From positions 209,211 to 273,210 of the forward strand of contig CAVZKR010000005.1 of the NCBI GenBank assembly GCA_963775935.1: 64,000 bases of DNA. Reading direction: 5' to 3'. Shown here piece after piece: positions 1 through 64,000 of the stretch (within the stretch, counting starts at the first letter, position 1; every line of letters starts with the position of its first letter). Both the position numbers and the translations under genes were made by a program. Below the pieces are notes generated by a model that was given only the letters and a program-made list of their open reading frames with translations, was not told the origin of the DNA and made no database searches. This stretch comes from an uncultured Chloroflexia bacterium (lineage in GTDB: Bacteria; Chloroflexota; Dehalococcoidia; GIF9; UBA5629).

Positions 1-1
1 G

Positions 2-679
2 TTTGCCGATGCTTATGAGGTATTAAAGAGATACGACCTGCTATCAAAGGCTCCAGTTGCCGTAGTAGAGTTCTTGAAGAAGGGCTGCCGGGGTTTGGTA
101 GCCGAAACGCCGAAAGCGCTGGAGAATTGTCATAACTATATCATTGGAGATAATAACCTGGCTTTACAGGCTATGGTACGGAAAGCGAGCGAAATGGGAC
201 TTCATCCGCACATCATTACTGCCGAACAAAAAGGAGATACCGCCGCTATCGCCTGGTCACGAGCCCGCGACATTAAGAATGCAGAAAACTCCGCTTATGA
301 TGTATTACTACTGGGCGGTGAGACGACACTGAAGTTACCTTGCCAGGTAGGAAAAGGAGGCAGAAATCAGCATTATGCTGTGGTATCCCTGCTGGCGATG
401 GAGGAATATAAAGGTGAATGGGTTATGGCGAGTGTGGGAACAGATGGGTCAGATTTCATATCTGATGTAGCTGGCGCCATAGTTGATACTACGTCACTTC
501 GTCATTTGAGAAGTAAGGACCTGGATATACAACAATGTCTGGACTATTGCGATAGCTATACCCTGCTCAGCAAACTGGGTAATTCCATCATTGTCACGGG
601 AAACACCGGCACGAACGTTGGTGATATTATAGTATATGTCTTGAAACGAGGGTGTGCGATAACACCAAAAAATAATTAA
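2..679 (+). CDS. Glycerate kinase family protein, C-terminal MOFRL domain (5' end lies upstream of window)
   Basis: Frame open from nt 2 (FADAYEVLKRYDL...). Motifs LLLGGETT, GKGGRNQ, SVGTDGSD and TGNTGTNVGD fit MOFRL/TtuD-type glycerate 2-kinases. Stop at 677-679. Confidence 0.75.
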   Translation, partial: FADAYEVLKRYDLLSKAPVAVVEFLKKGCRGLVAETPKALENCHNYIIGDNNLALQAMVRKASEMGLHPHIITAEQKGDTAAIAWSRARDIKNAENSAYDVLLLGGETTLKLPCQVGKGGRNQHYAVVSLLAMEEYKGEWVMASVGTDGSDFISDVAGAIVDTTSLRHLRSKDLDIQQCLDYCDSYTLLSKLGNSIIVTGNTGTNVGDIIVYVLKRGCAITPKNN

Positions 680-696
680 GAAAGGGGTATTTAGAA

Positions 697-1005
697 ATGC
701 CAAAACAAATTATTCTCTACAATCTGGCGCCGCACGTGACGGATGAGCAGTTCAAGGAGTACGTTACCAAAGAGAAGGGTCCTTTAATGGAAAGCTTTGC
801 ATCGGTCGAGAAGTATGAGTGTGTAAAGATAACGGAATCTAACACAGGGAAAATTCCTTTCAAATATGTAGGCATCATGCATATAAAAGACATGGAGGGA
901 TTGCAGAAGAGGGATGAGAAGTCGCAAAAATTCCAAGAGTTTGCAGCGAAATTTCGGCCGATGGTAACGGATCTTCACAGCCTGTTTGGCGAAGAAATTT
1001 ATTAG
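697..1005 (+). CDS. Small hypothetical protein (102 aa), possibly EthD/dimeric alpha-beta-barrel-like
   Basis: ATG 17 nt after the upstream stop, with GAAAGGGG about 9 nt upstream. It is not a shadow of a larger ORF. The functional guess is weak. Confidence 0.5.
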   Translation: MPKQIILYNLAPHVTDEQFKEYVTKEKGPLMESFASVEKYECVKITESNTGKIPFKYVGIMHIKDMEGLQKRDEKSQKFQEFAAKFRPMVTDLHSLFGEEIY

Positions 1006-1100
1006 TCCGTGAATAAAAACGTATCATTCTCTTTATCATGTCTTTTTATTTGCTGGCACACTGAAAGTTAACTTAGCTAAGTTTGTGAAGGGAAGTAGTT

Positions 1101-2306
1101 ATGCATTTAGAGCACCTGTTTACCGAAGAGGAACGTCAACTGCGGGATACACTCAGGGAATTCACCAGGAAAGAGATTATACCAATTACCAAGAAATTAG
1201 ACTCAGACTATGGGCTGGTAGAAAAGGTCCATCAGAAGCTTGTTGATATGGGGGTTCAGGCATCTGGCTATCCTGTTGAGTATGGTGGTGGTGGTCACCG
1301 TTCATTTGCTGCAGACTGTATTATTAACGAAGAACTGGCAAAGGGTGATGCTGGCATCAGCCTGTCTACGTCCATAAATAGTGGCTCGATTCTGGCAGGG
1401 GCTGGTGGGAATAAGGCTGTCATGGACAGGTTTGCTCCTCCCTTCTGTCAGGGTAAATTGGCGTATGCCTGCCTGTCAATGACTGACGAGGCAGGAGGAG
1501 CTGATACCGAGAATCCTCTGCTCAACGGCACCGGAATTAAGACAACCGCCAGATTAGAAGGCAATGAATACGTTATAAACGGCAATAAAATGTGGCCGAC
1601 GCATGCTGGGATAGCTGAATGCTATTTAACGTTTTGCAATACCGACCCCAAGGCAGGAGATAATGGAGTCGCTCTGATTATGGTTCCCAAGGGTACACCG
1701 GGGCTATCATTTGGTAAGCCTGAAAAGAAGTATTTACTTAGGACGGTGGTAAATGGCGCCGTCTATTATGATAATGTCAGGGTACCGAAAGAATACCGGA
1801 TTGCCGGTCCCGGGATGGATGCCAGGATATGCTCGCTGGTTAACGCGGGAGGAGGGTGTACTCAATCAGCCATGGTTCTGGGGGTTGCGGAGCGTGCTTT
1901 TGAGATAGTGCTGGATTACACAGGAACCCGGATGGGAGGATTTAAGCCGGTGAGGCAGCATAGCATTGTTGCTGGAATAATTGCCGATATGGCTATTGGC
2001 ATTGAGATGATGAGAGCGAGCATCTACAACATGGCTTATATGTTTGACCATGCAGATTACTATGGTCCGCCGTGGTCGGCGCAATTCCTAGCCAGAGCGG
2101 CTGCAGTGAGAGTATTCGCCGCAGATACTGCTGTTGAGATAGCTAACAAAGGTGCCGAGCTGTTGGGTTCAATGTCTATTTCTGAAAACTTCCCTTACGA
2201 GAAATGTCTGAGGGATGTGAAAATTGCTCAGCTTGTGCTTGGAGGGCAGCAAATCTCTCGCTATAGAGTTGCCATGGGCTATTACGATTTGAAGAACTGG
2301 GCTTAA
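1101..2306 (+). CDS. Acyl-CoA dehydrogenase family protein
   Basis: 401 aa with an ACAD-like layout. N-terminal helical part (EEERQLRDTLREFTRKEI), middle domain (ACLSMTDEAGGADTEN...INGNKMWPT) and C-terminal helical domain. Confidence 0.85.
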   Translation: MHLEHLFTEEERQLRDTLREFTRKEIIPITKKLDSDYGLVEKVHQKLVDMGVQASGYPVEYGGGGHRSFAADCIINEELAKGDAGISLSTSINSGSILAGAGGNKAVMDRFAPPFCQGKLAYACLSMTDEAGGADTENPLLNGTGIKTTARLEGNEYVINGNKMWPTHAGIAECYLTFCNTDPKAGDNGVALIMVPKGTPGLSFGKPEKKYLLRTVVNGAVYYDNVRVPKEYRIAGPGMDARICSLVNAGGGCTQSAMVLGVAERAFEIVLDYTGTRMGGFKPVRQHSIVAGIIADMAIGIEMMRASIYNMAYMFDHADYYGPPWSAQFLARAAAVRVFAADTAVEIANKGAELLGSMSISENFPYEKCLRDVKIAQLVLGGQQISRYRVAMGYYDLKNWA

Positions 2307-2331
2307 TCGTTATCCAGAGCTAACAATTCAA

Positions 2332-2360
2332 GAATGCGATTGCTGAACACAGTCGCATTC
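2332..2360. terminator. Hairpin between convergent genes (GAATGCGA-13 nt-TCGCATTC)
   Basis: Perfect 8-bp inverted repeat in the 86-nt gap between the convergent ACAD and FAD-oxidase genes. There is no strong T-tract, so the terminator role is tentative. Confidence 0.35.
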
Positions 2361-2392
2361 TCATTAATGCTTCGTTTCACAAATTAAGGTTG

Positions 2393-4054
2393 TTATTTTT
2401 TGGGGTCTTCCAGCGTCATATAGTGGGCGTCGCCCAGATCGTTAGGATTAAAGGCTTCTCTAATCTTCCGCTGGTAGCGAAGTACAAAGGCTTGTGGTGA
2501 TTGAGAAAGTATCTGCTCGCGTTTCTCTTTGAAAGTTTCCCTACCGTCCGCTCCCCTAACAATGGCATTTGCCCTCTCCATACCCTTTCCCCATTTCTTT
2601 TCCGCGGCAAATTTGTCACAATTCTCGAAAAACTCAAATGTACCATCTACGGATGCTTTATCATGTGGGTCCCAGCAGGTAAAATTCTCCCACATAACAT
2701 AGGCTCCTCCCCCATTGCCTCCCAATCCTCCCATCATACAATCCCCTCCAGCTGCCACGATGGCACCTTTCTGTTCCCATTGCCTCTTGAATGCTGTTAT
2801 CTCTTCAACATTTGATGTTCCATAATCAGGTGGGCCAAATGTTCCGAAACAACCCTCGTAGCCACCCGCAAAAACAAGGTTGAGATTTTTATGTCCCAGC
2901 CTCAGCAGGTAGACCATAGCCCAGTTTGCTATATCCGAGTCTAACATCGCCTTGACCTTCCAACCGCCAGTATCAGTGAGTATCTTGTCCAGTGCCTTCT
3001 CCTGCCATTCGATGTCTCTCGGAGTCATCCCTGCCAGTATAAACTGGAATTCACGTTTCATTTCTTCGCTTATTTTATTAATTTCAGGATCCCTGGATAG
3101 CTGCTCTAAATCGGAAAGAGTTTTGGTCGGGTCGGTCAGTATTTTAATCATGGCAAATTTAAGGTCTCTACCGAACATATTGAACTGTCGGTGAGCGAGG
3201 TATCCGATTCCAGCATTCCAGATTTTATGACAGGCATCTGCCCATGCTTGCCAGGATGGGAAGGCTAGGGTGTAGCACTTGAAATTGTCAGGCAGCGCTG
3301 CCTTATAGGCAGGTGTCGTACCTTCGATTGGTAGCTTTGTTGGTCCTGGCCATGGATAAAGCTTAAGGGCGCATTTAGTAAAGACGCCCATTGCCCCTCT
3401 CATCCCAAGCGACCCTCTGATAATGCCTCTAATACCCGGCCCAGGTCCTTCACCGCAAAACCAGCCCAGTCCCGAACCCAATGAGCCTGCTCTCATGATA
3501 TCGCCATTGGGCATAACCCATTCAAGTCCCAGCAGATTCTCACTACCGTAGCCCATAAACATGGTATCACAACCTGGTCCTGCATACGATGTGGCACTGG
3601 CAAGGGGGGAACAGCTACCGCCGGCACCGATAATATGGGTATTTAGCCCTACCTTCATGGCTTCAGCCTGCAGATTGACTCCTATTACATAAGGCTCAAC
3701 AACGGCGAACATATTCTTCTTATCAATTTCCAGGACTCGATCCATCCGTCGCATATCGATTTGGAGGACATCATCGAATGAAGGATAGCCCATAGCACCC
3801 CAAAACGTGCTGGATGCCTTGAATTTAATCTTGTATTTGTTGCAGACTTTGACGATAGACTGAACCTCTTCCACGCTGGCCGGCAATACTACGGCTCCAC
3901 CCCTCGGAGTGTTAGTCCTGTAATGAGGACCCAGGTGGATGGAAGTGACAGCAAGAGGGAATTCATAGGAAACTAACACCGCCGGGTCATTGGAGACATT
4001 CTTCGGTCCGACGATATCTTCTAATGCCTGATAAACTTCTTTCGATAATGCCAT
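2393..4054 (-). CDS. FAD-linked oxidase (FAD_binding_4 / GlcD-D-lactate dehydrogenase-like), long form
   Basis: Start moved to the internal ATG at 4054, preceded by AGGAGGAATAAGAGAC. The N-terminus MALSKEVYQALEDIVGPKNVS... is typical of GlcD-like flavoproteins. FAD-binding region (VVLPASVEEVQSIVKVCNKYKI). Confidence 0.8.
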   Translation of the reverse strand: MALSKEVYQALEDIVGPKNVSNDPAVLVSYEFPLAVTSIHLGPHYRTNTPRGGAVVLPASVEEVQSIVKVCNKYKIKFKASSTFWGAMGYPSFDDVLQIDMRRMDRVLEIDKKNMFAVVEPYVIGVNLQAEAMKVGLNTHIIGAGGSCSPLASATSYAGPGCDTMFMGYGSENLLGLEWVMPNGDIMRAGSLGSGLGWFCGEGPGPGIRGIIRGSLGMRGAMGVFTKCALKLYPWPGPTKLPIEGTTPAYKAALPDNFKCYTLAFPSWQAWADACHKIWNAGIGYLAHRQFNMFGRDLKFAMIKILTDPTKTLSDLEQLSRDPEINKISEEMKREFQFILAGMTPRDIEWQEKALDKILTDTGGWKVKAMLDSDIANWAMVYLLRLGHKNLNLVFAGGYEGCFGTFGPPDYGTSNVEEITAFKRQWEQKGAIVAAGGDCMMGGLGGNGGGAYVMWENFTCWDPHDKASVDGTFEFFENCDKFAAEKKWGKGMERANAIVRGADGRETFKEKREQILSQSPQAFVLRYQRKIREAFNPNDLGDAHYMTLEDPKK

Positions 4055-4073
4055 GTCTCTTATTCCTCCTTCG

Positions 4074-5267
4074 TTAGATTGCCTGCTGCACCAGCTCGGC
4101 CACATCCAGGACTTTCATCTTGTCTCCGTTTTCCTTGATAGCATCAAGGAAATTCCGCTCACACCAGCCGCAGGCGCTCACAATAGCCTCGGCGCCGGTC
4201 TCCTTTGCTTCCTCCAGCCTCTCGGTAGCCGTCCAGTTGGAAAACTCGGGATAGGCTTCCTTGACTCCTCCGCCGGCGCCGCAGCACCAGGCGCATTCTC
4301 GTATTCTTTCCATCTCGACGAGCTCTATACCAGGGATGCTCTTGAGCACATTTCTCGGTGGGTCGTAGATACCCCAGGCTCCATTGTATCTGGGTTTACG
4401 GGGTTCGTAGACCACGATTTGATTGAAGATTTTCTTCTCTTTACCCTGCCAGGGTACATAGGGTTCTCCCTGCCTGCCCAGGTGACAAGGGTCATGGTAG
4501 GTGACCTTGAGGGGGATGTTTTTGGAGAACTTGATTTTACCTTCTTTGATAAGCTTGTCCAGGTATTCCACAGTGTGGAGGACCTCAAATTTGGAGCCTA
4601 CGGTGGGGTAGAGCCGTTTGAAGGCATGGTAACCATCAGAGCATGAGGTTACTATTGTCTTGACGCCTGCTTTAGTCCAGGCTTCCATATTTTTCTTAGC
4701 ACAGCGGGCAAACTCTTCCCGGTATCCCATACTGTAAGCTCTGCCACCGCAGCATAGCTCATCTTTGCCCATAATGCCGATATCGACGCCGGCATTTTTG
4801 AGCAGGGTAACCGCTGTTCTGGCTACCTTCTGCAATTCCTCGTCGAAGCTTATGCGGCAGCCAGCATGAAACAGAACCGCAGCCTTTTCCTTGGTGACGT
4901 TCTTTACATTCAGCCCTTCCGCCCACTTGCCCCGCTCAGCCTTGGGCTTCAGCATCATATTGTCTTCCTTGCGAAGACTATCGATGACAGGTTTATGTTG
5001 CGGCAGCAATTGACCATCCTCTACCAGCTTAGCCCGTAGTTCACGAATCATATCTAAAGGCTCCAGATTATAGCGGCAGATTTTGCAGGTGACGTCGCAG
5101 CTACCGCAGGTACTGCACTGGTATGCTATATCGAGAAGTTTTTCATTATACGTAATGCTTCCATTTATCAGTGCCAGAGTGACCGCATATCTGCCCCGGG
5201 CAGAGTAACTGTTGAAATTGTTGTAGGCGATGCTGGGGCAACCTTTAGAAAACCTCACACTTTTCAT
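4074..5267 (-). CDS. (Fe-S)-binding oxidoreductase with CCG domains (GlcF/HdrD-like)
   Basis: CSTCGSCDVTC ferredoxin-type motif plus two cysteine-rich CCG-type regions (LCCGG..., AWCCGAGGG). Located 19 nt upstream of the FAD oxidase gene in the same operon. Confidence 0.8.
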   Translation of the reverse strand: MKSVRFSKGCPSIAYNNFNSYSARGRYAVTLALINGSITYNEKLLDIAYQCSTCGSCDVTCKICRYNLEPLDMIRELRAKLVEDGQLLPQHKPVIDSLRKEDNMMLKPKAERGKWAEGLNVKNVTKEKAAVLFHAGCRISFDEELQKVARTAVTLLKNAGVDIGIMGKDELCCGGRAYSMGYREEFARCAKKNMEAWTKAGVKTIVTSCSDGYHAFKRLYPTVGSKFEVLHTVEYLDKLIKEGKIKFSKNIPLKVTYHDPCHLGRQGEPYVPWQGKEKKIFNQIVVYEPRKPRYNGAWGIYDPPRNVLKSIPGIELVEMERIRECAWCCGAGGGVKEAYPEFSNWTATERLEEAKETGAEAIVSACGWCERNFLDAIKENGDKMKVLDVAELVQQAI

Positions 5268-5375
5268 GTGGTCGAAGTGGAATCCACTTACAATATGAGC
5301 ACTGGCTACATCGCTCGGCTTCAGCCATATAATCTTTTAGTGCCACGTTAGTATCCTCCTTGTCGTTCTTTTACC

Positions 5376-6843
5376 TTAGAAACACAACTTGCCAGGATTC
5401 AGGACATTGTTGGGGTCGAAGATGCCCTTTATCTTCTTTAACACTACTGTCGTCTGGGCATCCTGATTGAACGCCATGTTTGCCCAGATACCATACGGTC
5501 GGGAGTAGTAGGCTCCCTGCCTCAGTAACTCTTCGCTGGCTCTGGTATAGAGCTCTTTCATGCGGGCTAGTTCTCTGGGATTGTTCCTGTCGAAGGGCAG
5601 GTCGAACTCGATGTGACAGCTCGCCCCCTGATGAACTGGCTGGATATAGACTCCTATCTCGGAGGTGGGATAGCTATGTGCTTCGGCTACCGTATACATA
5701 GTCTTTCACGAAGTGGGGAGCTTTCTCCAGAGTATTTAAGAAGAAGATATCCTGGCAGGCTCCTTTGTAGGTTAGTTTCCAGTACGGTTCTGGGGAAGGA
5801 TTGAGGATGGCCTCCAGCACTTCGGTGCCGCTGGCTCCGGGGACGGCGGGAACTAACTGCAAGCCGTAGCGCTGAGCCATCTCGGCGATGTCCTTCTGCT
5901 GATAGGCTACCCTCTCCGCGGGGAAAATATCTCTTCCGGCTATTCCTACGAGGAGCATCCACTGGGGGAGCTGTTCAGAGAGCGTTTTTATGTGGCTGGC
6001 ATCCTTGCCCAGGAGAGAAGCGAGGCTCCAGTTATTCAAGAGGAGGAGTTCATCGCCGAAGCGAATACGCAAGATATCGTAAGCTAAATCCAGCAGGTCC
6101 TCCAGCTTGCGGGAGGGCACGAAGAACAGCCGGTGAATCTGCGGCAATTGCTCACATTTCAGCGAAGCCCAGGTCACTATGCCCATGCTCCCCTGGGCTG
6201 CGGAGGTGAACTTGTAGAAATCGGTCTGATGCGGACCCGCTGGTGTCACCTGGGCGAACTTCTTCTTCCAGTCCTCTTCCAGGGAGCCAGCGCTTTCTGC
6301 CTCACCAGTGGTCATCCTTTGCCCGTCTCCCCAGACGACCTCGAGGCAGCGCAGTGGGTCGAGCATTGCCCACTGATATCTGGGTATGACGATGGGTTCC
6401 CGTTCCAGCAAGGCGGCAATAACCGACTTGTTGGCTCGGGGCATTATGGGTGAGGAGAGCCGCAATCCTACTTTGGCGAGCTCCGGTTGGAGTTGGGTAT
6501 AGGTGACCCCTGGTTCGACAAGGGCCATGCGGTTGCGGGGGTCGATATGAACAATCTTCTTCATACCGCTGAGGTCTACCATGACTGCTCCTGGAGCAGA
6601 GGGGACGGTGTCACCCCGGAAATGAGGCGGCCCTGAACTTACCGGCACCAGAGGTGTTTTCGTCTGGTTAGCCCACTGAATTAATTCCTTCACCTGGTCT
6701 ACATTCTGAGGTTTGACCACAAACCACGGCTTCAGCGGTAAGGCAAAGCTCTCGTCTCGCGAAGAAGCCTCCAGTGTCTCCTTGTCATCCAGGACTTTCC
6801 CCTTGCCAACTATCCCCAGCAGCTTTTCTTTTACCCCATTCAT
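5376..6843 (-). pseudogene. FAD-linked oxidase (GlcD/GlcE-like) split by a frameshift at about 5674-5706
   Basis: ORF 5674-6843 carries the FAD-binding domain. ORF 5376-5699 carries the FAD-oxidase C-terminal domain (ends ...FDPNNVLNPGKL) in another frame. The two overlap by 26 nt. Confidence 0.7.
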
Positions 6844-7206
6844 GCTTTGGACTCCTTTCTACAGGTATATGCTCGACCGGAATTGTTTTGATAAATGCGT
6901 TGTCCCAGTAAGTACAACTTCCACAAGCGATATAAGTTAACACGACTCTAGAATTTGGCGTAGTTAGAATATGGCTCTATTACAAGGGATAAACATATAA
7001 AATATGAAAACAGGTTTTATTATATTAGTACAGTGCCAATTTGTTTGTCAATTTCAGTTGACTGAAATAATTCGGCTCCTTAACGTATTTATTTGATAAT
7101 GGCTGTTGCAAGAGAAGTGCAGTAACCTTGTTGCCTCATATATATTAAGAAGAGCAAATATGTTTTACAAAGTAGGTTTTTTGGGCTACAATAGCTTCGC
7201 ACTAGA

Positions 7207-7279
7207 GGGCGGTTAGCTCAGCGGTTAGAGCGCTTGCTTCACACGCAAGAGGCCACTGGTTCAAATCCAGTACTGCCCA
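7207..7279 (+). tRNA. tRNA-Val (anticodon CAC)
   Basis: Hand-folded cloverleaf: acceptor GGGCGGT/ACTGCCC, anticodon loop TTCACAC, T-loop TTCAAAT. 73 nt, no encoded CCA. Confidence 0.9.
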
Positions 7280-7280
7280 C

Positions 7281-7367
7281 GCCGAAGTGGCGGAATGGCA
7301 GACGCGCTACGTTCAGGGCGTAGTATCCGTACAGGATGTGTGGGTTCAAATCCCACCTTCGGCACCA
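7281..7367 (+). tRNA. tRNA-Leu (anticodon CAG), class II with long variable arm
   Basis: Acceptor GCCGAAG/CTTCGGC, anticodon loop TTCAGGG, long variable arm, T-loop TTCAAAT, CCA encoded. Confidence 0.9.
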
Positions 7368-7369
7368 AT

Positions 7370-7446
7370 GCGCCTGTAGCTCAGTGGATTAGAGCGCGGC
7401 CCTGCGGAGGCTGAGGTCGTGGGTTCAAATCCCACCAGGCGTGCCA
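7370..7446 (+). tRNA. tRNA-Arg (anticodon read as GCG)
   Basis: Acceptor GCGCCTG/CAGGCGT, anticodon stem CGGCC/GGCTG, loop CTGCGGA, T-loop TTCAAAT, CCA encoded. The anticodon register was assigned by hand. Confidence 0.8.
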
Positions 7447-7450
7447 TGAG

Positions 7451-7523
7451 GGGCGATTAGCTCAGCGGTTAGAGCGCCTGTCTTACACACAGGAGGTCAC
7501 AGGTCCAAATCCTGTATCGCCCA
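7451..7523 (+). tRNA. tRNA-Val (anticodon TAC), integration target
   Basis: Acceptor GGGCGAT/ATCGCCC, anticodon loop CTTACAC, unusual T-loop TCCAAAT. No CCA follows (A-TTT). Its 3' 47 nt recur at 17352 and 22052. Confidence 0.85.
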
Positions 7524-7667
7524 TTTCGTATCTATTTTATGCCTGACCTCCATAAATTCCCATAAAACCGACCTCCTGAGTCGTCACATCAGCTAGGTCA
7601 CACCAGGCTCACACTAACATCACGCTCTGGTCACGGTTTTTTGACCAGAGAAAAAGGAGCCGGCACA

Positions 7668-8375
7668 ATGGAAGTGACCCGAAAGAACAGGCGGTGGCAA
7701 GAAGTGAGCACGAACTCTTTAGATTCTGCTACAACTGGCAAAGGACTTTGAGCTCTATAATAAGACTGAGGGCAAAAGCCCCAAAACAATCCTGTGGTAC
7801 AATCAATCACTGTTGCAGTTTTATCGTTTTCTACTTTTTAGCGAAAAATCTTCAAAACTGGCCGATATTGGGGAAAGCGATGTCCGGGAATTTATCCTGT
7901 ACCTCCAGGAAAAGACCCGATGGCAGGATAATCCCTATATGGTGAAGAAACAAGGTAATCTGCAGCTATCAGTATCCAAACATATATACGTGCGGTCAGA
8001 GCTTTCTTCAACTGGCTCCATAAGCAAGGCTATACAAGCGAAAACAGGCTGACCAATGTACGGCCCCCAAAAGCCCAATCCAAAATCGTACAAATACTGA
8101 CCCAAGATGAAATAAAAACTATCTTCTCTTACCTTGACGTTACTACCTACGCTGGATGCAGGAACCAGGCAATTCTATTGCTTCTCCTGGTCACAGGCAT
8201 CCGATGCAGCGAATTGGTAAATCTTAAGGTGAATGATGTCAATATCGATGATGGTTGTCTAAAAGTCATGGGCAAAGGCGGCAAAGAACGTATGGTACCC
8301 TTTGGCATAATTGTTCAAAGAGCTTTGTCGCGTTACGTTCCGCATGTTAGAAATAATGCACTACCATCTATTACT
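7668..8375 (+). pseudogene. Tyrosine recombinase/integrase, N-terminal two-thirds, frameshifted and truncated
   Basis: SAM-like N-domain (AKDFELYNKTEGKSPKTILWYNQSLLQFYRFL), then ...TGIRCSELVNLKVNDVNIDDGCLKVMGKGGKERMVPF. Frame changes near 7725 and 7962. Homology ends about 8370, just before the dctM stop. Confidence 0.8.
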
Positions 8376-8384
8376 GTCGAAAGG

Positions 8385-9686
8385 TTAACGTACCATAGAA
8401 GGCAGCCAAGTGGCTAGAATAGGAAAGCATATTAGCAGGGCTATACATACTATCATAGCCGCCAAAAAGGGCATAACCCCAGCAAAAATTTTTTGCAATG
8501 GAACCTCTGGAACTATAGCTTTCATTACATAAACATTAACCCCTACAGGAGGTGTAAGTACGCCTGTTTCGGTTAAGATGTTTACCATTAATCCAAACCA
8601 TACGGGATCAAATCCGAGGTCGAAGAATATCGGAATGACTATCGGGACACTAAGAACTAAAATACCCATGGCATCGACAAAACAACCGGAAATGATATAA
8701 AACGCAGCTAAGAGCAAGAAGGTACCAATTGGAGGTATAGGAAGTTGTTTTCCCCATTCCACGAATGTCAGTGACAGAGTAGACATACTCAGGAAATGGC
8801 CAAAAATTACCGAGCCAGTTATCAGGAAAAAAATCATGCAGGATACTTTCAACCCTTCCTTAGTCGTGCTCCAGAGTCCTTCCCAGGTAATTCTTCTGTG
8901 GATGAACCCAATTAACAGAGCTCCTATGCATCCGGCACCCCCAGCTTGAGTGGGAGTGAACAAACCGACGAATAAACCTCCGATAACAAATATAAATAAA
9001 CCAGCTACCTCTAGCAATGCTGGCAGTACCTTAAACTTCTCTTTCCAACTGGTTGGGGGGCCGGGTGGTCCTAAATTGGGATTGCGCCAGCATATAATGT
9101 ATACTGTAAGCGCCATTAGGATAGCCAGTATTATTCCAGGAATTAAACCAGATATTAGCATTTGTGCGATAGATTGTTCAGCCAACAATGCATAGATCAC
9201 TAAACCAGTGCTGGGCGGTATCATAGGTCCCAGTGTGCCGGCGCCAGCGATACAACCTGTAGCCAGTTGATCATCATAATTATGTTTTTTCATTTCCGGA
9301 TAAGCTATTTTGCCTACGGTAGCCACAGTGGCTGCACTGGAGCCACAGATGGCAGCAAAAAGGGCGCAGGTAAAGACAGTAGCCACACTCAATCCTCCAC
9401 GTATAGAACCTACCCAAATATAAGCAATTTTAAAAATGTTGGTCGTCATTCCGGACAATTCAGCATAAAAACCCATCATCACGAATGTGAGTACAGCACT
9501 TAAGGGGTAAGAAGTGAATTTTTCGAATATATCCATAGCCACAAACCCCATTGCTGCTTGTGGCGATACCACCAGTGACATGCCAACAAAACCAGCCAGC
9601 AATATCGAAAAAGCCACTGGCATTCCAATAATTAATCCTATAAGAAGAGCGGCAACAGCTATGATTCCTTCCAAGGATGGGATCAT
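8385..9686 (-). CDS. dctM: TRAP transporter large permease (DctM family)
   Basis: About 12 predicted TM helices. Start chosen at the ATG in an ATGA overlap with the dctQ stop (9683-9686). Part of a DctPQM gene order. Confidence 0.85.
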   Translation of the reverse strand: MIPSLEGIIAVAALLIGLIIGMPVAFSILLAGFVGMSLVVSPQAAMGFVAMDIFEKFTSYPLSAVLTFVMMGFYAELSGMTTNIFKIAYIWVGSIRGGLSVATVFTCALFAAICGSSAATVATVGKIAYPEMKKHNYDDQLATGCIAGAGTLGPMIPPSTGLVIYALLAEQSIAQMLISGLIPGIILAILMALTVYIICWRNPNLGPPGPPTSWKEKFKVLPALLEVAGLFIFVIGGLFVGLFTPTQAGGAGCIGALLIGFIHRRITWEGLWSTTKEGLKVSCMIFFLITGSVIFGHFLSMSTLSLTFVEWGKQLPIPPIGTFLLLAAFYIISGCFVDAMGILVLSVPIVIPIFFDLGFDPVWFGLMVNILTETGVLTPPVGVNVYVMKAIVPEVPLQKIFAGVMPFLAAMIVCIALLICFPILATWLPSMVR

Positions 9687-10177
9687 CTCTTCTTGACCTC
9701 CCGAGTTGATTGGAGAAACTCTATGATGAATACAAAACAAGCAGGTACCAGCATCAGAGCTGTGAGATAAATAATGATGTGAATTGGGAGATGGAGATCA
9801 GAGGTATATTGACCTGTTTTCTGGATTTCCAGGCCATTGGCAAAAAGCTGCCAAATAATCCATATAAAGAGACAAGTCAAAATCAACGAAATAAAGCTGT
9901 TTAGTGTCGCTTGAATATTCCTGGGAAATCGTTGAGTGAGAATATCCACCCTGATATGCTTTTGGCTTAGCTGGGTTACTGCTGTTGCAGAAGCAACAAT
10001 TATAGCTTGCGAAAGACCGGCAATTTCTATCGAACCGCGTATAGGCCAGTTAAAGCATTTCGCAAAAATAATATCAATAAAAGTCATGGCCAGAATAGCC
10101 AGGAGTAATAGTACGCCTAAACCCGTAAACCAGTTGCTCCATCGTCGGACAATCCGCTCAAATTTTCCCAGCATCAT
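9683..10177 (-). CDS. dctQ: TRAP transporter small permease (DctQ family)
   Basis: 164 aa with 4 TM helices, positioned between the DctP and DctM genes. Confidence 0.8.
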   Translation of the reverse strand: MMLGKFERIVRRWSNWFTGLGVLLLLAILAMTFIDIIFAKCFNWPIRGSIEIAGLSQAIIVASATAVTQLSQKHIRVDILTQRFPRNIQATLNSFISLILTCLFIWIIWQLFANGLEIQKTGQYTSDLHLPIHIIIYLTALMLVPACFVFIIEFLQSTREVKKR

Positions 10178-10346
10178 TCTCCCTTGATCTCAGGTTTACC
10201 ACTACTTTGCGGTTTCTAATTGCATTCGCAGGATCTCAATACTGGGGCAAGTTTGCCCCAGTATCTTTTTATATTGTTACTCTTTCTGCAAGCTTGAATA
10301 TTAGTGATACTTTTAAACTGACCTTCTTTACCCGGCTACCGATACA

Positions 10347-11453
10347 TCATCGAATCTCTTTTGGCCCATTCGGTGATTTGATACCTTTCTCTATCTGCTT
10401 TTTCAGCCAATAGTCTCTTCTCTCTTTAATATAATTAATCCAGCTTTGGGCCTCCTTTTCAGAAAAACCACGGCCCACCATGTCTTTAATATATGTATCC
10501 ACGATGGGATAAGCTGCTTTTTGCCATCTTGCTTCTTCATCGGCTGATAGGTCAATAATTTCTACCCCTTTTTCTTTACAGTACTGATATCCTACTATAT
10601 CTTGATCGTTCCAGGCTATAGCCGCTTTCTCCACCCATTCAATGGCAACTTGATTAAAAATCGATTTTATATCTCCAGGCAGTTTATTCCAGGCAGACAC
10701 ATTCATAATCAAGACAAAATCAGCGCCAGTAAGTGCCGTCCAGCTCGTGGTAAAGTATTTAGTCGCATCAGCGACCCTAAATGTCTTGGCTGCTTCAAAA
10801 GGGTAAATTGCACCGTCAAGTACGCCCTTAGATAGAGCGTCATAGGTTTCTCCGGAAGGCGTAGCCATAGTTTCAGCGCCTAGCAATTTACCTATGTCAG
10901 CCTCTCGCCCCTGGCATCTCAATTTCTTGCCCTTTAAATCTTCCATTTTCCGGACAGGTGTTTTACTATAAATACCCGTGGGAGGATTAGCACTAATGAA
11001 AAGTACGTGGAATGAATCCCACTCTTTCGGTTTGAATTTGGCATAAAAGTCATTTGCCACGTGGGTTGATACCCAGGCGCCTGGACGACCGAGGACTACC
11101 GTATCTACTTCCATCACAGGGAAGCGCCCCGGAGTGTACGACAGACCCATATAACCAATATCGGCTAGTCCTTTTGATACACCATCAACCATGCTGCCTG
11201 GTTCTAACAACGCTCCACCTGGGAAGAAATTAAACTTTACTCTGCCGTTGGAGCGCTTTTCAATCTCTTTATCGAAGCCATCTATGTTCTGAGACATAGC
11301 ACTTGGCCCAGGGAAATGAACGGCTACCCTAAGCTCTATCGGTGTTGCTGATGAAGGTGATGCCGGCGCTCCGCAACCTGCAAGCATGATTACGACGATC
11401 AATCCTACTAGCAATAATGTGAAAACCGTTTTTTTCATAAATCCCACTTTCAT
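10347..11453 (-). CDS. dctP: TRAP transporter substrate-binding protein (DctP family), lipoprotein-type signal
   Basis: N-terminal signal with LAGC lipobox, DctP-like length and context. GGAAGGAG RBS upstream of the ATG at 11453. Confidence 0.8.
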   Translation of the reverse strand: MKVGFMKKTVFTLLLVGLIVVIMLAGCGAPASPSSATPIELRVAVHFPGPSAMSQNIDGFDKEIEKRSNGRVKFNFFPGGALLEPGSMVDGVSKGLADIGYMGLSYTPGRFPVMEVDTVVLGRPGAWVSTHVANDFYAKFKPKEWDSFHVLFISANPPTGIYSKTPVRKMEDLKGKKLRCQGREADIGKLLGAETMATPSGETYDALSKGVLDGAIYPFEAAKTFRVADATKYFTTSWTALTGADFVLIMNVSAWNKLPGDIKSIFNQVAIEWVEKAAIAWNDQDIVGYQYCKEKGVEIIDLSADEEARWQKAAYPIVDTYIKDMVGRGFSEKEAQSWINYIKERRDYWLKKQIEKGIKSPNGPKEIR

Positions 11454-11609
11454 TTTTTACTACGCTCCTTCCTTTATTTATATCTGACCTTAGTCAACTA
11501 TTTTTTTACATACTCACCCCCCATAATAAATTTATTTATACGATTTATTCAATTAGTCTTTTAATCCATTTTAGTCTATCAGAAATTCAGAACCAGCACA
11601 CTATTATAA

Positions 11610-12440
11610 TCAGCTTCGAGATAATATAATATCGCCCAAATATATATCTAATTTTGTTCGAACCTTTATCTTTCTTGTCTGGTAACCTAAATGTTCTATT
11701 TGGACTATATATTCAGTCTCTTTTGGCAATCCTTCAAATTCAAAATCGCCATAATTGTTTGTGGAAGTAGTTCTCTTTTCGTTTGAACCTGTTACAGTCA
11801 CAGCTACATTTTCGGCGCATTTGTCTGTATCTCCAAAAATTACGCTCCCGGCAATGAATCTTTTTGGTAGACCGATATATTTAACTCGCTCCTTGAGTCC
11901 ATACTCAGGATGTAGTATTTCTACTTTATCTTTTTCAAGCCGCTTTGAGATTTCACTATTCTGATCACTGAGATCCCCAAAAATCAGAGCATTATTTGGG
12001 CATACTTCAACGCACCTCGGTTCTTGCCACCCTTTATCAAGCAAGTGAGCGCAGAGTGTACATTTTTGAGGCAACATTTTTTGCTCATTCCAGTAAATTA
12101 CCTGATAAGGACAAGTAGAAAGCAGGTCTTTCCGCCCAATCGCCTTCACTGGATCAATTATCACTATACCGTCAGGACGTTTATAAACAGCGTCATCTCC
12201 CGGTCGAATACATGGCGCATTGTCGCAGTGCATGCAGGGAATACTGGTATATGCAACTTTAACTTTAGGAAATGTCCCGCGTTCGTGTTCCAGTACCCTC
12301 ATCCAGAAATGCCCCGAATACGGTTGAGCAGCAGAATATGGCAAATAATCATTGCCGCAGAATTCATCACGGCAGGCTAAAAAGCAGGCATAACAGCCAT
12401 TACATCTGTTCTCATCTATCAGCAATCCATATTTCGCCAT
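11610..12440 (-). CDS. 4Fe-4S ferredoxin-type beta subunit of a DMSO-reductase-family enzyme, BthL-like with C-terminal CarboxypepD_reg-like beta-sandwich
   Basis: Motifs CNGCYACFLAC, CMHCDNAPC and CTLCAHLL...CVEVCP. The C-terminal GDFEFEGLPKETEYIVQIE tail resembles the recalled small subunit of Pelobacter pyrogallol transhydroxylase. Confidence 0.8.
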   Translation of the reverse strand: MAKYGLLIDENRCNGCYACFLACRDEFCGNDYLPYSAAQPYSGHFWMRVLEHERGTFPKVKVAYTSIPCMHCDNAPCIRPGDDAVYKRPDGIVIIDPVKAIGRKDLLSTCPYQVIYWNEQKMLPQKCTLCAHLLDKGWQEPRCVEVCPNNALIFGDLSDQNSEISKRLEKDKVEILHPEYGLKERVKYIGLPKRFIAGSVIFGDTDKCAENVAVTVTGSNEKRTTSTNNYGDFEFEGLPKETEYIVQIEHLGYQTRKIKVRTKLDIYLGDIILSRS

Positions 12441-12443
12441 CGC

Positions 12444-14954
12444 TTATACATCCCACTTCTCGATTTCAATAAGGCACGAGTTGGGCGACATACCAGGAAC
12501 ATTTTTGGACATAAGGCGGTCAGAAGTAAGCATATTCATACAGCCTCCCCGGTCCATACTGTATGGTTTGCCGGGTTCTACTGGGTCGTATTTGCCAGAG
12601 GAGCAATAGCTGTGTATTACTCCCGGCCTTATTCTTTCTGTGACCAATGCTCCTCCCAGAACAGAAGCACGATCGTTATAAAGCCTGATAATATCTCCAG
12701 TTTTGATTTTTCTGGCTTCGGCATCTTTTGGATGAATTCTCACCGTCCAATAGTAATATCCGTTATTGGGGATGCGATGTCCTGGTATATGATTCACCCA
12801 GGAACCTTCCTTATCGAAATGACTGTGGAAGGTATACCTTGGATGTGGTGTAATCAGCTGGAGCGGATACTGCTTTGCCAGTTCAGATGTATGACCTTCC
12901 CAGCTTGGAATATACTGAGGCAGCGGTGCCCTTTCTTTATCATCTGGAGTAAATTTCTTCAAGCTTTCAGACACAAACTCTATTTTCCCGCTGAGTGTTC
13001 CCAGTTCATGGGCTTTGTCTGTACCTAACTTGGGATTGTTGCTATCGCTGGTATCACATGGCCTGCCCTCATAAAACCAGCGCAATGCTGGTGTCGATTT
13101 ATAGTTGTCCTGGAGCGGAATAACATAGTACGTTTTCTTCTTAAATTCTTCCCAGGATATATATTTCGGAAGGTCTGAAATATCAAAATATGCCTTGATC
13201 CAATCTTCTTCCGATTTTCCTCCATCAGAAAATTCATCCCAGACACCCAATCGCTTCGCCAGTTGAGAAAATATCCAGTAATCGGATTTCGATTCACCAA
13301 GGGGGTCGATGCATTTCTGCTCCAGAACGACAACCTGGTAATTGCAGCCACTACTATTCCATTTTACATAGCCTCCTGTTTCTCCAAATTCCGCTATATC
13401 ATTTCGTTCCAGGTTAGTGCAAGCAGGTAAAATGATATCGGCAAACCTGGTTTCGGTATGCCACCAGCAATCCTGGGTTACTACGATGTCCAGTTTCGGG
13501 CTCTGAAACATCTTTACCATCTTGTTCCCTTCAGTCATGGTCCCCAGAGAAGGACCCCCGTACCGGTAGAGCATTTTGATCTCGGAGTAACCCGGCATGG
13601 GATAAACAAACTTTTTGAACTGCTGCTCTATCGATTGACCGCAGAATCCTTCTCCCATCCACTCAACCTTGTCCTTCAAGATGGAGTCCGGCAGCAATAT
13701 CCGGTAGAGGCGCTGTTCAACAGGATTGATAGCCTTCTTCTTGGCTGCTCGTGTGAAACTCATCATGCCATCAAGATCGGCATAACCAGGGAAAAATACA
13801 TTGCAATTATGCGGGGCACCATTCTCGTTTCCCCATAAATTAACCCCCGGTTTGCCCAAACCCTGCATAGCCTGGAGCAATACGCATAGCCTCGCCCATT
13901 CATGACCGTAAGCGGCTCTACATGCTCCACCCAACCCGCTGCCAACAAACATAGTCCTCTTCGATGCCCATTCCTGGGCAAGCGCCTCTATTGTTCGATG
14001 AGATATGCCTGTTATTTCTTCAGCCCATTTCGTTGTTTTCGGTCTTCCATCCTTTTTTCCGGTTACATAGTCACTGAACTCTTCAAACCCGATAGTCCGC
14101 TTTGATATATAGTCCTTATCGTAGGTATTTTCTTTGATCCAGACATAAGCAATCCCCAACGCCAACGCGGCATCGGTTCCGGGCCTCAACGGTATCCACT
14201 TATCAGCCATAATCGATGCCGTATAGTTGCAGAAAGGGTCAATAAATATCTGCTTCTTGCCCGATTCTTTGAGCCACTGCCACCAGATATTGGATTCCAT
14301 CCCACAGTAAGCTGCGCAAGTGGTATCGGGGTCAATCGCCCAATAAACTATCACCTCCGAGTTTTTTAAAGCATCTTCGAGGAGATCGTTCTGCTCTGAC
14401 ATTCCCAGCCTCCAATAAAACCCATAAACATGAGTGGCGCCCCAGTGCCAGCCTTCCCAGCTGTCCGGATTATGCAGAACTTCAGTAAAACCAATAGTAT
14501 TAAAAAATCTAAAATATCCGCCGAATCGGTAACCCACGATTCCCCAGTTATGATGGTCCTGATCGAGCGCTCCGATGGCCGAAGGCCCGTATTTTTCCCT
14601 GATCCTCTTCATTTCACTGGAGACGATATTGAGTGCCTCATCCCAGCTGATACGGACATAGCCCGATTTTCCTCTTGTTTCATGGTGTCTATTGCCAGCA
14701 GGATCAAAATCAACCCGTTTCATCGGGTAAAGAATTCTATCTTTAGAATATATCTGCGTCCTTGCTGCCATGATATAGCGGTTAACTTTGATCTTTTTTG
14801 GAGGTGAGAATTTTTTACCGTTAGACTCGATAGTCCAGGGTTTGAGGTCTTGTTTGTCGATTTGGAGGGGACGTATCCTGGTTATTTTACCGTTATTAAC
14901 GTAAACCGAAACGGGACCGCTAATGAGACAATTTGTGAAAATCTTTTCCCTCAC
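12444..14954 (-). CDS. Molybdopterin oxidoreductase alpha subunit, pyrogallol-phloroglucinol transhydroxylase (AthL)-like
   Basis: Motifs NPDSWEGWHWGATH, ILPACTNLERNDIAEF and a C-terminal IEIEKWDV match recalled AthL. No N-terminal Fe-S Cys motif. Start set at GTG 14954 (GGGGG RBS 6 nt upstream). The longer ORF to 15020 would overlap the predicted promoter. Confidence 0.8.
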   Translation of the reverse strand: MREKIFTNCLISGPVSVYVNNGKITRIRPLQIDKQDLKPWTIESNGKKFSPPKKIKVNRYIMAARTQIYSKDRILYPMKRVDFDPAGNRHHETRGKSGYVRISWDEALNIVSSEMKRIREKYGPSAIGALDQDHHNWGIVGYRFGGYFRFFNTIGFTEVLHNPDSWEGWHWGATHVYGFYWRLGMSEQNDLLEDALKNSEVIVYWAIDPDTTCAAYCGMESNIWWQWLKESGKKQIFIDPFCNYTASIMADKWIPLRPGTDAALALGIAYVWIKENTYDKDYISKRTIGFEEFSDYVTGKKDGRPKTTKWAEEITGISHRTIEALAQEWASKRTMFVGSGLGGACRAAYGHEWARLCVLLQAMQGLGKPGVNLWGNENGAPHNCNVFFPGYADLDGMMSFTRAAKKKAINPVEQRLYRILLPDSILKDKVEWMGEGFCGQSIEQQFKKFVYPMPGYSEIKMLYRYGGPSLGTMTEGNKMVKMFQSPKLDIVVTQDCWWHTETRFADIILPACTNLERNDIAEFGETGGYVKWNSSGCNYQVVVLEQKCIDPLGESKSDYWIFSQLAKRLGVWDEFSDGGKSEEDWIKAYFDISDLPKYISWEEFKKKTYYVIPLQDNYKSTPALRWFYEGRPCDTSDSNNPKLGTDKAHELGTLSGKIEFVSESLKKFTPDDKERAPLPQYIPSWEGHTSELAKQYPLQLITPHPRYTFHSHFDKEGSWVNHIPGHRIPNNGYYYWTVRIHPKDAEARKIKTGDIIRLYNDRASVLGGALVTERIRPGVIHSYCSSGKYDPVEPGKPYSMDRGGCMNMLTSDRLMSKNVPGMSPNSCLIEIEKWDV

Positions 14955-14991
14955 AAACAACCCCCAATTGATTATAATAAATATATTTTGC

Positions 14992-15020
14992 ATAATATCA
15001 ATAATTATTTTTATTGTCAA
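14992..15020 (-). promoter_or_regulatory. Sigma70-like promoter for the molybdoenzyme-TRAP operon
   Basis: On the minus strand: TTGACA (15020-15015), a 17-nt spacer, then TATTAT (14997-14992), about 35 nt upstream of the GTG start. Confidence 0.45.
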
Positions 15021-15062
15021 TATATGGAAATTACTATATAATAAAAACTTAATTTACCATTG

Positions 15063-15091
15063 TTGACTACGAATTTAGGCAGTCTTAAAAT
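15063..15091 (+). promoter_or_regulatory. Sigma70-like promoter for the divergent IclR gene (possibly leaderless mRNA)
   Basis: TTGACT (15063-15068), a 17-nt spacer, then TAAAAT (15086-15091). The ATG at 15099 lies only 7 nt downstream. Confidence 0.35.
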
Positions 15092-15098
15092 ATTATCC

Positions 15099-15842
15099 AT
15101 GTCTACAGTAAATAAAATCATCACAATTTTACAGATCTTTTTAGATTATAAAGAGCCAATCAGTATTGGTGAATTATCAAAATTATCCGGGCTGAAGGCC
15201 AGTACGTTATATAGGGTCATCTTGCCTCTGCGAAAAGAAGGATACATCAACCGTCAAACTAAGAGCAGCAAATACACTATTGGTCCCAAATTTTTAGAAT
15301 TTGGAAACCTTGCAAGAGGTCTATTAGATATTCAAAATATAGCAAAGCCCTATTTGGTAAAACTACATGATCTTATCGACGAAAGCATTCAAGTTGCTAC
15401 TTCTAATGGAGAAATAGCTATCTGTAAACTCATTTTACATGGTACTCAGAAGTTAAGAATTGTGATGGGTACAGATGCGGAATTTCCACTCTATTGTACT
15501 GGAATCGGGAAAATATTCTTATCCCACATGACAAACTTAGAACTTGAGAGATACTTTACAAAACAAGGCACCTTAAATAAATACACAGCTATTACAATTA
15601 TCAAGCTTCCGCGATTAAAAAAACACCTTTTAAAAATAAGAAGAAACGACGTTTCTATTGACCAGGAAGAATATATTACAGGAATCATAGAAATTGCGGT
15701 TCCTTTGAAGAATAGTGTTGGGCGAATTGTAGCGGCAATTGGAATTTTATTACCTTCTTCTCGAGCTACAAAAGAACGAATATCCGAATTGACCACCTTG
15801 CTTAAACAAACTGCGCTAGATATTTCTATGGTATTAAAGTAG
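15099..15842 (+). CDS. IclR family transcriptional regulator
   Basis: N-terminal wHTH (ILQIFLDYKEPISIGELSKLSGLKASTLYRVILPLRKEGYI) and a C-terminal IclR effector domain. Divergent from the molybdoenzyme operon. A TTG at 15060 is an alternative start. Confidence 0.8.
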   Translation: MSTVNKIITILQIFLDYKEPISIGELSKLSGLKASTLYRVILPLRKEGYINRQTKSSKYTIGPKFLEFGNLARGLLDIQNIAKPYLVKLHDLIDESIQVATSNGEIAICKLILHGTQKLRIVMGTDAEFPLYCTGIGKIFLSHMTNLELERYFTKQGTLNKYTAITIIKLPRLKKHLLKIRRNDVSIDQEEYITGIIEIAVPLKNSVGRIVAAIGILLPSSRATKERISELTTLLKQTALDISMVLK

Positions 15843-16023
15843 TGTATGTATGCAAGAGCCAATCGAAGACGTATATTCCCATTAATTTAAGTTCTATATT
15901 GTACGTTACTTTTAATAATAATTTGATTAAGAAGAGCTAAAACCTACCCAAAAATTTTATAGGCGTAATAGAGAATATTCTTATCATAATATAATTTATA
16001 TTATTTTGGAGGGCGGTTTTTAT

Positions 16024-17175
16024 ATGAACAATTACATTGGTATGCCAAAAGGTGCTTCCGTTGCTATCAGCGACTTACTTGATAATTGCGCAAAAATTCA
16101 GCAAGGTCAAGAAGTCTTATTGCTAGGCCATATCGATGGTCTTTATGGGGGGGATAACTTAATTGACGAGGTTGCTATATCTTGGATTCAAAATGCAATA
16201 CAAGCTCGTGGTGCTCATGCGTCAGTTCTTTGGATTGATGAACCTGGAAAAGCCCATGCGTGGCGGTTTCCTCCTATAGTTAAAGCTGCTATGTCAGCAT
16301 GCGATGTATTAATAAATCACTCTTTTAATATTACGACCGAAGAAATAATGGAATTTAGACAGTATATAAGGGAAAGGCGAATACCCATGGTGCGTAATTT
16401 TGCCACCACGGCACCTTTATTGTGTACTGCCTGGGCACAAACCCCCCATGAGCTTGTAAGTGAAATCCGTTACCAGTCGTCTCTACCAATTAAAGCAGGT
16501 TCAAAATGGCAATTGACTGATGAAAACGGCTCTCATCTAGAAGGCATTATCATGCCATTAGACGACCCCTTTTTCCCCACTTATTCATCGCGACGTGAAG
16601 AGGCAGGCTATTACCGACCGTGGCCAGAATGGGTGCATCCACCTATAAGAGTTTCTAATACTAATGGTATTTTTATTTTTAACAGTATGTTAAGCTGGTG
16701 GTCTCGCTATATTGGTATTTCACCTTTCTTCGAGAACTCTATTCGGTTAACCATTGATAATTGCCGTATTACTGATATAGCAGGCGGTGAAGAAGCTACG
16801 GCTTTACGGCAATTTTTGAATATGATGGCAGCGCGATTAGGTAATGGTGTTTATGATTTTAATGCTTTGCATTTTGGGGTCCATCCACAAGCAAATGTGG
16901 GAGCACACCAATGTCCGAATATTCTTTATCGGCGCTTAATAGAACATTCACATACATGTAATATTCATGTTCATATTGGTGCCCCACCGTCAAACCCAAA
17001 TTATCCATATTGGATGCATTGTACCGGGGACATACGAACAGCAACATTTCGTGTAGGTGACACAATTATACATGATCACGGGCATTTGACCGTTCTATCT
17101 CATCCATCTGTACTTGCTATCTCCAAAAAATATCCTGATAGGCCGGGATTGAATGCTGAACCCAGATCTTTCTGA
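16024..17175 (+). CDS. Hypothetical protein, possibly aminopeptidase-T (M29) fold / NicX-like
   Basis: GGAGGG RBS 10 nt upstream of the ATG at 16024. His-rich C-terminal region (EHSHTCNIHVHIG...HDHGH). The family guess comes from overall pattern only. Confidence 0.4.
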   Translation: MNNYIGMPKGASVAISDLLDNCAKIQQGQEVLLLGHIDGLYGGDNLIDEVAISWIQNAIQARGAHASVLWIDEPGKAHAWRFPPIVKAAMSACDVLINHSFNITTEEIMEFRQYIRERRIPMVRNFATTAPLLCTAWAQTPHELVSEIRYQSSLPIKAGSKWQLTDENGSHLEGIIMPLDDPFFPTYSSRREEAGYYRPWPEWVHPPIRVSNTNGIFIFNSMLSWWSRYIGISPFFENSIRLTIDNCRITDIAGGEEATALRQFLNMMAARLGNGVYDFNALHFGVHPQANVGAHQCPNILYRRLIEHSHTCNIHVHIGAPPSNPNYPYWMHCTGDIRTATFRVGDTIIHDHGHLTVLSHPSVLAISKKYPDRPGLNAEPRSF

Positions 17176-17351
17176 TTATAGTTCAAACAAGTGCTGCTAC
17201 CTTATATCACACTCACCTCACAGTTTTTGCAGTTTTTATGACTTTGAGCGAAAATATGACTTAGGTGAGCCTCAAGGTGACCTACTGAGCCGGTTCAGAA
17301 AGTGGTGCCGCTCAGATTCGAAAGAGGGGAGGTTTTAAGCTAAACCAAATA

Positions 17352-17398
17352 CCTGTCTTACACACAGGAGGTCACAGGTCCAAATCCTGTATCGCCCA
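17352..17398 (+). repeat. Direct repeat: exact copy of tRNA-Val(TAC) positions 27-73 (att-like), followed by CCA
   Basis: 47/47 identity to 7477-7523, read directly from the sequence. Confidence 0.9.
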
Positions 17399-17509
17399 CC
17401 AGTTTTTGAAGCTAATATCCGCCAATTAGAAATTTTACTAGGCTACTTTTTCACAAATAGCTAACGGATAGCTAACCAAGATTTCTGGTAAGCCCGTTTT
17501 CAGGTGTGG

Positions 17510-17790
17510 CTACAAAAACTCCGTCAAAGCGGGCAGCTCAGCTTCTTGAAGACCGGGTGCGACATGGCTATAGGTATCGAGAGTTATTTGGATACTGGAA
17601 TGTCCTACCTCTCTTGCACAATCTTTGGGTGTACTCCTTGTTTCAGCATTAATGACGCATGAGTATGCCTTGCATCGTGCAGCCGAATATACTTGAGCCC
17701 AGTTCTTTTAACCAGCTTGCCCCAAGCGTGTGTAATACTATCTGGTCGTAATGGAGTTCCGTCTAGGTGGCTAAATACAAGGTCATCATC
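17510..17790 (-). pseudogene. Tyrosine recombinase/integrase, C-terminal third (catalytic HxxR..H..Y region), one frameshift
   Basis: Translated by hand: KDDDLVFSHLDGTPLRPDSITHAWGKLVKRTGLKYIRLHDARHTHASLMLKQGVHPKIVQER / (frame shift) GHSSIQITLDTYSHVAPGLQEA... No N-terminal part is adjacent. Confidence 0.75.
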
Positions 17791-17825
17791 CTTTTATATT
17801 AGAATCAAATTGGAAATTTTGCTTT

Positions 17826-17852
17826 ATAGTTGGATGGGCTATATAAAGTACA
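17826..17852 (+). repeat. 27-nt direct repeat copy 1 (ATAGTTGGATGGGCTATATAAAGTACA)
   Basis: 26/27 identity with 21802-21828. Lies 36 nt from the truncation point of the integrase remnant. Confidence 0.8.
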
Positions 17853-18212
17853 CGAAGAAGTCATTTTAAGGCTTTTTACGGCTAGATTCTAGCCTAAGGT
17901 TGAAGTAGAATCTGATTCAGTTCCAACTAATCTCCAATCTGACATTAATTAGGATGATTTGGCCTATCGTTCCGGTGGGTCTTTTTATAAGAGTCTACCT
18001 GCTGAGAGCGTGCTTTTAAATTTACGTGTATTCCTAAATTGCGTCTTCAAAGCTGATGGACTATGGGGTTTCAAGAAATACTACCACCTGAGGCATGCAG
18101 AGTTAATGTTTCAAATTTCACATCCGCCGAAAATATGTAACTAATTTTATTCAATGCCAGCCATGCCAGAATCTACAAAGTAGTAGTTTTACTTTTACTC
18201 ACATTGTGACTT

Positions 18213-18521
18213 TTAAAGAGTTATTGTATCCACTGAGAGCTTTAAATTCTTAATGCGATAACGTATTTGGCCAGAGTACACGACTTCAAAAGCACCTGTT
18301 TTCCCCGGCTCTAATCGCCTTACGGTATCGGTCTCTGAGTCGATATAGTTACCACTGGCATCGTAGTAATCGGCTTTAACCACGGCAGTAAGGTTTGATT
18401 TCGAGCTGATATTTTTCACGGTTCCTGCGGCAAACATATCGCCAAACATACTTGTAGATATTTCGTAATTAATTATTTGTATGTCTCCATCGGGAGATGT
18501 TATCACTTGTGGTTTTTCCAT
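18213..18521 (-). CDS. Small beta-sandwich protein, FxLYD-domain-like
   Basis: 102 aa, 38 nt downstream of the AthL-like gene. The pattern GTVKNISSKSNLTAVVKADYYDASGNYI...LEPGKTGAFEV resembles FxLYD domains. Confidence 0.5.
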   Translation of the reverse strand: MEKPQVITSPDGDIQIINYEISTSMFGDMFAAGTVKNISSKSNLTAVVKADYYDASGNYIDSETDTVRRLEPGKTGAFEVVYSGQIRYRIKNLKLSVDTITL

Positions 18522-18559
18522 ATTTATCCTGCTTTACTACTCGAGATGAAGGCTTTCAA

Positions 18560-21235
18560 TTAACCGTCACTTCCTTCGACCCAGGCATTGAAGCATAGCC
18601 CATATGCCGGCTCGTATTCTCTGTTAAACGCCTCTGGATATTGCCTCTTCCACTCTTCCATCTGAGCCTCAGTGACCTTTTCCGCCTCAACCAGAAAGGC
18701 GCTGACTACCTGTCCCTGGGTATTTGGCGAAATCGTCTTTGCCGGAGTAATCAGATTAATCGCTCCCCCTCGGTCTAATTTGCCAGGGATAATCGGGTCA
18801 ACCCGTGACCCATGGTCCATATAGGCAACGCCGGGTCTTACTCGCTCAGTTACATAAGCACCTCCGAGGACAGCCCCTCTTTCGTTATAAACCTTGACTA
18901 TATCTCCGGTTTTCATCCCTCTTTTTGCCGCTTCCGAGGGATGAATCCACACAGGTTCATACTTGTATTCATCCCAGCCCTGGACTTTGCAGGTCTGGAT
19001 TTCCCTTAACCACGCAACATCATCAAGCTGGGCGTGCTCCCTCCACCGCCCATGGTTTGACACAATAAGCAAAGGATATTTCTTAGCCCTCAGATGTTCC
19101 CGGCTTTCCTGATGCGTCTTACCAAAGGGTATCCAGTGTGGAACCGGAGGTCTTTCTTCATCATTGGGAAAATGTTCAAGCAAATCTCTGGCTTCAAACT
19201 CTATTTTACCGGTCCAGGTTTTTAAAGGATGAGAGTCCGGGTCTTCATAAAACTCTATCATTCCAGGAGGGTCTTTCCCCCAGTTATCAGCCGGAGGGAC
19301 GCAGTAGTAACCTTTATTATTCAGCTCTTCCCAGCTAACAAGGTCTTGGGCATTGCTATTTTCAAACCCGAACTTCATCCAGTCTTGGACCGTCCTGCCC
19401 TCAGTATATGCTTCGTACAGGCCCAGCTTTTTAGCTACTTCGAGGACGGCTTCGTAATCGCTCTTGCTTTCTTCAACAGGCTCGATACACTTTCCCTCTA
19501 AATAGATAGACTGGCAGAAAGAGTCGGTGCCTATCATAATATCTTCCGTCTCGTATTTGGTGCAGATTGGTAGAATGATATCGGCATACAGGCAGTCATT
19601 TTCCAGCCAGGGGTGCTGAATGATTATAGTTTCTATTTTTGGACTTCTATAAGCCTCATCTATCCTATTGCCCTGATTCCAGCAGGTCTGCCAGCAAGGC
19701 GAGTCCGACCATATCAAATGTATCTCAGAGCAACCTTCAACGGGGTACCGGTACTCGTTAAACTGGTCTTCGGCGGGCATCATGTATGAACCGGTACTAT
19801 AGAATTTCATTGGTTTTTCGTGACTGGCTTCTAGGATAGCATCACAAATTCTAGTTTTGGGAATGAACTGCTTCGGGTACCATCTTAAAGAGGCCATCCT
19901 GGCTTCTTCCATACCACGGAATGCTGGGAAGGGATTTAGCTGTACTCTGCCTCTTGGCATTATTATATGGCTTGGCCGGTTAGTCCCCGGTTTCCCCAAC
20001 GCCTGCAAAGCGGAACACGCAATCTGCATTCTGACAGGTTCAGTCGAATATGGTCCTCTACAAAGGGGACCACTACTACCAGAGGCAAACGTAGTTACTT
20101 TTGACGCCCATTCCCTTGCCAGTGCTTTTATTGTCCTTGACGGTACACCGCAAAGTGGAGAAGCCCACGAGGGGGTCTTGGGAACTCCATCCTCCTGCCC
20201 CATCACATATTCCTTAAATTTTTCAAAACCGTGAGTATGTGTTACTACGTATTCCTTGTCGTACGTCTCCTCATTTATCCAGGTGTAGATAATAGCCAGC
20301 ATTAGAGCAGTATCAGTACCGGGGTATACTGGAATCCACTTATCGGCGTGGACTGCGGCGGAATAGTTCAAATCAGGAGAAATAAATATGTGTTTTATCC
20401 CTAACTCTGAGTAATAATAAGCCCACAGGCTGCTTTCCTGCCCTCCGCCCTGCCAGGAGGTGGTCTCCCAGTCAGCTCCCCAGTGCAGGAGCATCTCGGT
20501 ATGCTCGGCGATATCTTTGAAGGTATTGGCGGTATACTTGAATGTACCCATAGGAAGCATACCCCACATATGAGTGGCACCCCACTTCCACCCCTCCCAG
20601 CTATCCGGAGTTCTAATCTGCAGGGTGAACTGCCCCTTTTCCTTCCCGTGTCCTAGCAAGTCGAACATCCGGGTCTGACAGCCGTGAGGGGCATGCACGA
20701 TTTTGGTCTCTCCATGCCCATCACCTTGCAGAAATATCGCATAAGGACCGTATTTTGCACGCACCCTTTTTACTTCACTGGCGATTATGTCTGTGGCTTC
20801 GTCCCAGGTAATCCTCTTGAACTTGCTCCTTCCCCTGTTCTGTGGATTTCTTTCACCATCGGGGTCCCAATCGACTCTTTTCAGGGGGTATTTAATCCGG
20901 TTTGGCGAGTATATACGCTTCTTATAAGCCAGAACGTGAGGGTTAGGCAGGGTCCTCAGTTTTGACTCAAAAACTATTCCTCGTGCTTCGACCTTCCATT
21001 GTCCAATTTCCTGCGCTGAATATTTTTCGTCATAGTGAAACGGCCTTATGCGGACAATTTTACCGTTTTTAGCATCAACCCTGACTAGTCCCCCACCATG
21101 GCCAAAAGAGCAGAATGACATGCCTTTTAAGTATGATAGCTCTGGTCTTTCCTCTGGTGAAATCGGTTTTACCAAGTTGCTTTTCTCCGTATCATAGCGT
21201 ATAGAGTATACGCTTAAATTATTTTCGTCAATCAC
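18560..21235 (-). CDS. Molybdopterin oxidoreductase, second AthL-like paralogue (no adjacent beta subunit)
   Basis: Motifs TPDSWEGWKWGATHMWG and ILPICTKYETEDI, with the same family architecture as 12444-14954. GTG start at 21235. The internal ATG at 21121 would give an AthL-like N-terminus. Confidence 0.8.
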   Translation of the reverse strand: MIDENNLSVYSIRYDTEKSNLVKPISPEERPELSYLKGMSFCSFGHGGGLVRVDAKNGKIVRIRPFHYDEKYSAQEIGQWKVEARGIVFESKLRTLPNPHVLAYKKRIYSPNRIKYPLKRVDWDPDGERNPQNRGRSKFKRITWDEATDIIASEVKRVRAKYGPYAIFLQGDGHGETKIVHAPHGCQTRMFDLLGHGKEKGQFTLQIRTPDSWEGWKWGATHMWGMLPMGTFKYTANTFKDIAEHTEMLLHWGADWETTSWQGGGQESSLWAYYYSELGIKHIFISPDLNYSAAVHADKWIPVYPGTDTALMLAIIYTWINEETYDKEYVVTHTHGFEKFKEYVMGQEDGVPKTPSWASPLCGVPSRTIKALAREWASKVTTFASGSSGPLCRGPYSTEPVRMQIACSALQALGKPGTNRPSHIIMPRGRVQLNPFPAFRGMEEARMASLRWYPKQFIPKTRICDAILEASHEKPMKFYSTGSYMMPAEDQFNEYRYPVEGCSEIHLIWSDSPCWQTCWNQGNRIDEAYRSPKIETIIIQHPWLENDCLYADIILPICTKYETEDIMIGTDSFCQSIYLEGKCIEPVEESKSDYEAVLEVAKKLGLYEAYTEGRTVQDWMKFGFENSNAQDLVSWEELNNKGYYCVPPADNWGKDPPGMIEFYEDPDSHPLKTWTGKIEFEARDLLEHFPNDEERPPVPHWIPFGKTHQESREHLRAKKYPLLIVSNHGRWREHAQLDDVAWLREIQTCKVQGWDEYKYEPVWIHPSEAAKRGMKTGDIVKVYNERGAVLGGAYVTERVRPGVAYMDHGSRVDPIIPGKLDRGGAINLITPAKTISPNTQGQVVSAFLVEAEKVTEAQMEEWKRQYPEAFNREYEPAYGLCFNAWVEGSDG

Positions 21236-21461
21236 ATTACCGATTCTTATCCCTTACTTAGATAAGCCTCAATCACTCTTTCGTTCTCTCGAATCTCTTT
21301 GGGAGATGCTTCAGCAGGTTTTTGCCTGTGGAACAATGACGATATCCTACCGCAATGACTCATAACTGCGCTCATTGTGTATTTCTAACGTAAAGGATTC
21401 ACTAGCAACTGTATGTAGTCAGCGACAATGAGACAAGAAAACCTCAAAAATAACCGACATC

Positions 21462-21755
21462 TTAGAGGTCACTGCTCATATTTCTAGCTGTCTTATTATA
21501 GTCCTTTCTTGCCTGTAATGTTGTGACTTTCTCCTCCTTTCTTTTCTGCAGTATTTCAAGATGCTTACCAGTATAAACATCGTAGGGCATAACATTGCCC
21601 AATCCTTCATGGTACCGCCGATAGTTATAGTATTCAATAAAGGATTTGATCGCCTCTTTCAGTTCACTCGGCATCTGATATGGCACCTGATTGATTTCGC
21701 CTTTAAGTGTACGATGGTATCTTTCGATCTTACCATTAGTCTGAGGTATCAATAA
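21462..21755 (-). pseudogene. DDE (rve-type) transposase, C-terminal remnant (IS481/IS3-like)
   Basis: IPQTNGKIERYHRTLKGEI...YNYRRYHEGLGNVMPYDVY is the C-terminal part of an integrase-core domain. The upstream catalytic region is absent. Confidence 0.75.
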
Positions 21756-21801
21756 ATAATATAATGATTACTTAAGGTATGGCGGTTTGTAATTTGGATT
21801 A

Positions 21802-21828
21802 ATAGTTGGCTGGGCTATATAAAGTACA
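21802..21828 (+). repeat. 27-nt direct repeat copy 2 (ATAGTTGGCTGGGCTATATAAAGTACA)
   Basis: 26/27 identity with 17826-17852. Lies 47 nt from the truncation point of the transposase remnant. Confidence 0.8.
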
Positions 21829-22051
21829 TAAGAGATTCAAATCAAGATTATTCACGGTGGAGTTCTGATCCAAACATGACTAGGTGTATGTCTGCGTTTG
21901 TGAACTCAAACCAAAGCTAGAAAATAGCTAACGGACTAAATGAAACGGGTTATTTCTATTTGGTATTCTGCGAACAAAATAGGTTTTTTATCATTGATAC
22001 AAGCGTTCTACTTTGAACGTATAACTAGTCTTTGGGACACCAGCCTACAGA

Positions 22052-22096
22052 CTTACACACAGGAGGTCACAGGTCCAAATCCTGTATCGCCCACCA
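22052..22096 (+). repeat. Direct repeat: copy of tRNA-Val(TAC) positions 32-73 plus CCA (att-like)
   Basis: 42/42 identity to 7482-7523, followed by CCA as in copy 2. Confidence 0.9.
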
Positions 22097-22271
22097 TTCA
22101 GGTAATATCTCCTACCGTGAACGAAGTTGAATTGATTATTAGAGGGTAATGCACCATCTATACATAATCGTTAATATTTCATTCACATTTTAGTGATATA
22201 ATGAGCATATAACGTTATTTGTCGTATACAAAAAACTAGCTCATTAAGCTTTTAGAAAGGGGATAAGTTTT

Positions 22272-23078
22272 ATGCAGCAGAGGTATCCCTGTCCCAGGTG
22301 TGGTGTGCCGGTTGAATATGGCAGCCGGTTCTGCGGCAATTGTGGTAATACATTGCAAATGAATCCACCACCTCCGCCACCCAGCCCTCAATATCCTCCT
22401 CAACCACAACCATGGGGGCAGCAACAGCCGCCTTATAATCAGCAACCTGGCTGGAATCAACCTCCCCCGTATAATCAAACGCCGGGGTGGGGAGGCCCTC
22501 CCCCCTACCAGCAGCAAAACATGTATGATCAGCGAGGACCTGTGCCTCAAAAAAAGATCTCCTCGCGCAACCTCGTCTATTTAGTAATCTTGTGTGTCAT
22601 TGTGGTTACCATTGGTGGAATTGCTTTAGCCACAAATGGGAGTTTTTTCTCATCGAGCGAAACGCCGACGCCAACAGCTCCCACCACACCAGCAGAGACA
22701 CCACCATCCACCACGCCGGTACCAGAGCCCACACCTCCTCCACAAACGCCGAAGTATCCAGCGTCACAAGCTACTCCGGTTACTGCCGCGGAGCTGGTTA
22801 CCGCTTATGCGGCTGATGGTAACGTTGCAATCGCAAAATATCAGGGGAATGAATACGCTATTTCAGGTACTATATCGGAAGCGAATAGTTCAGCACCACC
22901 ATTTCTTTATCTCAAGGATAGTGCCGCAGGTACATTAGAAATACAATGTAACTTCTCGCAAGGTCAAGAAGCAAATATCTCAGCGCTCAACGTGGGGGAG
23001 ACAGTCAAAGTAGAAGGTCGGATCGGTACTTTCACCGGAACCATCATCATTGTTAATACCTGTAAACTTGTGCAATAG
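22272..23078 (+). CDS. Zinc-ribbon / Pro-Gln-rich / single-TM protein with C-terminal OB-fold (tRNA_anti-like) domain
   Basis: CPRCG...CGNCG zinc ribbon, PPPYNQ-type repeats, one TM helix, a PT-rich linker, and a C-terminal ...YQGNEYAISGTISE...VGETVKVEGRIGTF region typical of tRNA_anti-like OB folds. Confidence 0.65.
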   Translation: MQQRYPCPRCGVPVEYGSRFCGNCGNTLQMNPPPPPPSPQYPPQPQPWGQQQPPYNQQPGWNQPPPYNQTPGWGGPPPYQQQNMYDQRGPVPQKKISSRNLVYLVILCVIVVTIGGIALATNGSFFSSSETPTPTAPTTPAETPPSTTPVPEPTPPPQTPKYPASQATPVTAAELVTAYAADGNVAIAKYQGNEYAISGTISEANSSAPPFLYLKDSAAGTLEIQCNFSQGQEANISALNVGETVKVEGRIGTFTGTIIIVNTCKLVQ

Positions 23079-23120
23079 CGTCGCCGCTCTTGGTATCTTT
23101 ATATTTAAGAGCCTTGCGCT

Positions 23121-23141
23121 AATGTGGGTTTCGCCCACATT
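23121..23141. terminator. Hairpin between convergent genes (AATGTGGG-TTTCG-CCCACATT)
   Basis: 8-bp perfect stem followed by TTT, in the gap between 23078 and 23176. Confidence 0.45.
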
Positions 23142-23175
23142 TTAGATGCTGTCCTTAGTTAACTTTTTGCTTTCC

Positions 23176-23934
23176 TTAAAACTCCGCTAGCAGCACGTTC
23201 TGTAAAACTCTGCCGGGCTCGTCAGAAGGCTTCAGTTCCTTCTTATCCCTGTAATAGGTCCATGTCCCCACGGTGAGCTTATCTGCCCAGCCCAGTGCAC
23301 TACCAGTGATTTCGTATGCTGTCTGATTTATTTTCTTCACCTTCCAGTTTCGCCAGTTTTCCATGAGGCTATTGAGCGTGGAAATTGCTAATTCTCTATC
23401 TTTAAATTTTTCCTGCCACTGTTGCTTCAGTGAGGATATAGTGGACTCGAGATAATTCTTAAACTCTTCGCACTTATCTATCCTGTCCGTGGTTAAATCA
23501 ATGACTTTGAGCGTGAAAGAACTATCTTGAGCAGAAGACCCAGCTCGGCTGATATAAAACTCTACTTCTGTTACCCGGTACTGGTCGTTCTTGAGCTGGG
23601 CTAATCCCTCTGGTGTAACCCGCACCAGCCAGTTGCCCGTTTTAAAATCCCTTGTTTTCTGAGTTTCCAGCCATTTCAATGCTGGCGATGCGACCTGCTC
23701 CAGCTTTTGCAGCTTCATTTCAGTGGCATACCGCTGCTCATCTATTTTTTGTAATTCAGAATCAATGGTAGTTATCCCCGTCTTATTCATAGCTATGAAG
23801 ACGGTCATGGCCTCACGCCTGATGTCGCTTTCAGACGTGCAATGAACGAGGAAGCTGAGCAATATGATTGCTAATACCAGAAGGGAAACAATCCGCAGGA
23901 TAAATCGTCTACTCACCGCAAACCCCCTTATCAC
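23176..23934 (-). CDS. Hypothetical membrane-anchored protein
   Basis: 252 aa with an N-terminal hydrophobic anchor (ILRIVSLLVLAIILLSFLV). No recognisable domain. Confidence 0.5.
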   Translation of the reverse strand: MIRGFAVSRRFILRIVSLLVLAIILLSFLVHCTSESDIRREAMTVFIAMNKTGITTIDSELQKIDEQRYATEMKLQKLEQVASPALKWLETQKTRDFKTGNWLVRVTPEGLAQLKNDQYRVTEVEFYISRAGSSAQDSSFTLKVIDLTTDRIDKCEEFKNYLESTISSLKQQWQEKFKDRELAISTLNSLMENWRNWKVKKINQTAYEITGSALGWADKLTVGTWTYYRDKKELKPSDEPGRVLQNVLLAEF

Positions 23935-24174
23935 CGGATAAAGTCATGCAGGTACTTTTTAATTATACTGGTATCCTGTATAAAAGGGAACACTTGGAAC
24001 CACATTAACCCTCTGCTGTTGTGTATGGACTACTTCGAGGAGAACTTCCTTAGTAATCTGCCTCAGCCTGAATTCAAATCCCTCTGCTGCTAGCAGTATT
24101 TTCATACAGGCGAGCTCAGCGTACTCGTCCAGTGTTAGCGGATGTGTCGCATTTGATATGATAAGAGTGTTCGG

Positions 24175-25530
24175 ATGATGGCTAAAGATTGCTCAGCTAG
24201 TAAGCGTGTTATTGTCGTTGGCGCTGGCGCTGGTGGTATGATGGCTGCGGGGCGGGCAGCGGAGTCGGGGGCGTCTGTGCTTCTCCTGGAGAAGATGGAG
24301 CATGCAGGCAATAAGCTGCTCATCAGTGGCAAGACGCGTTGTAATCTGACCAATACCAGGGACCTGGACAATTTTATTGCCATGTACGGTAACAATGGGC
24401 ATTTTCTGTACAGCGCCTTTAACCGATTCTTCAGAGATGAGCTGTTGGCATTTTTAAAGCGCTATGGCGTCAGGACAAAAATTGAGAGCGATGGTCGAAT
24501 TTTTCCTGCCTCCAATGATGCTGGAGATGTGGTCAGAGCTCTCAAAACCTATATGGCTGACCACGGCGTACAGGTACGTACCAATGTCAGAGTGAACCGT
24601 CTGATGGTGGAGGAGGGATGTGTCCTAGGTGTCGGCACAGAGCACGGTGTACTCCCCGCTGTGTCCGTGGTGGTGGCGACTGGCGGCGCTTCATACCCCG
24701 GCACCGGCTCCACAGGCGATGGTTACAGGATGGCTGAGGCGGTGGGGCATACTATCGTGAAGCTGCGTCCCAGCCTAGTTCCGCTGGTCGTCCAGGAGAC
24801 TCAGCTTGCCGGGAATATGCAGGGTGTCAGCCTGAAGCAGGTACGCTTGACAGCCTATCGATGCAGGGCGGACGAGATTCCGCTGTCCTCGTTTCCTACC
24901 AACGACTGTGGGCGTGGTACTGTGCGTGAGTATGCTCCTTATCCTGTTATTGAGAGCCGGCTGGGCAACATGATGCTAACCCATACTGGTATCGGTGGTC
25001 CGATTACGTTGCAGATGAGTCTGGCGGTGGTTGATGCTCTTGAAGAAGGACCAGTAAGTGTTGCCATTGACCTGATACCTGGTCACACTGAGAAACAGCT
25101 CCATCAGATACTACAATTAAAGTTCGCTTCTCACGGCAGGCAGAGCTGTCAACGTATCGTTTCCGAGATGCTGCCACATAGGATGGTGGCACCTTTCCTC
25201 GAGATAGCTGGTATTCCTGTGGGCAAACTTGCCAGCCAGGTGAGCATTACCGAGCGGAAGCACCTTGTGAGCCTGTTGAAATCATTCCGTTTCAATATTA
25301 AGAAGCCATCGCTGCTCTCTACAGCTATGGTCACTGCCGGCGGCGTTGCGCTCAAGGAGATAGACCCACATACTATGGCATCGCGCCTGGTTAAAGGGCT
25401 CTATTTCTGCGGTGAGGTGATGGATATCGATGCTGACACTGGCGGCTACAACCTTACTGCTGCCTTTTCCACGGGTTACAGTGCTGGTGAACATGCCGCT
25501 GCTTTTTGTATTGCTCCTGAAAAAAGCTGA
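24175..25530 (+). CDS. NAD(P)/FAD-dependent oxidoreductase, BaiN/HI0933 family
   Basis: GAGAGG dinucleotide motif (VIVVGAGAGGMMAAGRAA), ...GKTRCNLTN..., and a C-terminal GLYFCGEVMDIDADTGGYNL signature of the HI0933-like family. Confidence 0.8.
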   Translation: MMAKDCSASKRVIVVGAGAGGMMAAGRAAESGASVLLLEKMEHAGNKLLISGKTRCNLTNTRDLDNFIAMYGNNGHFLYSAFNRFFRDELLAFLKRYGVRTKIESDGRIFPASNDAGDVVRALKTYMADHGVQVRTNVRVNRLMVEEGCVLGVGTEHGVLPAVSVVVATGGASYPGTGSTGDGYRMAEAVGHTIVKLRPSLVPLVVQETQLAGNMQGVSLKQVRLTAYRCRADEIPLSSFPTNDCGRGTVREYAPYPVIESRLGNMMLTHTGIGGPITLQMSLAVVDALEEGPVSVAIDLIPGHTEKQLHQILQLKFASHGRQSCQRIVSEMLPHRMVAPFLEIAGIPVGKLASQVSITERKHLVSLLKSFRFNIKKPSLLSTAMVTAGGVALKEIDPHTMASRLVKGLYFCGEVMDIDADTGGYNLTAAFSTGYSAGEHAAAFCIAPEKS

Positions 25531-25539
25531 CGTGGTTTC

Positions 25540-25574
25540 TGGCATCGCGAGGAACGAAGTGACGTGACGATCCC
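25540..25574. repeat. REP-like intergenic element (IATSLRSSQ-type family), copy 1
   Basis: About 27/35 identity to the reverse complement of 49998-50032. Lies between the convergent baiN-like and maf genes. Confidence 0.55.
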
Positions 25575-25586
25575 TCAGGTGAGCCC

Positions 25587-26189
25587 CTAGAAATGCCTGT
25601 TACCAGTATGGCGGTTCATAACATCTATACCGAACTCTTTAAGACTCTCAGTCAAGGAACAAAGGGGAAGCCCTATCACATTGAAATAGTCGCCCTCGAT
25701 TTTCTCTATGAGGATAGCCCCCAGTCCCTGAATGGCATAACCTCCAGCTTTGTCTAATGGCTCCTTAGAGTTTATATAATCGTCAATTTCTTTCGAAGAC
25801 AGTTTCTTCATATGTACCTTTGTTTCCACTGATTTTGACACCGTTTTATTGTCATCTGTATCCAGGATGGTGAATCCGGTGATGACTGCATGAGACCTCC
25901 CACTCAACCTCGTCAGCATTTCTCTGGCTTCAGTTTCTGTGCTCGGTTTACCCATAATGCTGCCCTGAAAAACGATAAAGGTGTCGGCAGCGATAATGAT
26001 GGCGTTTTTATGGTTACTGGCGACAGCCAGGGCTTTGTTGCGTGAAAGTACCCTGGCAAGCTCGTGAGGGTCTAGCCCGGAACTTATATCTTCTGCCTGA
26101 TTGCTCGGCTCGACCTCAAACTTCAAGCCGATTTTCTCAAGCAGCTCTTTTCGCCTAGGGGAGCTTGAGGCTAAAATGATTTTTTTCAT
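25587..26189 (-). CDS. maf: Maf-like nucleoside triphosphate pyrophosphatase
   Basis: MKKIILASSSPRRKELLEKIGL... and ...DKAGGYAIQG motifs. Start set at the internal ATG at 26189. Confidence 0.85.
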   Translation of the reverse strand: MKKIILASSSPRRKELLEKIGLKFEVEPSNQAEDISSGLDPHELARVLSRNKALAVASNHKNAIIIAADTFIVFQGSIMGKPSTETEAREMLTRLSGRSHAVITGFTILDTDDNKTVSKSVETKVHMKKLSSKEIDDYINSKEPLDKAGGYAIQGLGAILIEKIEGDYFNVIGLPLCSLTESLKEFGIDVMNRHTGNRHF

Positions 26190-26339
26190 ATCGACGATTA
26201 TTCTAGCAAAATAGAGGGTGCTTACCAATGATGTACTATTTTTCTCCAAGCCCCTTGAAGTATTGCGGTAATGCGTTTAGAATTAACTTGGCTTTAGGAG
26301 GGTGTGCCAGAGCGAAAAAAAGAATTGGGAGGTGGATGC

Positions 26340-26627
26340 ATGTCTATCTACATTATGCTCACGACCCTGACGGAAGAGGGTAGGAAAACCGTTAAAACAA
26401 ACCCCGAGAGAATCAAGGAAGTCAATAAAGAAGTTGAAGCGATGGGAGTAAAAATTCTGGCTCAGTATGCCGTCATGGGCCCCTATGACTTTGTTAATAT
26501 CCTAGACGCTCCCAGCAATGAGCTGGTAACCAAGGTCGCCATTGAGCTTGGTTCCAGGGGTACGCTCAAGACTATGACCTTACCGGCTCAAAAAGCTGAC
26601 GATTTCATTGCCTATTTGAAGAAATAA
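26340..26627 (+). CDS. GYD domain-containing protein
   Basis: MSIYIMLTTLTEEGRKTV...AQYAVMGPYDFVNILDAP fits the GYD family. GGGAGGTGG RBS upstream of the ATG at 26340. Confidence 0.75.
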   Translation: MSIYIMLTTLTEEGRKTVKTNPERIKEVNKEVEAMGVKILAQYAVMGPYDFVNILDAPSNELVTKVAIELGSRGTLKTMTLPAQKADDFIAYLKK

Positions 26628-26888
26628 TCTAGACTATTGCACACCCTCCCCAAGATAGCTCTCCCCTTGTACTGTTGTTGTTCAAACTGGTACATAGGTT
26701 ACACTTTAATCCATTACCGTAAAAAACGCCAAAAAATTAACATATTTTACATAAAGGCTTCCTTTAGGGTATAATACTTCATATAGTTCCAGTTTAGGTT
26801 ATTACAAGCTTCTTTGAATCCATCCAGATTTATTTCAAGTATTGGATGACCAAACTCTAACTAAGTTAAGAAGAGAAGAGGTTATCCG

Positions 26889-27194
26889 ATGAGTTTTCAG
26901 GATAGATTGCTTTATTGTTCCGCCTGTGGGGCTCAATTTACTTTCAGCGCCGAGAAACAGGAGTTTTTTAAGATCTGGGGCTGTACTGATGAGCCCAAAC
27001 ACTGCCCCTCATGCAGCCAGGCACGGAAGTCAACACGATGCGGAGCAAGCAGCTACAGCAACGGTACCCACCGCCAATTGTTTCGGGCAACTTGTGCCGA
27101 ATGTGGCAAAATTACTGAGGTACCCTTTGAGCCTCGTGCTGGAAGACGAGTGTACTGTAGAGATTGCTATCGTTCAGTCAAACTGTATAGGTAG
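26889..27194 (+). CDS. CxxC-x17-CxxC zinc-ribbon protein
   Basis: Two CxxC...CxxC units (CSACG...CPSC; CAECG...CRDC), with a C-terminal VPFEPRAGRRVYCRDCY typical of this small family. Confidence 0.7.
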   Translation: MSFQDRLLYCSACGAQFTFSAEKQEFFKIWGCTDEPKHCPSCSQARKSTRCGASSYSNGTHRQLFRATCAECGKITEVPFEPRAGRRVYCRDCYRSVKLYR

Positions 27195-27271
27195 TGCTAC
27201 CTCAACTCATTAAATCGTATCAAAGAGGTATGCGTATCCATAAATGCTCCAGATAAATTAATTGATGTGTT

Positions 27272-27472
27272 ATGCCATTAGAAGTACAGCTCCATAAAGG
27301 TGAATCCCAGGATTCTCTACTTCGTCGCTTTCAGCGCATGGTGCAGGTGAGTGGAATTCTGCGTGAGGCGAAAGCTAACCTCCACTTTGTATCGAAGAGA
27401 GATGCTGCCCGTCTTAAAGCAAAAAATAGTGCCAGACGCAGAAGAAATCAGGGCAATACAGGAGTGCGCTAG
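27272..27472 (+). CDS. rpsU: 30S ribosomal protein S21
   Basis: 66 aa. The sequence ESQDSLLRRFQRMVQVSGILREAKANLHFVSKRDAARLKAK is S21-like. Confidence 0.8.
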   Translation: MPLEVQLHKGESQDSLLRRFQRMVQVSGILREAKANLHFVSKRDAARLKAKNSARRRRNQGNTGVR

Positions 27473-27550
27473 GAAGTTTATACAAGGTCGCAACGTATAT
27501 CGATGACAGTTAAGCAGTAAGGTTGAGCAATGTCACAAAGGGATTCTCAT

Positions 27551-27898
27551 ATGAATATCTACGTAGGCAACTTATCACTTGAGTTGACTGAGGATGAACT
27601 GCGGCAAGAATTCTCGGTTTTCGGACAGGTGGAATCTGTAACTATCATGAACGACAGGGACATCGGCAGCGGACAACCGTGTGGATATGGTTTTGTAGAA
27701 ATGACGTTGAAGTCGGAAGGCAGTACAGCGGTTACCAGTCTTAGAGGTAAAACAATCAAAGGACGGATTATTGAAGTTGTTGAATCCCTTTGTGTTTCAG
27801 GTCGTACAGAAAGAGAGTCCCTCGATACCAGAAGAGGTAACCGTTTTAATAGAATAAAACAGCGAAGTATCAGGAGTAAGTTCCATCGCTTACCATAA
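27551..27898 (+). CDS. RNA-binding protein with RRM domain
   Basis: RNP motifs MNIYVGNL and GYGFVEM. Start set at the ATG at 27551. Confidence 0.85.
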   Translation: MNIYVGNLSLELTEDELRQEFSVFGQVESVTIMNDRDIGSGQPCGYGFVEMTLKSEGSTAVTSLRGKTIKGRIIEVVESLCVSGRTERESLDTRRGNRFNRIKQRSIRSKFHRLP

Positions 27899-27941
27899 AT
27901 TGAGCATACAATACTTTATATTACACTACTAAGGAGTCTTA

Positions 27942-29189
27942 ATGAGTTTTGAAATCTTTAATCTTCATCCGAGCATTATGTCCGGCGTGCGGGCGCTTGG
28001 ATATACGAAACCCACACCTATCCAGGTTCAATCGATCCCTCCAATTATGAATGGCCGTGATATCATCGGCCTCGCCCAGACTGGAACCGGTAAAACTGCC
28101 GCTTTCGTACTGCCACTATTGCAACGTCTGCTGAAGGGACAGAGGGGGCAGCTCCGTGCCCTTATCATTTCTCCCACGCGCGAGCTGGCTGAGCAAACGT
28201 GCGAGGTTATTAGTAAATTGGGTCAGCAAACTGGACTGCGGAGTATCGCTGTTTACGGTGGGGTGAGCATGGATCAACAAATCAGGGGACTTCGTAATGG
28301 GAGCGAAATAGCTGTTGCCTGTCCAGGCCGCCTGCTCGACCACATCTGGAGGGGCACTATCGATGTGTCACATCTGGAAGTTCTTGTAATCGACGAGGCG
28401 GACCGAATGTTTGACATGGGCTTTCTGCCTGACATTCGGCGTATTTTGAAATGCCTGCTCAATAAGCGACAAACACTCCTTTTCTCAGCTACTATGCCTG
28501 ATGATATTCGTCATCTGGTGCAGGATGTCCTGAACAATCCAGTCACGGTGCAAATCGGACGCGCTGCACCGGCAACCACGGTATCGCATACGCTGTACCC
28601 TGTGAAACAACATCTCAAAACTGCGCTGCTGATAGAAGTCCTGCGCCATACTAAAACGGAGTCGGTACTTGTTTTTACCCGTACTAAACATCGCACTGAA
28701 CGCGTCACACAGCAGCTAAAAAAAGCTGGCTTAAAGGCAATTTCACTGCAGGGTAATCTGTCCCAAAACAGGAGACAGGCTGCATTGGATGGTTTCCGTG
28801 ATGGCTCATATAAAATCCTGGTGGCAACTGACATTGCCGCCCGTGGTATCGATGTGCTGCATATTTCGCACGTTATTAATTACGATGTACCCGAGAGCAC
28901 GGATGCCTACACTCATCGCATCGGCCGTACGGGACGGGTTGATAAAAACGGTGATGCATTGACATTTGTGACAAGTGCGGACACAGCTATGGTACAGTCT
29001 CTTGAGTTTATTCTCAAGACAAAATTGGAGCGACGAACGCTGCAAGGCTTTGATTATACGGCATCTCCTACTACGCCGGATACCCACTATGTCCGCTCTC
29101 CTCGTCAATCACAACAACGTATAGTTAGACACGGGCGGATTGGTAGCAATAGAACAAAATATGCAGCACAAAGTGCCTCTAAAAATTGA
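27942..29189 (+). CDS. DEAD-box ATP-dependent RNA helicase (RhlE-like)
   Basis: Q motif (PTPIQ), AQTGTGKT, PTRELA, DEAD, SAT and HRIGRTGR motifs are all present. Confidence 0.9.
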   Translation: MSFEIFNLHPSIMSGVRALGYTKPTPIQVQSIPPIMNGRDIIGLAQTGTGKTAAFVLPLLQRLLKGQRGQLRALIISPTRELAEQTCEVISKLGQQTGLRSIAVYGGVSMDQQIRGLRNGSEIAVACPGRLLDHIWRGTIDVSHLEVLVIDEADRMFDMGFLPDIRRILKCLLNKRQTLLFSATMPDDIRHLVQDVLNNPVTVQIGRAAPATTVSHTLYPVKQHLKTALLIEVLRHTKTESVLVFTRTKHRTERVTQQLKKAGLKAISLQGNLSQNRRQAALDGFRDGSYKILVATDIAARGIDVLHISHVINYDVPESTDAYTHRIGRTGRVDKNGDALTFVTSADTAMVQSLEFILKTKLERRTLQGFDYTASPTTPDTHYVRSPRQSQQRIVRHGRIGSNRTKYAAQSASKN

Positions 29190-29275
29190 CCTGCCTTCAA
29201 TAATTGTGTTTGTATGGTTCTTCAAAGCTCCAAAATAGATAAGAGAGGCTGGTATCAAATCAGCGAAATACCAGT

Positions 29276-30688
29276 TTATTCCAGATAATCTTTTAGCTTG
29301 CGGCTGCGGCTGGGGTGGCGTAACTTGCGCAGCGCTTTAGCTTCAATCTGGCGAATTCTTTCCCTTGTTACGTGAAACTCACTACCCACCTCTTCCAGCG
29401 TCATTGGTCGCTCATTTTCCAAGCCGAACCTGAGAGTAACCACTCTCCTCTCCCGGTCACTAAGCTCAGAAAGCACTTTGCTCAACTGGTCTTTAAGCAA
29501 TCCTCTTGAGGCAGCTTCAGATGGCGGTAGACTGGTTTGATCTTCAATGAAGTCAACAAGGCGGCTGTCTTCTTCTTCTCCAACCGGAGTCTCCAGAGAT
29601 AGAGGATGCCTTGATAATTTTCGGATTTCAGATACCTTCTCCGAAGAAATAGCCAGTGCCTCACCTATCTCTTCATTACTTGGCTCATATCCGTATTCCT
29701 GCGCCAACTGGTAATTGGTTCGTTTTAGCTTGTTAATAGCATCTATCATGTGCACCGGGATACGAATAGTTCGGGCCTGGTCAGCTATTGCCCTGGTAAC
29801 AGCTTGCCTGATCCACCATGTGGCATACGTACTGAATTTATATCCTTTTCTGTGTTCAAACTTCTCCACGGCGCGGACTAAACCAATATTTCCTTCCTGG
29901 ATTAGATCAAGCAGTGGCATGTAACTCGAACCGTATTTTTTCGCCACGCTGACCACCAATCGTAAATTTGCCTCGATAAGGTGTCTCTCAGATTGCCCCG
30001 CAATACTTTTTATATTTCTGGCATGGGTTCTATAATACTCGCTTGTGGATTGCAGCTTTACCAGAAACTCGGGATTAATGGGATCGGTCACCATCCGTTC
30101 GATTTCATCCCAAGAAGTTTTATCTCCGATAATATCGAATAACTTCGAGGGCAACAGGCGACTATAAATAGACAGGTCTATTAAATCTTGCCAAACTTTT
30201 AAAACGATTGTTTCATTATCTTCAGCAATAGATTCTATTAGTTCCTCTCCAATGACGCCATCAATAATCAATCTCAGTTTGGGGTTGCGAATCGTGCGGT
30301 TAAAACCATTCTCAGGGGCAAGTCCGAGTCGGTGGACAAGAGTGTTGATCACGTAACGGACTGTAACCAGGTGATGCAGTAAATAGAGCATAGCATGAGC
30401 CTCCGGAGACACCCCGTCGATGTGCTCAAAATGAAGGCTCTCGATCCTTTTCAAATAGCGACCTTCTTCTATTTTACTGGCCAATGTCTTCTCTTCCATA
30501 GCAGTGAGCAATGAGACTCTTCCAATTCCTCGGAGATATATATGAATCGGATCGTCAAGCGGATCATACACATCAGGGATAAAATGAGGCACGGCCGTAG
30601 ATTTGACTGCACCTGCTGGCAAATCTGTTTTTCCTCTGGCAAGGTCAGTGGATTCCTGTTTGTCTGTGCGTATCATATTGCTTTTCAT
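29276..30688 (-). CDS. rpoD: RNA polymerase sigma factor RpoD (sigma-70)
   Basis: Regions 1.2 to 4.2 are present ([12 protein letters not shown]..., [45 protein letters not shown]). The start is uncertain (30688, 30676 or GTG 30745). Confidence 0.9.
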
Positions 30689-31294
30689 AGTGTCTGCAAC
30701 AATCAGCGGAGGAAGTAACAGCGAAATACAGAAGCTCGGCACCACCTCGTCTGTGTACAGTCTTCACAAGAGCAGACTCTGCTTAGCTTAGCCCCTATCG
30801 AAGCAACTCCTACAGCATACAGGCTGGAATTAAAGGGGTTCAAATGGTATCTTGGTGTTCTAACAACCCAACTTTATATGAATTAGTTGCGGAAAAGGGA
30901 ACTATTTCATATAAGTATGATGATCCAACTTGAAACTCTCCCCTATACTATAACCTATATTCACTTCTTTTACAAAGCAGACATGAGATTTTTGTATTGA
31001 ACGGAATCGTATAAAGACGAGTAAAAGGGAAAATTGGAAGGGCGCGTGCCCTTGCGTAAATTACGGCAAATTGCTACTATCATATCGGATAATTTGCTCG
31101 ATTCAAGAGGTATACGCGCTGTAAAATGCCATCTTAGCAAAGTAGTTCAACGATGCGCCTGCTTGTCATACCGTAGCCTTGCTGCTCGTTTCCTTTGCGT
31201 TATCGGTATGCAAATTGCAGGACAAGCCATGTTTAGTTTATTCAGGCATTCTACTTTGATGATTATGAGTTGAACATAGTGAAAGGAGTAGCCA

Positions 31295-33539
31295 ATGGCA
31301 GACAAATCCAGTGAAGTACAGGTATATAAGATGGGTGCCTGGTCGCCGGGACCGGGCTGTCATGGTGGTTGCGGGGTTAAGATATTCGTTAAGGATGGCA
31401 AGCTATTCAAGATAGAGGGAGATGAGAACCACCCCTATCTTCAGGGACGACTTTGCCCACGGGCTCTGGCGCTGAAACAGTATATCTATCATCCCGACCG
31501 CCTCAGGTACCCTTTGAAACGGGTAGGTGAGAGAGGCGAAGATAAGTGGCAGCGCATTTCCTGGAACGAAGCCTTCGATACTTGCGAGAGCAGGTTGCGG
31601 GAGATACGAGATAAATACGGCGCCGAGTCCATAGTCTTTGGTCAGGGCACTGGCCGTGACTCCGGCGGACCGATAATCTTCCTGGCATATGCGTATGGAA
31701 GCCCCAACTGGACTCTGTTCGGGCTATCGGGGATCGCCTGCTTCACTCCCAGATTAGCGGCAATGCATACTATTGAAGGTGATGCTACCTTCCCCGATGC
31801 CGCCCAATTCTTCCCTCTTCGCTACAATGACCCTGAATGGGTAGCGCCCAAATACCTAATTTCCTGGGCGAGAAACCTCCGCGGCAGCCAGTGCACCGAC
31901 CACTATTTCACCGGTCACTGGGTGGTAGATATGATGAAGCGTGGCACCAAGCTGATAGTTATTGACCCGGTATGTTCCTGGGAAGCAGCCAGAGCTGAGC
32001 TCTGGCTGCAAATCCGGCCGGGGACCGATGGCGCTCTGGCTATGGGCATGCTCAATGTTATCATCAATGAAAACCTCTATGATAAGGAATTCGTGGACAA
32101 ATGGACTCACGGCTTCGATAAGCTTAAGGAGAGAGTGCAGGAGTATCCTCCGTCAAAAGTTGCGGAGATTACCTGGGTACCAGAAGAAAAGATAATTAAG
32201 GCAGCACGTCTCTATGCTACCAATAAGCCGTCAGCTATTCGCTTCGGGCAGCCGCTCGATAGCAATGCTGAAGCCACCAGCGTTATCCATGCACTCAACT
32301 GCCTCTGGGCTATTACCGGTAATCTGGATGTGCCCGGTGGCAATGTTATCTGCTCGCCCCCCTTATGGTGTCACCATTTATCCCTATTCCACCCAGGAGG
32401 TCATCCAGCTCTACGGTCAGGAGTTTGTCACCAATCTGAATAAGAAACGTATTGGCGCGGACCGCTATCCACTGGTCAAAAACTTCCGAGCCTGGGCGTT
32501 GTCCGATATGGTCCTCGAACAGATGGAAACGGGAAAGCCCTATCCTATCAAAGGGCTGTGGTGCCAGACCAATAACTTTATGGCAAACACAGCACAGGAC
32601 CCAAGACGGCATTATGAAGCTGTCCGCAAGCTGGAGTTCAACGTGGTCGTTGATACCTTCATGACTCCCACGGCTCAAGCTATTGCCGATATGGTGCTGC
32701 CAGCAGCTTCGTTCCCGGAGAAGGACTCCGTTTTTACTACTGGCATCCCCCTCAATGCCATCTATAAGGTGTTAACGGTCGATGAATGTAAGTCGGATTG
32801 GGAAATCAATTTTGAACTGGCGAGGCGGCTTAGCCCCGATGCAGTACCCTGGAATAATGTCAGAGAGCTTTTTACTACCAGGCTCAAACCCTCAGGGCTG
32901 ACCTTTGAAGAGCTGTGTCAGAGCCCGTGGGCTCTGGCTCCCAAAGGTCATTCCAGCGGCACTGCACCCTATCGAAGATATGAAAAGGGATTATTGCGTC
33001 CTGATGGAAAACCGGGGTTCCGTACACCAACCGGTAAGATTGAACTCTACTCCACTGTTTTTGAAAGCTATGGGCTGGACCCGCTTCCCTATCACAAGGA
33101 ACCTGTTGAAAGCCCGGTAAAAACCCCTGAAATCTGGAAGGAATATCCGCTGATTTTGATAACGGGCAGACGCTGTGGAGTGTTTTTCCACAGCGAACAC
33201 CGTCAAATTCCATGGCTGCGCGAGATAGAGCCCGACCCGACTGTTGAGATGCACCCGGATACCGCAAAATCGCTGGGCATCGAAGATGGCGACTGGGTCT
33301 GGATTGAAGGTGTCAGAGGAAAATGTAAGAGGAAGGCTAAGCTTACTCGTGTCATGCACCCGAAGATGGTACATGCATTACACGGGTGGTGGCTGCCGGA
33401 AACCGATGGCAAAGCCCCCAATTTCTATGGAATCTGGGATTTAAACGTGAATCAACTTATACCTATGGGATGTCAGAGCTCTTCCGGCTTTGGCGGGGCG
33501 CCTACCAAGACCATGCTGTGCAAAATCTACAAGGTATAG
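31295..33539 (+). pseudogene. Acetylene-hydratase-like Mo/W bis-PGD enzyme, frameshifted as assembled
   Basis: ORFs 31295-32443 and 32214-33539 are the N- and C-terminal parts of one protein. Motifs INVIINENLYDKEFVDKW..GFDKLKERVQEYP..KVAEIT, FMTPTAQAIADMVLP and GKIELYSTVFESYGLDPLPYHKEP match recalled Pelobacter acetylenicus acetylene hydratase. Confidence 0.75.
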
Positions 33540-33677
33540 CACTTCTATTTGCCATGCCTGAAATGGTACAATAAGCATTCGTTTATTGTAGAAACGCCTA
33601 TTACCGCAGTTCATATAAGATATCGTCTTTTGGAGTGAGTTGATAGAGTCCAATAAGGCAAAAGGGGAGTTCAGGTA

Positions 33678-35069
33678 ATGGTTGACCAGCTAGAACAGAT
33701 AGAGAGAATTTTCCATCCCAGGTCAGCGGCTATTATAGGAGCCTCGAACAGGGAAGGAAGTTTCGGCCGTCTGTTTCTGGAAGGTTTTATGCGTATGGGT
33801 TTTAAAGAAATCTACCCGGTACATCCGCGCGAGAAAGAGCTGCTCGGCTTGAAGGCTTACCCCACTATAAAGGATATACCGCAAGAGGTAGACCTGGCGA
33901 TACTGCTTACGCCACCCAGTGAAGCATTGAAATTAGTCAAAGAATGTGCCGATAAGCATGTGAAAGGTATTTTGTTATTCAGCGCCGGTTTCCGCGAAAA
34001 AGGCGAAGAGGGCAAAAAGGCAGAGCTTGAGATTGCTCAAATTGTTCGGGACAGTGGCGCCCGGCTTGTCGGCCCCAATAGTAACGGCCTCTATTCCCCA
34101 TCAGCTCGCTTGCTTACTCTCCCCGGCTCGCAGACTGCCGGCGGTTTGCCTGTCGAAAGCGGGGCATTGAGCGTCTTTTCCCATAGCGGTTCTTTTAGCG
34201 ATTATCTCACCCAGGTCCTCATCGGCAAAAACATCAGGTTCAGTAAGGTAATTAGCTGTGGTAATGAAGCAGACCTCAGCGCCGTCGACTTCCTCGAATA
34301 CTTTGGAGCAGATAAAGAAACGAAAATAATCGCCGGATATCTTGAAGGTGTTAAGGACGGCAGAAGATTTTACCAGCTTGTAAAGACTATTTCCCGAGAG
34401 AAGCCTATCGTTATCTGGAAAGGCGGTAGTACGGAAATCGGCGCCAGAGCAGCTCTGGCCCATACCGGTTCCTTAGCCGGTTCCAAACTGGTCTGGGACG
34501 CCGTGTTCAAGCAGACTGGTGTCGTCAGCGTCAGTAGCTTCGAGGAGATGGTCGATTGTCTGTTAGCCTTCTCCTGGCTGCCGTTACCCAAAGGAAAGAG
34601 GGTGGCAATAATATCGGGTATGGGGGGAACTAACGTTGGCACGGCTGACAATTGCATCATGATGGGGCTTCAGATTGCCAGATTAAGCGAACAGACTACT
34701 GAGAAACTTACTAAAGTGCTACCTGCCTTTGGAACAGCAGTGGGTAATCCAGTGGATGTAGGTGTGGGGATGTTAATGACCCCGCAAATTTATGGTGACG
34801 TTATCAAAATATTGGCTGAGGATGAGAGTGTTGACATGCTGCTTGCCGTCACCGCGCCTGAGAGCCCGCTCAGCGTGAAAAGCATAGCCGACGCAGCCAA
34901 AGAAATACATAAACCTCTGGCCGTAGCGATATTCGACATACGGGGATTTGCAGAAGAGCAGACCCAGTTGCTGCTAAGCCAGCATATTCCCACGTATTCT
35001 GAAGCTAAAAGGGCTGCTATGGCATTATTCAAAATGGCTGATTACGCGGAACGTATGGCACAAGTTTGA
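33678..35069 (+). CDS. NDP-forming acyl-CoA synthetase, alpha-type protein (CoA-binding + ligase-CoA domains)
   Basis: FHPRSAAIIGASNREGSFG CoA-binding start and a phosphohistidine-loop-like ALAHTGSLAGS. 463 aa with no ATP-grasp domain. Confidence 0.8.
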   Translation: MVDQLEQIERIFHPRSAAIIGASNREGSFGRLFLEGFMRMGFKEIYPVHPREKELLGLKAYPTIKDIPQEVDLAILLTPPSEALKLVKECADKHVKGILLFSAGFREKGEEGKKAELEIAQIVRDSGARLVGPNSNGLYSPSARLLTLPGSQTAGGLPVESGALSVFSHSGSFSDYLTQVLIGKNIRFSKVISCGNEADLSAVDFLEYFGADKETKIIAGYLEGVKDGRRFYQLVKTISREKPIVIWKGGSTEIGARAALAHTGSLAGSKLVWDAVFKQTGVVSVSSFEEMVDCLLAFSWLPLPKGKRVAIISGMGGTNVGTADNCIMMGLQIARLSEQTTEKLTKVLPAFGTAVGNPVDVGVGMLMTPQIYGDVIKILAEDESVDMLLAVTAPESPLSVKSIADAAKEIHKPLAVAIFDIRGFAEEQTQLLLSQHIPTYSEAKRAAMALFKMADYAERMAQV

Positions 35070-35119
35070 AGCTAATGCTGGCATAAAATTAAGCAATAAT
35101 TTTTAGATAGGATGAGCAG

Positions 35120-36394
35120 ATGAAGAAAGAACAAGAAAATAAATCAGCCCTACCACACATTCGAGTCCTGGATTTAACTGAGGGTGGATGTATGCTCGGA
35201 GGCAGGATGTTCGGAGATATGGGAGCCGATGTCATTAAGATAGAGCCTCCCAGGGGAAGTCTTTCGCGCATTGCACCGTATTATAAGAACATCGCCGATC
35301 CCGAGAAAAGCCTCTTCTGGTTTGCCTATAACTCCAATAAAAGAGGCATTACCCTTGATATTACAAAGCCCGAAGGCCAGGAGCTATTTAAGAAACTAGC
35401 AAAAACTGCCGATGTTATCCTGGAGTCTTTCAGCCTGGGATATATGAACAAGTTGAAGCTGGGATATTCCGATATTTGCCAGATTAAACCGGATATCATT
35501 TATACCTCTATCACTCCCTTCGGCCAGAATGGTCCTAAGTCAAGCTACCATGCCAATGAACTCAGTCTCTGGGCGAGCGGAGGATTCCTGAATGCGTGTG
35601 GTGATCCTGACCGCGCTCCAGTCTGGATCGGTTACCCTCAGGCCATGTTTTTCGGTGGGGCTGAAGGAGCGATCGGTTCCATGACCGCCCTGTGGTATCG
35701 TCTGAATACCGGTGAAGGTCAGTTCGTGGATGTATCAATTCAGGAATCCACTATTTCATCGAATATGAATTCTTTACAGATGTGGGATGTGAATAAGGTG
35801 GAATTCCGCCGTGTCGGCGCTGTTTCGTTTGTGGCTGCTACCAGAGTGAAACAGCCGATATATTTTAAATGCAAGGATGGTTATATCATGATTCTGGCCC
35901 TGGGTGGTAACGACCCTTATACTACTTCTTCGGAACACCTTATTCAGTGGATGAAGGACGAAGGTATGTGTCCTGAATGGCTGGCTAAAGTAAACTGGTG
36001 GACCGATTATAACGCCGCTGTGCTGAAGCAGGATTTAGCCGATAAAGTCGGACAGGCTATCGAGGCATTTACGCTTACCAAGACGAAAGACGAACTCTAT
36101 GAAATTGGCGCTTTCGGCAAATACAAGCAAATACTGATAGCGCCGGTCTCCAGCACCAGGGATATCAGTGAAGATGTTCAGCTTAAAGGCCGCAACTTCT
36201 GGGTAAATCTGGAACATCCAGAACTGGGAACGACCTTGCCTTACTGCGGACCTTCTGTACGTATGAGTGAAACACCTATCGAATTCAACAGACGGGCTCC
36301 TTTAATCGGGGAACATAATAAAGAAATTTACATTGACGAATTAAGATTAAAAGAGATTGAATTGAAAACCTTGAAAGACAAGGCGATAATCTAA
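35120..36394 (+). CDS. Family III CoA-transferase (CaiB/BaiF)
   Basis: LPHIRVLDLTEGGCMLGGRMFGDMGADVIKIEPP is the typical N-terminal signature. 424 aa. Confidence 0.85.
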   Translation: MKKEQENKSALPHIRVLDLTEGGCMLGGRMFGDMGADVIKIEPPRGSLSRIAPYYKNIADPEKSLFWFAYNSNKRGITLDITKPEGQELFKKLAKTADVILESFSLGYMNKLKLGYSDICQIKPDIIYTSITPFGQNGPKSSYHANELSLWASGGFLNACGDPDRAPVWIGYPQAMFFGGAEGAIGSMTALWYRLNTGEGQFVDVSIQESTISSNMNSLQMWDVNKVEFRRVGAVSFVAATRVKQPIYFKCKDGYIMILALGGNDPYTTSSEHLIQWMKDEGMCPEWLAKVNWWTDYNAAVLKQDLADKVGQAIEAFTLTKTKDELYEIGAFGKYKQILIAPVSSTRDISEDVQLKGRNFWVNLEHPELGTTLPYCGPSVRMSETPIEFNRRAPLIGEHNKEIYIDELRLKEIELKTLKDKAII

Positions 36395-36407
36395 AATCGA
36401 GAGGATT

Positions 36408-37664
36408 ATGAAAATGGATAAAAAAGTATTTGAAGGAATAAAAGTAGCCGAGTTTGCCTGGGTAGTAGTGGGCCCCTCCACCTCCCGTTATCTGGCAGAC
36501 CACGGAGCTACTGTGGTAAAAGTCGAATCTCATAAACGATTGGATACCAACCGCGTCAACGGGCCTTTCATTGGTGGGGTACCCTCACCTGACGGCAGCA
36601 TGTTCTACGGCAAACATAACCCAAACAAATACTGCATTAGCATTGACCTGCAGAGCCCCGGCGGCAAGAAGCTGGCATGGAAGATGATTGAATGGGCGGA
36701 TATTGTTACCGAGTCTTTTTCTCCAGGAACCATGGAGAAATGGGGAATGGGTTATCAGGATATCAAAAAAGTCAGACCCGATGTCATTTATTTCAGCTCC
36801 AGCATGCAGGGTAGAGGGGGTCCCCATACTGCTTATGCTGGTTATGGTCAGAATGCCGTCAACTTTTGCGGTTTTTCTGAAGTTACCGGTTGGCCGGACC
36901 GGCTGCCTTCTCCACCCTATGGCGCTTATACCGATTATGTAAGCTGTCGCTTTGCTGCTTTTGCTATTATGGCAGCCCTGGAATACCGTCGCCGCACGGG
37001 CAAGGGACAGTATATAGACCAAAGCCAATTCGAGTCTTCTATTCAATTTTTCACACCACCCATTATGGATTACCAGATTAATGGCACGATACTGGGAAGA
37101 AACGGGAACCGTTTACCCACAGCTGCGCCGCATGGGGTTTATCAGTGCCAGGGTGATGATAACTGGGTGGCCTTAGGCGTGATGGATGAAGAACAATGGC
37201 CGAAATTCTGCCAGGCGATCGGCAATCCGGACTTAGCAGCACAAAAAAACTTCGCTAATTTGGAGCAAAGAAAAAAGAATGAGGATGCTCTGGATAAAAT
37301 AGTCGCCAATTGGACTCTCACGCACACCGCTGAAGAGGTAGAAGGTATATTGCAGAAAGCTGGTATACCTTCCAATGTAGTAGAGAAGCCTTCGGATATT
37401 TATAAAGACCCGCAACTGGAAAGCCGCCATTATTTTACCCCTATGGAGCATTCTTTCATGGGTTTGCAGAAATACGAAGCTCAGGCATGCTTTATTCTTT
37501 CTAAGACTCCACGCACTATCTCCATGCCTTCACCCTGCGTCGGTGAGCATAATGAATACGTCTTCAAGGAATTATTGAAGATGAGTGATGATGAGATTGC
37601 TGAACATATCATTGATGGTAGTATCACCACCGAAATGGAAGGCAAACTGACCACTTCTTTCTAA
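36408..37664 (+). CDS. Family III CoA-transferase (CaiB/BaiF), second paralogue
   Basis: FEGIKVAEFAWVVVGPSTSRYLADHGATVVKVES signature. 13 nt after the previous gene. Confidence 0.85.
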   Translation: MKMDKKVFEGIKVAEFAWVVVGPSTSRYLADHGATVVKVESHKRLDTNRVNGPFIGGVPSPDGSMFYGKHNPNKYCISIDLQSPGGKKLAWKMIEWADIVTESFSPGTMEKWGMGYQDIKKVRPDVIYFSSSMQGRGGPHTAYAGYGQNAVNFCGFSEVTGWPDRLPSPPYGAYTDYVSCRFAAFAIMAALEYRRRTGKGQYIDQSQFESSIQFFTPPIMDYQINGTILGRNGNRLPTAAPHGVYQCQGDDNWVALGVMDEEQWPKFCQAIGNPDLAAQKNFANLEQRKKNEDALDKIVANWTLTHTAEEVEGILQKAGIPSNVVEKPSDIYKDPQLESRHYFTPMEHSFMGLQKYEAQACFILSKTPRTISMPSPCVGEHNEYVFKELLKMSDDEIAEHIIDGSITTEMEGKLTTSF

Positions 37665-37677
37665 TAAGGAGAGCAAG

Positions 37678-39813
37678 ATGTTCCTGAATGAAATAGAAGC
37701 CATGCAATTGTTGACAGATGGCGGCATCAGCGTCGCCGAAACTCGACTTGCCACCTCGAAACAAGAAGCGGTTACCTTAAGCCAAGAAATCGGTTTTCCC
37801 GTCGTATTGAAGATAGTCTCACCGGACGTGATCCACAAGAGCGATGCCGGCGGTGTAAAAGTGGGATTGAAAACCTCAAGACAGGTGGAGCATGCCTATG
37901 ACGATATTATAGCCAGTGTACAGCAGAAATACCCTGAGGCTAATATTCGTGGAATAGCCATTCAGCATATGGCACCCCCAGGTACCGAAATAATCATAGG
38001 TATGATCAAGGATTCGCTGTTCGGCGCTACCTTAATGTTCGGCCTGGGTGGTATCTCTGTGGAAGTCCTGAAGGATGTCTCTTTCCGCGTCACCCCTGTG
38101 ACCAGGCAAGAAGCCGCCGAAATGGTCCGGGAGATCAAAGGATATACACTCCTTACTGGGTTTCGGGGTCAGCCTGCAGTGGACATTGCTGCTCTGGAGG
38201 AAATGCTGGTCAAAGTCTCGCAATTCATCGAGGCGAACCCACAGATAAAGGAATTAGACCTGAATCCTGTACTGGCTTATCCTGATGGAGTTATAGCTGT
38301 CGATGCCCGCATTAATGTAGAAGAGTCCCGGGTGGAATCCCGGGTCTATGATAACAGGAGTAATTTAGGGGAGCTGGACTTTCTGTTTTACCCGAAATCC
38401 GTGGCTGTAGCCGGCGCTTCCAATAATCCGAACTCACGCGGCTATGATTTTATGCTGCACCTGATTAACTTCGGCTATAAGGGTAAAATCTATCCTATTA
38501 GCCTGAAAAGCCCCGAAGTTATGGGAATAAAAGCCTATCCTACTCTGGACGACGTCCCGGATACCGTTGACCATGTCATCTATTGTATTGGCTTGGAAAA
38601 TATGCCGGCTTTCCTGGATAGCTGCGCTAAAAAGGGAGTGAAGTCTATTCATGCCTTCTCAGCCCGCGGCGCCGAGACCGGGCGTGCGGACGCTATAGAA
38701 CTGGAATCCCACATTCAGAAAAAAACCAGAGAGTATGGCATTCGCTTGCTGGGCCCGAACTGCATGGGCGTCTACTGTCCAGAGTCCGGCTTCAGCTTCA
38801 GTACCGACTTTCCTAAAGAAAAAGGCAATGTCGGCGCTATGATACAGAGTGGTGGTAGCTCTACTGATATTACCAGGTATGGTGCTCTGCGGGGTTTGCG
38901 ATTCAGCAAGCTGTTGAGCTATGGCAATGCTATCGATATCAATGAAATGGACCTGCTGAAGTATCTGAGTGACGACCCTGAGACCAAAATCATTGTGGCT
39001 TTTATCGAAGGGTTAAGAGGAAATGGACGGGACTTCCTGGAGCTTGTACGAAAGACCACGGCCAGGAAACCTTTCATCGTCTGCAAAGGCGGATTGAGCC
39101 GGTCTGGAGCTAGAGTCGCCATGTCTCATACCGCTTCGCTCGCAGGGTCATCACTGGTCTGGAACACCGCTATCAGGCAGGCAGGCGGAATACCCGTCCG
39201 GGATATCGATGATCTGGTTAATGTGGCGGTAGCTTTTAATTTCATTCCGCCGATTAAAGGGAGAAGGGTAGGAACAGGTGGTAGCGGTGGCGGTCGTAAT
39301 ACCGTTTCCGTTGATGAATGGGAATCAAAAGGTTTCGAAGTTGTCCCCTTACCCCAGGAAATCCGTGAGGAATTCAGAAAGCGGGGCGCTCTGCTCTGGG
39401 ACTGTCTGGATAACCCTGCCGACCGTTCCATCACCATTCCCGGCGATGCCTTTACCATACCGGCACTGTTAATGGAAATGGCGAAACATCCGAACTATGA
39501 CTTCATCTGCGCCAATATCGCCGCCGAGGACCATCCGTATAACCAGGAAACGTTTGTATACTGGGTTGCCTCAAATGTTGATGGCTATATCAAACTACAT
39601 AAGGAAAGCCCGAAACCATTCTTCGCTATTTGCAGCGACCGCCCGCTGGGAACAGCGGATATGGACCACTGGTTCTTCCGGGAAGTTGCCAAGATAAGAA
39701 CCTGTTTAATTGAAGAACGGGTGCCGTTTTTCCCAACAGTGGATAAGGCAGCCGAAGCAATTAACGAGTTAATCTGGTACTACCAGCGGAAAAAATCAGT
39801 TAACCCCAAATAA
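37678..39813 (+). CDS. NDP-forming acyl-CoA synthetase, fused ATP-grasp (N-terminal) + CoA-binding/ligase-CoA domains
   Basis: N-terminal ATP-grasp region (EAMQLLTDGGISVAETRLA...FPVVLKIVSPDVIHKSDAGGVKVGL), then FYPKSVAVAGASNNPNSRG, and a phosphohistidine-loop-like AMSHTASLAGS. Confidence 0.8.
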   Translation: MFLNEIEAMQLLTDGGISVAETRLATSKQEAVTLSQEIGFPVVLKIVSPDVIHKSDAGGVKVGLKTSRQVEHAYDDIIASVQQKYPEANIRGIAIQHMAPPGTEIIIGMIKDSLFGATLMFGLGGISVEVLKDVSFRVTPVTRQEAAEMVREIKGYTLLTGFRGQPAVDIAALEEMLVKVSQFIEANPQIKELDLNPVLAYPDGVIAVDARINVEESRVESRVYDNRSNLGELDFLFYPKSVAVAGASNNPNSRGYDFMLHLINFGYKGKIYPISLKSPEVMGIKAYPTLDDVPDTVDHVIYCIGLENMPAFLDSCAKKGVKSIHAFSARGAETGRADAIELESHIQKKTREYGIRLLGPNCMGVYCPESGFSFSTDFPKEKGNVGAMIQSGGSSTDITRYGALRGLRFSKLLSYGNAIDINEMDLLKYLSDDPETKIIVAFIEGLRGNGRDFLELVRKTTARKPFIVCKGGLSRSGARVAMSHTASLAGSSLVWNTAIRQAGGIPVRDIDDLVNVAVAFNFIPPIKGRRVGTGGSGGGRNTVSVDEWESKGFEVVPLPQEIREEFRKRGALLWDCLDNPADRSITIPGDAFTIPALLMEMAKHPNYDFICANIAAEDHPYNQETFVYWVASNVDGYIKLHKESPKPFFAICSDRPLGTADMDHWFFREVAKIRTCLIEERVPFFPTVDKAAEAINELIWYYQRKKSVNPK

Positions 39814-39900
39814 AGAGGCGCAGGTCACTTCCTACCTCATAGTAATTCCATCTTTTACCGTCTTTTCGGTACAATAGCAAGAGAAGCGAAGGACGCAACC

Positions 39901-41103
39901 ATGAAATACGACTTTGACAGAGTAATCGACCGCAGAAACACCGATTCGGCAAAGTGGGGAAAAGTAGAAACGTTATTCGGTGACAAAGATGTATTGCCGA
40001 TGTGGGTTGCTGACATGGATTTGCCTATTGCCAGGCCGATAACCGAGGCTCTCAGGAAACGGACGGAACACCAAATATACGGCTATGCGCTGCCGCAGCC
40101 ATCGACAATCGAGGCAGTGGTAAACCGGGTACAGAAAAAATACCAATGGAAAATCAAACCCGAATGGGTGGTATTTACCCCAGGAGTGGTCCCTGCCCTC
40201 CATGCCGCGATCAGGGCGTTCAGCCATCCCGGCGATGAGGTCATCATCCAGGGACCGGTCTACTATCCCTTCTGGTCATCAATAAAGAACTGCGGCTGCC
40301 AGGCAGCGAACAACGAGCTTAATCTTATTGATGGGCATTACCGGATGAATTTTGAGGACCTGGAAAGAAAGTTTCGAGTACATAAGGATGGCATGATGCC
40401 ATTGCCCTCTCGTATCCGGCTGATGATTCTGTGCAGTCCCCACAATCCAGTGGGGAGAGTCTGGACTAAGGAAGAATTGACCAGGGTGGGGGAAATCGTA
40501 TTAAAACACGGCGTCTTAATGGTCTCTGACGAAGTCCACTGTGAATTACTTTACCAAGGTTCCAGGCACACACCGTTTGCCTGTCTATCGAAGGAGTTCG
40601 AACAGAACTCCATTACCTGCATGGCACCAAGCAAAACGTTCAATCTGGCAGGGCTGAATGTCTCCTCAATCATCATACCTAACCGTCAAATCAGGGAGAA
40701 ATTCAATGCTGCCAGGTTAGGCATTCAATCAAGCCCGAATGTTTTTGGGTATGTTGCCCTGGAGGCTGCTTATCGGTACGGTGATGAATGGCTGGAACAG
40801 CTGCTGGAATACCTTCAGGCAAACCTGGAATTTTTGATGGATTGCTTTGAAAAGAAAATACCGAAGATTAAGGTTATCCGCCCGGAAGGAACATATCTGG
40901 TCTGGCTGGACTGTCGGGATTTGTTCATGAGCCCTGAGGAGCTGAGGACTTTTATGAGGACAAAGGCTAAGGTGGGACTTGATGACGGATACCTCTTCGG
41001 AACAGGTGGGGCTGGTTTCCAGAGAATCAATATCGCCTGCCCCCGTGCTACGCTGGAAGAAGCGCTCCGAAGAATCGAAAACGCTATATCTTCAATTACA
41101 TAA
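39901..41103 (+). CDS. patB: PLP-dependent C-S lyase, MalY/PatB family (class I/II aminotransferase fold)
   Basis: MKYDFDRVIDRRNTDSAKWGK... N-terminus and ...SKTFNLAGL (PLP lysine context) are typical of MalY/PatB. Confidence 0.75.
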   Translation: MKYDFDRVIDRRNTDSAKWGKVETLFGDKDVLPMWVADMDLPIARPITEALRKRTEHQIYGYALPQPSTIEAVVNRVQKKYQWKIKPEWVVFTPGVVPALHAAIRAFSHPGDEVIIQGPVYYPFWSSIKNCGCQAANNELNLIDGHYRMNFEDLERKFRVHKDGMMPLPSRIRLMILCSPHNPVGRVWTKEELTRVGEIVLKHGVLMVSDEVHCELLYQGSRHTPFACLSKEFEQNSITCMAPSKTFNLAGLNVSSIIIPNRQIREKFNAARLGIQSSPNVFGYVALEAAYRYGDEWLEQLLEYLQANLEFLMDCFEKKIPKIKVIRPEGTYLVWLDCRDLFMSPEELRTFMRTKAKVGLDDGYLFGTGGAGFQRINIACPRATLEEALRRIENAISSIT

Positions 41104-41205
41104 GCTCGCGTCCTTGTTTGAGATTATTCTTCACCTTCAGGGATGGTGACTCCCACGGAATAGCCCCATAGTATACTTGATAAATTGTGAACTTGTCTAA
41201 AAAGT

Positions 41206-41673
41206 ATGAATTACACAAAAAGTAAAAAATCTGCACAAAAAGTCCACAAATTACACAGGCAAGTTCCAGCTAAAGTTACTGCTTATGTAGATGAAGGTAT
41301 TAAGGAATTAGTAGAAGTATTAAATACAATTCCTAATGTTTGTACCATCGAAAGTTGTGAAGGTAACACTGTAATCCCTGCACGTGTTTTATTGGATTAT
41401 GGGGTAAATTATGATACTGACGAATGCGATAGACACGCTCTAGTAGAATTTGCCGATATATTATGGGAAACAATTAAGAATTCGGAACTTGAAGGTAGTG
41501 TTCCTGCTGGAATGATAGAATGTGTCACTCTATCTTTAGAATGGAATCCTAGATACCATCCCACATTATGGATAAATGTTAAGAAGCAATATTTAAATGA
41601 TTTAGTTAATATCCTACGTCCCTTATGTAACGAGTGCAGACTGAACAAACAGCAATCCAAGAGTTTGCATTAA
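41206..41673 (+). CDS. Hypothetical protein (155 aa)
   Basis: Long ORF in AT-rich DNA with no recognisable domain and a weak RBS. Its 3' end overlaps the convergent ORF 41606-41851. Confidence 0.4.
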   Translation: MNYTKSKKSAQKVHKLHRQVPAKVTAYVDEGIKELVEVLNTIPNVCTIESCEGNTVIPARVLLDYGVNYDTDECDRHALVEFADILWETIKNSELEGSVPAGMIECVTLSLEWNPRYHPTLWINVKKQYLNDLVNILRPLCNECRLNKQQSKSLH

Positions 41674-41851
41674 TAGATGAACCATCATTATGAGGATTAA
41701 CAAACTTATATGTACTATGCAAAAGACGTTTACAAGGATGCTTGTGGTCGTGTTGAAAACTAATACACATGCAACGTCCTTGTGCAAGAGTAAGGATTCT
41801 ACGTTTTTCTTCTACCTCAGTTCCATGTGGGACTTTAATAAAGTCAGACAT
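41606..41851 (-). CDS. Hypothetical small Cys/His-rich protein (81 aa)
   Basis: AGGAGTG RBS about 9 nt upstream of the ATG at 41851. Last ORF of the minus-strand operon. The 68-nt overlap with 41206-41673 makes one of the two doubtful. Confidence 0.35.
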   Translation of the reverse strand: MSDFIKVPHGTEVEEKRRILTLAQGRCMCISFQHDHKHPCKRLLHSTYKFVNPHNDGSSINANSWIAVCSVCTRYIRDVGY

Positions 41852-41912
41852 ATTTTACTTCACTCCTACTGGTCTAATTCCTGCCTTATCCTAACTATGT
41901 AGTTGTTGTCTA

Positions 41913-42077
41913 TCACCCAATAAATATAAAAATCACAGAAATTATTATTGCGATAGCAGCCAGAACTAAGCTTACTAAAGCTATTTTATAACTTCTCTTT
42001 GATTCCGATTTTAATTTTAGCAGTATTTCTTTCTCTTCTGGTGGCATTTGTGCAACCCCATTAATGTATTCTGTCAT
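41913..42077 (-). CDS. Small single-TM protein (54 aa), absent from the supplied ORF track
   Basis: Hand-translated: MTEYINGVAQMPPEEKEILLKLKSESKRSYKIALVSLVLAAIAIIISVIFIFIG*. Strong GGGGGAGG RBS 9 nt upstream. Confidence 0.55.
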   Translation of the reverse strand: MTEYINGVAQMPPEEKEILLKLKSESKRSYKIALVSLVLAAIAIIISVIFIFIG

Positions 42078-42140
42078 TACTTAAATACCTCCCCCTTTTT
42101 CTGTGTTAATCCCATGAGCTTATATGATACATAAACCTAG

Positions 42141-42770
42141 TTAATATTTACCATTTGACCAATCATGCAATAACCACGACCGCACTGCTTTTCCTTGTGA
42201 TTTTTTATGGTGATATGGGCAAAGGCAAATAAGATTATTAATGTTATTGTTTGCTGGATTATTGTCTATATGATGTATTTCCAGATAACTTGTTTTATCA
42301 CAACCTTTCCATTGGCATCTACTGTTTGCCCTTGAAAAAACTTGTCTCTGTATTTCAACTGGTATAGGTGTACGGCTTTTTTTGCCATTTTTATTACTTT
42401 TCCTTAGTACCCTATTTATAATTTTCCAAGCTAAAATACTAATTGCACAAATAGCAGCAATAGTAATAATAATTGGTATCCAATTCTGTTTAATCCATGC
42501 AGGTAATAACGGAACTACATAAATCCCAAAAAGACAACCAAAGGCTATAATTATGAGAACTATATCTGCTGTTCTTCTTGATGCCGTACTTACCTTTTCC
42601 ATTACAAAACGAATACCAACAAAAGCTAAGATAATGATGGCGATTACCGTTAACAGTATTGTTAGATTATTACTTATCCAATTAGAAGCACCTGGTATAA
42701 AAAACCATGCAATAAAAGCAAGGATTGCTATCAATATGATAATGGCTAAGAGTTGATTACTTCTCCGCAT
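42141..42770 (-). CDS. Membrane-anchored HNH endonuclease domain protein
   Basis: Four predicted N-terminal TM helices, then a C-terminal HNH region: RCQWKGCDKTSYLEIHHIDNNPANNNINNLICLCPYHH. Confidence 0.75.
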   Translation of the reverse strand: MRRSNQLLAIIILIAILAFIAWFFIPGASNWISNNLTILLTVIAIIILAFVGIRFVMEKVSTASRRTADIVLIIIAFGCLFGIYVVPLLPAWIKQNWIPIIITIAAICAISILAWKIINRVLRKSNKNGKKSRTPIPVEIQRQVFSRANSRCQWKGCDKTSYLEIHHIDNNPANNNINNLICLCPYHHKKSQGKAVRSWLLHDWSNGKY

Positions 42771-42802
42771 AATCCCCTAAACTGGTGGAGGTTTCCTTTT
42801 CC

Positions 42803-43213
42803 CTACATAAAACCTGGAGCAATTAAATCTAAACCATCAATATGTTGGAAATGCCTTCCATTATTAGTAGCTAATGAACATTCGTGCCTTATGGCACATG
42901 CAGCAATCCAACAGTCGGCATACTCAATAGTAAAACCCATTTTGTCACATTTACATTTAATCTCTGCCCATTTCAAACAAACCAAATGGTCATAAGGTAG
43001 TACTACATAATTTTTTAAATGATTCTCTAATTTAAAAATTCTTTGATTCCCCCACATAGCTTTGTAAGCACCGTAATATAATTGTGCAACTGTCATAAAC
43101 GCCACAGCTAAACTTCTATGTGATAAACGTGGGAGGAAATAGGCAGCTTGCGTATGTCGATTAAAAATGTACGAAACTACATCAGTATCAACTACTATTC
43201 TATTGTCTGCCAA
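42803..43213 (-). CDS. PIN-domain ribonuclease (VapC-like toxin)
   Basis: N-terminal IVVDTDVVSYIF acidic motif and PIN-like length. TTG start with an AAGAGGT RBS, 14 nt after the upstream gene's stop. Confidence 0.75.
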   Translation of the reverse strand: MADNRIVVDTDVVSYIFNRHTQAAYFLPRLSHRSLAVAFMTVAQLYYGAYKAMWGNQRIFKLENHLKNYVVLPYDHLVCLKWAEIKCKCDKMGFTIEYADCWIAACAIRHECSLATNNGRHFQHIDGLDLIAPGFM

Positions 43214-43227
43214 AGTGAATTTACCTC

Positions 43228-44178
43228 TTAATTACGTGAACTTCTTACTGCTTCAAAAAATGTGTCGAAGTCAGTGTCTTCAGGCCAATCGGATGCCATC
43301 TCGTGCAAATCACCTACAGGATAAACAGATTGTTCCCTAGCTAATTCCTCAAATGTTTTCTCTCTCCAAAATGATGACAATGGAACTTGTGGAATATCAG
43401 TAAGCGAAAGTTGTGCAATCGGCTCTACATCCTTAACATGTAATAATGCCATTTTACCAGTATCAAAATCATACTTGGCATCGCCTTTAGCCCTTATAAA
43501 TTGTCTCGGATATCGCATTATTTGTTCTGCTATATCTTCATCAAATGTGCAACCGATAGGCTCTCCCGTTGAAGGTTGTAAGCGGCATCTTAATTTGTCT
43601 TCCTCTACATCTAACATCAATAATCTACCTTCAACTGTAGTATAAGAAAATTGATATCTATTAATTCTATTTATTATCTTTTCTCTTACAGATGACTCAT
43701 ATTTCAATTTTCGGTGTCCAAAGCTGCTATTTGAATTAATGTAGATATTATCTACTCCTCTATCAATAATTTTACCTGCATCTCGTAATGGTATTAATAT
43801 ACTTTGGTCAACTTCATCTGGTACTTGTTTGTCTTTAGCGATTGCGTTTATAGATACAATTAACTTGTCTGTAGCCTCTTCACCAATATCCCATTGTGGA
43901 AATTGTTGCCCATTTCTACGAAGGTCTAACCCTATACGGAAACATCCACGCCTGACTGAAACAATTTCCAATGCAGACAATATTTGCATTGCCTTGGTTG
44001 GTCTTCCCCTTTTTGTTGCAGTATCTTTTTGCAACGACTTGTGAATTAAGCGGTCAATAGCAATACTTATATTGGATATAAAAGTCGATAGGTCGTCAAA
44101 TAGAATTGTATTGTTCCGAATAGCTGAACCCTCAAATTTAAAGCGTAGAAGCGGTTTTTTGTTGAAAGACTTGTTCAT
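43228..44178 (-). CDS. Hypothetical 316-aa protein with antitoxin-like C-terminal tail
   Basis: AGGAGGG RBS. The C-terminal ...FWREKTFEELAREQSVYPVGDLHEMASDWPEDTDFDTFFEAVRSSR resembles the toxin-binding tails of PIN-associated antitoxins. The N-terminal ~260 aa are unrecognised. Confidence 0.6.
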   Translation of the reverse strand: MNKSFNKKPLLRFKFEGSAIRNNTILFDDLSTFISNISIAIDRLIHKSLQKDTATKRGRPTKAMQILSALEIVSVRRGCFRIGLDLRRNGQQFPQWDIGEEATDKLIVSINAIAKDKQVPDEVDQSILIPLRDAGKIIDRGVDNIYINSNSSFGHRKLKYESSVREKIINRINRYQFSYTTVEGRLLMLDVEEDKLRCRLQPSTGEPIGCTFDEDIAEQIMRYPRQFIRAKGDAKYDFDTGKMALLHVKDVEPIAQLSLTDIPQVPLSSFWREKTFEELAREQSVYPVGDLHEMASDWPEDTDFDTFFEAVRSSRN

Positions 44179-44314
44179 TTTGAATTTGCCCTCCTATTCC
44201 AGACATGATAAAATATCTACTGATGGAGGGTATTTTAAGCTAGTACCAATAACTTAAAATCATAATCAGAGCCTAAGACAAATAAAACTGTTCTTTTAAC
44301 TGATATTATCAAAG

Positions 44315-44340
44315 AAACCCTACTATTACAAGTAGGGTTT
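44315..44340. terminator. Perfect 10-bp hairpin (AAACCCTACT-ATTACA-AGTAGGGTTT) with flanking T/A runs
   Basis: Immediately downstream of the HTH gene stop (44343) on the minus strand. It separates that gene from the 44178 operon. Confidence 0.55.
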
Positions 44341-44342
44341 TG

Positions 44343-44579
44343 TCATTTTAGCTTATTTCTTGGTTTCTTATACCGCTTTTTCTTCGGGATACGTTTTCTT
44401 TTACTTAACTGGTCTAATAGACTGAGAACTGATTTTGAATTATTCGGATTGCGTTCTCTAACCTTCCATTTCTGTACAGCATTAACTGTTACTCCTAATT
44501 CATCTGCTAATGCTGCTAATGTCCAGCCTTTTTCCTGTAGTTCGGCAAGCTTATCTTGTATTTCAGTCATTACTACCAT
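44343..44579 (-). CDS. Small helix-turn-helix protein with basic C-terminal tail
   Basis: GWTLAALADELGVTVNAVQKWKVRERNP is an HTH segment, with a KKKRYKKPRNKLK tail. Divergent from the transposase gene. Confidence 0.65.
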   Translation of the reverse strand: MVVMTEIQDKLAELQEKGWTLAALADELGVTVNAVQKWKVRERNPNNSKSVLSLLDQLSKRKRIPKKKRYKKPRNKLK

Positions 44580-44720
44580 ACTAACATACTCTGTATGCTG
44601 TTGTCAATACGTAATAATCAAAAATAATTGCAATTTTTTCTGAAAATATACCCGAAACCTATTGACAAAACTATACAGTGTATGTTATTATAAATACAGA
44701 ATAAAGTATGGAGTAGTGAA

Positions 44721-45956
44721 ATGGATATATGGCAGGAAAGAGGAATAGCAATAGCTGAATCGAATCAAGTAGAGAAAAATAAATTAGGTTGGAAAGTGTC
44801 TTCACAATCTGGCAACGGAACGTATATTGTTAATATTGATAATGAACCATTCTGTACCTGCCAGCACTTTGAAGAGACTCATGAAAAATGCCAGCATATT
44901 TACGCTATCGAATTTATAGAGCAACAGGAAACAAGAGAGGATGGTACTACTACATGCACTAAATCAATGAGAATAACTTATAGCCAAGTATGGCCAGTAT
45001 ACAATATGGCTCAACGTAACGAGAAGAAAGAGTTTATGAGACTTCTATACGATTTATGCCAGACCATACCACAGCCAGAATATATTTTTGGCAGACCACG
45101 ATTACCTTTATCCGATATGGTATTTTGTGCAGCTTTGAAAGTATATTCAACGGTATCTGGCAGACGTTTTATGACAGACTTGGAAACTGCTTTTGAAAAA
45201 GGTTATATCTGCCAGTTACCACATTACAACTCAGTATTCAACTATCTTGAAGATGAAAGCTTAACTCCACTATTAAAGAGACTGATTGAATCAACGAGTA
45301 ATCCACTAAAGCATATTGAGACATCTTTTGCTGTAGATTCAACAGGGTTTTCCACTTGCAAATTTGACCGCTGGTATGATACGAAATATGGAAAAGAACG
45401 AAGCCAGAAGAAATGGCTCAAGGCTCACATAATGTGCGGTACTACCACTAATACAGTGGTTAGCATTGAAATCACGCCAAGTAATGTAAATGATTCTGTA
45501 ATGCTTAAGCCGCTAGTAGATAATACAGTAAAGCGATTTAATTTAGCTGAGATAAGTGCCGATAAAGCCTATGCCAGCGATAATAACCTTAATATCATCA
45601 ATGATGCAGGTTCTGTACCATACATACCTTTTAAAATGGGGGGTTCTACTGGTCGTGGTGTTAGAAAGTCTGGCTCTGCAATCTGGACGAAGATGTATCA
45701 CATGTTCATGTTTCATCAACAGGAATTCATGCAACATTATCACAAGCGTTCCAATGTGGAATCAACATTTGCCATGATTAAAATGAAGTTCGGTGATGCC
45801 ATAAGAAGCAGAGGACATGTCTCGCAAGTAAACGAATTGCTATTAAAGGTACTTTGCCACAATATCTGCGTATTGATACAGTCAATTTACGAATTGGGGA
45901 TTAGTGATACTTTTTGGGCAGAAAATGCGGTTGCACAAAAAGCAAGTCAGAATTGA
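44721..45956 (+). CDS. DDE transposase (IS4/IS5-like) with N-terminal SWIM zinc finger
   Basis: SWIM-type motif CTCQHFEETHEKCQHIYA. Candidate DDE residues in AVDSTGF, ISADKAY and SNVESTFAMIKMKFG. Confidence 0.75.
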   Translation: MDIWQERGIAIAESNQVEKNKLGWKVSSQSGNGTYIVNIDNEPFCTCQHFEETHEKCQHIYAIEFIEQQETREDGTTTCTKSMRITYSQVWPVYNMAQRNEKKEFMRLLYDLCQTIPQPEYIFGRPRLPLSDMVFCAALKVYSTVSGRRFMTDLETAFEKGYICQLPHYNSVFNYLEDESLTPLLKRLIESTSNPLKHIETSFAVDSTGFSTCKFDRWYDTKYGKERSQKKWLKAHIMCGTTTNTVVSIEITPSNVNDSVMLKPLVDNTVKRFNLAEISADKAYASDNNLNIINDAGSVPYIPFKMGGSTGRGVRKSGSAIWTKMYHMFMFHQQEFMQHYHKRSNVESTFAMIKMKFGDAIRSRGHVSQVNELLLKVLCHNICVLIQSIYELGISDTFWAENAVAQKASQN

Positions 45957-46031
45957 CACTTTTTAGACAAAGTGATAAATTGTATAGTAAGCTTTACAAT
46001 TAGTACAGTAAACTATACAGGAGGCATCGGA

Positions 46032-46412
46032 ATGCAAATAAGTAAATTTCGTATTTACAAGGCGATCATAGCGGGCGGGCTGGGCATTGCTGTGGCAATT
46101 GCGATTGCTACTGACACCGCCATAATCGCGCTGGTGGCGGTTGTTGTAGCTATTGTACTTGCGTTTATTCTGGAACGTAGCAACAAAGAGATAGTACGGG
46201 ATGAGCGAATCTCGCAGATCAGCGGGAAAGCTGCTTCTGCTTCTTTCTATAGCGTGCTTATACTGGCGGCAGTCGCCTCATTGGGCATCGCCCTTTTCCG
46301 CAGCCAGTTGCCGGAAAACGTTGTTTTTTTTGGTGCTATCATGGGCTATTTTATCTGTGTTGCATTATTACTGCATATGTGTTTTTACGCCTATTTCAGC
46401 CGGAAGCTATAG
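46032..46412 (+). CDS. DUF2178-like membrane protein
   Basis: 4 TM helices, typically paired with the downstream small XRE regulator. AGGAGG RBS upstream of the ATG at 46032. Confidence 0.6.
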   Translation: MQISKFRIYKAIIAGGLGIAVAIAIATDTAIIALVAVVVAIVLAFILERSNKEIVRDERISQISGKAASASFYSVLILAAVASLGIALFRSQLPENVVFFGAIMGYFICVALLLHMCFYAYFSRKL

Positions 46413-46422
46413 GGTGCAACAG

Positions 46423-46659
46423 ATGAAAAACAGGCTAAAGGTATTTCGTGCCATGCACGACCTCACACAGGAGGCGCTGGCCGATCAATTACGCGTGACC
46501 AGGCAGACGGTCGTCTCCATCGAAAATGGTAAATACGATCCTTCCCTGCCGCTTGCTTTCCGTATCGCCAATCTTTTTAATGTAAAAATTGAGGATGTCT
46601 TTTTATGCGAAGGTGAACCGGGTGAATTTCATGGCTATCCACCCATGTCTAAAAAGTAA
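46423..46659 (+). CDS. XRE-family HTH transcriptional regulator (78 aa)
   Basis: MKNRLKVFRAMHDLTQEALADQLRVTRQTVVSIENGKYDPSLPLAFRIANLF is a classic Cro/C1 HTH. Confidence 0.85.
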   Translation: MKNRLKVFRAMHDLTQEALADQLRVTRQTVVSIENGKYDPSLPLAFRIANLFNVKIEDVFLCEGEPGEFHGYPPMSKK

Positions 46660-46903
46660 AGCCTATGTATACAGGGATACCATCTTCGCAGTTGTTACCC
46701 CATGAGGCCAAACCTATAGGCCCCTGGGTCGGGGGTCAGCCTTGGAGAGCCGTGGGAGACCTAGGATAAGCCGTATCGATAATAAGCTAAATTTCTTATA
46801 CTAAAGCATGTAATGAGGTTTTATGTATCGGATGCAATGGATGTACGAAGTAACAACAAATTGATATCATAACTATAGAGGCTATTGGAGGGAGGTGCCG
46901 ATA

Positions 46904-48307
46904 ATGAGTAATCAACCCTCGGTATTCATTTCATCGAATGTCAAGGAATTTCGTGACTTACGTTCAGCAATAGCTTTTACTTTGCGTGAACAAGGATTTA
47001 CTGTGTATCAATCCGAAGCATCTGATTTTGATGTAAAAGGTGATCGTTCTGCAATCGAAGAATGTTTTACTAACATTAACAATAGTGATTTCTACATACT
47101 AATTGTGGGCAATAAAAAGGGTAATCTATTTGAAGATGGAATTTCTATAACGCGCCAAGAATATAGGATTGCGAGAAGTACTTTTATGTCACTTAAGCGA
47201 CCACGATTGTTCTTTTATTTACGCCGTGAAACTGAAATGGCGCTACAAAGTAATCAACATGATCTATCAACAACAGATATTGATGATTCAGACCATCTAA
47301 AATCATTTATTAATGAAATTCAAAATCCGAACATTGCTGGTGCCCCTAATTTTCTAACTCGTTTTTATGATTTCAATGACCTAATGCAATCTTTAGTTGT
47401 AAAGATGAACTTAGGCAGAAACCTTTCCGAAAAGCTAATTCGGTATTCTTTGTTATCAGAATTGCTATCAAATCTTGCACATATTTCAAATCGTAGTGGT
47501 ACTAGCATATGGCTGCCTCATCATTTTATAAGCAAAGTAAGAGAACGAGTGAAGATATCAATAGCTGATATTGATAAATACGTTAATGTCAAGAGTGATT
47601 TGGCTTTATCATTGGGTATGGCACTTGTTACAAGGACAAGGGGAAATGATTTAAGTACAAAAATTATCAAAACGGCTCTAGACGAAGGGTTATTTTTAAT
47701 TTTCGATCATACGACTGGTAGTCTAAAAGAATCTGAGTTGCATTCTGCTATCAGACAAATTATTGAAGATATCGAGTCATTCCGTACTCTCGATTATTCT
47801 GGATCGGGAAAAGATTGGAGTGCGGATATTGCTGTGGCTGTATCAGCAAAAAGGAAGGGAGATGCACTAGTAATTCCTTGCATGGACTTATCTTTGGCTT
47901 TTGCTTATTATGATCGATTGGAAAATATATTTAACGGACACTTGGCATTTTGTCGTGTATTACTTGGTTTGGATGAGCAAATAAAGCCGTATAAACGACA
48001 ACCACTTACAGTTTGGGGAGATACTGAAGACCACCAGATGAGGAAAGAGAAGGTCTCGGAGGCGGAAATATCACATCTTATTCAAAACAACATATGGCCA
48101 CTGGGAACAAAAGTCCCCAGAGACGTTTACGGAGCTAGCAGAGAAGAACAAATAAAGACTGTTAAAGATAAGATGCTATCGATTCTAGGGGAAGCCGGTA
48201 TTGATAGTATTCAATTCAAGGAAACAATGGAAAAAGCTGCCATAAATTATTTGGATAAAAATGCGGTCGCTCCAGAGGAAGGTATTCAGAATTTAGATAA
48301 TATCTGA
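46904..48307 (+). CDS. DUF4062-domain protein with uncharacterised ~350-aa C-terminal region
   Basis: N-terminus SVFISSNVKEFRDLRSAIAFTLREQG...SDFYILIVGNKKG...ISITRQEYRIA fits the DUF4062 pattern. GGAGGGAGG RBS 8 nt upstream of the ATG at 46904. Confidence 0.65.
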   Translation: MSNQPSVFISSNVKEFRDLRSAIAFTLREQGFTVYQSEASDFDVKGDRSAIEECFTNINNSDFYILIVGNKKGNLFEDGISITRQEYRIARSTFMSLKRPRLFFYLRRETEMALQSNQHDLSTTDIDDSDHLKSFINEIQNPNIAGAPNFLTRFYDFNDLMQSLVVKMNLGRNLSEKLIRYSLLSELLSNLAHISNRSGTSIWLPHHFISKVRERVKISIADIDKYVNVKSDLALSLGMALVTRTRGNDLSTKIIKTALDEGLFLIFDHTTGSLKESELHSAIRQIIEDIESFRTLDYSGSGKDWSADIAVAVSAKRKGDALVIPCMDLSLAFAYYDRLENIFNGHLAFCRVLLGLDEQIKPYKRQPLTVWGDTEDHQMRKEKVSEAEISHLIQNNIWPLGTKVPRDVYGASREEQIKTVKDKMLSILGEAGIDSIQFKETMEKAAINYLDKNAVAPEEGIQNLDNI

Positions 48308-48491
48308 ATACTATACAATGAATTATTGTTCCTCTTTCTCAAAATAGTGACTGTATAGGATCCAAGTTCATTAGGTCACTCCAGAACTAAGCACTAAACT
48401 CCCGAGAGGTAAATGTACTGACCTCCAACAACGAAGGTCATCCTGGTTAGCCATTGGACTCTTAGAATGTCGCCTTTTTTCAGGTAATGTT

Positions 48492-48935
48492 TTAACTAAT
48501 CCAGTTTAAGGCTACTGCTGCAGTCAGAAGAGGATAAGCAATAATTAATAAGAATACCGATATACCAAAAAGAATCCATGCTAATTTGGTTTTCTTTTTC
48601 CCAAACTCCTTGTTATCTTTGGTGCTTAGCCTATTTGACCAGACTGTACAGATGCCTGCAACAATGAAGAGTGTGAATGCCGAAATTAACCAATTTCCTA
48701 CGTAATTCAAACATAGAATTGAACATATCCCAGCCAATACAAGCAAACCACCTACAATGAATATAACATATGATAGTATTTTAAGTGTTTTTCTTAATTT
48801 TTCTTGATTTTCTATTTCCATAAGTTTTTCTTGTCTTGATGTAACTATTCCCTGAATTAATAGATTAACAGAAAAAACTGCAAGTCCTATGCCAATGTTT
48901 TTAAAGTGTTCAGCTATAATTCCTATGAGTTCCAT
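48492..48935 (-). CDS. Hypothetical 4-TM membrane protein
   Basis: AGGAGGG RBS, four hydrophobic helices. Convergent with the DUF4062 gene. Confidence 0.55.
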   Translation of the reverse strand: MELIGIIAEHFKNIGIGLAVFSVNLLIQGIVTSRQEKLMEIENQEKLRKTLKILSYVIFIVGGLLVLAGICSILCLNYVGNWLISAFTLFIVAGICTVWSNRLSTKDNKEFGKKKTKLAWILFGISVFLLIIAYPLLTAAVALNWIS

Positions 48936-49277
48936 TCCACTGTCCCTCCTTTTATGCCTATTCTATCATCTAGTTTAGACATATCAATATAGATATTCTA
49001 AAAATGTATACTTGATGCAATTTTTCAAAGCAGCAGAATAGGGGCATGTTTTAGAAGGCATTATCCCCAATATTACATTCTTTCTTTGGGATTGGATGGT
49101 CTGTGATCGGCTGTATCGGGATAAACTTTGATATTATCCAAATATATGAGACACCAAACTTACTATTTGGCTTAGATCCACTACCATTTTATTTGCGTTA
49201 GTATCTATAAGCGATATAGGGCAATTGTAGTAGGCTTGAGGTCGCTTCACAGCGGGCGCCGGAAGTCTTGAATTAGG

Positions 49278-49320
49278 TGGTGGGCTCGGTAGGTTTCGAA
49301 CCTTCAGCCAATCGTTAGAC
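49278..49320 (-). repeat. tRNA 3' fragment (T-arm, acceptor CGAGCCC, A, CCA), no 5' half
   Basis: The reverse complement reads ...GAAGGTTCGAAACCTACCGAGCCCACCA. The upstream part does not fold as anticodon or D arms. Confidence 0.5.
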
Positions 49321-49341
49321 CATAAAACCTTGAAAATGAAA

Positions 49342-49377
49342 AAGCCCTCGGCGTTGAAACCGGGGGCTTCCTTTTTC
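49342..49377. terminator. Bidirectional rho-independent terminator downstream of hicAB
   Basis: Stem AAGCCCTCGG/CCGGGGGCTT, 8-nt loop, T-tracts on both strands. Confidence 0.55.
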
Positions 49378-49378
49378 A

Positions 49379-49412
49379 AGATTTGGTAGCGGGGGCTGGA
49401 TTTGAACCAGCG
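49379..49412 (-). repeat. 34-nt direct repeat copy A: 3' end of an initiator-like tRNA-Met (T-arm + acceptor + CCA)
   Basis: Identical to 50037-50070. Confidence 0.85.
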
Positions 49413-49425
49413 CACGTGCGAGAAA

Positions 49426-49617
49426 TCACACTTCGATTTTTACCAATTCCTCTTTATCTTTGATCTCAAAAGGTGTATTGAGCATATCTTCAGCGCCAAT
49501 TTTTAATGATTCTATTAGCTTTTCCTTGCTCTTTTCCTGGGCGTTTACTCCTGGCAAATCAATAAGCCAGCCGATCCACCAGTCATCACTTTTTTTAATT
49601 ACTGCTCTATATTGCAT
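49426..49617 (-). CDS. hicB: HicB family antitoxin
   Basis: MQYRAVIKKSDDWWIGWLIDLPGVNAQEKSKEKLIESLK fits the HicB N-terminal fold pattern. Overlaps the hicA stop by 11 nt. Confidence 0.75.
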   Translation of the reverse strand: MQYRAVIKKSDDWWIGWLIDLPGVNAQEKSKEKLIESLKIGAEDMLNTPFEIKDKEELVKIEV

Positions 49618-49810
49618 TGCGAACCCCCTTATCCATAAACGGAATATCCAAGTCCCGGCATATTTTTCTGGCAAGCTCATCGACAATTTCACTATGCCGC
49701 GGGACTTCAGTTCTACATTTCCCTTTCTTGTAGATACTATGTCTTCTGCCCTCTCTCAATAGAAAAGCGCCATTATCGATAAGATAGCGGACAAGTTCCT
49801 TTCTTTTCAC
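49607..49810 (-). CDS. hicA: HicA family mRNA interferase toxin
   Basis: MKRKELVRYLIDNGAFLLREGRRHSIY...VPRHSEIVDELARKICRDLDIP is a typical HicA sequence. Confidence 0.8.
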   Translation of the reverse strand: MKRKELVRYLIDNGAFLLREGRRHSIYKKGKCRTEVPRHSEIVDELARKICRDLDIPFMDKGVRNAI

Positions 49811-49997
49811 GAAAGATGCTTACAACTATTTTTCTATATTATACATCGAGATGTAGGCAATTTCACAGGTAATGATTTCATGAAGTTAGCATCAATTCGG
49901 GCATAGTGCTTTTTATTATAGAAACGAAGGCAGGGCATTTCTGGTCTGCCTTTAATATACTAATAAGATAAGGTAGTCGGAGTCCTCCTTGAACTCC

Positions 49998-50032
49998 GAG
50001 ATTGCCACGTCGCTTCGCTCCTCGCAATGACA
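49998..50032. repeat. REP-like element (translates IATSLRSSQ*), copy 2
   Basis: GAGATTGCCACGTCGCTTCGCTCCTCGCAATGACA. About 27/35 identity to the reverse complement of 25540-25574. Confidence 0.55.
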
Positions 50033-50041
50033 ATTGAGATT

Positions 50042-50091
50042 TGGTAGCGGGGGCTGGATTTGAACCAGCGACCTTCGGGTTATGAGCTCGA
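50042..50091 (-). repeat. Initiator-like tRNA-Met (CAU) 3' half, copy B (anticodon arm to CCA), 5' half not recognisable
   Basis: Reverse complement: TCGAGCTCATAACCCGAAGGTCGCTGGTTCAAATCCAGCCCCCGCTACCA. This is close to the recalled E. coli tRNA-fMet 3' half. No complementary 5' acceptor or D-arm lies upstream. Confidence 0.65.
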
Positions 50092-50371
50092 TTGGATCAG
50101 GCGCTACCATCCTCTACTCAGCATCACATGTTCTCCACTGCTCGCCGCAGAGCGAGCAAATTGCTATGTGGCACACCGGATAAGGTCATGGAAATAGCAG
50201 TGGTGGCAGCGCTCCCTGATTAACTGATGCCTATGCTAAACGAGCAATACTAATCCAACCGCCCTGACAGCGTGAAGCATGGCATGGTCAGCCTGGATGT
50301 TGATCATTTGCAACGATTTCTGTGATGTTGTAACGTTAAGATTATCCACACTATACGGATAGTAAGCTTGC

Positions 50372-51157
50372 ATGTTTGAAATAAGCATTGATGCCATTAT
50401 TTTTTATATAGGCTCCTTCGGCGTGCGGTGGTATCACCTGACGGAGGTACTGACTATTGCATTGTTTCTGGGGTTTGCCGGTTATGAAGCCAGACAACTC
50501 GGCATACCTTTAAAACATATGTACAGGCTGCTGGCGATTGCCATTGCTGCGGGTCTTATTCTGGCCAAGATAACCGACATCATTGGCCGTCCCGAGTATT
50601 ACAGTACCCAGCCGGAAAAAATGTTCAGTCTGGCGGGCATGCGTGTCGCCGGAATTTTCGCTGGCTTTTTCCTGGTGAAGCTGCTGTACTGCTGGAAATT
50701 CAAACTTTCCTTCTGGCGTATCAGTGATGCCATCGTACCCGGAGCAGCACTGGGGTATGCCATATTCAGGATTGGCTGTTTTCTTAACGGCTGCTGCTAT
50801 GGGCTGGAATGCCCGGTGACGTGGCTGGCAGTGACGTATACCGGAGAGAACACCATAGCTCCGCCCAATGTACCACTCTATCCCGTCCAGCTCTACCAGG
50901 TACTGTGGGGCATAGTTACCTTTGCTGTACTATGGGTATTGAGAAGAAAATTGCAGCCGACAGGCTCGCTCTACCTGCTTTTTATTATGTTCTATGCTGC
51001 AGGCGATTTTATTATTCGCCTTTTTCGTGAGCCGGATGCCGTCCTCATCGGTATTCAAATTCAGCAGATAGTGAATGTCATCATGGTACTGGTGGCCATA
51101 CCGCTATTGTTCATCAGGAGAAAACGATGGCGCCAAAATGGAATACTGAAAAATTAA
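50372..51157 (+). CDS. lgt: Prolipoprotein diacylglyceryl transferase
   Basis: Polytopic membrane protein with GAALGYAIFRIGCFLNGCCYG and PLYPVQLYQ motifs typical of Lgt. Confidence 0.8.
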   Translation: MFEISIDAIIFYIGSFGVRWYHLTEVLTIALFLGFAGYEARQLGIPLKHMYRLLAIAIAAGLILAKITDIIGRPEYYSTQPEKMFSLAGMRVAGIFAGFFLVKLLYCWKFKLSFWRISDAIVPGAALGYAIFRIGCFLNGCCYGLECPVTWLAVTYTGENTIAPPNVPLYPVQLYQVLWGIVTFAVLWVLRRKLQPTGSLYLLFIMFYAAGDFIIRLFREPDAVLIGIQIQQIVNVIMVLVAIPLLFIRRKRWRQNGILKN

Positions 51158-51242
51158 CTACTCGTGATGAAATATGATACCTATCCTTTACCGGTAAACA
51201 TATTTACTAGCTGAAGAATTGTAAAAGGAATGTGGTATTGCT

Positions 51243-51944
51243 CTATTTCTTACAATATCCATGCAGGTTTGATCGGTAGAATTGGTCTTTTAGGTTAAAA
51301 CTTGCAGTTGTTGTTGATGCTTTATTCAACAGATTACAGGCTTCTGATTTTTTACCAGCATCATACTTAAAACAAGCAGCCCTAAAATAGTCCTCAGCTT
51401 TTGTATCAGTATTGGTTTCATATCTGGCTGCCCATATCATGGCATCCGCAGCCTGATTACTATATTTAGCTTCCTCCTTATAGGAAAGATTATTATCATC
51501 ATCATCGGCTAAATTCCAATAGCATACGACCATTTGTTTTAATATCTTATCTCTGATAGGTTGCTGTGCTTTATCGTCAGCAGATATCCATTTGAGTGCC
51601 TCGTTATAGTTTTCTGCAGCTCCTCTGTAATCCTCTTTTTTCTTTGCCGCATCTGCTTTTTGCTCGTAATCAGCACGTCGCAGGCCTCTTACTACTGTAA
51701 GAGCATCTGCCAAATCATCATTTCCCACTGTCCTGGCTCCTAAAATAGCCAGATCAACTTCTATCGGATTATCCAGATCCACTTCCATTTCGCTCTCAAT
51801 ATCATTTTCTACTGACCTGGTCGTGCCAGCTCTTGGGGCTCCTTCCCCACAGCATGAGGAAAAGTTCAGTATAAGCAAGATACTAGAAAGTATAGCCAGT
51901 ACACTAAGGGTTCGGTTCATTAGCGATGTCCTCTTCATTTTCAA
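51243..51944 (-). CDS. Hypothetical lipoprotein (helical-repeat-like)
   Basis: Signal peptide with FSSC lipobox. Starts 2 nt after the upstream gene's stop. Confidence 0.6.
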   Translation of the reverse strand: MKMKRTSLMNRTLSVLAILSSILLILNFSSCCGEGAPRAGTTRSVENDIESEMEVDLDNPIEVDLAILGARTVGNDDLADALTVVRGLRRADYEQKADAAKKKEDYRGAAENYNEALKWISADDKAQQPIRDKILKQMVVCYWNLADDDDNNLSYKEEAKYSNQAADAMIWAARYETNTDTKAEDYFRAACFKYDAGKKSEACNLLNKASTTTASFNLKDQFYRSNLHGYCKK

Positions 51945-51945
51945 A

Positions 51946-53079
51946 TTATTTTTTCATGGCATCAAAGGCAGCAAAGCGATCTTCTACTTGTGCCACACTT
52001 CTTTTGATGAATTCCTTTTGCGCGATTTTCCCAGTGCGGAAGGCATCAATGTCCGATGATTGCGCACCTGCCTTAATGATAATACGTCCTTTGCTGTCTT
52101 TTAGTACGACGGTAACATAAGTAATTCCTGATAGGTCGAGCGTTTTTATACCTGCTATCTTAACCAGTGACTGTACTGCGCTGGTGATAAAGGAGCCCGG
52201 CTTTGAGCCTACCTCCAGTTTCGCAAAATCGAGAGCGATGAGGAGTACCTGTTTTTCTTGAGTTGTCGGCTCGAAATAAATTCCCGTAACAGGTAATCCA
52301 GATGAAACTAGAAGAGCCTTTGTTTTGTCTGTCCGCTGATTTACTGCTTGCTGCGTGGTGTTAATCTGAGCTTCCAGATCACCGATAATTTCAGAGGTAA
52401 GGTCAGGTTTGCCTTCCCTCGGTATCTCTCTCCCGCTTCCCAGGGTAACTCCCAGGACTATCCCGACAACTATAATCAGGGCCACCCCGGCTGCCCCAGC
52501 TATTACCATTCGTTTTCGGTTTAGCAGTTTACTGGTTATATACAGGGAGCCAGCTTTTAGGACGTTGACTATTTTAGATGGCGATGCCGCTCTCGAAGGC
52601 GCAGCTACCGGTAGTACGCTGGCTATTTTAGATGGTACTGCTGCTCTGGAAGGGACAGCGACCGGCTTCTTAACTTCTGTGTCGATATCAGCCGAGGATT
52701 GAGCATTGATGAGCTTTTTAAGCTCCTGAGCTTCTACCTCAAGTGTATTGACCTGAGCCCGCATTTTTCGGTCGGCTGCCAGGTACTCTTCCACAGGCAG
52801 TTCCTCTATCTTGTATCTAACTTCCAGCCTGCGCAGCTCGTACGCAGAGGCCTCTATATCCCGTTGATTTTTTTCTAACTGTTTCTTGAGCTCGCCCTTT
52901 ATCCCGGCTATTTCTGATAGAGCTGCGCCGAGCCTTCCATCATAGTCTGCTTTGACGGCAGTATGTTGCTCGCCGGTTATGGAACCGTCAGCTTTGAGCT
53001 TGTCCAGGTTGGCCAGGAACCCTCTCAATTTATCGGCTGTGGTGAGAGCTTCAATAAGGTTGGCCCTGTCATCAGTCAT
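51946..53079 (-). CDS. Bitopic membrane protein: conserved N-terminal coiled-coil module, repeat linker, TM, unknown C-terminal domain
   Basis: The N-terminal ~130 aa are paralogous to 54925-55920 (LANLDKLKADGSIT...ELRRLEVRYKIEEL...LINAQSSADI). Contains a tandem 18-aa repeat and one TM helix. Confidence 0.65.
   Translation of the reverse strand: MTDDRANLIEALTTADKLRGFLANLDKLKADGSITGEQHTAVKADYDGRLGAALSEIAGIKGELKKQLEKNQRDIEASAYELRRLEVRYKIEELPVEEYLAADRKMRAQVNTLEVEAQELKKLINAQSSADIDTEVKKPVAVPSRAAVPSKIASVLPVAAPSRAASPSKIVNVLKAGSLYITSKLLNRKRMVIAGAAGVALIIVVGIVLGVTLGSGREIPREGKPDLTSEIIGDLEAQINTTQQAVNQRTDKTKALLVSSGLPVTGIYFEPTTQEKQVLLIALDFAKLEVGSKPGSFITSAVQSLVKIAGIKTLDLSGITYVTVVLKDSKGRIIIKAGAQSSDIDAFRTGKIAQKEFIKRSVAQVEDRFAAFDAMKK
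52569..52676. repeat. Tandem 54-bp repeat x2 inside the CDS (18-aa units VA.PSRAA.PSKI..VL)
   Basis: Units start at 52569 and 52623. Read directly from the sequence. Confidence 0.8.
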
Positions 53080-53204
53080 ACCGTACCACCTGTCTACATA
53101 CCTTCATTTGCAAGGGAAGAAAACCGCTGTTGGAAAACCGAACAAAGATGTTCTCTCTATACGATACTTCCTGTGAGCTGATTAGTCAATAGGCGTGGCC
53201 ACGA

Positions 53205-53244
53205 GGCTGGATTTGAACCAGCGACCTTCGGGTTATGATCTCGA
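53205..53244 (-). repeat. tRNA-Met-like fragment, copy C (T-arm + anticodon arm, different acceptor)
   Basis: 39/40 identity with 50052-50091. The acceptor side diverges (CTCGTGG) and there is no foldable 5' half. Confidence 0.6.
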
Positions 53245-53286
53245 AATCTGCCGGCGTATAGCTCTCACAAAAATGCAGCAAAACTA

Positions 53287-54780
53287 TTAGCCTGGCGTGC
53301 TGGTAAACTTTCTGCGGTCTTTCTGGCAGACTGCTTTGATGACTTTCCTTCCTGACAATGCATTAGCAAAGAGTGCTCCTGAAGAAGTCATCCACTGCCC
53401 TGCAAAGTAGAAGTTGGAGAGCCCCGGAACAGTCATCTCCTGTTCTCTGCCAAACAGGCTGGAAAGAAGGCTTGTTGTTTTATTGGGAGAGTTGGCAAAC
53501 CCATGTGTTCCACCCATGAATCGCTCCCAGGTCATAAGTGTGGGCACATCGATTACCTCGATTTGACTCTTTATTCCTTTGAAGTAGCTATCGAGCACAT
53601 CAATAACCTGCTCGGCAACCTTTTCTTTCTCTTCCTTATATCTCTGACGCTCTTTGTACAGCTTCTTCCAGTAGGAGTGACTGGAGACAAGCTCGACCTT
53701 TATGACTCCTTTGCCTGAGGGCGCCATGGTCTTATCGAATCCGTAGATTTGCATCTCCAGGCTCTCGTTCTCATGGTGGGCGATGGTAATCGGCTTATCC
53801 AGGAGCATTACCAGAGCGGATGACTCTTGAGAAAGGTCTCTGTTGACTCCAAGGAATACATGCACTGCCCAGTTGGTCACATCTGTCGGCTCCTCGCAGT
53901 ACATTCTGAGACGGTTGTTCATGTAGTTGCCTTCAAGCATATTCGTGAGCGTCTTTCGCCCATCGGTATTCGAGATAACAATATCCGCCCGGTGTTCGCT
54001 GCCATCGGCAAGTCGTACTCCTACTGCCCGCCTGTTTTCGACCAGTATCCGGTCGACCTTCTGGTGGTAGCGCACCTCTCCTCCGAGTTCCCGGTACCGT
54101 TTCTCGATGGATTTGGCGAACCCGATTGAGCCACCCGCAGGCCACTGAATATCACCCCGGTAGCCGTGAGCGTGTCTGGCCACATGCACAAAGAACGGTA
54201 CAATGGGAATTGAATACACCAGGAGAGCGAAAGCCTGTTTCAGAAAAGGGTCAGAAAACCGCCCGGCAAATTGCTGCATACTGGAAGCAAACCATTTTAA
54301 CGAAGTAATGAGTGTGGGGGCGACCTCGATTTTCTCCCGGGCAGTTCCCAGCATCACTTTACCCCAGAGGTCGTGTTTGGTTAAATGTCGAATGGCATTA
54401 ATGTATTCCCTGATAACTTTAGAATCGGCAGGTGATAGCTCATTGAGATGCTGTTCCAATCTTTCCAGGTCGTAGTAGTCGTGAAAAAGCTTACCCTCAG
54501 GAGAAAGAACGCTGACACATTCATTGGTACGTACCAGTTCCCGCGGCATTGCTCCAAGCTCATGCCAGAGCGAATAAATTTTTGTGCTCGGGTCGCAGCC
54601 GAAAAGGTGGTGTATACAGGCATCAAAGGTATATCCCTGGCGTTTCCACGACGTGCATTGACCACCGGGCAAGGTATGCATTTCGAAGATCTGGGTCTGG
54701 TATCCATTCACCTGTCCATAGATGCCGGATGTCAGCCCGCCCATGCCTGCGCCAATGATAATAATCGACTTTTTCTTCAT
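53287..54780 (-). CDS. FAD-dependent oxidoreductase, phytoene desaturase (CrtI)-like family
   Basis: MKKKSIIIIGAGMGGLTSG dinucleotide fold. ~497 aa with a C-terminal ...NFYFAGQWMTSSGALFANALSGRK typical of CrtI-like amine-oxidase-fold enzymes. Confidence 0.75.
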   Translation of the reverse strand: MKKKSIIIIGAGMGGLTSGIYGQVNGYQTQIFEMHTLPGGQCTSWKRQGYTFDACIHHLFGCDPSTKIYSLWHELGAMPRELVRTNECVSVLSPEGKLFHDYYDLERLEQHLNELSPADSKVIREYINAIRHLTKHDLWGKVMLGTAREKIEVAPTLITSLKWFASSMQQFAGRFSDPFLKQAFALLVYSIPIVPFFVHVARHAHGYRGDIQWPAGGSIGFAKSIEKRYRELGGEVRYHQKVDRILVENRRAVGVRLADGSEHRADIVISNTDGRKTLTNMLEGNYMNNRLRMYCEEPTDVTNWAVHVFLGVNRDLSQESSALVMLLDKPITIAHHENESLEMQIYGFDKTMAPSGKGVIKVELVSSHSYWKKLYKERQRYKEEKEKVAEQVIDVLDSYFKGIKSQIEVIDVPTLMTWERFMGGTHGFANSPNKTTSLLSSLFGREQEMTVPGLSNFYFAGQWMTSSGALFANALSGRKVIKAVCQKDRRKFTSTPG

Positions 54781-54924
54781 ACTACTGAGGTTGATGCAAT
54801 ACCCTGTACTCGACCCGTATCTCCGCAATTGTACCACTTTTGCTATGTAGGAGTTGTTGGAATGGTGCGCTGCAGCGGGATATATCTGCGGTTGGGTAAT
54901 CCATCAAAAATGATATGTCGTGGA

Positions 54925-55920
54925 CTATTTTCCCGAAGCGGTGAAGATTAGTTTTGGGGATAGAAACGATTTGTCTTTGGGAGTATAATCGCCAGCCTCG
55001 GTGCTTACAGACAGCTTGCTCAGGCTGGCACCGTCGTAGGCAACGGCATTCTCCAGGCTGAAGTCATAGAGTTGCTGTTCCCAGCCCTGAACCTGGAATC
55101 GTACAATAACGATGGGAATATCCCCATTGATACCGCTGCTGCTTACCATTGCCACTAGTATTCTGCCCGGGGTATCAATATTGTATTCGATAAGAGCGTT
55201 CCCTTCTGATGTCACTTCGGCGACATCCAGAGCAATAAGGGTGCTGTCATCATAGACCAGCTCGAAGTAGAGACTGCCGACATTGGCAGCACCTTCAACA
55301 TCTATAGGTATCATTACCTCCTTGGGCTCCCAGGGTTTAAGTAAAAAAACTGCCAGCAGGACACAAGCCACAACCACAACAGACCCTCCGATAATTGCCA
55401 GCCGTTTTTTGCCTGACATTTTGCCTTTTGTTTTGCCGGCAGCCTTCGGTGCTTTCGCTGGTCCCTTTTGGACAGGAGGTGGTGCTGGAGGGGTGGGGGC
55501 GGGTAGTTTCTCAGCCAGAACAGCGAGGTCGGCGGAAGACCTGGCGGCAATAAGCCCATTCAGTTCTCCGCTGAGCTGTTCCAGACGTGTTATGGAAGTC
55601 TGTATCTTTTGCCTGGAGCTACTGTAGGAGTCCTCGCAAAGCTCGCCGATTTTGTATTTTACTTCAAGCCTGGTCAGCTCCTGCTGATAGGTCTCGTGTT
55701 CCTGGTGCACCGCTGCGAGCTGCCTGCTGAAGTCCTTCTTGAGCCGCTCTATCTCCAATCTGGAGGAACTCAGCCTCTGTTCATACTCTGCCTTCATACT
55801 GGAATACATATCCGGTGTGAGCGAGCCGTCGGCTTTGAGCTTCTCCAGATTGGTCAGGAACTTTTCGGTATCTTCTTTTCCAAAGAAGGCTTTTGCCAGG
55901 TTCTTTAGTTCATCAGCCAT
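54925..55920 (-). CDS. Bitopic membrane protein: conserved N-terminal coiled-coil module, TM, C-terminal cohesin-like domain
   Basis: The N-terminus is paralogous to 51946-53079. The C-terminal IPIDVEGAANVGSLYFELVYDDSTLIALDVAEV...GDIPIVIVRFQVQG fits the cohesin pattern. Confidence 0.65.
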   Translation of the reverse strand: MADELKNLAKAFFGKEDTEKFLTNLEKLKADGSLTPDMYSSMKAEYEQRLSSSRLEIERLKKDFSRQLAAVHQEHETYQQELTRLEVKYKIGELCEDSYSSSRQKIQTSITRLEQLSGELNGLIAARSSADLAVLAEKLPAPTPPAPPPVQKGPAKAPKAAGKTKGKMSGKKRLAIIGGSVVVVACVLLAVFLLKPWEPKEVMIPIDVEGAANVGSLYFELVYDDSTLIALDVAEVTSEGNALIEYNIDTPGRILVAMVSSSGINGDIPIVIVRFQVQGWEQQLYDFSLENAVAYDGASLSKLSVSTEAGDYTPKDKSFLSPKLIFTASGK

Positions 55921-55981
55921 CTCTATACTTTACTCCAGTATCCTGTTACAGGTACTCCAGTTCACTGCTGTACATCTGGAT

Positions 55982-56698
55982 TCATTTTTTCTTGACTGCC
56001 AGCTTCAGAAAGAGACGGGCATCCGTCATGTCGACTTTACCATTTTTATCAGCATCCAGCTTCGAATCAGAGGCCAGTTTCCCGTCGGCTATTTTCAATG
56101 CCAGCAGTGCCATCAGCTCACTGGAAGTATTGGCATCAATGGTAATGGGTATGTTCCCACTCTTTACCGGGGGTGTGGTAGCCGGGGGAGACGTTGTTAC
56201 AGGCGGAGTCACCGGTGGAATCACAGGTTGTATCACTGGTGGTTGTGTAACCGGTGGGGTAGTGTATGGAATTACCGTTGTAGGGGGTGGTGTTGGCATC
56301 ACCGTGCCAGTGACCGTAAAGGAAGTCGTATCTGCCTTGACCTGGTTGAAGCCTGAGCCTTCCAGCCTGACCTGCCATAGGCCTATGTCACTCTGGTCTG
56401 CCGTTCCCAGAGGAAGAGTTTGTGTTGAATTTGTTGGCAAAGATAATTGACTAACAGTGGGTCCACCTGGACCTGTCAGAGTTAATTTTGCCTGGCATTC
56501 GACGGAAGCATGCAGGTAGAGTATTACCTGTTCACCTACCTTGTAGGACCCGCCTGTTTTACCTTCCCCCTGTCCACCCTTGCTGGTCCAGACGTCTACA
56601 CTTAATATAATTGGCTTGGCACTAACGCTGGTAGTCGGGAACATACCGATGCTTAAAAAAATGAAGAGAATTGTTATTGGAATAGAGAATTTTTTCAT
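55982..56698 (-). CDS. Secreted protein with PT-rich linker and C-terminal dockerin-like module
   Basis: Signal peptide (..TSVSA-KP), a beta-rich domain, a PT linker, and a C-terminal TSSELMALLALKIADGK....DADKNGKVDMTDARLFLKLAV resembling dockerin repeats. Confidence 0.65.
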   Translation of the reverse strand: MKKFSIPITILFIFLSIGMFPTTSVSAKPIILSVDVWTSKGGQGEGKTGGSYKVGEQVILYLHASVECQAKLTLTGPGGPTVSQLSLPTNSTQTLPLGTADQSDIGLWQVRLEGSGFNQVKADTTSFTVTGTVMPTPPPTTVIPYTTPPVTQPPVIQPVIPPVTPPVTTSPPATTPPVKSGNIPITIDANTSSELMALLALKIADGKLASDSKLDADKNGKVDMTDARLFLKLAVKKK

Positions 56699-56773
56699 TC
56701 CTGGTTTCCTTGCTAAAATTATACCTTATAATACCAGATTAACCTCGCTGACTATGATGGGTGTTTTTCTCTC

Positions 56774-57313
56774 TCATTTGGTTTCTGTCTCTTTAAAAAA
56801 ATCTTCATCCAACCTAAAATAAAATCTAAAGACATGAGAACATTGTAGTATATCATTACTCGTATCCAAAGTAGATTTACTATGTGCCTCATCCCAAGTT
56901 AGCTGCTTTGTTTGAGATCTTAAGTGACCTGTTTTTATATCTCTGACGTGGGCCAGAACATAAATAACTTCTCCTTTTCTTATTTCAATATAGACTTCTG
57001 GATTAGGTTTTCTACGGTCTTCGGTATAATTTGTAACCTGCCACATATTTCTAAAGAACCCATACGATAATTCGAGTAAATCTCCACCCACGAATACCGA
57101 GCGTCTTATACCACTCTCATCATATCCATAAACAGATGTATCTGTGGCTGTCCAACACTTAACTCTAACAGGTTTTTCTTTCGCCTCCTTCACTCCCATT
57201 GCGCAGGAAGGTATAAACCTGTCCATAATGTCAGAAGCGTCTTGCTTAGTGCAGGAAGGAAAAATCATTAGCAGTAAAACCAAGAACAGCACAACTAAGC
57301 GAATATTTCTCAC
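56774..57313 (-). CDS. Hypothetical lipoprotein
   Basis: Signal peptide with FPSC lipobox. 179 aa, no recognised domain. Confidence 0.55.
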   Translation of the reverse strand: MRNIRLVVLFLVLLLMIFPSCTKQDASDIMDRFIPSCAMGVKEAKEKPVRVKCWTATDTSVYGYDESGIRRSVFVGGDLLELSYGFFRNMWQVTNYTEDRRKPNPEVYIEIRKGEVIYVLAHVRDIKTGHLRSQTKQLTWDEAHSKSTLDTSNDILQCSHVFRFYFRLDEDFFKETETK

Positions 57314-57430
57314 GTCAAACCCTATGTGAAAAGATGTAGTTAAAAGGCAGTATATGGCAGTGAACTAAGGTTGTCAATACTCTAGGCATACTTTATGTTT
57401 GGGAGAAGGGGTAATAAAGTGCTGGAAGAG

Positions 57431-58129
57431 TCACTCAGTTAGAAACTTGTAAACGAGGTTATTGAACTCTTCGACGTATTCCCGCTGAGGGGCGTGGCCG
57501 CAGTGGGGGAATATATGCAATCTGCAATCCGGTATCAGCTTGTATGCCCTTTTTGCCTGTGAGACAGGTAAATAAATGTCCTTATCTCCCCAGACTATCA
57601 TCGTCTTTGGTTTCAGTTCCGGCAGGCGATTGAGGAAAACCCAGTCATCTGCACTGCTCTCAGCGTAGGTGAACTTCCTCTCTTTCCCTGCTAATCTCCT
57701 GATGCCGCTGGTCAGTTGGAGAATCAATGTGCCCTTACGGCTGAGCTCTCCCAGTCCTCCACTGTTCACCAGCATGAGCTTCTTCACCCTTTCGGGATAG
57801 TCGAGGGCAAAGGAAAGAGCCCCCATACCACCCATAGAATGTCCCACGAGGTGAACGAACTGAATATCCATGGCTTTCAGGAAACCTTTTAAGAAGTCGG
57901 CACCCCAGGAGGGAGCCACTGGCAATTCTGGCATCTGGCTGAGACCGTAGCCTGGCAGGTCGGGAACATAAACTCGAAAGCTGTTGGATAGAGAGCTGAT
58001 ATTCTTTTCCCACTCATGCCAGTCATTGGCAGCACCGTGGAGGAGAATAACCGGCTCTCCTTCGCCCAGACATTTATAGTGGATATCAAGCCCCTGCACC
58101 TTCGCCCAATAGCTGTGAAAATCCGACAT
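57431..58129 (-). CDS. Alpha/beta hydrolase fold protein
   Basis: HG oxyanion motif (VILLHGAAND), nucleophile elbow GHSMGG and a C-terminal His (PHCGHAPQ). Confidence 0.85.
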   Translation of the reverse strand: MSDFHSYWAKVQGLDIHYKCLGEGEPVILLHGAANDWHEWEKNISSLSNSFRVYVPDLPGYGLSQMPELPVAPSWGADFLKGFLKAMDIQFVHLVGHSMGGMGALSFALDYPERVKKLMLVNSGGLGELSRKGTLILQLTSGIRRLAGKERKFTYAESSADDWVFLNRLPELKPKTMIVWGDKDIYLPVSQAKRAYKLIPDCRLHIFPHCGHAPQREYVEEFNNLVYKFLTE

Positions 58130-58144
58130 TGCAGTGTGTTCTTC

Positions 58145-59038
58145 TTATCCGCCTGAGCTCCTGGAAGAGTCTACGGGTGCTTTGTCGAAATAGAAGGCAA
58201 TACCGAGCAGTCCGGGACCTGTATGCACCCCCATGACCGGAGTGAAATCACGGACATAGATTTCAACGCAGTTAGACGTTGAAGTGATATGTTCCTTGAG
58301 TTTCTCAGCTTCCTGGAGGGCATCGCTATGCAGTACGATGGCATGCATCGGTTTCTTATCGGTACGTTCCAGAACTATCTCGCTGAGGCGTTTAATGGCC
58401 TTTGCCCTGGTTCTGACCTTGTCCAGCGGGATGGCTCCTCCTGACAGTGGCAGAAGCTCGAAAATTGGTTTAATCTCGAGTAACTGGCTTGCCCAGGCGG
58501 CGATATAGGGGACCCGGCCTCCCTTTGCCAGGTAACGGAGCGTGTCGATAAATGCCACGAGGTGAACTACGGGCATTGTCTTATGGGCAGCATTGAGTAC
58601 TTTTTCTAGATTTTCCCCCAGCGCCGCTGCCCTGGCTGCCGCCAGCACCACCAATCCCTGAGCGCCGGCAGCGGTACCGCTGTCGAGCACTTCGATAGTA
58701 GCCTGCAGCTTTTCTCTTCCCATCTTCGACGCAGCCATGGCGGAATTAAAAGCGTGGGTAAGTTTGGCAGAGGGAGCAATTATCAAGATAGCTCCGGCTC
58801 TCCTGGTGGTCTTTTTAAGAACTTCAAAATAGGTTGCTGGTGATGGCGCTGAGGTGGTGGGTAGTTTGTCAGCATTGGCGAGAAGCTTGTAAAAGTCAGA
58901 GGGGCTCATGTCTACCCCGTCACGATATACCTTGTCTTTATAGATAAATTCCATGGGTACAACGTCAATCCCATATTTCTCTACCAGCTCGGGGGGCAGG
59001 CACACTGTGCTGTCGGTGATAATGGCTACATCCGCCAT
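58145..59038 (-). CDS. DegV family fatty-acid-binding protein
   Basis: VAIITDSTVCLP N-terminus, ...PTTSAPSP..., and DegV-like length. Start at ATG 59038 (GTG 59056 is an alternative). Confidence 0.8.
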   Translation of the reverse strand: MADVAIITDSTVCLPPELVEKYGIDVVPMEFIYKDKVYRDGVDMSPSDFYKLLANADKLPTTSAPSPATYFEVLKKTTRRAGAILIIAPSAKLTHAFNSAMAASKMGREKLQATIEVLDSGTAAGAQGLVVLAAARAAALGENLEKVLNAAHKTMPVVHLVAFIDTLRYLAKGGRVPYIAAWASQLLEIKPIFELLPLSGGAIPLDKVRTRAKAIKRLSEIVLERTDKKPMHAIVLHSDALQEAEKLKEHITSTSNCVEIYVRDFTPVMGVHTGPGLLGIAFYFDKAPVDSSRSSGG

Positions 59039-59320
59039 GCTTGTATTTTCCTTCACACGCTTTGTTGACTACGTGGCTGTCTGAACTCCCTCGAGCACTT
59101 TGCTGCTCCTATTTTGCCACGTTTTAAGTACGAACTAACTAAAGCACATTGTAATGCGAGGCATATTGAATGTCAATGGAATGTAGAGCAAGTGGGACAC
59201 AGGCTGGGAGGGGATTCCCTTGCTTAAAAACAGGTCTTTACTCTATTGATTTGAACATGTTCCGATGCTATCATGGCGTTAGCTACAGGTAGTAATTACA
59301 GAGGCAAAGGGGGGTTGACG

Positions 59321-59797
59321 ATGATAGCTGAGAAGGTTCTTAAAGAGTTTGCGCTTTTTGACGGTCTGGATGCCAGCAAGCTGGCAAAGATAGCAGAATT
59401 TTGCCATGAGCGTACGTTGAACGACGGAGCACTCTGCTTCAGCCAGGGCAATCAGGCTACGGAATTGCATCTATGCCATAGTGGTAGAGTTGATATCGTG
59501 GTCAGAATCCATGAACCCTGGGGCACAGAGGTTGTCGTCCATACTGCTAAGCCTGGCGAGGTCTTTGGCTGGTCTGCCCTTGTTGGTCCCTATCTTTTCA
59601 CAGCATCAGCAAAATGTACAGGGAAGGTTGAGGAGATTTATCTGAAAGGTGTGGATTTGCTCAAGTTATTCGAGAAAGACCCTGCTACCGGCTATATCAT
59701 AATGAGAAATTTAGGTATGTTGATAAGTTCGCGACTTACCGAAAGCCGCGAGAAGTTGACCAGGGCAATAGCTGCCTCGACGAATAAGGAGTGGTAA
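59321..59797 (+). CDS. Cyclic-nucleotide-binding domain protein (no DNA-binding domain)
   Basis: FALFDGLDASKLAKIAEF...GEVFGWSAL pattern of cNMP-binding beta-barrels. GGGGGG RBS upstream of the ATG at 59321. Confidence 0.7.
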   Translation: MIAEKVLKEFALFDGLDASKLAKIAEFCHERTLNDGALCFSQGNQATELHLCHSGRVDIVVRIHEPWGTEVVVHTAKPGEVFGWSALVGPYLFTASAKCTGKVEEIYLKGVDLLKLFEKDPATGYIIMRNLGMLISSRLTESREKLTRAIAASTNKEW

Positions 59798-59806
59798 GGA
59801 ACGGGA

Positions 59807-60973
59807 TTACTTAAGCAGCAAATCGTATATTCGCCATCTCTTATAGTATTTTGCGCCAAACATCTGGACAAGTTTGATAATTTGGTCATTGTCTTCCAAC
59901 AGCAGTGATGCATCACAGCTGAAATAATTTTTTTGCAGCCATTGTTCTACGATTTCAGCAGTAAGGATGGCTGGAAGCCCCGTCATTCGATATTCCGGCT
60001 TAATACCGAAGAACATACCTCGTAAATGTGGTATTCGGCGGCGCATCAAAAGTAGTCTCGCTACCCGCACCAGGTCTGAATCACCATACCAGCGCCATCG
60101 GGGACGAAGGGCAAAATTGGGATCGGGGATAACTCCCATAACCGAGGCTGGTTTGCCATCAATATAGGCAAAACGTACCAGAGCTGGGTCGATTATGAGA
60201 CGCAGGGTATCGGCAATAGAATCCGCTTCTTCATCTGTTAAGGGCATAAAGCCCCAGTTTTGCGACCAGGCTTCGTTGTAGATATGGACGATTAGTTGAA
60301 CCTCAGCCCTGAGTTCCTTAATATTTACGGCGCGGCTTTCATATTTAATGAGCTTGCGTGCAGTCTGCGCCAATCTCCTGATGAACTTTAGTTGAGCGGT
60401 ATCCCTATCTGCTATATAAGCAACGTAGTCTTTTGCTTTCTGGAATCCGTAGCGTTCAATAAATTCCTGATAGTATGGGTAGTTATGGGTTAATTCTACA
60501 GTTGGCGGATATTGAAATCCATCGATAAGAATACCCTGGCGTTCATGTGTAGCATTAGAGTATTCCCCCGGTCCCCGCAGCACTGTCATGCCACGCTCCA
60601 CCACCCAGTTGCGAGCATGGTCTAAGAGGGTGCGTGCCACGTCGTAGTCATTGACCACGTCGAAAAATCCGAAAAAACCAAAAGAGGAATGATAATGCTC
60701 GTTATACTCCCTGTTCACCGCTGCTGAGATACGACCTGCGGGTTCTTTTCCCCTCCATGCCATAAAATGGGTTACTTCCGCATGCCGATGATAGGCATGA
60801 TTTGGCGTCAGCAATCCTTTCAGCCCCAGCAATTTATTGCCTAGCAAATCTCCGTTAAGAGGTGGCGTCCAGCAGGGGTCTCCTTTGTATAGTTTCCAGG
60901 GGAATTTAACGAAGTCCTTTAACCGGGAATCTCCTAGCGGAATCTGAGTGATGGTCAATGCTTTGTCAGACAT
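59807..60973 (-). CDS. Conserved hypothetical protein, possibly GNAT-fold acyltransferase
   Basis: 388-aa ORF with the FGFFGFFDV motif seen in a family usually annotated as N-acetyltransferase. The assignment comes from memory only. Confidence 0.45.
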   Translation of the reverse strand: MSDKALTITQIPLGDSRLKDFVKFPWKLYKGDPCWTPPLNGDLLGNKLLGLKGLLTPNHAYHRHAEVTHFMAWRGKEPAGRISAAVNREYNEHYHSSFGFFGFFDVVNDYDVARTLLDHARNWVVERGMTVLRGPGEYSNATHERQGILIDGFQYPPTVELTHNYPYYQEFIERYGFQKAKDYVAYIADRDTAQLKFIRRLAQTARKLIKYESRAVNIKELRAEVQLIVHIYNEAWSQNWGFMPLTDEEADSIADTLRLIIDPALVRFAYIDGKPASVMGVIPDPNFALRPRWRWYGDSDLVRVARLLLMRRRIPHLRGMFFGIKPEYRMTGLPAILTAEIVEQWLQKNYFSCDASLLLEDNDQIIKLVQMFGAKYYKRWRIYDLLLK

Positions 60974-61493
60974 TATTGCTCCTTAAGCAGAAAAGCAAAG
61001 CCTTTTTAATCGATTTCATTCCTGCCTCCTGCTCCCGCTTTTGTGGTGGTAAGCGCTATTATAGCATTTAGCGTAACAGAAAACCCCAGGAATTGCTCGC
61101 TTAAATAATATTCCCCTCCCTGCAACGGGAGGGGAAAGGTTGGTATGATACTCTGATATAAGCTGTCGCAGTTCTCACTACACTGATAACGTCGATGAGC
61201 TTCTCTGCGTTCTTAGCCTAATACTCTATAATGACCCTTATCATAGTAATTCTCCTTTCAGGCTGATGTAAATCATTCGACTAAGAGTAGTATAGATTCT
61301 TCTGGTGATGTTAGCTATTCGAAAGCTTACAATGAGAGAATTTTCACACTATGCGAAATTTCACACCTTGTACTATCAACTACTTCTCAAGAAGTGCTAG
61401 AATTGTGAGGAAAAAGTTAATAGTTCACTGGTGTTAAGGGGAATGGAATTCCTAGTGAACAATACGTAACTTCGAGAAGGGGGATTTAATTAT

Positions 61494-61946
61494 ATGGCAT
61501 CGAAAGTGAAGCATTACCCTATGTACTATCGCGGCGTGAAACAGGTCTGCTCCAATGTGCCGCCCGGATCACCGATATATGCTAAGGAAATAGCGGTGGG
61601 CAATCTTATCTTTGTTTCCGGGATGACTGCACAGGACACGGAGACCGGTGTGGTCATGGTACATGATATATCCAGCCAGATGAATGTGGCATTGACTAAA
61701 GTCAAGATGGCGCTGGAGGAAGCCGGTAGCTGCATGGATAATGTCATCAAAACGCTGATATTACTTAAAAATCCGACTGACTATACCGTGATGCGCCGCA
61801 GCGAAGTTGAGTTTTATCAAAAACATGCGCCACTTCTTCTGGAGGAGCCACCGGTGAGCACTCTCATCCATGTACCCCAAATCGGCAGCGGGCCTGAATA
61901 TTTGGTAGAAATCGAAGTGGTAGCTGTGGTATTGAGAAAAAAGTAG
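61494..61946 (+). CDS. RidA/YjgF/TdcF family protein
   Basis: 150 aa. ...GNLIFVSGMTAQD... and C-terminal ...VEIEVVAV motifs of the Rid family. Confidence 0.75.
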   Translation: MASKVKHYPMYYRGVKQVCSNVPPGSPIYAKEIAVGNLIFVSGMTAQDTETGVVMVHDISSQMNVALTKVKMALEEAGSCMDNVIKTLILLKNPTDYTVMRRSEVEFYQKHAPLLLEEPPVSTLIHVPQIGSGPEYLVEIEVVAVVLRKK

Positions 61947-61966
61947 CACAGCAAAAGGAGGTTACC

Positions 61967-62704
61967 ATGAATTATGGTCAACTAATAGAACTGGTAAAGC
62001 ACAGAAGGAGCGTCCGTAAATTTAAGCCGAATCCGATACCCGATGACTACGTTGAGAAAATTATCGAGGTAGCTCGTTGGGCTCCATCAGGTTTCAACTT
62101 ACAGCCATGGGAATTCGTGGTGGTGAAAGAAAAAAGACTGAAAGGCAAAATTGCGCACATTGTCACTGAATGCCGTGCTCGCCAGATGAAGATGGAACCA
62201 ACGAGGGAAAAGTGGCAGGGATCTGCCTGGAAACCACCACTCACGGAGCTGGCAGAGTTCAGTGTCGCTCCAGTGTTTATACTCCTCTTCGGTGATACCA
62301 GAACCAGGGCGGGATTGCCTATGTATCTAAGATATGACGACCGACAATTCGAGTCGACGTTTAACTCAGGACTGGCCAATGCTTTCCTCTATATGCATCT
62401 GGCTGCAGCGAGTCTCGGACTTGCTTCGCAGTGGGTATCCCAGGTTTGTGACCCAGTGGTGCATTGTTTGATAAAGGACTTTCTGGGAATACCGGCAGAT
62501 ATGGAAGTCTACGATATGATGGCGGTGGGATATTCTGAGGTGAAGCCAAGACAAAAGCTGCTGAAAGGTAAAGAGAACATGATTCATTACGATTACTGTG
62601 GCGAAAAAGATTTTAGAACTGATGAAGAAGTCAAAGATTTCATCAAGCGAGTCCGAACCTGGACTGTGGCTGCTCATCGCTGGAAACCAGGCAATAAGAC
62701 GTAG
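61967..62704 (+). CDS. Nitroreductase family protein
   Basis: HRRSVRKFKPNPIPDDYVEKIIEVARWAPSGFNLQPWEFVVV is the canonical nitroreductase N-terminus. Confidence 0.85.
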   Translation: MNYGQLIELVKHRRSVRKFKPNPIPDDYVEKIIEVARWAPSGFNLQPWEFVVVKEKRLKGKIAHIVTECRARQMKMEPTREKWQGSAWKPPLTELAEFSVAPVFILLFGDTRTRAGLPMYLRYDDRQFESTFNSGLANAFLYMHLAAASLGLASQWVSQVCDPVVHCLIKDFLGIPADMEVYDMMAVGYSEVKPRQKLLKGKENMIHYDYCGEKDFRTDEEVKDFIKRVRTWTVAAHRWKPGNKT

Positions 62705-62896
62705 AGTATCTCACCCTGCTCAAGGACAATAAATACATTTGCACCCTGGCATGCTGTAGTTAAGGGTGATTTCCATCTCTTTTATCGCCTGTGGTACACT
62801 ATTGAGCGTTATGCCATTCGAATACTGGTGATGTATATTCCCGAAAAATTCCATGCAAGCCCATATAATCAGATAGTTACCATATTGTAAGGAGTT

Positions 62897-63685
62897 ATGA
62901 TGAACATTATTGTCTGTATAAAACAGGTACCTGACCCGGAGTCTCCAGCTTCAGCTTTCGAGATTGACAGTGAAGCCAAGCAGGTCAAGTTAAAAGGAGT
63001 GCCTCCAGTGCTCAATCCCTTTGATGAGAATGCACTTGAGGCTGCATTGCGGATTAAAGGTGCTCATCAAAGTAAAATAACCGTGATCAGCATGGGAAAA
63101 ACTCTGGCTAAGCCGGTGCTGAGGAAGGCTCTGGCTGCCGGCGCAGATGAGATGTTTCTTCTGGAAGATGCCAGTTTCGGTGATTTAGACAGTTACACCA
63201 CGGCTTTAATACTTGCTGCTGCTATTAAAAAGATTGGGGCATACGATATTATCTTCACCGGCAGGCAGGCATCAGATACTGATGCTGGTGTTGTAGGCTC
63301 GGGTATCGCCGAGCTCCTGGGTATTCCAGTCATTACTATTGCTCGCAAAGTAGAGTTAAATGACGGAAAGCTAAGAGTGGAGCGAGCGCTCGCCGATGGT
63401 CATGAAGTAGTTGAAACATCATTACCAGCCCTGGTCACCGTAAGCAATGAGCTTGGAGAGTTGCGTTCTATTGCTATGAAAGAGCTCATAGCTGCGCAGA
63501 AGATGCCGATGAAAACGATCACGGCTCAGGAACTCGGAATTGAACCTCTATCGAGCAAGCGAGCTACTTTGCTCAAGTTGTTTATCCCCAAGAGAGAAGT
63601 GCACTGCGATATTATTGGAGGTGGAACGCCGGAGGAAGCAGGCGCAAATCTGGCTATAAGGCTCAGGGAGTCCCAACTGATTTAG
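62897..63685 (+). CDS. etfB: Electron transfer flavoprotein beta subunit
   Basis: MNIIVCIKQVPDPE..., ...NPFDENALEAALRIK... and ...DIIFTGRQASDTDAGVVG... motifs. No etfA follows within the window. Confidence 0.85.
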   Translation: MMNIIVCIKQVPDPESPASAFEIDSEAKQVKLKGVPPVLNPFDENALEAALRIKGAHQSKITVISMGKTLAKPVLRKALAAGADEMFLLEDASFGDLDSYTTALILAAAIKKIGAYDIIFTGRQASDTDAGVVGSGIAELLGIPVITIARKVELNDGKLRVERALADGHEVVETSLPALVTVSNELGELRSIAMKELIAAQKMPMKTITAQELGIEPLSSKRATLLKLFIPKREVHCDIIGGGTPEEAGANLAIRLRESQLI

Positions 63686-63767
63686 TAATCAGCAACGCAC
63701 CGAAGAACAATGCTATATCCATGATAGTCGCGGCTCATTTTACGTCAATGTTCGCTTAGCTATTTTT

Positions 63768-64000
63768 TTATTGTGCCGTTTTTGAAGTGGATGAGGCGGT
63801 TGTTGGCTTCAGGAAGATGGCCAACAGAATAGCAACAATAGAGACGCAAATACCCAGCAAAAAGGCGAAGTGGTAGCTGCCAGTTACATCGAATATATAA
63901 CCAAATAGTGCAGGTCCAAAAGCGGCTCCGACGCTGAAGCTGAAACATAAAATGCCATAAATCAGGCCATGGGACGCTAGCCCAAAGAGCCCTGCCACGA
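63768..64000 (-). CDS. MFS transporter, C-terminal part (5' end beyond window)
   Basis: Two terminal TM helices (...FGPALFGYIFDVTGSYHFAFLLG...). The ORF runs off the right edge of the window. Confidence 0.6.
   Translation of the reverse strand, partial: VAGLFGLASHGLIYGILCFSFSVGAAFGPALFGYIFDVTGSYHFAFLLGICVSIVAILLAIFLKPTTASSTSKTAQ

What the first reader, a model, noticed from the sequence alone, without database searches (positions are those of the whole stretch)
7451..22096. Three direct copies of the tRNA-Val(UAC) 3' part delimit two tandem integrated segments
The intact tRNA-Val(TAC) lies at 7451-7523.
- Nt 7477-7523 (start of the anticodon stem to the discriminator, 47 nt) recur exactly at 17352-17398.
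- 42 nt of the same stretch recur at 22052-22093.
- All three copies are in the same orientation.
- Copies 2 and 3 are followed by CCA. The intact gene is followed by TTT.
This is the pattern expected when successive elements integrate into the tRNA 3' end, each supplying its own attP-borne 3' part and pushing older copies rightward. Segment 1 (about 9.8 kb) opens with a decayed tyrosine integrase. Segment 2 (about 4.7 kb) holds integrase and transposase remnants. Both carry an AthL-like molybdoenzyme as cargo.
Basis: partly seen in the sequence, partly recalled or inferred. Interest (0 to 1): 0.7.

Follow-up and report, generated by a model that had tools for sequence, protein, structure and literature searches.

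The report
Two decayed islands at tRNA-Val
Two different mobile elements, both now crippled, inserted one after the other into the end of a valine tRNA gene of an uncultured Dehalococcoidia bacterium and left behind genes for breaking down plant polyphenols; this is a well-known way genomes grow, seen here in a little-studied group.

Summary
tRNA-Val(UAC) lies at 7451-7523. Its last 47 nt recur exactly at 17352-17398 and its last 42 nt at 22052-22093, all on the + strand. Both partial copies are followed by CCA; the gene is followed by TTT.

Each segment opens, right after an att copy, with its own tyrosine-integrase pseudogene. The two integrases are unrelated families (about 30% identity), and each family sits beside tRNA genes elsewhere in Dehalococcoidia. 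An intact relative of the second integrase lies in a prophage inserted directly at tRNA-Val(UAC) of a host with the same tRNA-Arg/tRNA-Val pair. Each segment also has a short motif shared only by its own two ends, as expected of integrase arm sites.

Segment 1 carries a TRAP transporter, a two-subunit pyrogallol-phloroglucinol transhydroxylase homologue, an IclR regulator and an unknown enzyme. Segment 2 keeps a second, more divergent large subunit among gene debris.

The order of integration cannot be told, and no empty site was found because no close relatives were available. This is tandem accretion of decayed integrative elements, a known kind: a new member, of modest interest.

The parts
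7207..7446 (+). tRNA-Val(CAC), tRNA-Leu(CAG) and tRNA-Arg(GCG), upstream members of the tRNA cluster
   Evidence: ARAGORN and Rfam. Leu and Arg encode CCA; Val(CAC) does not.
7451..7523 (+). Intact tRNA-Val(UAC). Its 3' 47 nt (7477-7523) is the leftmost att copy (attL of element 1). It no longer encodes CCA and is followed by TTT.
   Evidence: Rfam 73.1 bits
7524..7667 (+). Integrase-proximal arm of element 1, with spaced TCAC-type repeats including TAGGTCAC-N3-AGGCTCAC at 7594-7612. This block is conserved in related elements at tRNA-Arg(UCU).
   Evidence: Alignment A1 with L082 and L084; k-mer comparison
7668..8372 (+). int1: tyrosine-integrase pseudogene covering residues 1-235 of about 348. 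It has at least two frameshifts and internal stops, and its catalytic C-terminal third is deleted. It ends 13 nt before the DctM stop codon.
   Evidence: Pfam SAM-like domains plus Phage_integrase model positions 2-84; tblastn with P0001, P0002 and P0005; 82% identity to P0001
8385..11453 (-). TRAP transporter genes DctM (8385-9740), DctQ (9683-10177) and DctP (10347-11453)
   Evidence: Pfam; NCBIfam TRAP_S1
11610..15020 (-). Pyrogallol-phloroglucinol transhydroxylase homologue: small subunit (11610-12440) and large subunit AthL1 (12444-15020)
   Evidence: PDB 4v4c_A at 882 bits over the full length and 4v4c_B at 213 bits; Pfam AhtL-like_1st, Fer4_11 and CarboxypepD_reg
15060..15842 (+). IclR-family regulator, divergent from the enzyme operon
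   Evidence: Pfam; NCBIfam PcaR/PcaU subfamily, below cut-off
16006..17175 (+). 389-aa protein of unknown family, last gene of segment 1
   Evidence: No Pfam, NCBIfam or PDB match. Relatives at 90% identity or more exist in JGI and Logan.
17262..17291 (-). Distal arm of element 1: an inverted copy of the bipartite motif (TAGGTCAC-N4-AGGCTCAC at 17265-17284), unique in the window
   Evidence: 0 expected by chance
17352..17401 (+). att copy 2: 47 nt identical to 7477-7523, plus CCA. It is the junction between element 1 and element 2.
   Evidence: Rfam scores 17330-17398 as a borderline pseudo-tRNA at 29.5 bits.
17402..17488 (+). Integrase-proximal arm of element 2, with AATAGCTAACGGA at 17456-17468 followed by a partial second copy. 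It is colinear with the spacer between integrase and tRNA-Val in L092 and L088.
   Evidence: alignment A2
17489..17799 (-). int2: C-terminal remnant of a second tyrosine integrase (about 95 of about 390 residues, HxxR and Tyr motifs present, one frameshift). Its 3' end faces att copy 2.
   Evidence: Pfam Phage_integrase model positions 89-169; tblastn; 94% identity to P0121; an intact 392-aa relative in L092
17810..17881 (+). D3a: a 72-nt repeat abutting the truncated 5' side of int2, about 75% identical to 21786-21857. Nature unknown.
18213..18521 (-). 102-aa FxLYD-domain protein downstream of AthL2
   Evidence: NCBIfam NF038353
18560..21235 (-). AthL2: a second, divergent AthL-like large subunit (38% identical to AthL1), with no adjacent small subunit
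   Evidence: 4v4c_A at 453 bits
21247..21375 (-). C-terminal remnant of a branched-chain amino-acid ABC transporter ATPase
   Evidence: Pfam BCA_ABC_TP_C, E 1.8e-7
21462..21752 (-). C-terminal remnant of a DDE (rve_3) transposase
   Evidence: Pfam
21786..21857 (+). D3b: second copy of the 72-nt repeat, abutting the truncated 5' side of the transposase remnant
21923..21935 (+). Distal arm of element 2: the second and only other exact copy of AATAGCTAACGGA in the window
22052..22096 (+). att copy 3: 42 nt identical to 7482-7523, plus CCA. It is the right end of the array; the sequence to its right is presumed to be the original chromosomal flank.

Best explanation
Two unrelated integrative elements, each with its own tyrosine integrase specific for the 3' end of tRNA-Val(UAC), inserted by site-specific recombination. 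They now lie in tandem as tRNA-Val | element 1 (9.8 kb) | att | element 2 (4.6 kb) | att | chromosome. Each integration rebuilt the tRNA from the element's attP copy and left a partial copy at the far end: 47 nt for element 1 and 42 nt plus CCA for element 2. Both elements then decayed. int1 lost its catalytic third and picked up frameshifts. int2 is reduced to its last 95 or so codons, and element 2 is littered with gene fragments. Neither can move by itself, but both keep their att sites and arm motifs, which makes them 'cis-mobilizable element' remnants. The intact reading frames that remain are a polyphenol-type catabolic set: a TRAP transporter, an AthL/BthL transhydroxylase homologue, IclR and an unknown enzyme in element 1, and a second AthL-like subunit in element 2. 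What is shown: the repeats, the two integrase remnants and where they sit, the arm motifs, and the tRNA association of both integrase families. What is inferred: that integration happened by attP x attB recombination, that the catabolic genes arrived as cargo, and that the elements are now immobile.
For: (1) There are three same-strand copies, with none expected by chance.

(2) int1 (7668-8372, +) starts 145 nt after the tRNA. Its closest full-length relatives sit the same way after tRNA-Arg(UCU) (L082) or after a partial tRNA-Arg copy (L084). The arm between att and the integrase start is conserved among the three (A1).

(3) The 3' end of int2 (17489-17799, -) lies about 90 nt from att copy 2.
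- An intact 392-aa relative in a prophage with portal, terminase and ParA genes lies 70 nt from tRNA-Val(UAC), which is itself preceded by a tRNA-Arg 3' end that matches the window's over the ~15-20 nt visible before the contig ends (L092).
- A 94%-identical remnant sits at tRNA-Val(UAC) in L088.
- Other relatives sit beside tRNA-Lys and tRNA-Arg.

(4) int1 and int2 are different proteins: 82% versus about 30% identity to the same references.

(5) The arm motifs are element-specific.
- TAGGTCAC-N3/4-AGGCTCAC occurs at 7594-7612 (+) and 17265-17284 (-).
- AATAGCTAACGGA occurs at 17456 and 21923.
- Each motif occurs only at the two ends of its own segment.

(6) In the alignment with L092, similarity to the tRNA stops exactly at the left edge of att copy 2.

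(7) Segment 1 has lower GC (0.42 against 0.45-0.49) and lower GC3 than most neighbouring genes.

(8) The tRNA/element 1 junction is reproduced in an independent assembly.
Against: No related genome with an empty or singly occupied site in the same chromosomal context was found. The nearest genomes share 71% or less amino-acid identity and no synteny around the site. Tetranucleotide composition of both segments falls within the range of the rest of the window. AthL-type enzymes are common in Chloroflexi (PMC3971608), so the cargo is not obviously foreign to the lineage. No excision product or circular junction could be looked for. Apart from int2 and its arm, segment 2 has no similarity to the related prophages, so what kind of element it was, and whether AthL2 came with it, is unknown. 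The truncation of int1 right at the end of the TRAP operon shows internal rearrangement, so the catabolic cluster could have entered the element after it integrated.
Confidence: 0.85

Rival explanations
1. One composite island integrated once. The two elements had already joined in tandem in another genome and moved as a unit, recombining only the outer att sites.
For: Transfer of such composites is documented (PMC5704250, read). The final map would be identical to the one seen.
Against: Nothing speaks against it directly. It still requires two earlier integrations at tRNA-Val(UAC), so it changes where the accretion happened and not what the structure is.
Confidence: 0.1
2. There was a single island with a single integrase gene, broken by an inversion into an N-terminal part (7668-8372, +) and a C-terminal part (17489-17799, -). 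The middle tRNA fragment would then be incidental.
For: The two remnants are almost exactly complementary on the Pfam integrase model, covering positions 2-84 and 89-169 on opposite strands.
Against: The N part is 60-82% identical to a set of full-length integrases whose C parts are only 26-37% identical to the window's C part. The C part is 94% identical to a different family, which has its own intact members at tRNA-Val. Undoing the proposed inversion would also leave an inverted att copy just after the integrase gene.
Confidence: 0.02
3. The partial tRNA copies are leftovers of local duplication or decay of tRNA genes, or an assembly artefact, and have nothing to do with site-specific integration.
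For: tRNA clusters do duplicate, and a second tRNA-Val lies 244 nt upstream. The contig comes from a metagenome-assembled genome.
Against: Both partial copies end exactly at the tRNA 3' end plus CCA and begin in the anticodon stem or loop, the classic att extent. Each is followed by an integrase remnant. The arm motifs pair the ends. The tRNA/element 1 junction is reproduced independently.
Confidence: 0.03

Closest known systems
Tandem accretion of integrative elements and cis-mobilizable elements (CIMEs): ICESt1-related elements of Streptococcus thermophilus, and IME_Sag2603_tRNAlys with a decayed ICE at tRNA-Lys in S. agalactiae (reviewed in PMC5704250)
   Same: Three att sites in direct orientation at the 3' end of a tRNA gene. 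Two elements whose tyrosine integrases are only distantly related (under about 35% identity) but share a target. Decayed elements that keep attL and attR.
   Different: Here both elements have lost their integrase, so no resident helper is present. No conjugation or mobilization genes are left. The host is an uncultured Dehalococcoidia bacterium and the cargo is a polyphenol-type catabolic set.
Dehalococcoides ssrA genomic islands (PMC3146451)
   Same: Same bacterial class. Several tandem islands are delimited by direct repeats of the 3' end of a small RNA gene. The integration module sits next to attL. Some islands lack an integration module and carry metabolic cargo.
   Different: Those islands use a serine recombinase (DsiB), target tmRNA (ssrA) with a 20-bp repeat, and carry reductive dehalogenase genes. 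This array uses tyrosine integrases, targets tRNA-Val(UAC) with 42-47-nt repeats, and carries AthL-like genes.
Temperate phages integrating at tRNA 3' ends with the integrase gene read towards attL (lambda-like layout), e.g. the prophage IMGVR_UViG_3300028156_000007 found here
   Same: int2 lies with its 3' end facing the tRNA copy, and the spacer and arm motif are colinear with that prophage.
   Different: Element 2 in the window keeps no phage genes.
Pyrogallol-phloroglucinol transhydroxylase of Pelobacter acidigallici (PDB 4v4c-4v4e) and its homologues in Chloroflexi genomes RBG-2 and RBG-1351 (PMC3971608)
   Same: AthL1 and the small subunit match both subunits over their full length. Having two copies per genome was also reported for RBG-2 and RBG-1351.
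   Different: The substrate is untested. AthL2 is divergent and has no small subunit next to it. In the part of that paper read here, no location inside integrative elements was mentioned.

Membership tests
tRNA-targeting integrative element (genomic island or prophage) with tyrosine integrase | Direct repeat of the tRNA 3' part at both ends of the insert | tested here: met
   47/47 and 42/42 nt, same strand, 0 expected by chance
tRNA-targeting integrative element (genomic island or prophage) with tyrosine integrase | Integrase gene next to an att site at the end of the element | tested here: met
   int1 lies 145 nt after the tRNA and int2 about 90 nt after att copy 2. Both are pseudogenes.
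tRNA-targeting integrative element (genomic island or prophage) with tyrosine integrase | Members of the same integrase families lie at tRNA 3' ends in other genomes | tested here: met
   int1 family at tRNA-Arg(UCU). int2 family at tRNA-Val(UAC), Lys, Arg and Ser.
tRNA-targeting integrative element (genomic island or prophage) with tyrosine integrase | Absent from related genomes (empty attB) | tested here: inconclusive
   No genome closer than 71% amino-acid identity was available and there is no synteny at the site.
tRNA-targeting integrative element (genomic island or prophage) with tyrosine integrase | Composition differs from the host | tested here: inconclusive
   GC and GC3 are lower in segment 1, but the tetranucleotide distance is within the background.
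tRNA-targeting integrative element (genomic island or prophage) with tyrosine integrase | Excision to a circular form with attP | not testable with these tools
   No reads are available, and both integrases are inactivated.
Tandem accretion / cis-mobilizable element (CIME) | attL, an internal att and attR in direct orientation, bounding two adjacent elements | tested here: met
Tandem accretion / cis-mobilizable element (CIME) | The element has lost its recombination genes but keeps its att sites | tested here: met
   Truncated and frameshifted int1 and int2; att copies exact; arm motifs present
Tandem accretion / cis-mobilizable element (CIME) | Can be excised or mobilized by an integrase supplied in trans | not testable with these tools
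   Needs an experiment
Pyrogallol-phloroglucinol transhydroxylase (AthL/BthL) | Full-length similarity of both subunits to the P. acidigallici enzyme, encoded side by side | tested here: met
   AthL1 882 bits and small subunit 213 bits. AthL2 scores 453 bits and has no partner subunit.
Pyrogallol-phloroglucinol transhydroxylase (AthL/BthL) | Hydroxyl-transfer activity on pyrogallol | not testable with these tools
   Biochemistry required
SSV-type integration (attP inside the integrase gene, which is split on integration) | The break point of the integrase gene coincides with the att site | tested here: not met
   The 3' end of int2, not its broken 5' end, faces the att copy. The break abuts repeat D3.

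The most novel reading that the evidence does not exclude
The two integrase-less remnants may still be cis-mobilizable. A phage or island arriving with an int1- or int2-type integrase, such as the tRNA-Val prophage in L092, could excise and spread them. That would make tRNA-Val(UAC) a swap site through which Dehalococcoidia exchange polyphenol-degradation modules (AthL/BthL plus a TRAP transporter).
Probability: 0.12. Interest if true: 0.5.

Novelty: new member of a known kind. Interest (0 to 1): 0.3.

Why it matters
The structure itself is textbook, and its value is local. It shows that non-dehalogenating Dehalococcoidia, known mostly from metagenomes, build accessory regions at tRNA genes by the same tandem accretion seen at ssrA in Dehalococcoides. 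At least two integrase families, one of them phage-borne, compete for tRNA-Val(UAC). Genes resembling the pyrogallol-phloroglucinol transhydroxylase, which have been used to argue that sediment Chloroflexi degrade plant polyphenols, can lie inside such elements. That placement matters for inferring metabolism from patchy metagenome-assembled genomes.

Tried and rejected
1. One integrase split by an inversion. The Pfam model coordinates of the two remnants (2-84 and 89-169) suggested it, but separate comparison of the two halves with full-length homologues rejected it.

2. A conserved 'mini-integrase'. The best 120 database relatives of the int2 remnant were all ORFs of 106-165 aa. I dropped this idea for three reasons. 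Their N-terminal ends vary. The cases on long contigs are pseudogenes cut by insertion sequences or lying near contig ends. An exhaustive search finds many relatives of 370-405 aa, and an intact 392-aa gene exists.

3. SSV-type split integrase. Rejected because the att copy is at the wrong end of the fragment.

4. Search for an empty site.
- Exact tRNA patterns found nothing in the genome and JGI metagenome collections.
- Genomes found through the HI0933-like flank gene share 71% identity or less and have no tRNA cluster nearby.
- Homologues of the right-flank gene gave either a contig with only 34 nt upstream (L091) or distant genomes without synteny.

5. Repeat D3. No further copies were found in the window or in 166 loci.

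6. Prophage remnants in segment 2 beyond int2. None were found.

7. Tetranucleotide test for foreign composition. Not significant.
Full report
**Observation.**
ARAGORN and Rfam place four tRNA genes at 7207-7523 on the + strand: Val(CAC), Leu(CAG), Arg(GCG) and Val(UAC). The last lies at 7451-7523. The 47 nt from the start of its anticodon stem to the discriminator (7477-7523) recur without mismatch at 17352-17398. They recur at 22047-22093 with three mismatches confined to the first five bases, so 22052-22093 is an exact 42-nt copy. All copies are on the + strand, and shuffles give no matches. The gene is followed by TTT and both partial copies by CCA. An independent Logan contig from run ERR10755944 is 99.97% identical to window 7494-14462. 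It ends 30 nt inside the repeat, which is what a k=31 assembly does at a repeat.

**Segment 1 (7524-17351).**
- An integrase pseudogene runs from the ATG at 7668 to 8372 on the + strand. It has the N-terminal SAM-like domain and positions 2-84 of the Pfam catalytic-domain model, including the first catalytic Arg, and at least two frameshifts. The catalytic C-terminal third is missing.
- Homology to full-length relatives stops at residue 235 of 348, 13 nt before the stop codon of DctM. An internal deletion therefore fused the integrase stump to the end of a TRAP transporter operon.
- The remaining genes are DctM/Q/P (-), a small and a large subunit (-), an IclR regulator (+) and a 389-aa protein with no recognisable family.
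- The two subunits match both chains of the Pelobacter acidigallici pyrogallol-phloroglucinol transhydroxylase over their full length, at 213 and 882 bits.

**Segment 2 (17402-22051).**
- Six-frame translation shows, on the - strand at 17799-17489, the last 95 or so residues of a tyrosine integrase. The HxxR and LGH...Y motifs are present and there is one frameshift. Its 3' end points at att copy 2.
- The rest is an FxLYD-domain ORF, a second AthL-like large subunit, the C-terminal stump of a LivF/G-type ABC ATPase and the C-terminal stump of an rve_3 transposase. AthL2 is 38% identical to AthL1, scores 453 bits to 4v4c_A and has no small subunit beside it.
- A 72-nt repeat (D3, about 75% identical) abuts the broken 5' side of both int2 and the transposase stump. 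I could not identify it.

**Are the two integrase stumps one gene?**
They cover Pfam model positions 2-84 and 89-169 on opposite strands, which looked like one gene broken by an inversion. I tested this by searching with a joined sequence and then comparing each half separately with the hits. The N part is 82% identical to P0001 and 57-72% identical to dozens of full-length proteins. The C part is only 26-37% identical to the same proteins. Searched alone, the C part finds a different family at up to 94% identity. They are two different integrases, and the complementarity is coincidence.

**Do both families use tRNA genes?**
- *int1 family.* P0002 lies 160 nt downstream of tRNA-Arg(UCU) in the same orientation (L082). 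P0001 lies downstream of a partial tRNA-Arg(UCU) 3' fragment (L084). The region between att and the integrase start codon, with spaced GGTCAC/GCTCAC repeats, is conserved with window 7590-7667.
- *int2 family on long contigs.* Fragments sit about 75 nt from tRNA-Arg(UCG) twice and from tRNA-Lys(UUU) once.
- *int2's closest relative.* P0121 (94% identity, L088) sits beside tRNA-Val(UAC)+CCA of another organism.
- *An intact relative.* The IMG/VR contig IMGVR_UViG_3300028156_000007 (L092/L126) carries an intact 392-aa integrase of this family, 70 nt from tRNA-Val(UAC). That tRNA is preceded by a tRNA-Arg 3' end matching the window's over the 15-20 nt visible before the contig ends. The contig also encodes portal, large and small terminase and a ParA-like protein, so it is a prophage.
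- *Colinearity.* Window 17340-17830 is colinear with L092 and L088 through the integrase 3' end, the spacer and the tRNA 3' part. Similarity to the tRNA stops exactly at the left edge of att copy 2 (alignment A2).

In a host with the same tRNA pair, then, an int2-type element sits directly at tRNA-Val. In the window, segment 1 and an extra att copy lie in between.

**Do the two ends of each segment belong together?**
The bipartite motif TAGGTCAC-N3-AGGCTCAC at 7594-7612 (+) has one other copy in the window. It lies inverted at 17265-17284, 67 nt left of att copy 2. The 13-mer AATAGCTAACGGA occurs exactly twice in the window: 58 nt right of att copy 2 and about 120 nt left of att copy 3. For two flanks of 100-150 nt to share an exact 13-mer has a chance of about 2e-4 (my arithmetic). 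No such motifs are shared across the two segments. This is the pattern expected of integrase arm-type sites on the two arms of each element.

**Mechanism.**
Each element recombined its attP, which contains a copy of the tRNA 3' part, with the tRNA. The gene was rebuilt on the left and a partial copy was left on the right. Element 1's copy does not include CCA, so the gene now lacks an encoded CCA. Element 2's copy does include it. The original gene encoded CCA, as shown by att copy 3 and by the relatives in L088 and L092.

The order of arrival cannot be inferred. 'Element 2 first, then element 1 into the rebuilt tRNA' and 'element 1 first, then element 2 into its right-hand att' give the same map. 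Arrival as a ready-made composite is also possible. Both integrases are now dead, so the array is immobile unless an integrase is supplied in trans.

**What stayed inconclusive.**
- No close relative was available. The exact tRNA pattern is absent from the GTDB representatives and the JGI contigs.
- The nearest genomes are 71% identical or less in a conserved flank protein and have no tRNA cluster nearby.
- Homologues of the right-flank gene led to a contig too short to reach att copy 3 (L091) or to distant genomes without synteny.
- Segment 1 has GC 0.42 against 0.45-0.49 for the flanks, and low GC3, but the tetranucleotide distance is unremarkable.
- AthL-type enzymes are already known to be common, often in two copies, in sediment Chloroflexi (PMC3971608). 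The cargo is therefore not exotic for the lineage.

**Comparison with what is known.**
This is tandem accretion of site-specific integrative elements, with decay to integrase-less remnants that keep their att sites (CIMEs). The review PMC5704250 describes this, including the point that co-resident elements usually carry distantly related integrases with the same target. Within the same class, Dehalococcoides has tandem islands at ssrA bounded by 20-bp repeats, but those use a serine recombinase and carry dehalogenase genes (PMC3146451). I rate this a new member of a known kind.

**Verdict.**
Interest is 0.3, because the structure is ordinary. Its worth lies in documenting two tRNA-Val(UAC)-specific element families in uncultured Dehalococcoidia and in placing AthL-like polyphenol genes inside them.

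Noticed in passing
window 41206-48307 and 50045-50118: This is a second low-GC stretch (gene GC3 0.23-0.34). It holds an HNH-like protein, a DDE_Tnp_1 transposase, an HTH_3 regulator and a DUF4062 protein. About 1.7 kb beyond it lies a tRNA-like sequence (anticodon CAT, CCA encoded) that Rfam scores at only 33.8 bits and ARAGORN misses. Its 3' half looks intact and its 5' half degenerate, so it may be a partial att-type copy marking another island.
   Followed up: partly
window 17810-17881 and 21786-21857: A 72-nt direct repeat (D3, about 75% identical, core ATAGTTGGNTGGGCTATATAAAGTACA) lies right next to the truncated 5' side of both the int2 remnant and the rve_3 transposase remnant. It may be the end of an unidentified small mobile element. 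No further copies occur in the window or in 166 fetched loci.
   Followed up: partly
window 5376-6843 (-): The GlcD-like FAD oxidase just left of the tRNA cluster is split into two overlapping ORFs, with FAD_binding_4 in 5674-6843 and the end of FAD-oxidase_C in 5376-5699. This is either a frameshifted pseudogene or an indel error in the assembly.
   Followed up: no
L001 4777-6077 versus window 8385-9740: The Logan contig from ERR10755944 differs from the window by one indel that splits DctM into two ORFs (224 and 210 aa). The window has an intact 451-aa gene.
   Followed up: no
L084 560-604: The closest full-length relative of int1 (P0001) is preceded by a partial tRNA-Arg(UCU) fragment running from the anticodon loop to the 3' end, not by a whole tRNA gene. 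The fragment follows two small ORFs. This could be the inner junction of another tandem array, or an attP on a free element.
   Followed up: no
L085 4627-7813; L087 319-1812; L086 398-895: N-terminally truncated int2-type integrase ORFs lie about 75 nt from tRNA genes in several Dehalococcoidia contigs. In L085 the fragment and a tRNA-Arg are bracketed by two IS256-family transposase genes. In L085 and L087 the tRNA points the same way as the integrase fragment, unlike in the window and L086.
   Followed up: partly
L088 5243-5303: This ENA metagenome contig ends in Nextera adapter sequence (CTGTCTCTTATACACATCTCCGAGCCCACGAGAC), which cuts off the tRNA-Val gene. It is adapter contamination in a public assembly.
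   Followed up: no
window 17330-17398: Rfam scores att copy 2 plus the 22 nt to its left as a tRNA just above threshold (29.5 bits against a cut-off of 29). Annotation pipelines may call a pseudo-tRNA here.
   Followed up: no

Follow-up and report, generated by a model that had tools for sequence, protein, structure and literature searches.

A probable two-gene PIN cassette resembling type II toxin–antitoxin modules, with a partner protein predicted to carry exchangeable tails

We describe what is probably a conserved two-gene cassette of 1.54 kb on the minus strand (44341–42800) of the window, the 64,000-nt stretch of an uncultured Chloroflexia genome analysed here. Sequence comparisons indicate that it is most likely a type II toxin–antitoxin (TA)-like module whose antitoxin scaffold is modular and promiscuous; to this mechanism and the two-gene extent together we give a probability of roughly 0.65. 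The first gene of the proposed pair encodes a 316-amino-acid (aa) protein and the second, 14 nt further on, a VapC-like PIN RNase that would act as the toxin (Table 1).

Table 1 Features of the cassette and of the genes downstream of it, in window coordinates
Feature	Nucleotides	Residues	Strand	Remarks
316-aa protein ORF	43228–44178		(-)	ATG start
PIN ORF, 136 aa	42803–43213		(-)	TTG start
TM-HNH ORF, 209 aa	42141–42770		(-)	
54-aa ORF	41913–42077		(-)	
81-aa ORF	41606–41851		(-)	
Hairpin	44315–44340		(-)	Upstream cassette boundary; perfect 10-bp stem AAACCCTACT / AGTAGGGTTT
Extended -10 TGATAATAT	44303–44311		(-)	Hexamer TAATAT 44303–44308, 17 nt 3′ of -35
Structured 5′ leader, ~125 nt	44179–44302		(-)	Conserved
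Leader hairpin P2	44233–44242 / 44250–44259		(-)	
Leader hairpin P3	44225–44230 with 44189–44194		(-)	Anti-SD CCCTCC with RBS GGAGGG; inner stem 44201–44218
N-domain	43648–44178	1–177	(-)	Unrecognised fold; AF2 model, Foldseek
OB-fold	43420–43647	178–253	(-)	AF2 model, Foldseek
Linker		254–268	(-)	Low confidence; AF2 model
Predicted toxin-docking tail, ~48 aa	43231–43374	269–316	(-)	

The original prediction had drawn a larger unit here: a single toxin/defence operon of five ORFs, combining the PIN protein with a membrane-tethered HNH nuclease (TM-HNH) and two small accessory proteins. Its description of the layout is accurate, with five ORFs on the minus strand separated by gaps of 14, 32, 63 and 61 nt at the coordinates given. 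The claim that each ORF has its own ribosome-binding site (RBS) holds for four of the five: AGGAGGG lies 10 nt 5′ of the start of the 316-aa ORF, AAGAGGT 8 nt 5′ of the TTG of the PIN ORF, GGGGGAGG 10 nt 5′ of the 54-aa ORF and AGGAGTG 9 nt 5′ of the 81-aa ORF. The GGGGA of the TM-HNH ORF ends just 2 nt from the ATG and is a weak site. In favour of one operon, beyond the common strand, the short gaps and these RBSs, all five ORFs share an AT-rich island, and no terminator-like site was found between the PIN and TM-HNH genes, so that read-through into the downstream genes is possible in this genome. The island itself is as mobile and AT-rich as had been proposed: its GC content is 0.34–0.37 over 41–46 kb and 0.35–0.36 over 47–49 kb, with 0.45 at 46–47 kb, against about 0.50 outside (38–41 kb and 50–51 kb). 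It carries the expected IS5-family transposase and DUF4062 protein; of the hicAB pair also listed there, the HicA-like ORF falls just under the Pfam cut-off (2e-5), and the putative HicB has no Pfam match.

Conservation contradicts the five-gene unit. We set the limits of the probable cassette where we do because nucleotide homology ends there and because of the pattern of co-occurrence. A blastn comparison with L067, the closest relative with usable flanking DNA (72% protein identity), gave a single 1,552-nt match running from window position 44341 to 42800, that is, from the upstream hairpin through the PIN stop codon, after which L067 has a convergent gene. Among 35 loci with at least 300 nt of downstream sequence, drawn from Dehalococcoidia, Acidobacteriota and metagenomes, the 316-aa homologue is directly followed by the same PIN clade in 34, with 15–36 nt between the aligned segments; in L064, L065, L066 and L067 the two genes overlap by 4 nt. 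The TM-HNH gene, both small ORFs and the upstream HTH gene are absent from all other related 316-aa/PIN loci (about 35), the one further locus with the 54-aa and 81-aa ORFs (L012) being another copy of the window sequence. Co-occurrence elsewhere, proposed as a check on the original prediction, is thus found for the 316-aa and PIN genes and at no other locus for TM-HNH with the pair. The flanks of about 50 loci revealed no third gene that is conserved, and the contexts of the cassette vary: between housekeeping genes, beside IS1, beside an integrase or inside a type I restriction–modification (R-M) operon. With TM-HNH relatives having other neighbours and both small ORFs lacking matches in the family libraries, we consider a five-gene operon highly improbable. 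For annotation, the lesson is that short gaps between genes on the same strand of a mobile island are no evidence of a functional operon.

The cassette seems to bring its own expression signals. The perfect 10-bp hairpin that had been proposed to insulate the unit is present, and homology with L067 starts there. Its loop is a -35 box, TTGTAA (44326–44331), and its 3′ arm lies within the 17-nt promoter spacer. The same hairpin/-35/-10 layout recurs in seven related loci (L013, L024, L025, L026, L027, L064 and L067), with stem sequences that differ and complementarity that is kept. In the window, as in 16 of the 19 related loci examined, an extended -10 motif, TGnTAnnAT, stands 123–137 nt 5′ of the start codon; in a 17th locus (L023) the distance is 95 nt. 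A generic promoter scan did not flag the window site at its threshold. The window encodes RpoD, and sigma-70 logic therefore applies to this promoter. Hairpin and extended -10 together would insulate the cassette from upstream transcription and start a transcript of its own.

That transcript would begin with a leader of some 125 nt. When 17 leaders were aligned with MAFFT, RNAalifold predicted hairpin P2, with compensatory changes in seven of its ten pairs. In nearly all 17, single-sequence minimum-free-energy (MFE) folds leave the Shine–Dalgarno (SD) motif partly or wholly paired with an upstream C-rich stretch, and the partners correspond, GGAGG-type motifs pairing with CCTCC-type and GGGGG-type with CCCCC-type. 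Fold z-scores lie between about -2 and -6 in most of these leaders, and Rfam has no match to the leader. By pairing with the RBS, the C-rich stretch may throttle translation of the first gene. With its clear limits, a promoter of its own that is presumably insulated and a conserved RBS-masking leader, the cassette makes a compact 1.54-kb test object for the control of antitoxin translation in TA or defence modules and for the question of whether an OB-fold can serve as the sensor.

The last ~45 residues of the 316-aa protein had been likened to PIN-antitoxin tails, and their distribution supports a toxin-binding character: the tail is found again on unrelated proteins whose genes lie upstream of the same PIN clade, and it changes together with the toxin. 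The same motif is carried by phosphoribosyltransferase-like, dCTP-deaminase-like, VRR-NUC-like (a weak match) and Zn-ribbon proteins, and the same PIN clade is encoded just downstream of the phosphoribosyltransferase-like carrier, the dCTP-deaminase-like carrier and one of the Zn-ribbon carriers. Conversely, where a scaffold homologue ends in a ‘...WxDRxDIxDS...LRE’ tail, a PIN of another clade, 23–26% identical, follows it, and where the tail is ‘...RPIADLWD’, a ParE/RelE toxin follows, so that three partner toxins are documented for the scaffold (ParE/RelE and two PIN clades). In the sister branch linked to ParE/RelE, the final 30 residues can be aligned with the 30 C-terminal positions of the NCBIfam model of RelN, from RelNE-type modules (NF050107; 8e-6), and the tails therefore appear to be borrowed antitoxin segments. 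The likeness to RelN is limited to that branch: the window tail by itself matches no curated family (PDB, Pfam and NCBIfam searched), and AF2 confidence for it is low. Because the tail tracks the toxin, we infer that the C-terminal ~48 residues serve as the docking segment that neutralises the PIN protein. More speculatively, the grafting of such a PIN-docking peptide onto enzymes of metabolic or defence type (phosphoribosyltransferase-like and dCTP-deaminase-like) would imply a general ‘toxin-on-a-leash’ wiring principle.

The presumed toxin is indeed VapC-like. It matches Pfam PF01850 at 6.4e-15 (56 bits; cut-off 23.6) and PDB VapC chains at 2e-9 to 8e-6, with 3zvk, 6nkl and 3tnd at 2e-9 to 9e-7; NCBIfam VapC models match far below their cut-offs. 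Residues D9, D11, D100 and N118 are conserved. The catalytic acidic set is incomplete, with Gln44 at the Glu position and His121 at the fourth acidic position, the latter being His family-wide in this clade. In another PIN toxin, toxicity was lost on substitution of D6 and E43, its predicted catalytic residues (PMC10440598). Because Gln44 replaces the catalytic Glu and the fourth acidic residue is His, the window copy may be weak or inactive, which raises the question of whether it is a decaying or domesticated remnant, with a catalytically dead PIN that has lost its toxin role. Losses do occur among related loci, the PIN gene being gone from L040 and interrupted by an insertion of about 1.7 kb in L003. 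Yet in the window both ORFs are full length, the 316-aa protein keeps every residue that is invariant among 29 other aligned homologues, and promoter, leader and RBS pairing are intact. Among 39 aligned PINs the catalytic position is Glu in 25 and Gln in 14, toggling at least six times within the clade; the presence of Gln in 14 otherwise intact proteins on several branches suggests that it is tolerated or selected. We therefore think it unlikely that the window copy is a remnant.

For the 316-aa protein and its family there is no Pfam or NCBIfam model; no PHROG family matched the protein either, and Pfam, DUF4065 included, gave no match at E ≤ 0.1 for the window copy or at E ≤ 0.01 for 15 diverse relatives. 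A DNA-binding domain typical of type II antitoxins (AbrB, RHH, Phd/YefM or HTH) was not recognisable. In a Foldseek search with the AF2 model, the OB-fold alone found matches, resembling SSB and tRNA-anticodon-binding OB-folds; the N-domain had none. The family is large, with 86 close clusters and 1,139 representatives at E ≤ 1e-3, or at least 1,139 clusters at 50% identity. We propose that the 255-residue conserved body, a new N-domain plus the OB-fold, serves as a promiscuous scaffold that is reused with other tails and toxins, and that it probably, if speculatively, contributes regulation or sensing through nucleic-acid binding. It is possible, and we suggest it only tentatively, that this body represents an undescribed, widespread antitoxin/sensor scaffold wired to toxins by exchangeable C-terminal peptides, in which the OB-fold binds the cassette’s own leader or the single-stranded DNA or RNA of an invader and so times toxin release.

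The OB-fold also admits a reading outside TA biology, in which the 316-aa protein is an RNA-binding adaptor that recruits a PIN RNase of low toxicity to specific RNAs as part of a regulatory or RNA-processing complex. The docking tail on PyrE-like phosphoribosyltransferase and dCTP-deaminase-like proteins, unusual for antitoxins, would suit such an adaptor, as would the repeated Glu/Gln toggling, the His at the fourth acidic position and the copies that lie between housekeeping genes. Against it, sister branches of the scaffold are coupled to classical ParE/RelE toxins by a tail resembling that of RelN antitoxins; the cassette occurs patchily and in mobile settings, near transposases or integrases; and its gene order, like its tight coupling, is that of a typical type II TA module. 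An RNA-processing adaptor is accordingly, in our judgement, quite improbable.

The TA-like reading is strengthened and qualified by comparison with known systems. Like VapBC modules (the VapC tRNA-fMet endonuclease group; 3zvk and 3tnd), the cassette has a downstream PIN/VapC-like gene, a tightly coupled or overlapping upstream partner in a conserved antitoxin-then-toxin order, a partner C-terminus that appears from its distribution to behave as a toxin-specific element, and a patchy, mobile occurrence. It differs in the size of the partner, 316 aa or three to four times the usual VapB of about 70–90 aa; in that partner’s domains, one of unrecognised fold and an OB-fold in place of AbrB, RHH, Phd or HTH; and in the Gln for catalytic Glu of the window PIN and the family-wide His. 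With Panacea (PanA, DUF4065; PMC8832971, PMC10440598) it shares one globular core combined with different toxin families. In PanA the predicted contacts with the toxin are made by C-terminal helices and not by the globular core (PMC10440598), and the joint swapping of tail and toxin points to the same C-terminal logic here. The two are otherwise distinct: there is no sequence relationship, the 316-aa protein has no DUF4065 and its fold content is different, and whereas Panacea is hyperpromiscuous, the present scaffold has its three partners, known from sequence alone. If our reading is correct, this would be, after Panacea, the second case in which a large globular antitoxin core serves unrelated toxins by means of swappable tails, here in lineages (Dehalococcoidia and Acidobacteriota) that are almost unexplored experimentally.

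The original prediction could place the locus in no named system, and that still stands, with the NCBIfam VapC matches below cut-off, DUF4065 absent and one weak PADLOC match: the 316-aa/PIN cassette escapes Pfam, NCBIfam and most defence finders. The PADLOC match is to PDC-M32A (1.3e-8, 32 bits, residues 8–259), of which the 316-aa protein is a remote homologue; PDC-M32A models match it and its relatives weakly over the N-domain and OB-fold (1e-8 to 3e-10), whereas true members score about 1e-153 (PMC12429752). PDC-M32 (FAM_01821>>FAM_00608; bioRxiv 10.1101/2024.01.29.577857) has the same two-gene architecture, its PDC-M32A models being about 375 positions long as against 316 aa here. PDC systems were nominated because they are embedded in known defence systems (bioRxiv 10.1101/2024.01.29.577857).

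This distant match raises the possibility of an anti-phage abortive-infection system, in which the N-domain/OB-fold body would sense phage nucleic acid or protein and release the PIN RNase. The likeness of the OB-fold to nucleic-acid-binding counterparts and the DUF4062 and HicA-like genes of the island fit this idea, as does one locus in which a scaffold homologue, its PIN and a 102-aa gene separate hsdM from hsdS in a type I R-M system, beside an Mrr-like gene. That single locus leaves the defence context anecdotal, however, and several copies sit between housekeeping genes without defence neighbours. PDC-M32 is itself an untested candidate, PADLOC found no PDC-M32B match for the window PIN or for the partner toxins of four other branches, and a search of phage, plasmid and IMG/VR collections found no relatives. 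We thus regard an anti-phage role as doubtful, and retain the TA-like module as the preferred reading.

The genes downstream of the cassette, TM-HNH and the 54-aa and 81-aa ORFs, are probably unrelated, poorly conserved neighbours that came by chance to lie in the same AT-rich mobile island. The membrane-anchored HNH protein is otherwise as first described: hydropathy gives four hydrophobic segments, followed by a C-terminal HNH domain with Cys pairs (C..C...HHID..P.NN..NL..LC..HH) that matches 15 PHROG HNH-endonuclease families, down to 5.4e-9, and scores 23.6 bits against Pfam HNH_3 (cut-off 24.8). A search of 5.8 billion clusters found just three relatives. On the three short contigs read, which carry little flanking DNA, neither a PIN nor a 316-aa gene was detected near them, their neighbours being a 219-aa ORF or an upstream 52-aa ORF. 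By eye, the 219-aa ORF, for which Pfam has no match, looks like an IS110-family transposase. The 54-aa ORF, without a Pfam, PADLOC, NCBIfam or PHROG match, encodes one C-terminal TM segment by hydropathy. The 81-aa ORF, for which no family, PDB or phage match was found, is Cys/His-rich and shares 68 nt with the 3′ end of a 155-aa ORF that converges on it (41206–41673).

Five open reading frames (ORFs) lie on the minus strand with gaps of 14, 32, 63 and 61 nt, exactly as in the original prediction, which combined them into one toxin or defence operon. Comparison with related loci argues against a five-gene system and for a compact, mobile toxin–antitoxin-like cassette of two genes, namely the gene for a 316-aa protein and that for the following VapC-like protein, whose earlier assignment to the PIN family was confirmed (Pfam, 6.4e-15). 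Scans of species-representative genomes and metagenomes recovered 53 related loci, among which the named genome records are metagenome-assembled genomes of Dehalococcoidia/Chloroflexota and Acidobacteriota. Searches with all window proteins (tblastn) revealed a PIN homologue directly after the 316-aa homologue in 34 of the 35 loci that carry the window type of C-terminal tail and at least 300 nt downstream; in the sole exception, L040, the PIN gene downstream has been lost. The same searches found the three downstream ORFs (a transmembrane HNH protein, TM-HNH, and products of 54 and 81 aa) and the upstream helix-turn-helix (HTH) gene only in L012, another assembly of the window’s own sequence; homologues of the three ORFs never accompany the pair in the other loci, an outcome that the original prediction had named as refuting it. 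An all-against-all comparison of flanking ORFs detected no recurrent third gene apart from scattered transposases and a small KGG-type protein. The cassette occurs in differing contexts, including the gap between the SHMT and CTP synthase genes, and sites next to an IS1 transposase, next to a phage-type integrase accompanied by ImmA/XRE genes, and within a type I restriction–modification operon. L067, a related locus with 72% protein identity, gives a single 1,552-nt blastn match to the window that runs from the 5′ arm of a hairpin upstream of the 316-aa gene to the PIN stop codon, after which L067 has a convergent gene and no HNH gene.

The downstream protein does combine an HNH domain with four hydrophobic segments, as described earlier; its Pfam HNH match falls slightly below the cut-off, and PHROG gives matches to many HNH families, the best at 5e-9. 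The protein is extremely rare. In a collection of 5.8 billion protein clusters it has only three relatives, each from a very short contig, and their neighbours vary: one has a 219-aa ORF downstream, which by eye resembles an IS110-family transposase (no Pfam match), and another a 52-aa ORF upstream. Given that only the 316-aa and PIN genes are co-conserved, that the L067 match covers the cassette alone and that TM-HNH relatives have other neighbours, we take the two-gene cassette to be the conserved unit. The 81-aa ORF shares 68 nt at its 3′ end with that of a convergent 155-aa ORF, which has a weak TYW3-like N terminus, so the two may not both be genuine genes. The Cys/His pattern of the 81-aa ORF loosely recalls a degenerate HNH or zinc finger, without statistical support; its reading as a degenerate HNH was set aside as an impression, with an insignificant BLASTP comparison to TM-HNH and no PDB match. 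A ribosome-binding site had been proposed for every ORF: four of the five have well-spaced Shine–Dalgarno (SD)-like sites, and that of TM-HNH lies only 2 nt from the ATG. The window encodes RpoD and is therefore bacterial, so sigma-70 and SD reasoning applies.

The antitoxin-like scaffold of the cassette, by which we mean the N-terminal domain and OB-fold body of the 316-aa protein, appears to be undescribed, widespread and modular. There are 86 close cluster representatives of the protein, each about 316 aa long and unannotated. An exhaustive profile search at E ≤ 1e-3 returned 1,139 representatives (one per cluster at 50% identity), 399 of which also pass E ≤ 1e-10. The protein matched no Pfam, NCBIfam or PHROG family, nor did 15 diverse relatives, and no relatives were found in plasmids, phages or IMG/VR. 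In an AF2 model (mean pLDDT 72), an alpha/beta N-terminal domain precedes a barrel of five strands with an inserted helix, followed by a low-confidence linker and two short C-terminal helices. Foldseek against the PDB matched only the barrel (E 4e-4 to 3e-3), to the anticodon-binding OB-folds of Lys- and Asn-tRNA synthetases, the mitochondrial SSB Rim1, YgiW and RPA32. Modelled by itself, the N-terminal domain reached pLDDT 78 and pTM 0.75 and had no Foldseek match (best E 0.07, TM about 0.2). A likeness to Nse1 was marginal (E 0.002, profile against PDB sequences) and was not relied on.

Modularity shows in the tail, the last ~48 aa. The window motif, FWxxKxFEELAxEQGVxPxxxxxxLxGGWPEDxDFDxFxxAIRSxR, also terminates proteins whose N-terminal parts are quite unlike that of the 316-aa protein: a PyrE-like phosphoribosyltransferase, a dCTP-deaminase-like domain (1.8e-17), a domain with a weak VRR-NUC match and Zn-ribbons, besides very short peptides. 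The phosphoribosyltransferase-like, the dCTP-deaminase-like and one Zn-ribbon protein are each encoded just upstream of a PIN of the window clade, which directly follows the tail-fused proteins in L009, L010, L011 and L054; on L044, L045 and L048, short contigs that carry the VRR-NUC-like proteins and the other Zn-finger protein, tblastn found no PIN. Many scaffold homologues fit the profile only at positions ~5–260 and have other tails. Those ending in SGxVGxWxDRxDIxDSxxFARxLRE are followed by another PIN clade, 23–26% identical to the window PIN, and those ending in FRRGWxEAMSGKxRPIADLWD by ParE/RelE toxins; in the latter branch the last 30 residues align to the C terminus of the NCBIfam RelN antitoxin model (8e-6). 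On the strength of the shared motif on unrelated proteins, the joint exchange of tail and toxin and the RelN-like tail, we infer that the tail is a toxin-specific element. The window-type tail itself matched no PDB entry (tail profile) and no NCBIfam or other curated family.

Functionally, type II VapBC modules come closest to the cassette. The 316-aa protein shares with VapB the gene order and a toxin-specific C terminus, whereas every other VapB hallmark is absent. The same tail and toxin logic is seen in Panacea (PanA) antitoxins, with a published example in which toxin contacts are predicted through C-terminal helices and not the globular core (PMC10440598). PADLOC’s phage defence candidate PDC-M32, one of 145 untested candidates nominated through ‘guilt-by-embedding’ (bioRxiv 10.1101/2024.01.29.577857), is a remote relative: the 316-aa family matches its A component at 1e-8 to 3e-10, compared with ~1e-153 for true members (PMC12429752), and no partner toxin found here matches PDC-M32B. 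In L058, and with the same layout in L059, the hsdM and hsdS genes of a type I restriction–modification operon are separated by three genes, for a scaffold homologue, a PIN and a 102-aa product, and an Mrr-like gene follows. On this evidence a defence role for the cassette is possible, although unproven.

Among VapC proteins, the window PIN most resembles the group that cleaves tRNA-fMet. Among 39 aligned PINs, D9, D100 and N118 are invariant, D11 is nearly so and the fourth acidic position is His in 37. The position of the catalytic Glu (E42/E43 in characterised VapCs) falls at codon 44, which encodes Glu in 25 of the 39 and Gln in 14, namely the window and 13 relatives. Glu and Gln switch at least six times on a neighbour-joining tree, solely inside the clade nearest the window, a toggling that may be a sign of attenuation or of tolerance. 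Another PIN toxin lost its toxicity when its predicted catalytic residues, D6 and E43, were substituted (PMC10440598); with Gln at this position, the window PIN may be attenuated or inactive. We regard Gln44 as the main caveat on this PIN as an active toxin, and as a principal uncertainty in reading the cassette as a toxin system. Elsewhere, an insertion of ~1.7 kb splits the PIN gene on a Dehalococcoidia chromosome (L003), and in three Acidobacteriota loci (L005, L037, L038) the PIN frame continues without a stop into sequence that by eye resembles a response-regulator receiver.

Upstream, the perfect 10-bp hairpin noted before is present; the promoter and leader around it fall beyond the coordinates given in the original prediction. 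The cassette appears to own an insulated promoter and a leader predicted to mask the ribosome-binding site, an architecture kept among loci with merely 50–60% protein identity and found upstream of 316-aa homologues in L013, L014, L064, L067 and others. The hairpin loop is the −35 box (TTGTAA, TTGTCA or TTGCCA) and the 3′ arm of the hairpin supplies the promoter spacer, 17 nt by eye in the seven loci checked. In the window an extended −10 (TGnTAnnAT) lies 123–137 nt ahead of the start codon; 16 of 19 related loci have it within the same range, and a seventeenth has it 95 nt ahead. Stem sequences vary while complementarity is kept, and a T-rich run often lies 3′ of the stem. Because this layout is conserved, the ‘insulating hairpin’ belongs to the cassette, where it probably serves as terminator and promoter at once. 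The leader, ~125 nt long and without a matching Rfam family, has two hairpins. Of the 10 base pairs of the first, P2, 7 show compensatory changes (ordinary MAFFT alignment). P3 pairs the ribosome-binding site with a C-rich stretch: in single-sequence folds the SD motif is paired in part or whole in nearly all 17 leaders, with this partner in about 15 and at least four SD positions paired in about 13, and the two strands match each other (GGAGG with CCTCC, GGGGG with CCCCC). Any action on the leader by the OB-fold protein or by the PIN RNase is speculation.

Positions of the cassette, its neighbours and comparison loci (nt unless residues are stated)
Feature	Sequence	Position	Strand	Detail
Cassette	Window	44341–42800	−	Limits of the L067 match
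Hairpin	Window	44315–44340		AAACCCTACT/AGTAGGGTTT
Hairpin stem arms	L013			ATACCCCG/CGGGGTAT
Hairpin stem arms	L025			AGCCCGATTA/TAATCGGGCT
Hairpin stem arms	L027			AGACGCTTGGG/CCCAAGCGTCT
Hairpin stem arms	L026			AAGTGCCTGAC/GTCAGGCACTT
Promoter and leader	Window	44179–44340	−	Conserved
316-aa gene	Window	43228–44178	−	
N-terminal domain	316-aa protein	Residues ~10–176		AF2 model
Barrel	316-aa protein	Residues 178–253		AF2 model
Linker, two short helices	316-aa protein	After barrel		AF2 model
PIN gene	Window	42803–43213	−	136 aa, TTG start
PIN codon 44	Window	43082–43084	−	Gln
TM-HNH	Window	42141–42770	−	
54-aa ORF	Window	41913–42077	−	
81-aa ORF	Window	41606–41851	−	
Overlap of 81-aa and 155-aa ORFs	Window	41606–41673		
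AT-rich island	Window	41100–50120		
tRNA-like match	Window	50045–50118	−	Rfam, 33.8 bits
35-nt inverted repeat	Window	44578–44691		83% complementary
39-nt inverted repeat	Window	41174–41212 / 45951–45989		74% complementary; core TTGTCTAAAAAGT
Unrelated protein with tail	L009	5416–6153		
Unrelated protein with tail	L010	5416–6153		
Unrelated protein with tail	L054	1192–1989		
Unrelated protein with tail	L044	755–1297		
Unrelated protein with tail	L011	5731–6153		
Unrelated protein with tail	L048	325–771		
Split PIN gene	L003	6951–9075		
PIN frame without stop	L005	6963 onward		
Restriction–modification embedding	L058	4001–5696		

The AT-rich island is borne out by composition (GC 0.34–0.37 over 41–46 kb and 0.35–0.36 over 47–49 kb, against ~0.50 on both sides). 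Among its genes are those for a DUF4062 protein and for an IS5-family transposase that has a SWIM finger, along with a HicA-like ORF. Although no integrase turned up, a weak tRNA-like match at the end of the island, which ARAGORN did not call, suggests a tRNA-associated genomic island. The 39-nt inverted repeat, with a 13-nt perfect core, encloses everything from the 155-aa ORF through the transposase stop codon. It may delimit a composite mobile element, or it may have arisen by chance in AT-rich sequence; we did not adopt it as element ends because ~0.4 seeds of that length are expected by chance in such an AT-rich stretch (a rough estimate) and the window contains no second copy. The 35-nt inverted repeat separates the HTH gene from that for the IS5-like transposase, and each of its arms carries an outward near-consensus sigma-70 promoter (TTGACA, 18 nt, TATTAT or TAGTAT with TG). 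We read this repeat as a symmetric divergent promoter, which the 78-aa HTH protein probably controls.

Follow-up and report, generated by a model that had tools for sequence, protein, structure and literature searches.

The window analysed here, a 64-kb stretch of DNA from an uncultured Chloroflexia bacterium, contained a complete gene for a 467-aa protein on the + strand, with an open reading frame extending from an ATG at 46904 to a stop codon ending at 48307. A ribosome binding site, GGAGGGAGG, ended 9 nt 5' of this ATG. An alternative GTG was present at 46895; however, the closest homologues shared the start MSNQPS, and ATG 46904 was therefore favoured. The AF2 model of the full-length protein had a pLDDT of 85.2 and a pTM of 0.74. 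The features of the locus were as follows.

46904..48307, + strand: complete gene, 467 aa, putative DUF4062/NIR TIR-like effector with a C-terminal sensor-like module (ORF, homologues, AF2 model)
46919..47236, + strand: predicted TIR-like DUF4062 core, approximately aa 6–111 (Pfam, invariant motif, KpSwz profile match, Foldseek)
47237..47434, + strand: DUF4062 extension or 'stalk', approximately aa 112–177 (conservation; analogy with the KpSwz stalk)
47435..48304, + strand: C-terminal module, approximately aa 178–467, proposed sensor/regulatory domain (no database match; profile family; modularity)
46795..46903, + strand: upstream region of approximately 110 nt with the ribosome binding site, alignable with the closest homologues (L017, L018, L016)
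46700..46770, no strand: GC-rich patch, GC 0.62, at the junction of the DUF2178/XRE module and the DUF4062 cassette (composition; no conservation or structure)

As a preliminary description of the locus had claimed, no Walker motif (A or B) and no P-loop pattern could be detected in the 467-aa protein; no NTPase Pfam match was obtained either. The PADLOC search proposed in that description, together with an NCBIfam search, gave zero matches to the 467-aa protein; PADLOC 2023 holds no model for the DUF4062 protein, and hence no automated defence call was made. The phage collection searched contained no phage-encoded homologue. A search of sequencing runs retrieved only DNA metagenomes from freshwater sediment and peat, none of which matched more than 10% of words, and no RNA runs.

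The intergenic gap upstream of the gene was 244 nt long. The near-palindrome TGTATCgGATGCA was located at 46824–46836, inside the conserved upstream region, and homologous palindromes could be found in L017 (TGTATTgAATACA) and L016 (TATATTgAATACA); judging from the sequence, this region could have a promoter or operator role. The GC content was 0.62 at 46700–46770 compared to 0.35 in the remaining gap, and this patch occurred once in the window. The preliminary description had noted a 240-nt leader containing the patch. Both gap and patch were present, but a functional role of the leader gained no support, and the patch belonged to no conserved or structured element. A structured leader or riboswitch at 46660–46903 was rejected, with no Rfam match at E ≤ 1 and a minimum free energy no better than that of shuffled sequences (z = +1.23), as was a conserved leader element, since the patch could not be aligned with the upstream regions of homologues. 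The patch is a mosaic junction of the higher-GC DUF2178/XRE module with the low-GC DUF4062 cassette and lies outside the system.

The gene was located in a horizontally acquired, tRNA-adjacent island of approximately 8 kb, with a GC content of 0.375 over 42.1–50.1 kb compared to 0.472 on both flanks; the GC3 of the gene was 0.28 against 0.54–0.56 for housekeeping genes, in agreement with the accessory island described previously. The island adjoined a tRNA gene at 50045–50118, which was found by Rfam and missed by ARAGORN, with an att-like repeat, and no third att copy was present at the distal island edge at ≥22/34 identity. The island carried toxin-antitoxin (TA), IS and candidate defence genes. 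Its TA-type content consisted of a PIN toxin, HicA/HicB and HTH genes; it further encoded a PDC-M32A-like protein, a membrane HNH protein and an IS transposase, and held no alkaline phosphatase. Pfam searches and hydrophobic segments confirmed the neighbours named in the preliminary description, namely an upstream pair of DUF2178 (E 2.8e-9) and XRE/HTH_3 (E 2.7e-14) genes and a convergent downstream gene for a protein with four hydrophobic segments (4-TM protein). The GC3 of the DUF2178 and XRE genes was 0.50 and 0.49, respectively, compared to 0.28 for the DUF4062 gene, a difference which indicates that the neighbours (XRE/DUF2178, 4-TM) were acquired separately from it. As partners, the DUF2178/XRE and 4-TM genes were rejected on the basis of this difference and of their absence from all homologue loci in tblastn searches.

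The N-terminal DUF4062/NIR domain

The N-terminal region is a DUF4062/NIR domain with an intact catalytic motif. Pfam PF13271 (DUF4062) matched residues 7–90 with an E-value of 7.9e-16 and 58.5 bits (cutoff 24.7), and precomputed PF13271 annotations were also present in 50 of 50 long homologues. The domain had been proposed earlier from sequence patterns, all of which were present (VFISS, FYILIVG and SITRQEYRIA), and the significant Pfam match disposed of the possibility that no DUF4062 domain exists here. The statement that DUF4062 is found at the N-termini of STAND proteins was also correct, with Avs2 carrying the domain. The catalytic-Glu motif reads S81-I-T83-R84-Q-E86-Y87, the codon of E86 lying at 47159–47161. 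S81, T83, R84 and E86 were invariant in all 38 aligned sequences, and the S-x-T-x-x-E-Y motif of the protein is the DUF4062 family consensus. F8 and E53 were also found in the core, and the Q/W/E motif was kept in part, reading IEE with E53 conserved.

Comparison of the family profile with the TIR/DUF4062 chain of KpSwz, which has a solved structure, gave an E-value of 8.9e-8 over positions 7–97 only; E86 was aligned with the Ala of the deposited KpSwz E97A chain, the register being read from this mutant. The best Foldseek matches of the N-terminal domain were TIR-STING, SPARTA TIR-APAZ, RPS4 TIR and DNPH1, with probabilities of 0.96–1.0. As the query was the model of the whole protein, the E-values of the TIR matches were weak (1e-3 to 1e-1). 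A TIR-like fold of the DUF4062 core is predicted, and the beta-alpha-beta-alpha secondary structure of the N-terminal domain in the AF2 model is consistent with a TIR-like/NDT-like alpha-beta fold. Two PHROGs families of unknown function matched the N-terminal domain only. In the stalk, the conservation of residues H131, F135, E138, P148 and F154 extended to the remotest DUF4062 relatives. The stalk was absent from proteins in which the C-terminal module is fused to a two-TM (2TM) N-terminus, their homology beginning at approximately aa 176–178. The corresponding stalk of KpSwz comprises residues 15–205 (Osinski et al., bioRxiv 10.64898/2026.05.01.722283).

The C-terminal module and its homologues

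The C-terminal ~290 residues form a separate, undescribed module which also occurs behind other N-terminal domains. It could be subdivided into a core (approximately aa 178–396) and a helical tail with an EEGI motif (approximately aa 397–467). The module had no match in Pfam, PADLOC, NCBIfam or PDB sequences, which bears out the earlier statement that the ~350 residues following the DUF4062 pattern carry no other signature. The best hit of the module profile among PDB sequences, PPK2, had an E-value of 0.67 over 36 residues and reflects no relation. The C-terminal region was modelled as mixed alpha/beta with eight short beta-strands, and a dedicated module model had a pLDDT of 78. The Foldseek comparison proposed in the preliminary description left the region without a matching fold in either collection when this model was used; all matches were noise, the best having an E-value of 0.7 in PDB (probability 0.15) and of 0.47 in BFVD (probability 0.08).

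The protein had previously been called an orphan with a novel C-terminal region. The region is indeed undescribed, but it is not unique, as the module profile recovered 455 proteins, a widespread family of at least that size. Among 95 long module proteins, 75 contained DUF4062, and in eight a hydrophobic, apparently two-TM N-terminus replaced it (six with two clear 19-residue segments and two with one). A Schlafen AlbA_2 N-terminus was found in one further protein (E 2.3e-14). Residues E186, N190, H206, R213, G262, D337 and E388 were conserved across all three architectures. The module could be cleanly delimited because nature has exchanged its N-terminal partner. Swapped N-terminal domains on a common C-terminal module are typical of immune sensors.

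A total of 55 full-length homologues with 25–69% identity were collected. One full-length match was present in ~185,000 species-representative genomes, a patchy distribution. The family had its centre in Chloroflexota and further uncultured sediment bacteria, with Dehalococcoidia as the closest named source, and distant relatives occurred on plasmids of Agrobacterium/Rhizobium, next to CBASS and AbiH. The location of the DUF4062-fused genes differed from genome to genome, and in most cases TA, integrase, IS or defence genes lay next to them. The neighbours of homologues included BrnT/BrnA with integrases, a Gabija/Lamassu-type ATPase, a NucC-like PD-(D/E)xK nuclease, an AbiJ-like PDC-S32 protein and LAGLIDADG, and those of a distant relative PIN, a nuclease with an ATPase, AbiH and CBASS. 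Two DUF4062-fused homologues, L006 and L007, were singletons amid housekeeping genes without a defence neighbour. With these exceptions, the neighbourhood comparison suggested in the preliminary description revealed mostly TA, mobile and defence neighbours and no shared housekeeping context.

No partner gene was conserved across the ten loci compared and the neighbours in the window accompanied no homologue, so the gene does stand alone, as previously described. In L004 and L019, a conserved gene of 303 and 346 aa, respectively, lay directly upstream, the two copies being 72% identical to each other. This gene was rejected as a universal partner, because neither the window nor any of the other loci contained it and it had no Pfam or PADLOC match; its presence in two close relatives means that the single-gene arrangement may not hold family-wide. 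The DUF4062 gene moves as a cassette of one gene, taking along ~110 nt of its own upstream region. For the 2TM-fused relatives, the contexts come from a word-indexed search that gave three proteins only. In two Chloroflexi MAGs the gene was flanked by ffh and gap, with copies only 65% identical, and the third protein was encoded amid metabolic genes. The conserved ffh–gap context looks vertical and not island-like, which suggests that the module may sense a cellular signal instead of one specific to phage. Thus, the module may sense not only phage.

Relation to published DUF4062 systems and proposed function

Three 2026 preprints demonstrate by experiment that DUF4062 is a TIR-like NADase and that single-gene proteins made of this core and an auxiliary region (AUX) protect against phage through NAD+ depletion and abortive infection (bioRxiv 10.64898/2026.05.01.722283; 10.64898/2026.06.25.731849; 10.64898/2026.09.04.749371). 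According to these preprints, one Glu was required for defence in each system (KpSwz E97, Eva01 E87, Vulcan E98, VstA E103 and PsAvs2 E108), the auxiliary region was needed in KpSwz and Eva01, NAD+ dropped upon infection, and cultures collapsed at high MOI. Approximately 20% of DUF4062/NIR genes were reported in defence islands or beside known defence genes; in the NIR preprint, 20.0% were near defence compared to 3.9% expected (bioRxiv 10.64898/2026.09.04.749371). The DUF4062 domains of KpSwz, PsAvs2, Vulcan, Vesta and human TEP1 deplete or hydrolyse NAD+, yielding ADPR and nicotinamide.

The gene described here shares with Evangelion, in the broad sense of Ibarra-Chavez et al., a single-gene layout in which DUF4062 at the N-terminus is followed by an AUX without annotation, the aromatic F (F8 here, F11 in Eva01), the E-Y pair (E86-Y87 here, E87-Y88 in Eva01) and a location in mobile or accessory DNA. 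It falls within Evangelion so defined, being a stand-alone DUF4062 plus auxiliary region with no shared partner in ten loci. However, the AUX of Eva01 is short (truncation L177*, region of W162 and the key residue F212), and, judging from the published description, the ~290–350 aa found here, compared to well under 150 aa in Eva01, argue against membership in the Eva01 lineage. Evangelion is found on Bacillota resistance plasmids, in contrast to the uncultured sediment bacteria here, and its Q/W/E motif reads IEE in our protein. Enterococcus accounts for 35.6% of Eva01-positive plasmids (bioRxiv 10.64898/2026.06.25.731849). An Enterococcus plasmid DUF4062 protein, taken to be an Evangelion because of its genus, was alike only over residues 1–91, with an hhalign probability of 0.05% for the AUX.

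Swarozyc (KpSwz; Osinski et al.) is likewise a single gene with a homologous TIR-like core, a catalytic Glu in the same register (E86/E97) and a C-terminal sensing domain required for activity. In KpSwz, the AUX is a compact HTH/winged-helix domain which binds the phage portal (bioRxiv 10.64898/2026.05.01.722283; PDB 10wc, 11cq, 11cv). Homology ended at approximately residue 97. Our module has over twice the length of this AUX, is mixed alpha/beta and gave no sequence match. A Swarozyc-related Salmonella protein had no similarity beyond the core, and the AUX here is not that of Swarozyc. In Vulcan (NIR + HEAT; Le Mouellic et al., bioRxiv 10.64898/2026.09.04.749371), the NIR domain with its conserved Glu is also fused directly to a C-terminal sensor, but our protein does not end in a HEAT solenoid, its C-terminal region having neither a HEAT/ARM Pfam match nor a solenoid in Foldseek. 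Vesta, a small NIR protein with the alkaline phosphatase vstB, has the same type of NADase effector with a conserved Glu; no phosphatase partner exists here, the neighbours being XRE/DUF2178 and the 4-TM protein. The Avs2/STAND NLR-like proteins share the N-terminal effector domain and a sensor-effector logic, but their STAND NTPase and repeat sensor are absent from this protein of only 467 aa. The DUF4062 single-gene defence architecture is already known in kind, and the auxiliary region is what is new.

Based on these comparisons, the gene probably encodes a single-protein, abortive-infection-type immune sensor-effector. The NADase chemistry, the need for the Glu and the auxiliary region, and abortive infection are derived from the literature; the present analysis contributes the domain identity, the intact motif, the predicted TIR-like fold, modularity, the lack of a conserved partner, the variable contexts, often rich in defence or mobile genes, and the island composition. 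The activity, the defence role and the sensed cue of the 467-aa protein are inferred. The module (approximately aa 178–467) would most likely hold the enzyme off until an infection-associated cue appears; phage proteins, nucleic-acid intermediates and small molecules are all candidates. Recognition of the cue would alter the oligomeric state of the TIR-like domains and switch the NADase on. NAD+ would then be depleted and the growth of the infected cell would stop before completion of the phage cycle. The possible single-gene defence factor of the preliminary description gains support in this form, given the significant DUF4062 match and the absence of a shared housekeeping context.

Some bacterial TIR domains make signals for separate effectors, as in Thoeris. 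With TIR domains among the fold matches, the domain might similarly make a cyclic-ADPR-type messenger in the manner of ThsB. This is highly improbable, as no ThsA-like effector (SIR2, SLOG, Macro) or other effector gene was adjacent in the window or at homologue loci, and the characterised DUF4062 proteins are terminal NADases. It is also rather unlikely that a defence effector of different chemistry cleaves another N-glycosidic bond, as DNPH1 or a CMP hydrolase would, and depletes nucleotides and not NAD+. The DNPH1 matches did have the best target-normalised TM-scores in Foldseek (0.58–0.64), the DUF4062 of Avs2 was initially annotated as a CMP hydrolase by Gao et al. (as reported second-hand), and Eva01 metabolomics demonstrated wider changes in adenine metabolites (bioRxiv 10.64898/2026.06.25.731849); however, every DUF4062 assayed depletes or hydrolyses NAD+, and the motif here follows the family consensus.

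A role other than anti-phage defence is unlikely as well. The protein would then respond to stress or metabolites as an NAD+-consuming regulator or growth-arrest factor, sensing a cellular cue through the C-terminal module and acting in host dormancy or physiology. The ffh–gap and metabolic-gene contexts of the 2TM-module proteins, the two housekeeping-context singletons and the eukaryotic DUF4062 in TEP1, which acts in a non-defence particle, point in this direction, but the variable loci of the DUF4062-fused genes with their mostly TA, integrase, IS and defence neighbours, the low-GC acquired island and the patchy distribution do not. An addiction or selfish, island-stabilising toxin, with the NADase restrained by a neighbour (XRE or 4-TM) and killing cells that have lost the island, would suit the TA-rich island, the upstream XRE gene and a near-palindrome that could be an operator. 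It is nevertheless very unlikely, given that XRE/DUF2178 and 4-TM accompany no homologue and differ in GC3 (0.50) from the gene, and that a simple toxin would leave the large conserved C-terminal module unexplained.

A further proposal is made tentatively and with some doubt. The module may be a new self-contained sensor/switch domain, with a fold absent from PDB and BFVD, which evolution has joined with no fewer than three unrelated outputs (DUF4062 as NADase, a two-TM hairpin and Schlafen AlbA_2) and which responds to a cue new for DUF4062 systems. If true, the module family would represent a distinct type of defence system, not another Evangelion or Swarozyc lineage, and the 2TM version in the conserved ffh–gap context could represent a domesticated form or an ancestral one. 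If the locus is only another lineage of a known system, its practical value would be limited to annotation; PADLOC-DB 2.0.0 (2023) misses the class of DUF4062 plus auxiliary module. DUF4062/NIR is a newly recognised NAD+-depleting immune effector common to bacteria and the human TEP1/vault particle. To this, the locus contributes an auxiliary module which is large, conserved and of undescribed fold and which comes from poorly sampled Chloroflexota-type sediment bacteria, and the swapping of its partners lets one ask how one sensor drives an enzyme, a membrane hairpin or a Schlafen domain.

The DUF4062 gene and its low-GC island

The 467-aa open reading frame was recovered exactly as in the preliminary description (ATG at 46904, stop ending at 48307, forward strand). 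An RBS-like GGAGGGAGG was found with its last base 9 nt upstream of the ATG; a GTG start three codons upstream of the ATG is possible, but the closest homologues begin with MSNQPS, as the ATG product does. Pfam analysis revealed the proposed DUF4062 domain (PF13271) at residues 7–90 with E 7.9e-16 (58.5 bits, the gathering threshold being 24.7); Pfam beyond DUF4062, NCBIfam and PADLOC-DB 2.0.0 gave no match for the protein, and a pattern scan confirmed that it carries no Walker A or B pattern. Both neighbours reported earlier were also present.

Features in and beside the low-GC island
42141–42770, minus strand: candidate membrane-anchored HNH protein, 209 aa (Pfam HNH_3, E 3.9e-5; PADLOC ZorE-like HNH, E 2.9e-5)
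42803–43213, same strand as 43228–44178: PIN-domain (VapC-like) toxin gene
43228–44178, minus strand: PDC-M32A-like protein, 316 aa (PADLOC candidate defence family, E 1.3e-8 over residues 8–259)
44721–45956, plus strand: IS transposase with N-terminal SWIM zinc finger and DDE_Tnp_1, inside the island
Upstream of the DUF4062 gene: DUF2178 membrane protein and XRE/HTH_3 regulator
46904–48307, plus strand: DUF4062 gene, 467 aa
Downstream of the DUF4062 gene: convergent protein with four hydrophobic segments
50045–50118, minus strand: tRNA with anticodon loop CUCAUAA, hence anticodon CAU (Rfam E 4.5e-4, 33.8 bits)

The GC content over 42.1–50.1 kb was 0.375 against 0.472 on each flank, and the GC3 of the DUF4062 gene was 0.28 against 0.54–0.56 for nearby housekeeping genes. 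The 209-aa protein at the island edge (GC3 0.23) has four TM segments towards its N-terminus and an HNH-like motif towards its C-terminus, and is a candidate membrane-anchored nuclease. Pfam gave no match for the PDC-M32A-like protein, whose gene lies directly upstream of the PIN gene on the same strand; together they may be a two-gene module. Terminal inverted repeats were not clearly seen around the transposase. Small HTH proteins and HicA/HicB are also carried, besides the DUF2178/XRE pair. The tRNA abutting the island was found by Rfam and missed by ARAGORN; its acceptor stem has one mismatched pair. The 34 nt of its 3' end exist in two perfect copies, at 49379–49412 and 50037–50070, which lie 658 bp apart and flank a 624-bp insert bearing only hicA/hicB, without an integrase. 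These direct repeats are att-like and belong to an integrase-less mini-island; the distal edge of the low-GC island yielded no third copy. Elsewhere in the window, at 7207–7523 on the plus strand, four tRNA genes (Val-CAC, Leu-CAG, Arg-GCG, Val-TAC) lie close together.

The 240-nt leader with a GC-rich patch described earlier could be kept in part. The gap (244 nt) and the patch (46700–46770, GC 0.62) are real; Rfam gave no match in the gap, and its predicted folding was no better than that of shuffled sequence (z = +1.23). The patch occurs nowhere else in the window. Against the closest homologues (loci L017 and L016), only the ~110 nt immediately upstream of the ATG could be aligned, and the patch lies outside them. 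The GC3 of the DUF2178 and XRE genes was ~0.50 against the 0.28 of the DUF4062 gene, and the patch marks the join of two modules acquired independently. The conserved ~110 nt hold the near-palindrome TGTATCgGATGCA (46824–46836, ~70–80 nt upstream of the ATG), which has counterparts in L017 (TGTATTgAATACA) and L016 (TATATTgAATACA), with its symmetry kept despite substitutions; in both of these loci a promoter-like TTGACA-17-TAGGCT element stands just upstream. The near-palindrome could be an operator of the DUF4062 cassette.

Putative catalytic core and C-terminal module

When the window protein was aligned with 37 homologues (25–69% identity), S81, T83, R84 and E86 of the S-I-T-R-Q-E-Y block were invariant, and F8 and E53 nearly so; the catalytic motif is intact. 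A PDB sequence search returned "KpSwz TIR/DUF4062" (10wc, 11cq, 11cv), the Swarozyc protein, and the family profile matched the KpSwz chain with E 8.9e-8 over positions 7–97. The deposited chain is the E97A mutant, on which the register of E86 is based. E86 is taken as the putative catalytic Glu because it aligns with the Ala of S-F-T-E-K-A-F in this chain and belongs to the invariant motif. The AlphaFold2 model built from the alignment was confident (pLDDT 85.2, pTM 0.74), and the Foldseek PDB neighbours of the full-length model were only TIR domains (TIR-STING, SPARTA TIR-APAZ, RPS4) and DNPH1, at probability 0.96–1.0; the E-values of these fold matches were weak since the query was the whole two-domain model. 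In sequence, motif and predicted fold alike, the window protein belongs to the DUF4062/NIR domain family.

The C-terminal region was conserved over its whole length in the same alignment and was predicted to be mixed alpha/beta with several long helices, not a HEAT solenoid. Of its earlier portrayal as orphan and novel, the second half stands: the region is undescribed and has no Pfam match, the profile of residues 112–467 found no PDB chain by sequence, KpSwz included, and a separate C-terminal model (pLDDT 78.3) found no Foldseek relative in the PDB, where the best E was 0.7 at probability 0.15, or in BFVD (best E 0.47). The region is no orphan: a search of 1.84 billion representative proteins with its profile gave 455 matches at E<=1e-3, of which 253 reached E<=1e-10. 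Three direct profile comparisons with other DUF4062 proteins revealed clear distant homology to the 419-aa protein of Agrobacterium plasmid pAtAF1_95 (probability 87.5%, E 3.6e-6, 257 columns) and no similarity to a Salmonella P2-prophage protein (probability 0.1%) or an Enterococcus plasmid protein (probability 0.05%). The Salmonella protein (447 aa; locus L021, 2480–3823, Salmonella enterica plasmid/prophage record NZ_CP051374.1) is encoded in a P2-like prophage hotspot between virion-morphogenesis and baseplate-V genes. Its residues 3–209 match KpSwz (E 2.4e-45), the remainder does not, and the protein appears to pair another auxiliary domain with a Swarozyc-type core.

Both halves of the long matches were mapped with HMMs and their N-termini were read. 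DUF4062 was present in 75 of the 95, Schlafen AlbA_2 in one and a weak TIR_2 match in one, while most apparent non-DUF4062 exceptions were 5'-truncated ORFs starting inside the T-R-Q-E-Y motif. Eight proteins of 345–387 aa (P0080, P0082, P0084, P0087, P0089, P0091, P0094 and P0103) have a short hydrophobic, apparently two-TM N-terminus (2TM), with homology beginning at window residue ~176–178; two clear 19-residue hydrophobic segments could be seen in six of them and one segment in P0087 and P0091. In P0160, a 178-residue Schlafen AlbA_2 region (E 2.3e-14) stands ahead of the module. The alignment across the three architectures extends to the C-terminal EEGI tail, with E186, N190, H206, R213, G262, D337 and E388 kept in all three, and on this basis the window protein could be divided into three parts.

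Parts of the window protein
aa ~1–111: TIR-like core, delimited by the three-architecture alignment
aa ~112–177: DUF4062 extension or stalk, absent from 2TM proteins
aa ~178–467: module common to all three architectures

In immune sensor-effectors, one shared C-terminal module usually comes with exchangeable output domains at the N-terminus. We infer that the module is the sensing or regulatory part of the window protein. The family is scarce in reference genomes, with one full-length match (a Dehalococcoidia MAG) in ~185,000 species representatives; metagenomes from freshwater sediment and peat contain near-identical DNA only partially (<=10% of words).

Neighbourhoods of the homologues

Ten loci were compared: the window, seven loci from metagenomes or MAGs that carry family members, and two on plasmids with distant relatives. 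None of the flanking genes recurs in all ten, and the gene is mobile as a single gene.

Neighbours of the DUF4062 gene at homologue loci
L001: BrnT/BrnA-like genes, two integrases
L004 (Dehalococcoidia MAG): Gabija/Lamassu/mad3-type ATPase, 303-aa protein without assigned family
L019: 346-aa homologue of the L004 303-aa protein, NucC-like PD-(D/E)xK nuclease
L017: AbiJ-like PDC-S32 protein
L016: LAGLIDADG and HTH genes
L006, L007: housekeeping genes only
Agrobacterium pAt (distant relative): PIN protein, nuclease and ATPase, AbiH, CBASS
Rhizobium plasmid (distant relative): rep region, integrase

The flanks of the DUF4062-fused family are varied and not mainly conserved housekeeping genes, which stand alone only at L006 and L007. 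The 303-aa (L004, 9046–9957) and 346-aa (L019, 1823–2863) genes share the strand of the DUF4062 gene and end 33–43 nt ahead of it; their products are 72% identical and had no match in Pfam or PADLOC, and the gene is absent from the window. The DUF4062 homologues of these two loci show 62–63% identity to the window protein, and their other flanks differ. Together with the DUF4062 gene, this upstream gene may make up a two-gene version of the system.

All 2TM variants that could be looked up came from Chloroflexi MAGs (L022 8001–9116, L023 1735–2856, L024 8001–9038). P0080 and P0196, only 65% identical, both lie between ffh and gap (ffh-X-gap), and P0091 is flanked by a radical-SAM gene and an alcohol dehydrogenase. 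The 2TM-fused genes look stably inherited and not like island cargo. The module may therefore be tuned to the state of the cell and not to a component of the phage, or the 2TM form may have been domesticated; for this reason confidence in a defence role is held short of high.

Published DUF4062 systems and proposed mechanism

DUF4062 has been described as a TIR-like NADase producing ADP-ribose and nicotinamide, and Swarozyc as a single-gene DUF4062 system which the phage portal activates via the auxiliary domain and which requires E97 (Osinski et al., bioRxiv 10.64898/2026.05.01.722283). Evangelion comprises single-gene systems of a DUF4062 core with a diversified auxiliary region (AUX), in which F11, E87, W162 and the AUX are all required and infection lowers NAD+ (Ibarra-Chavez et al., bioRxiv 10.64898/2026.06.25.731849). 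Under the new name NIR, the domain has been shown to act as effector in an Avs2 protein, in Vulcan (NIR with HEAT repeats) and in Vesta (a small NIR protein with an alkaline phosphatase); 20.0% of NIR genes adjoin defence genes, where 3.9% would be expected (Le Mouellic et al., bioRxiv 10.64898/2026.09.04.749371). The window gene, a single-gene core with AUX, fits Evangelion in its broad definition; AUX length and the comparison with the Enterococcus protein argue, indirectly, against membership of the Eva01 (Evangelion type 01) lineage. The window protein differs from Swarozyc, as no AUX homology to KpSwz was found, and it lacks the HEAT repeats of Vulcan and the NTPase of Avs/STAND proteins; its locus lacks the alkaline phosphatase of Vesta and the ThsA of Thoeris.

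The DUF4062 match, the varied loci and the published systems support the suggestion of a single-gene defence factor, and the window protein is probably one. The proposed mechanism is modelled on the characterised systems; that literature supplies the chemistry, abortive infection and the need for both the Glu and the AUX. The module would keep the TIR-like domains in an inactive assembly until an infection cue binds, upon which they would rearrange or oligomerise; E86-dependent NAD+ hydrolysis would then starve the infected cell and abort the infection. That the window protein is instead a non-defence, stress-responsive NADase is considered unlikely. A different N-glycosidase chemistry appears slightly less probable still, an addiction toxin is highly improbable, and a signalling TIR marginally more so.

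A single-gene DUF4062 defence factor would belong to a kind of system already known as of 2026. New here is the AUX module, which has no detectable fold relative and recurs behind a two-TM hairpin and Schlafen AlbA_2. It is possible, though less likely than not, that this module defines a distinct sensor class.
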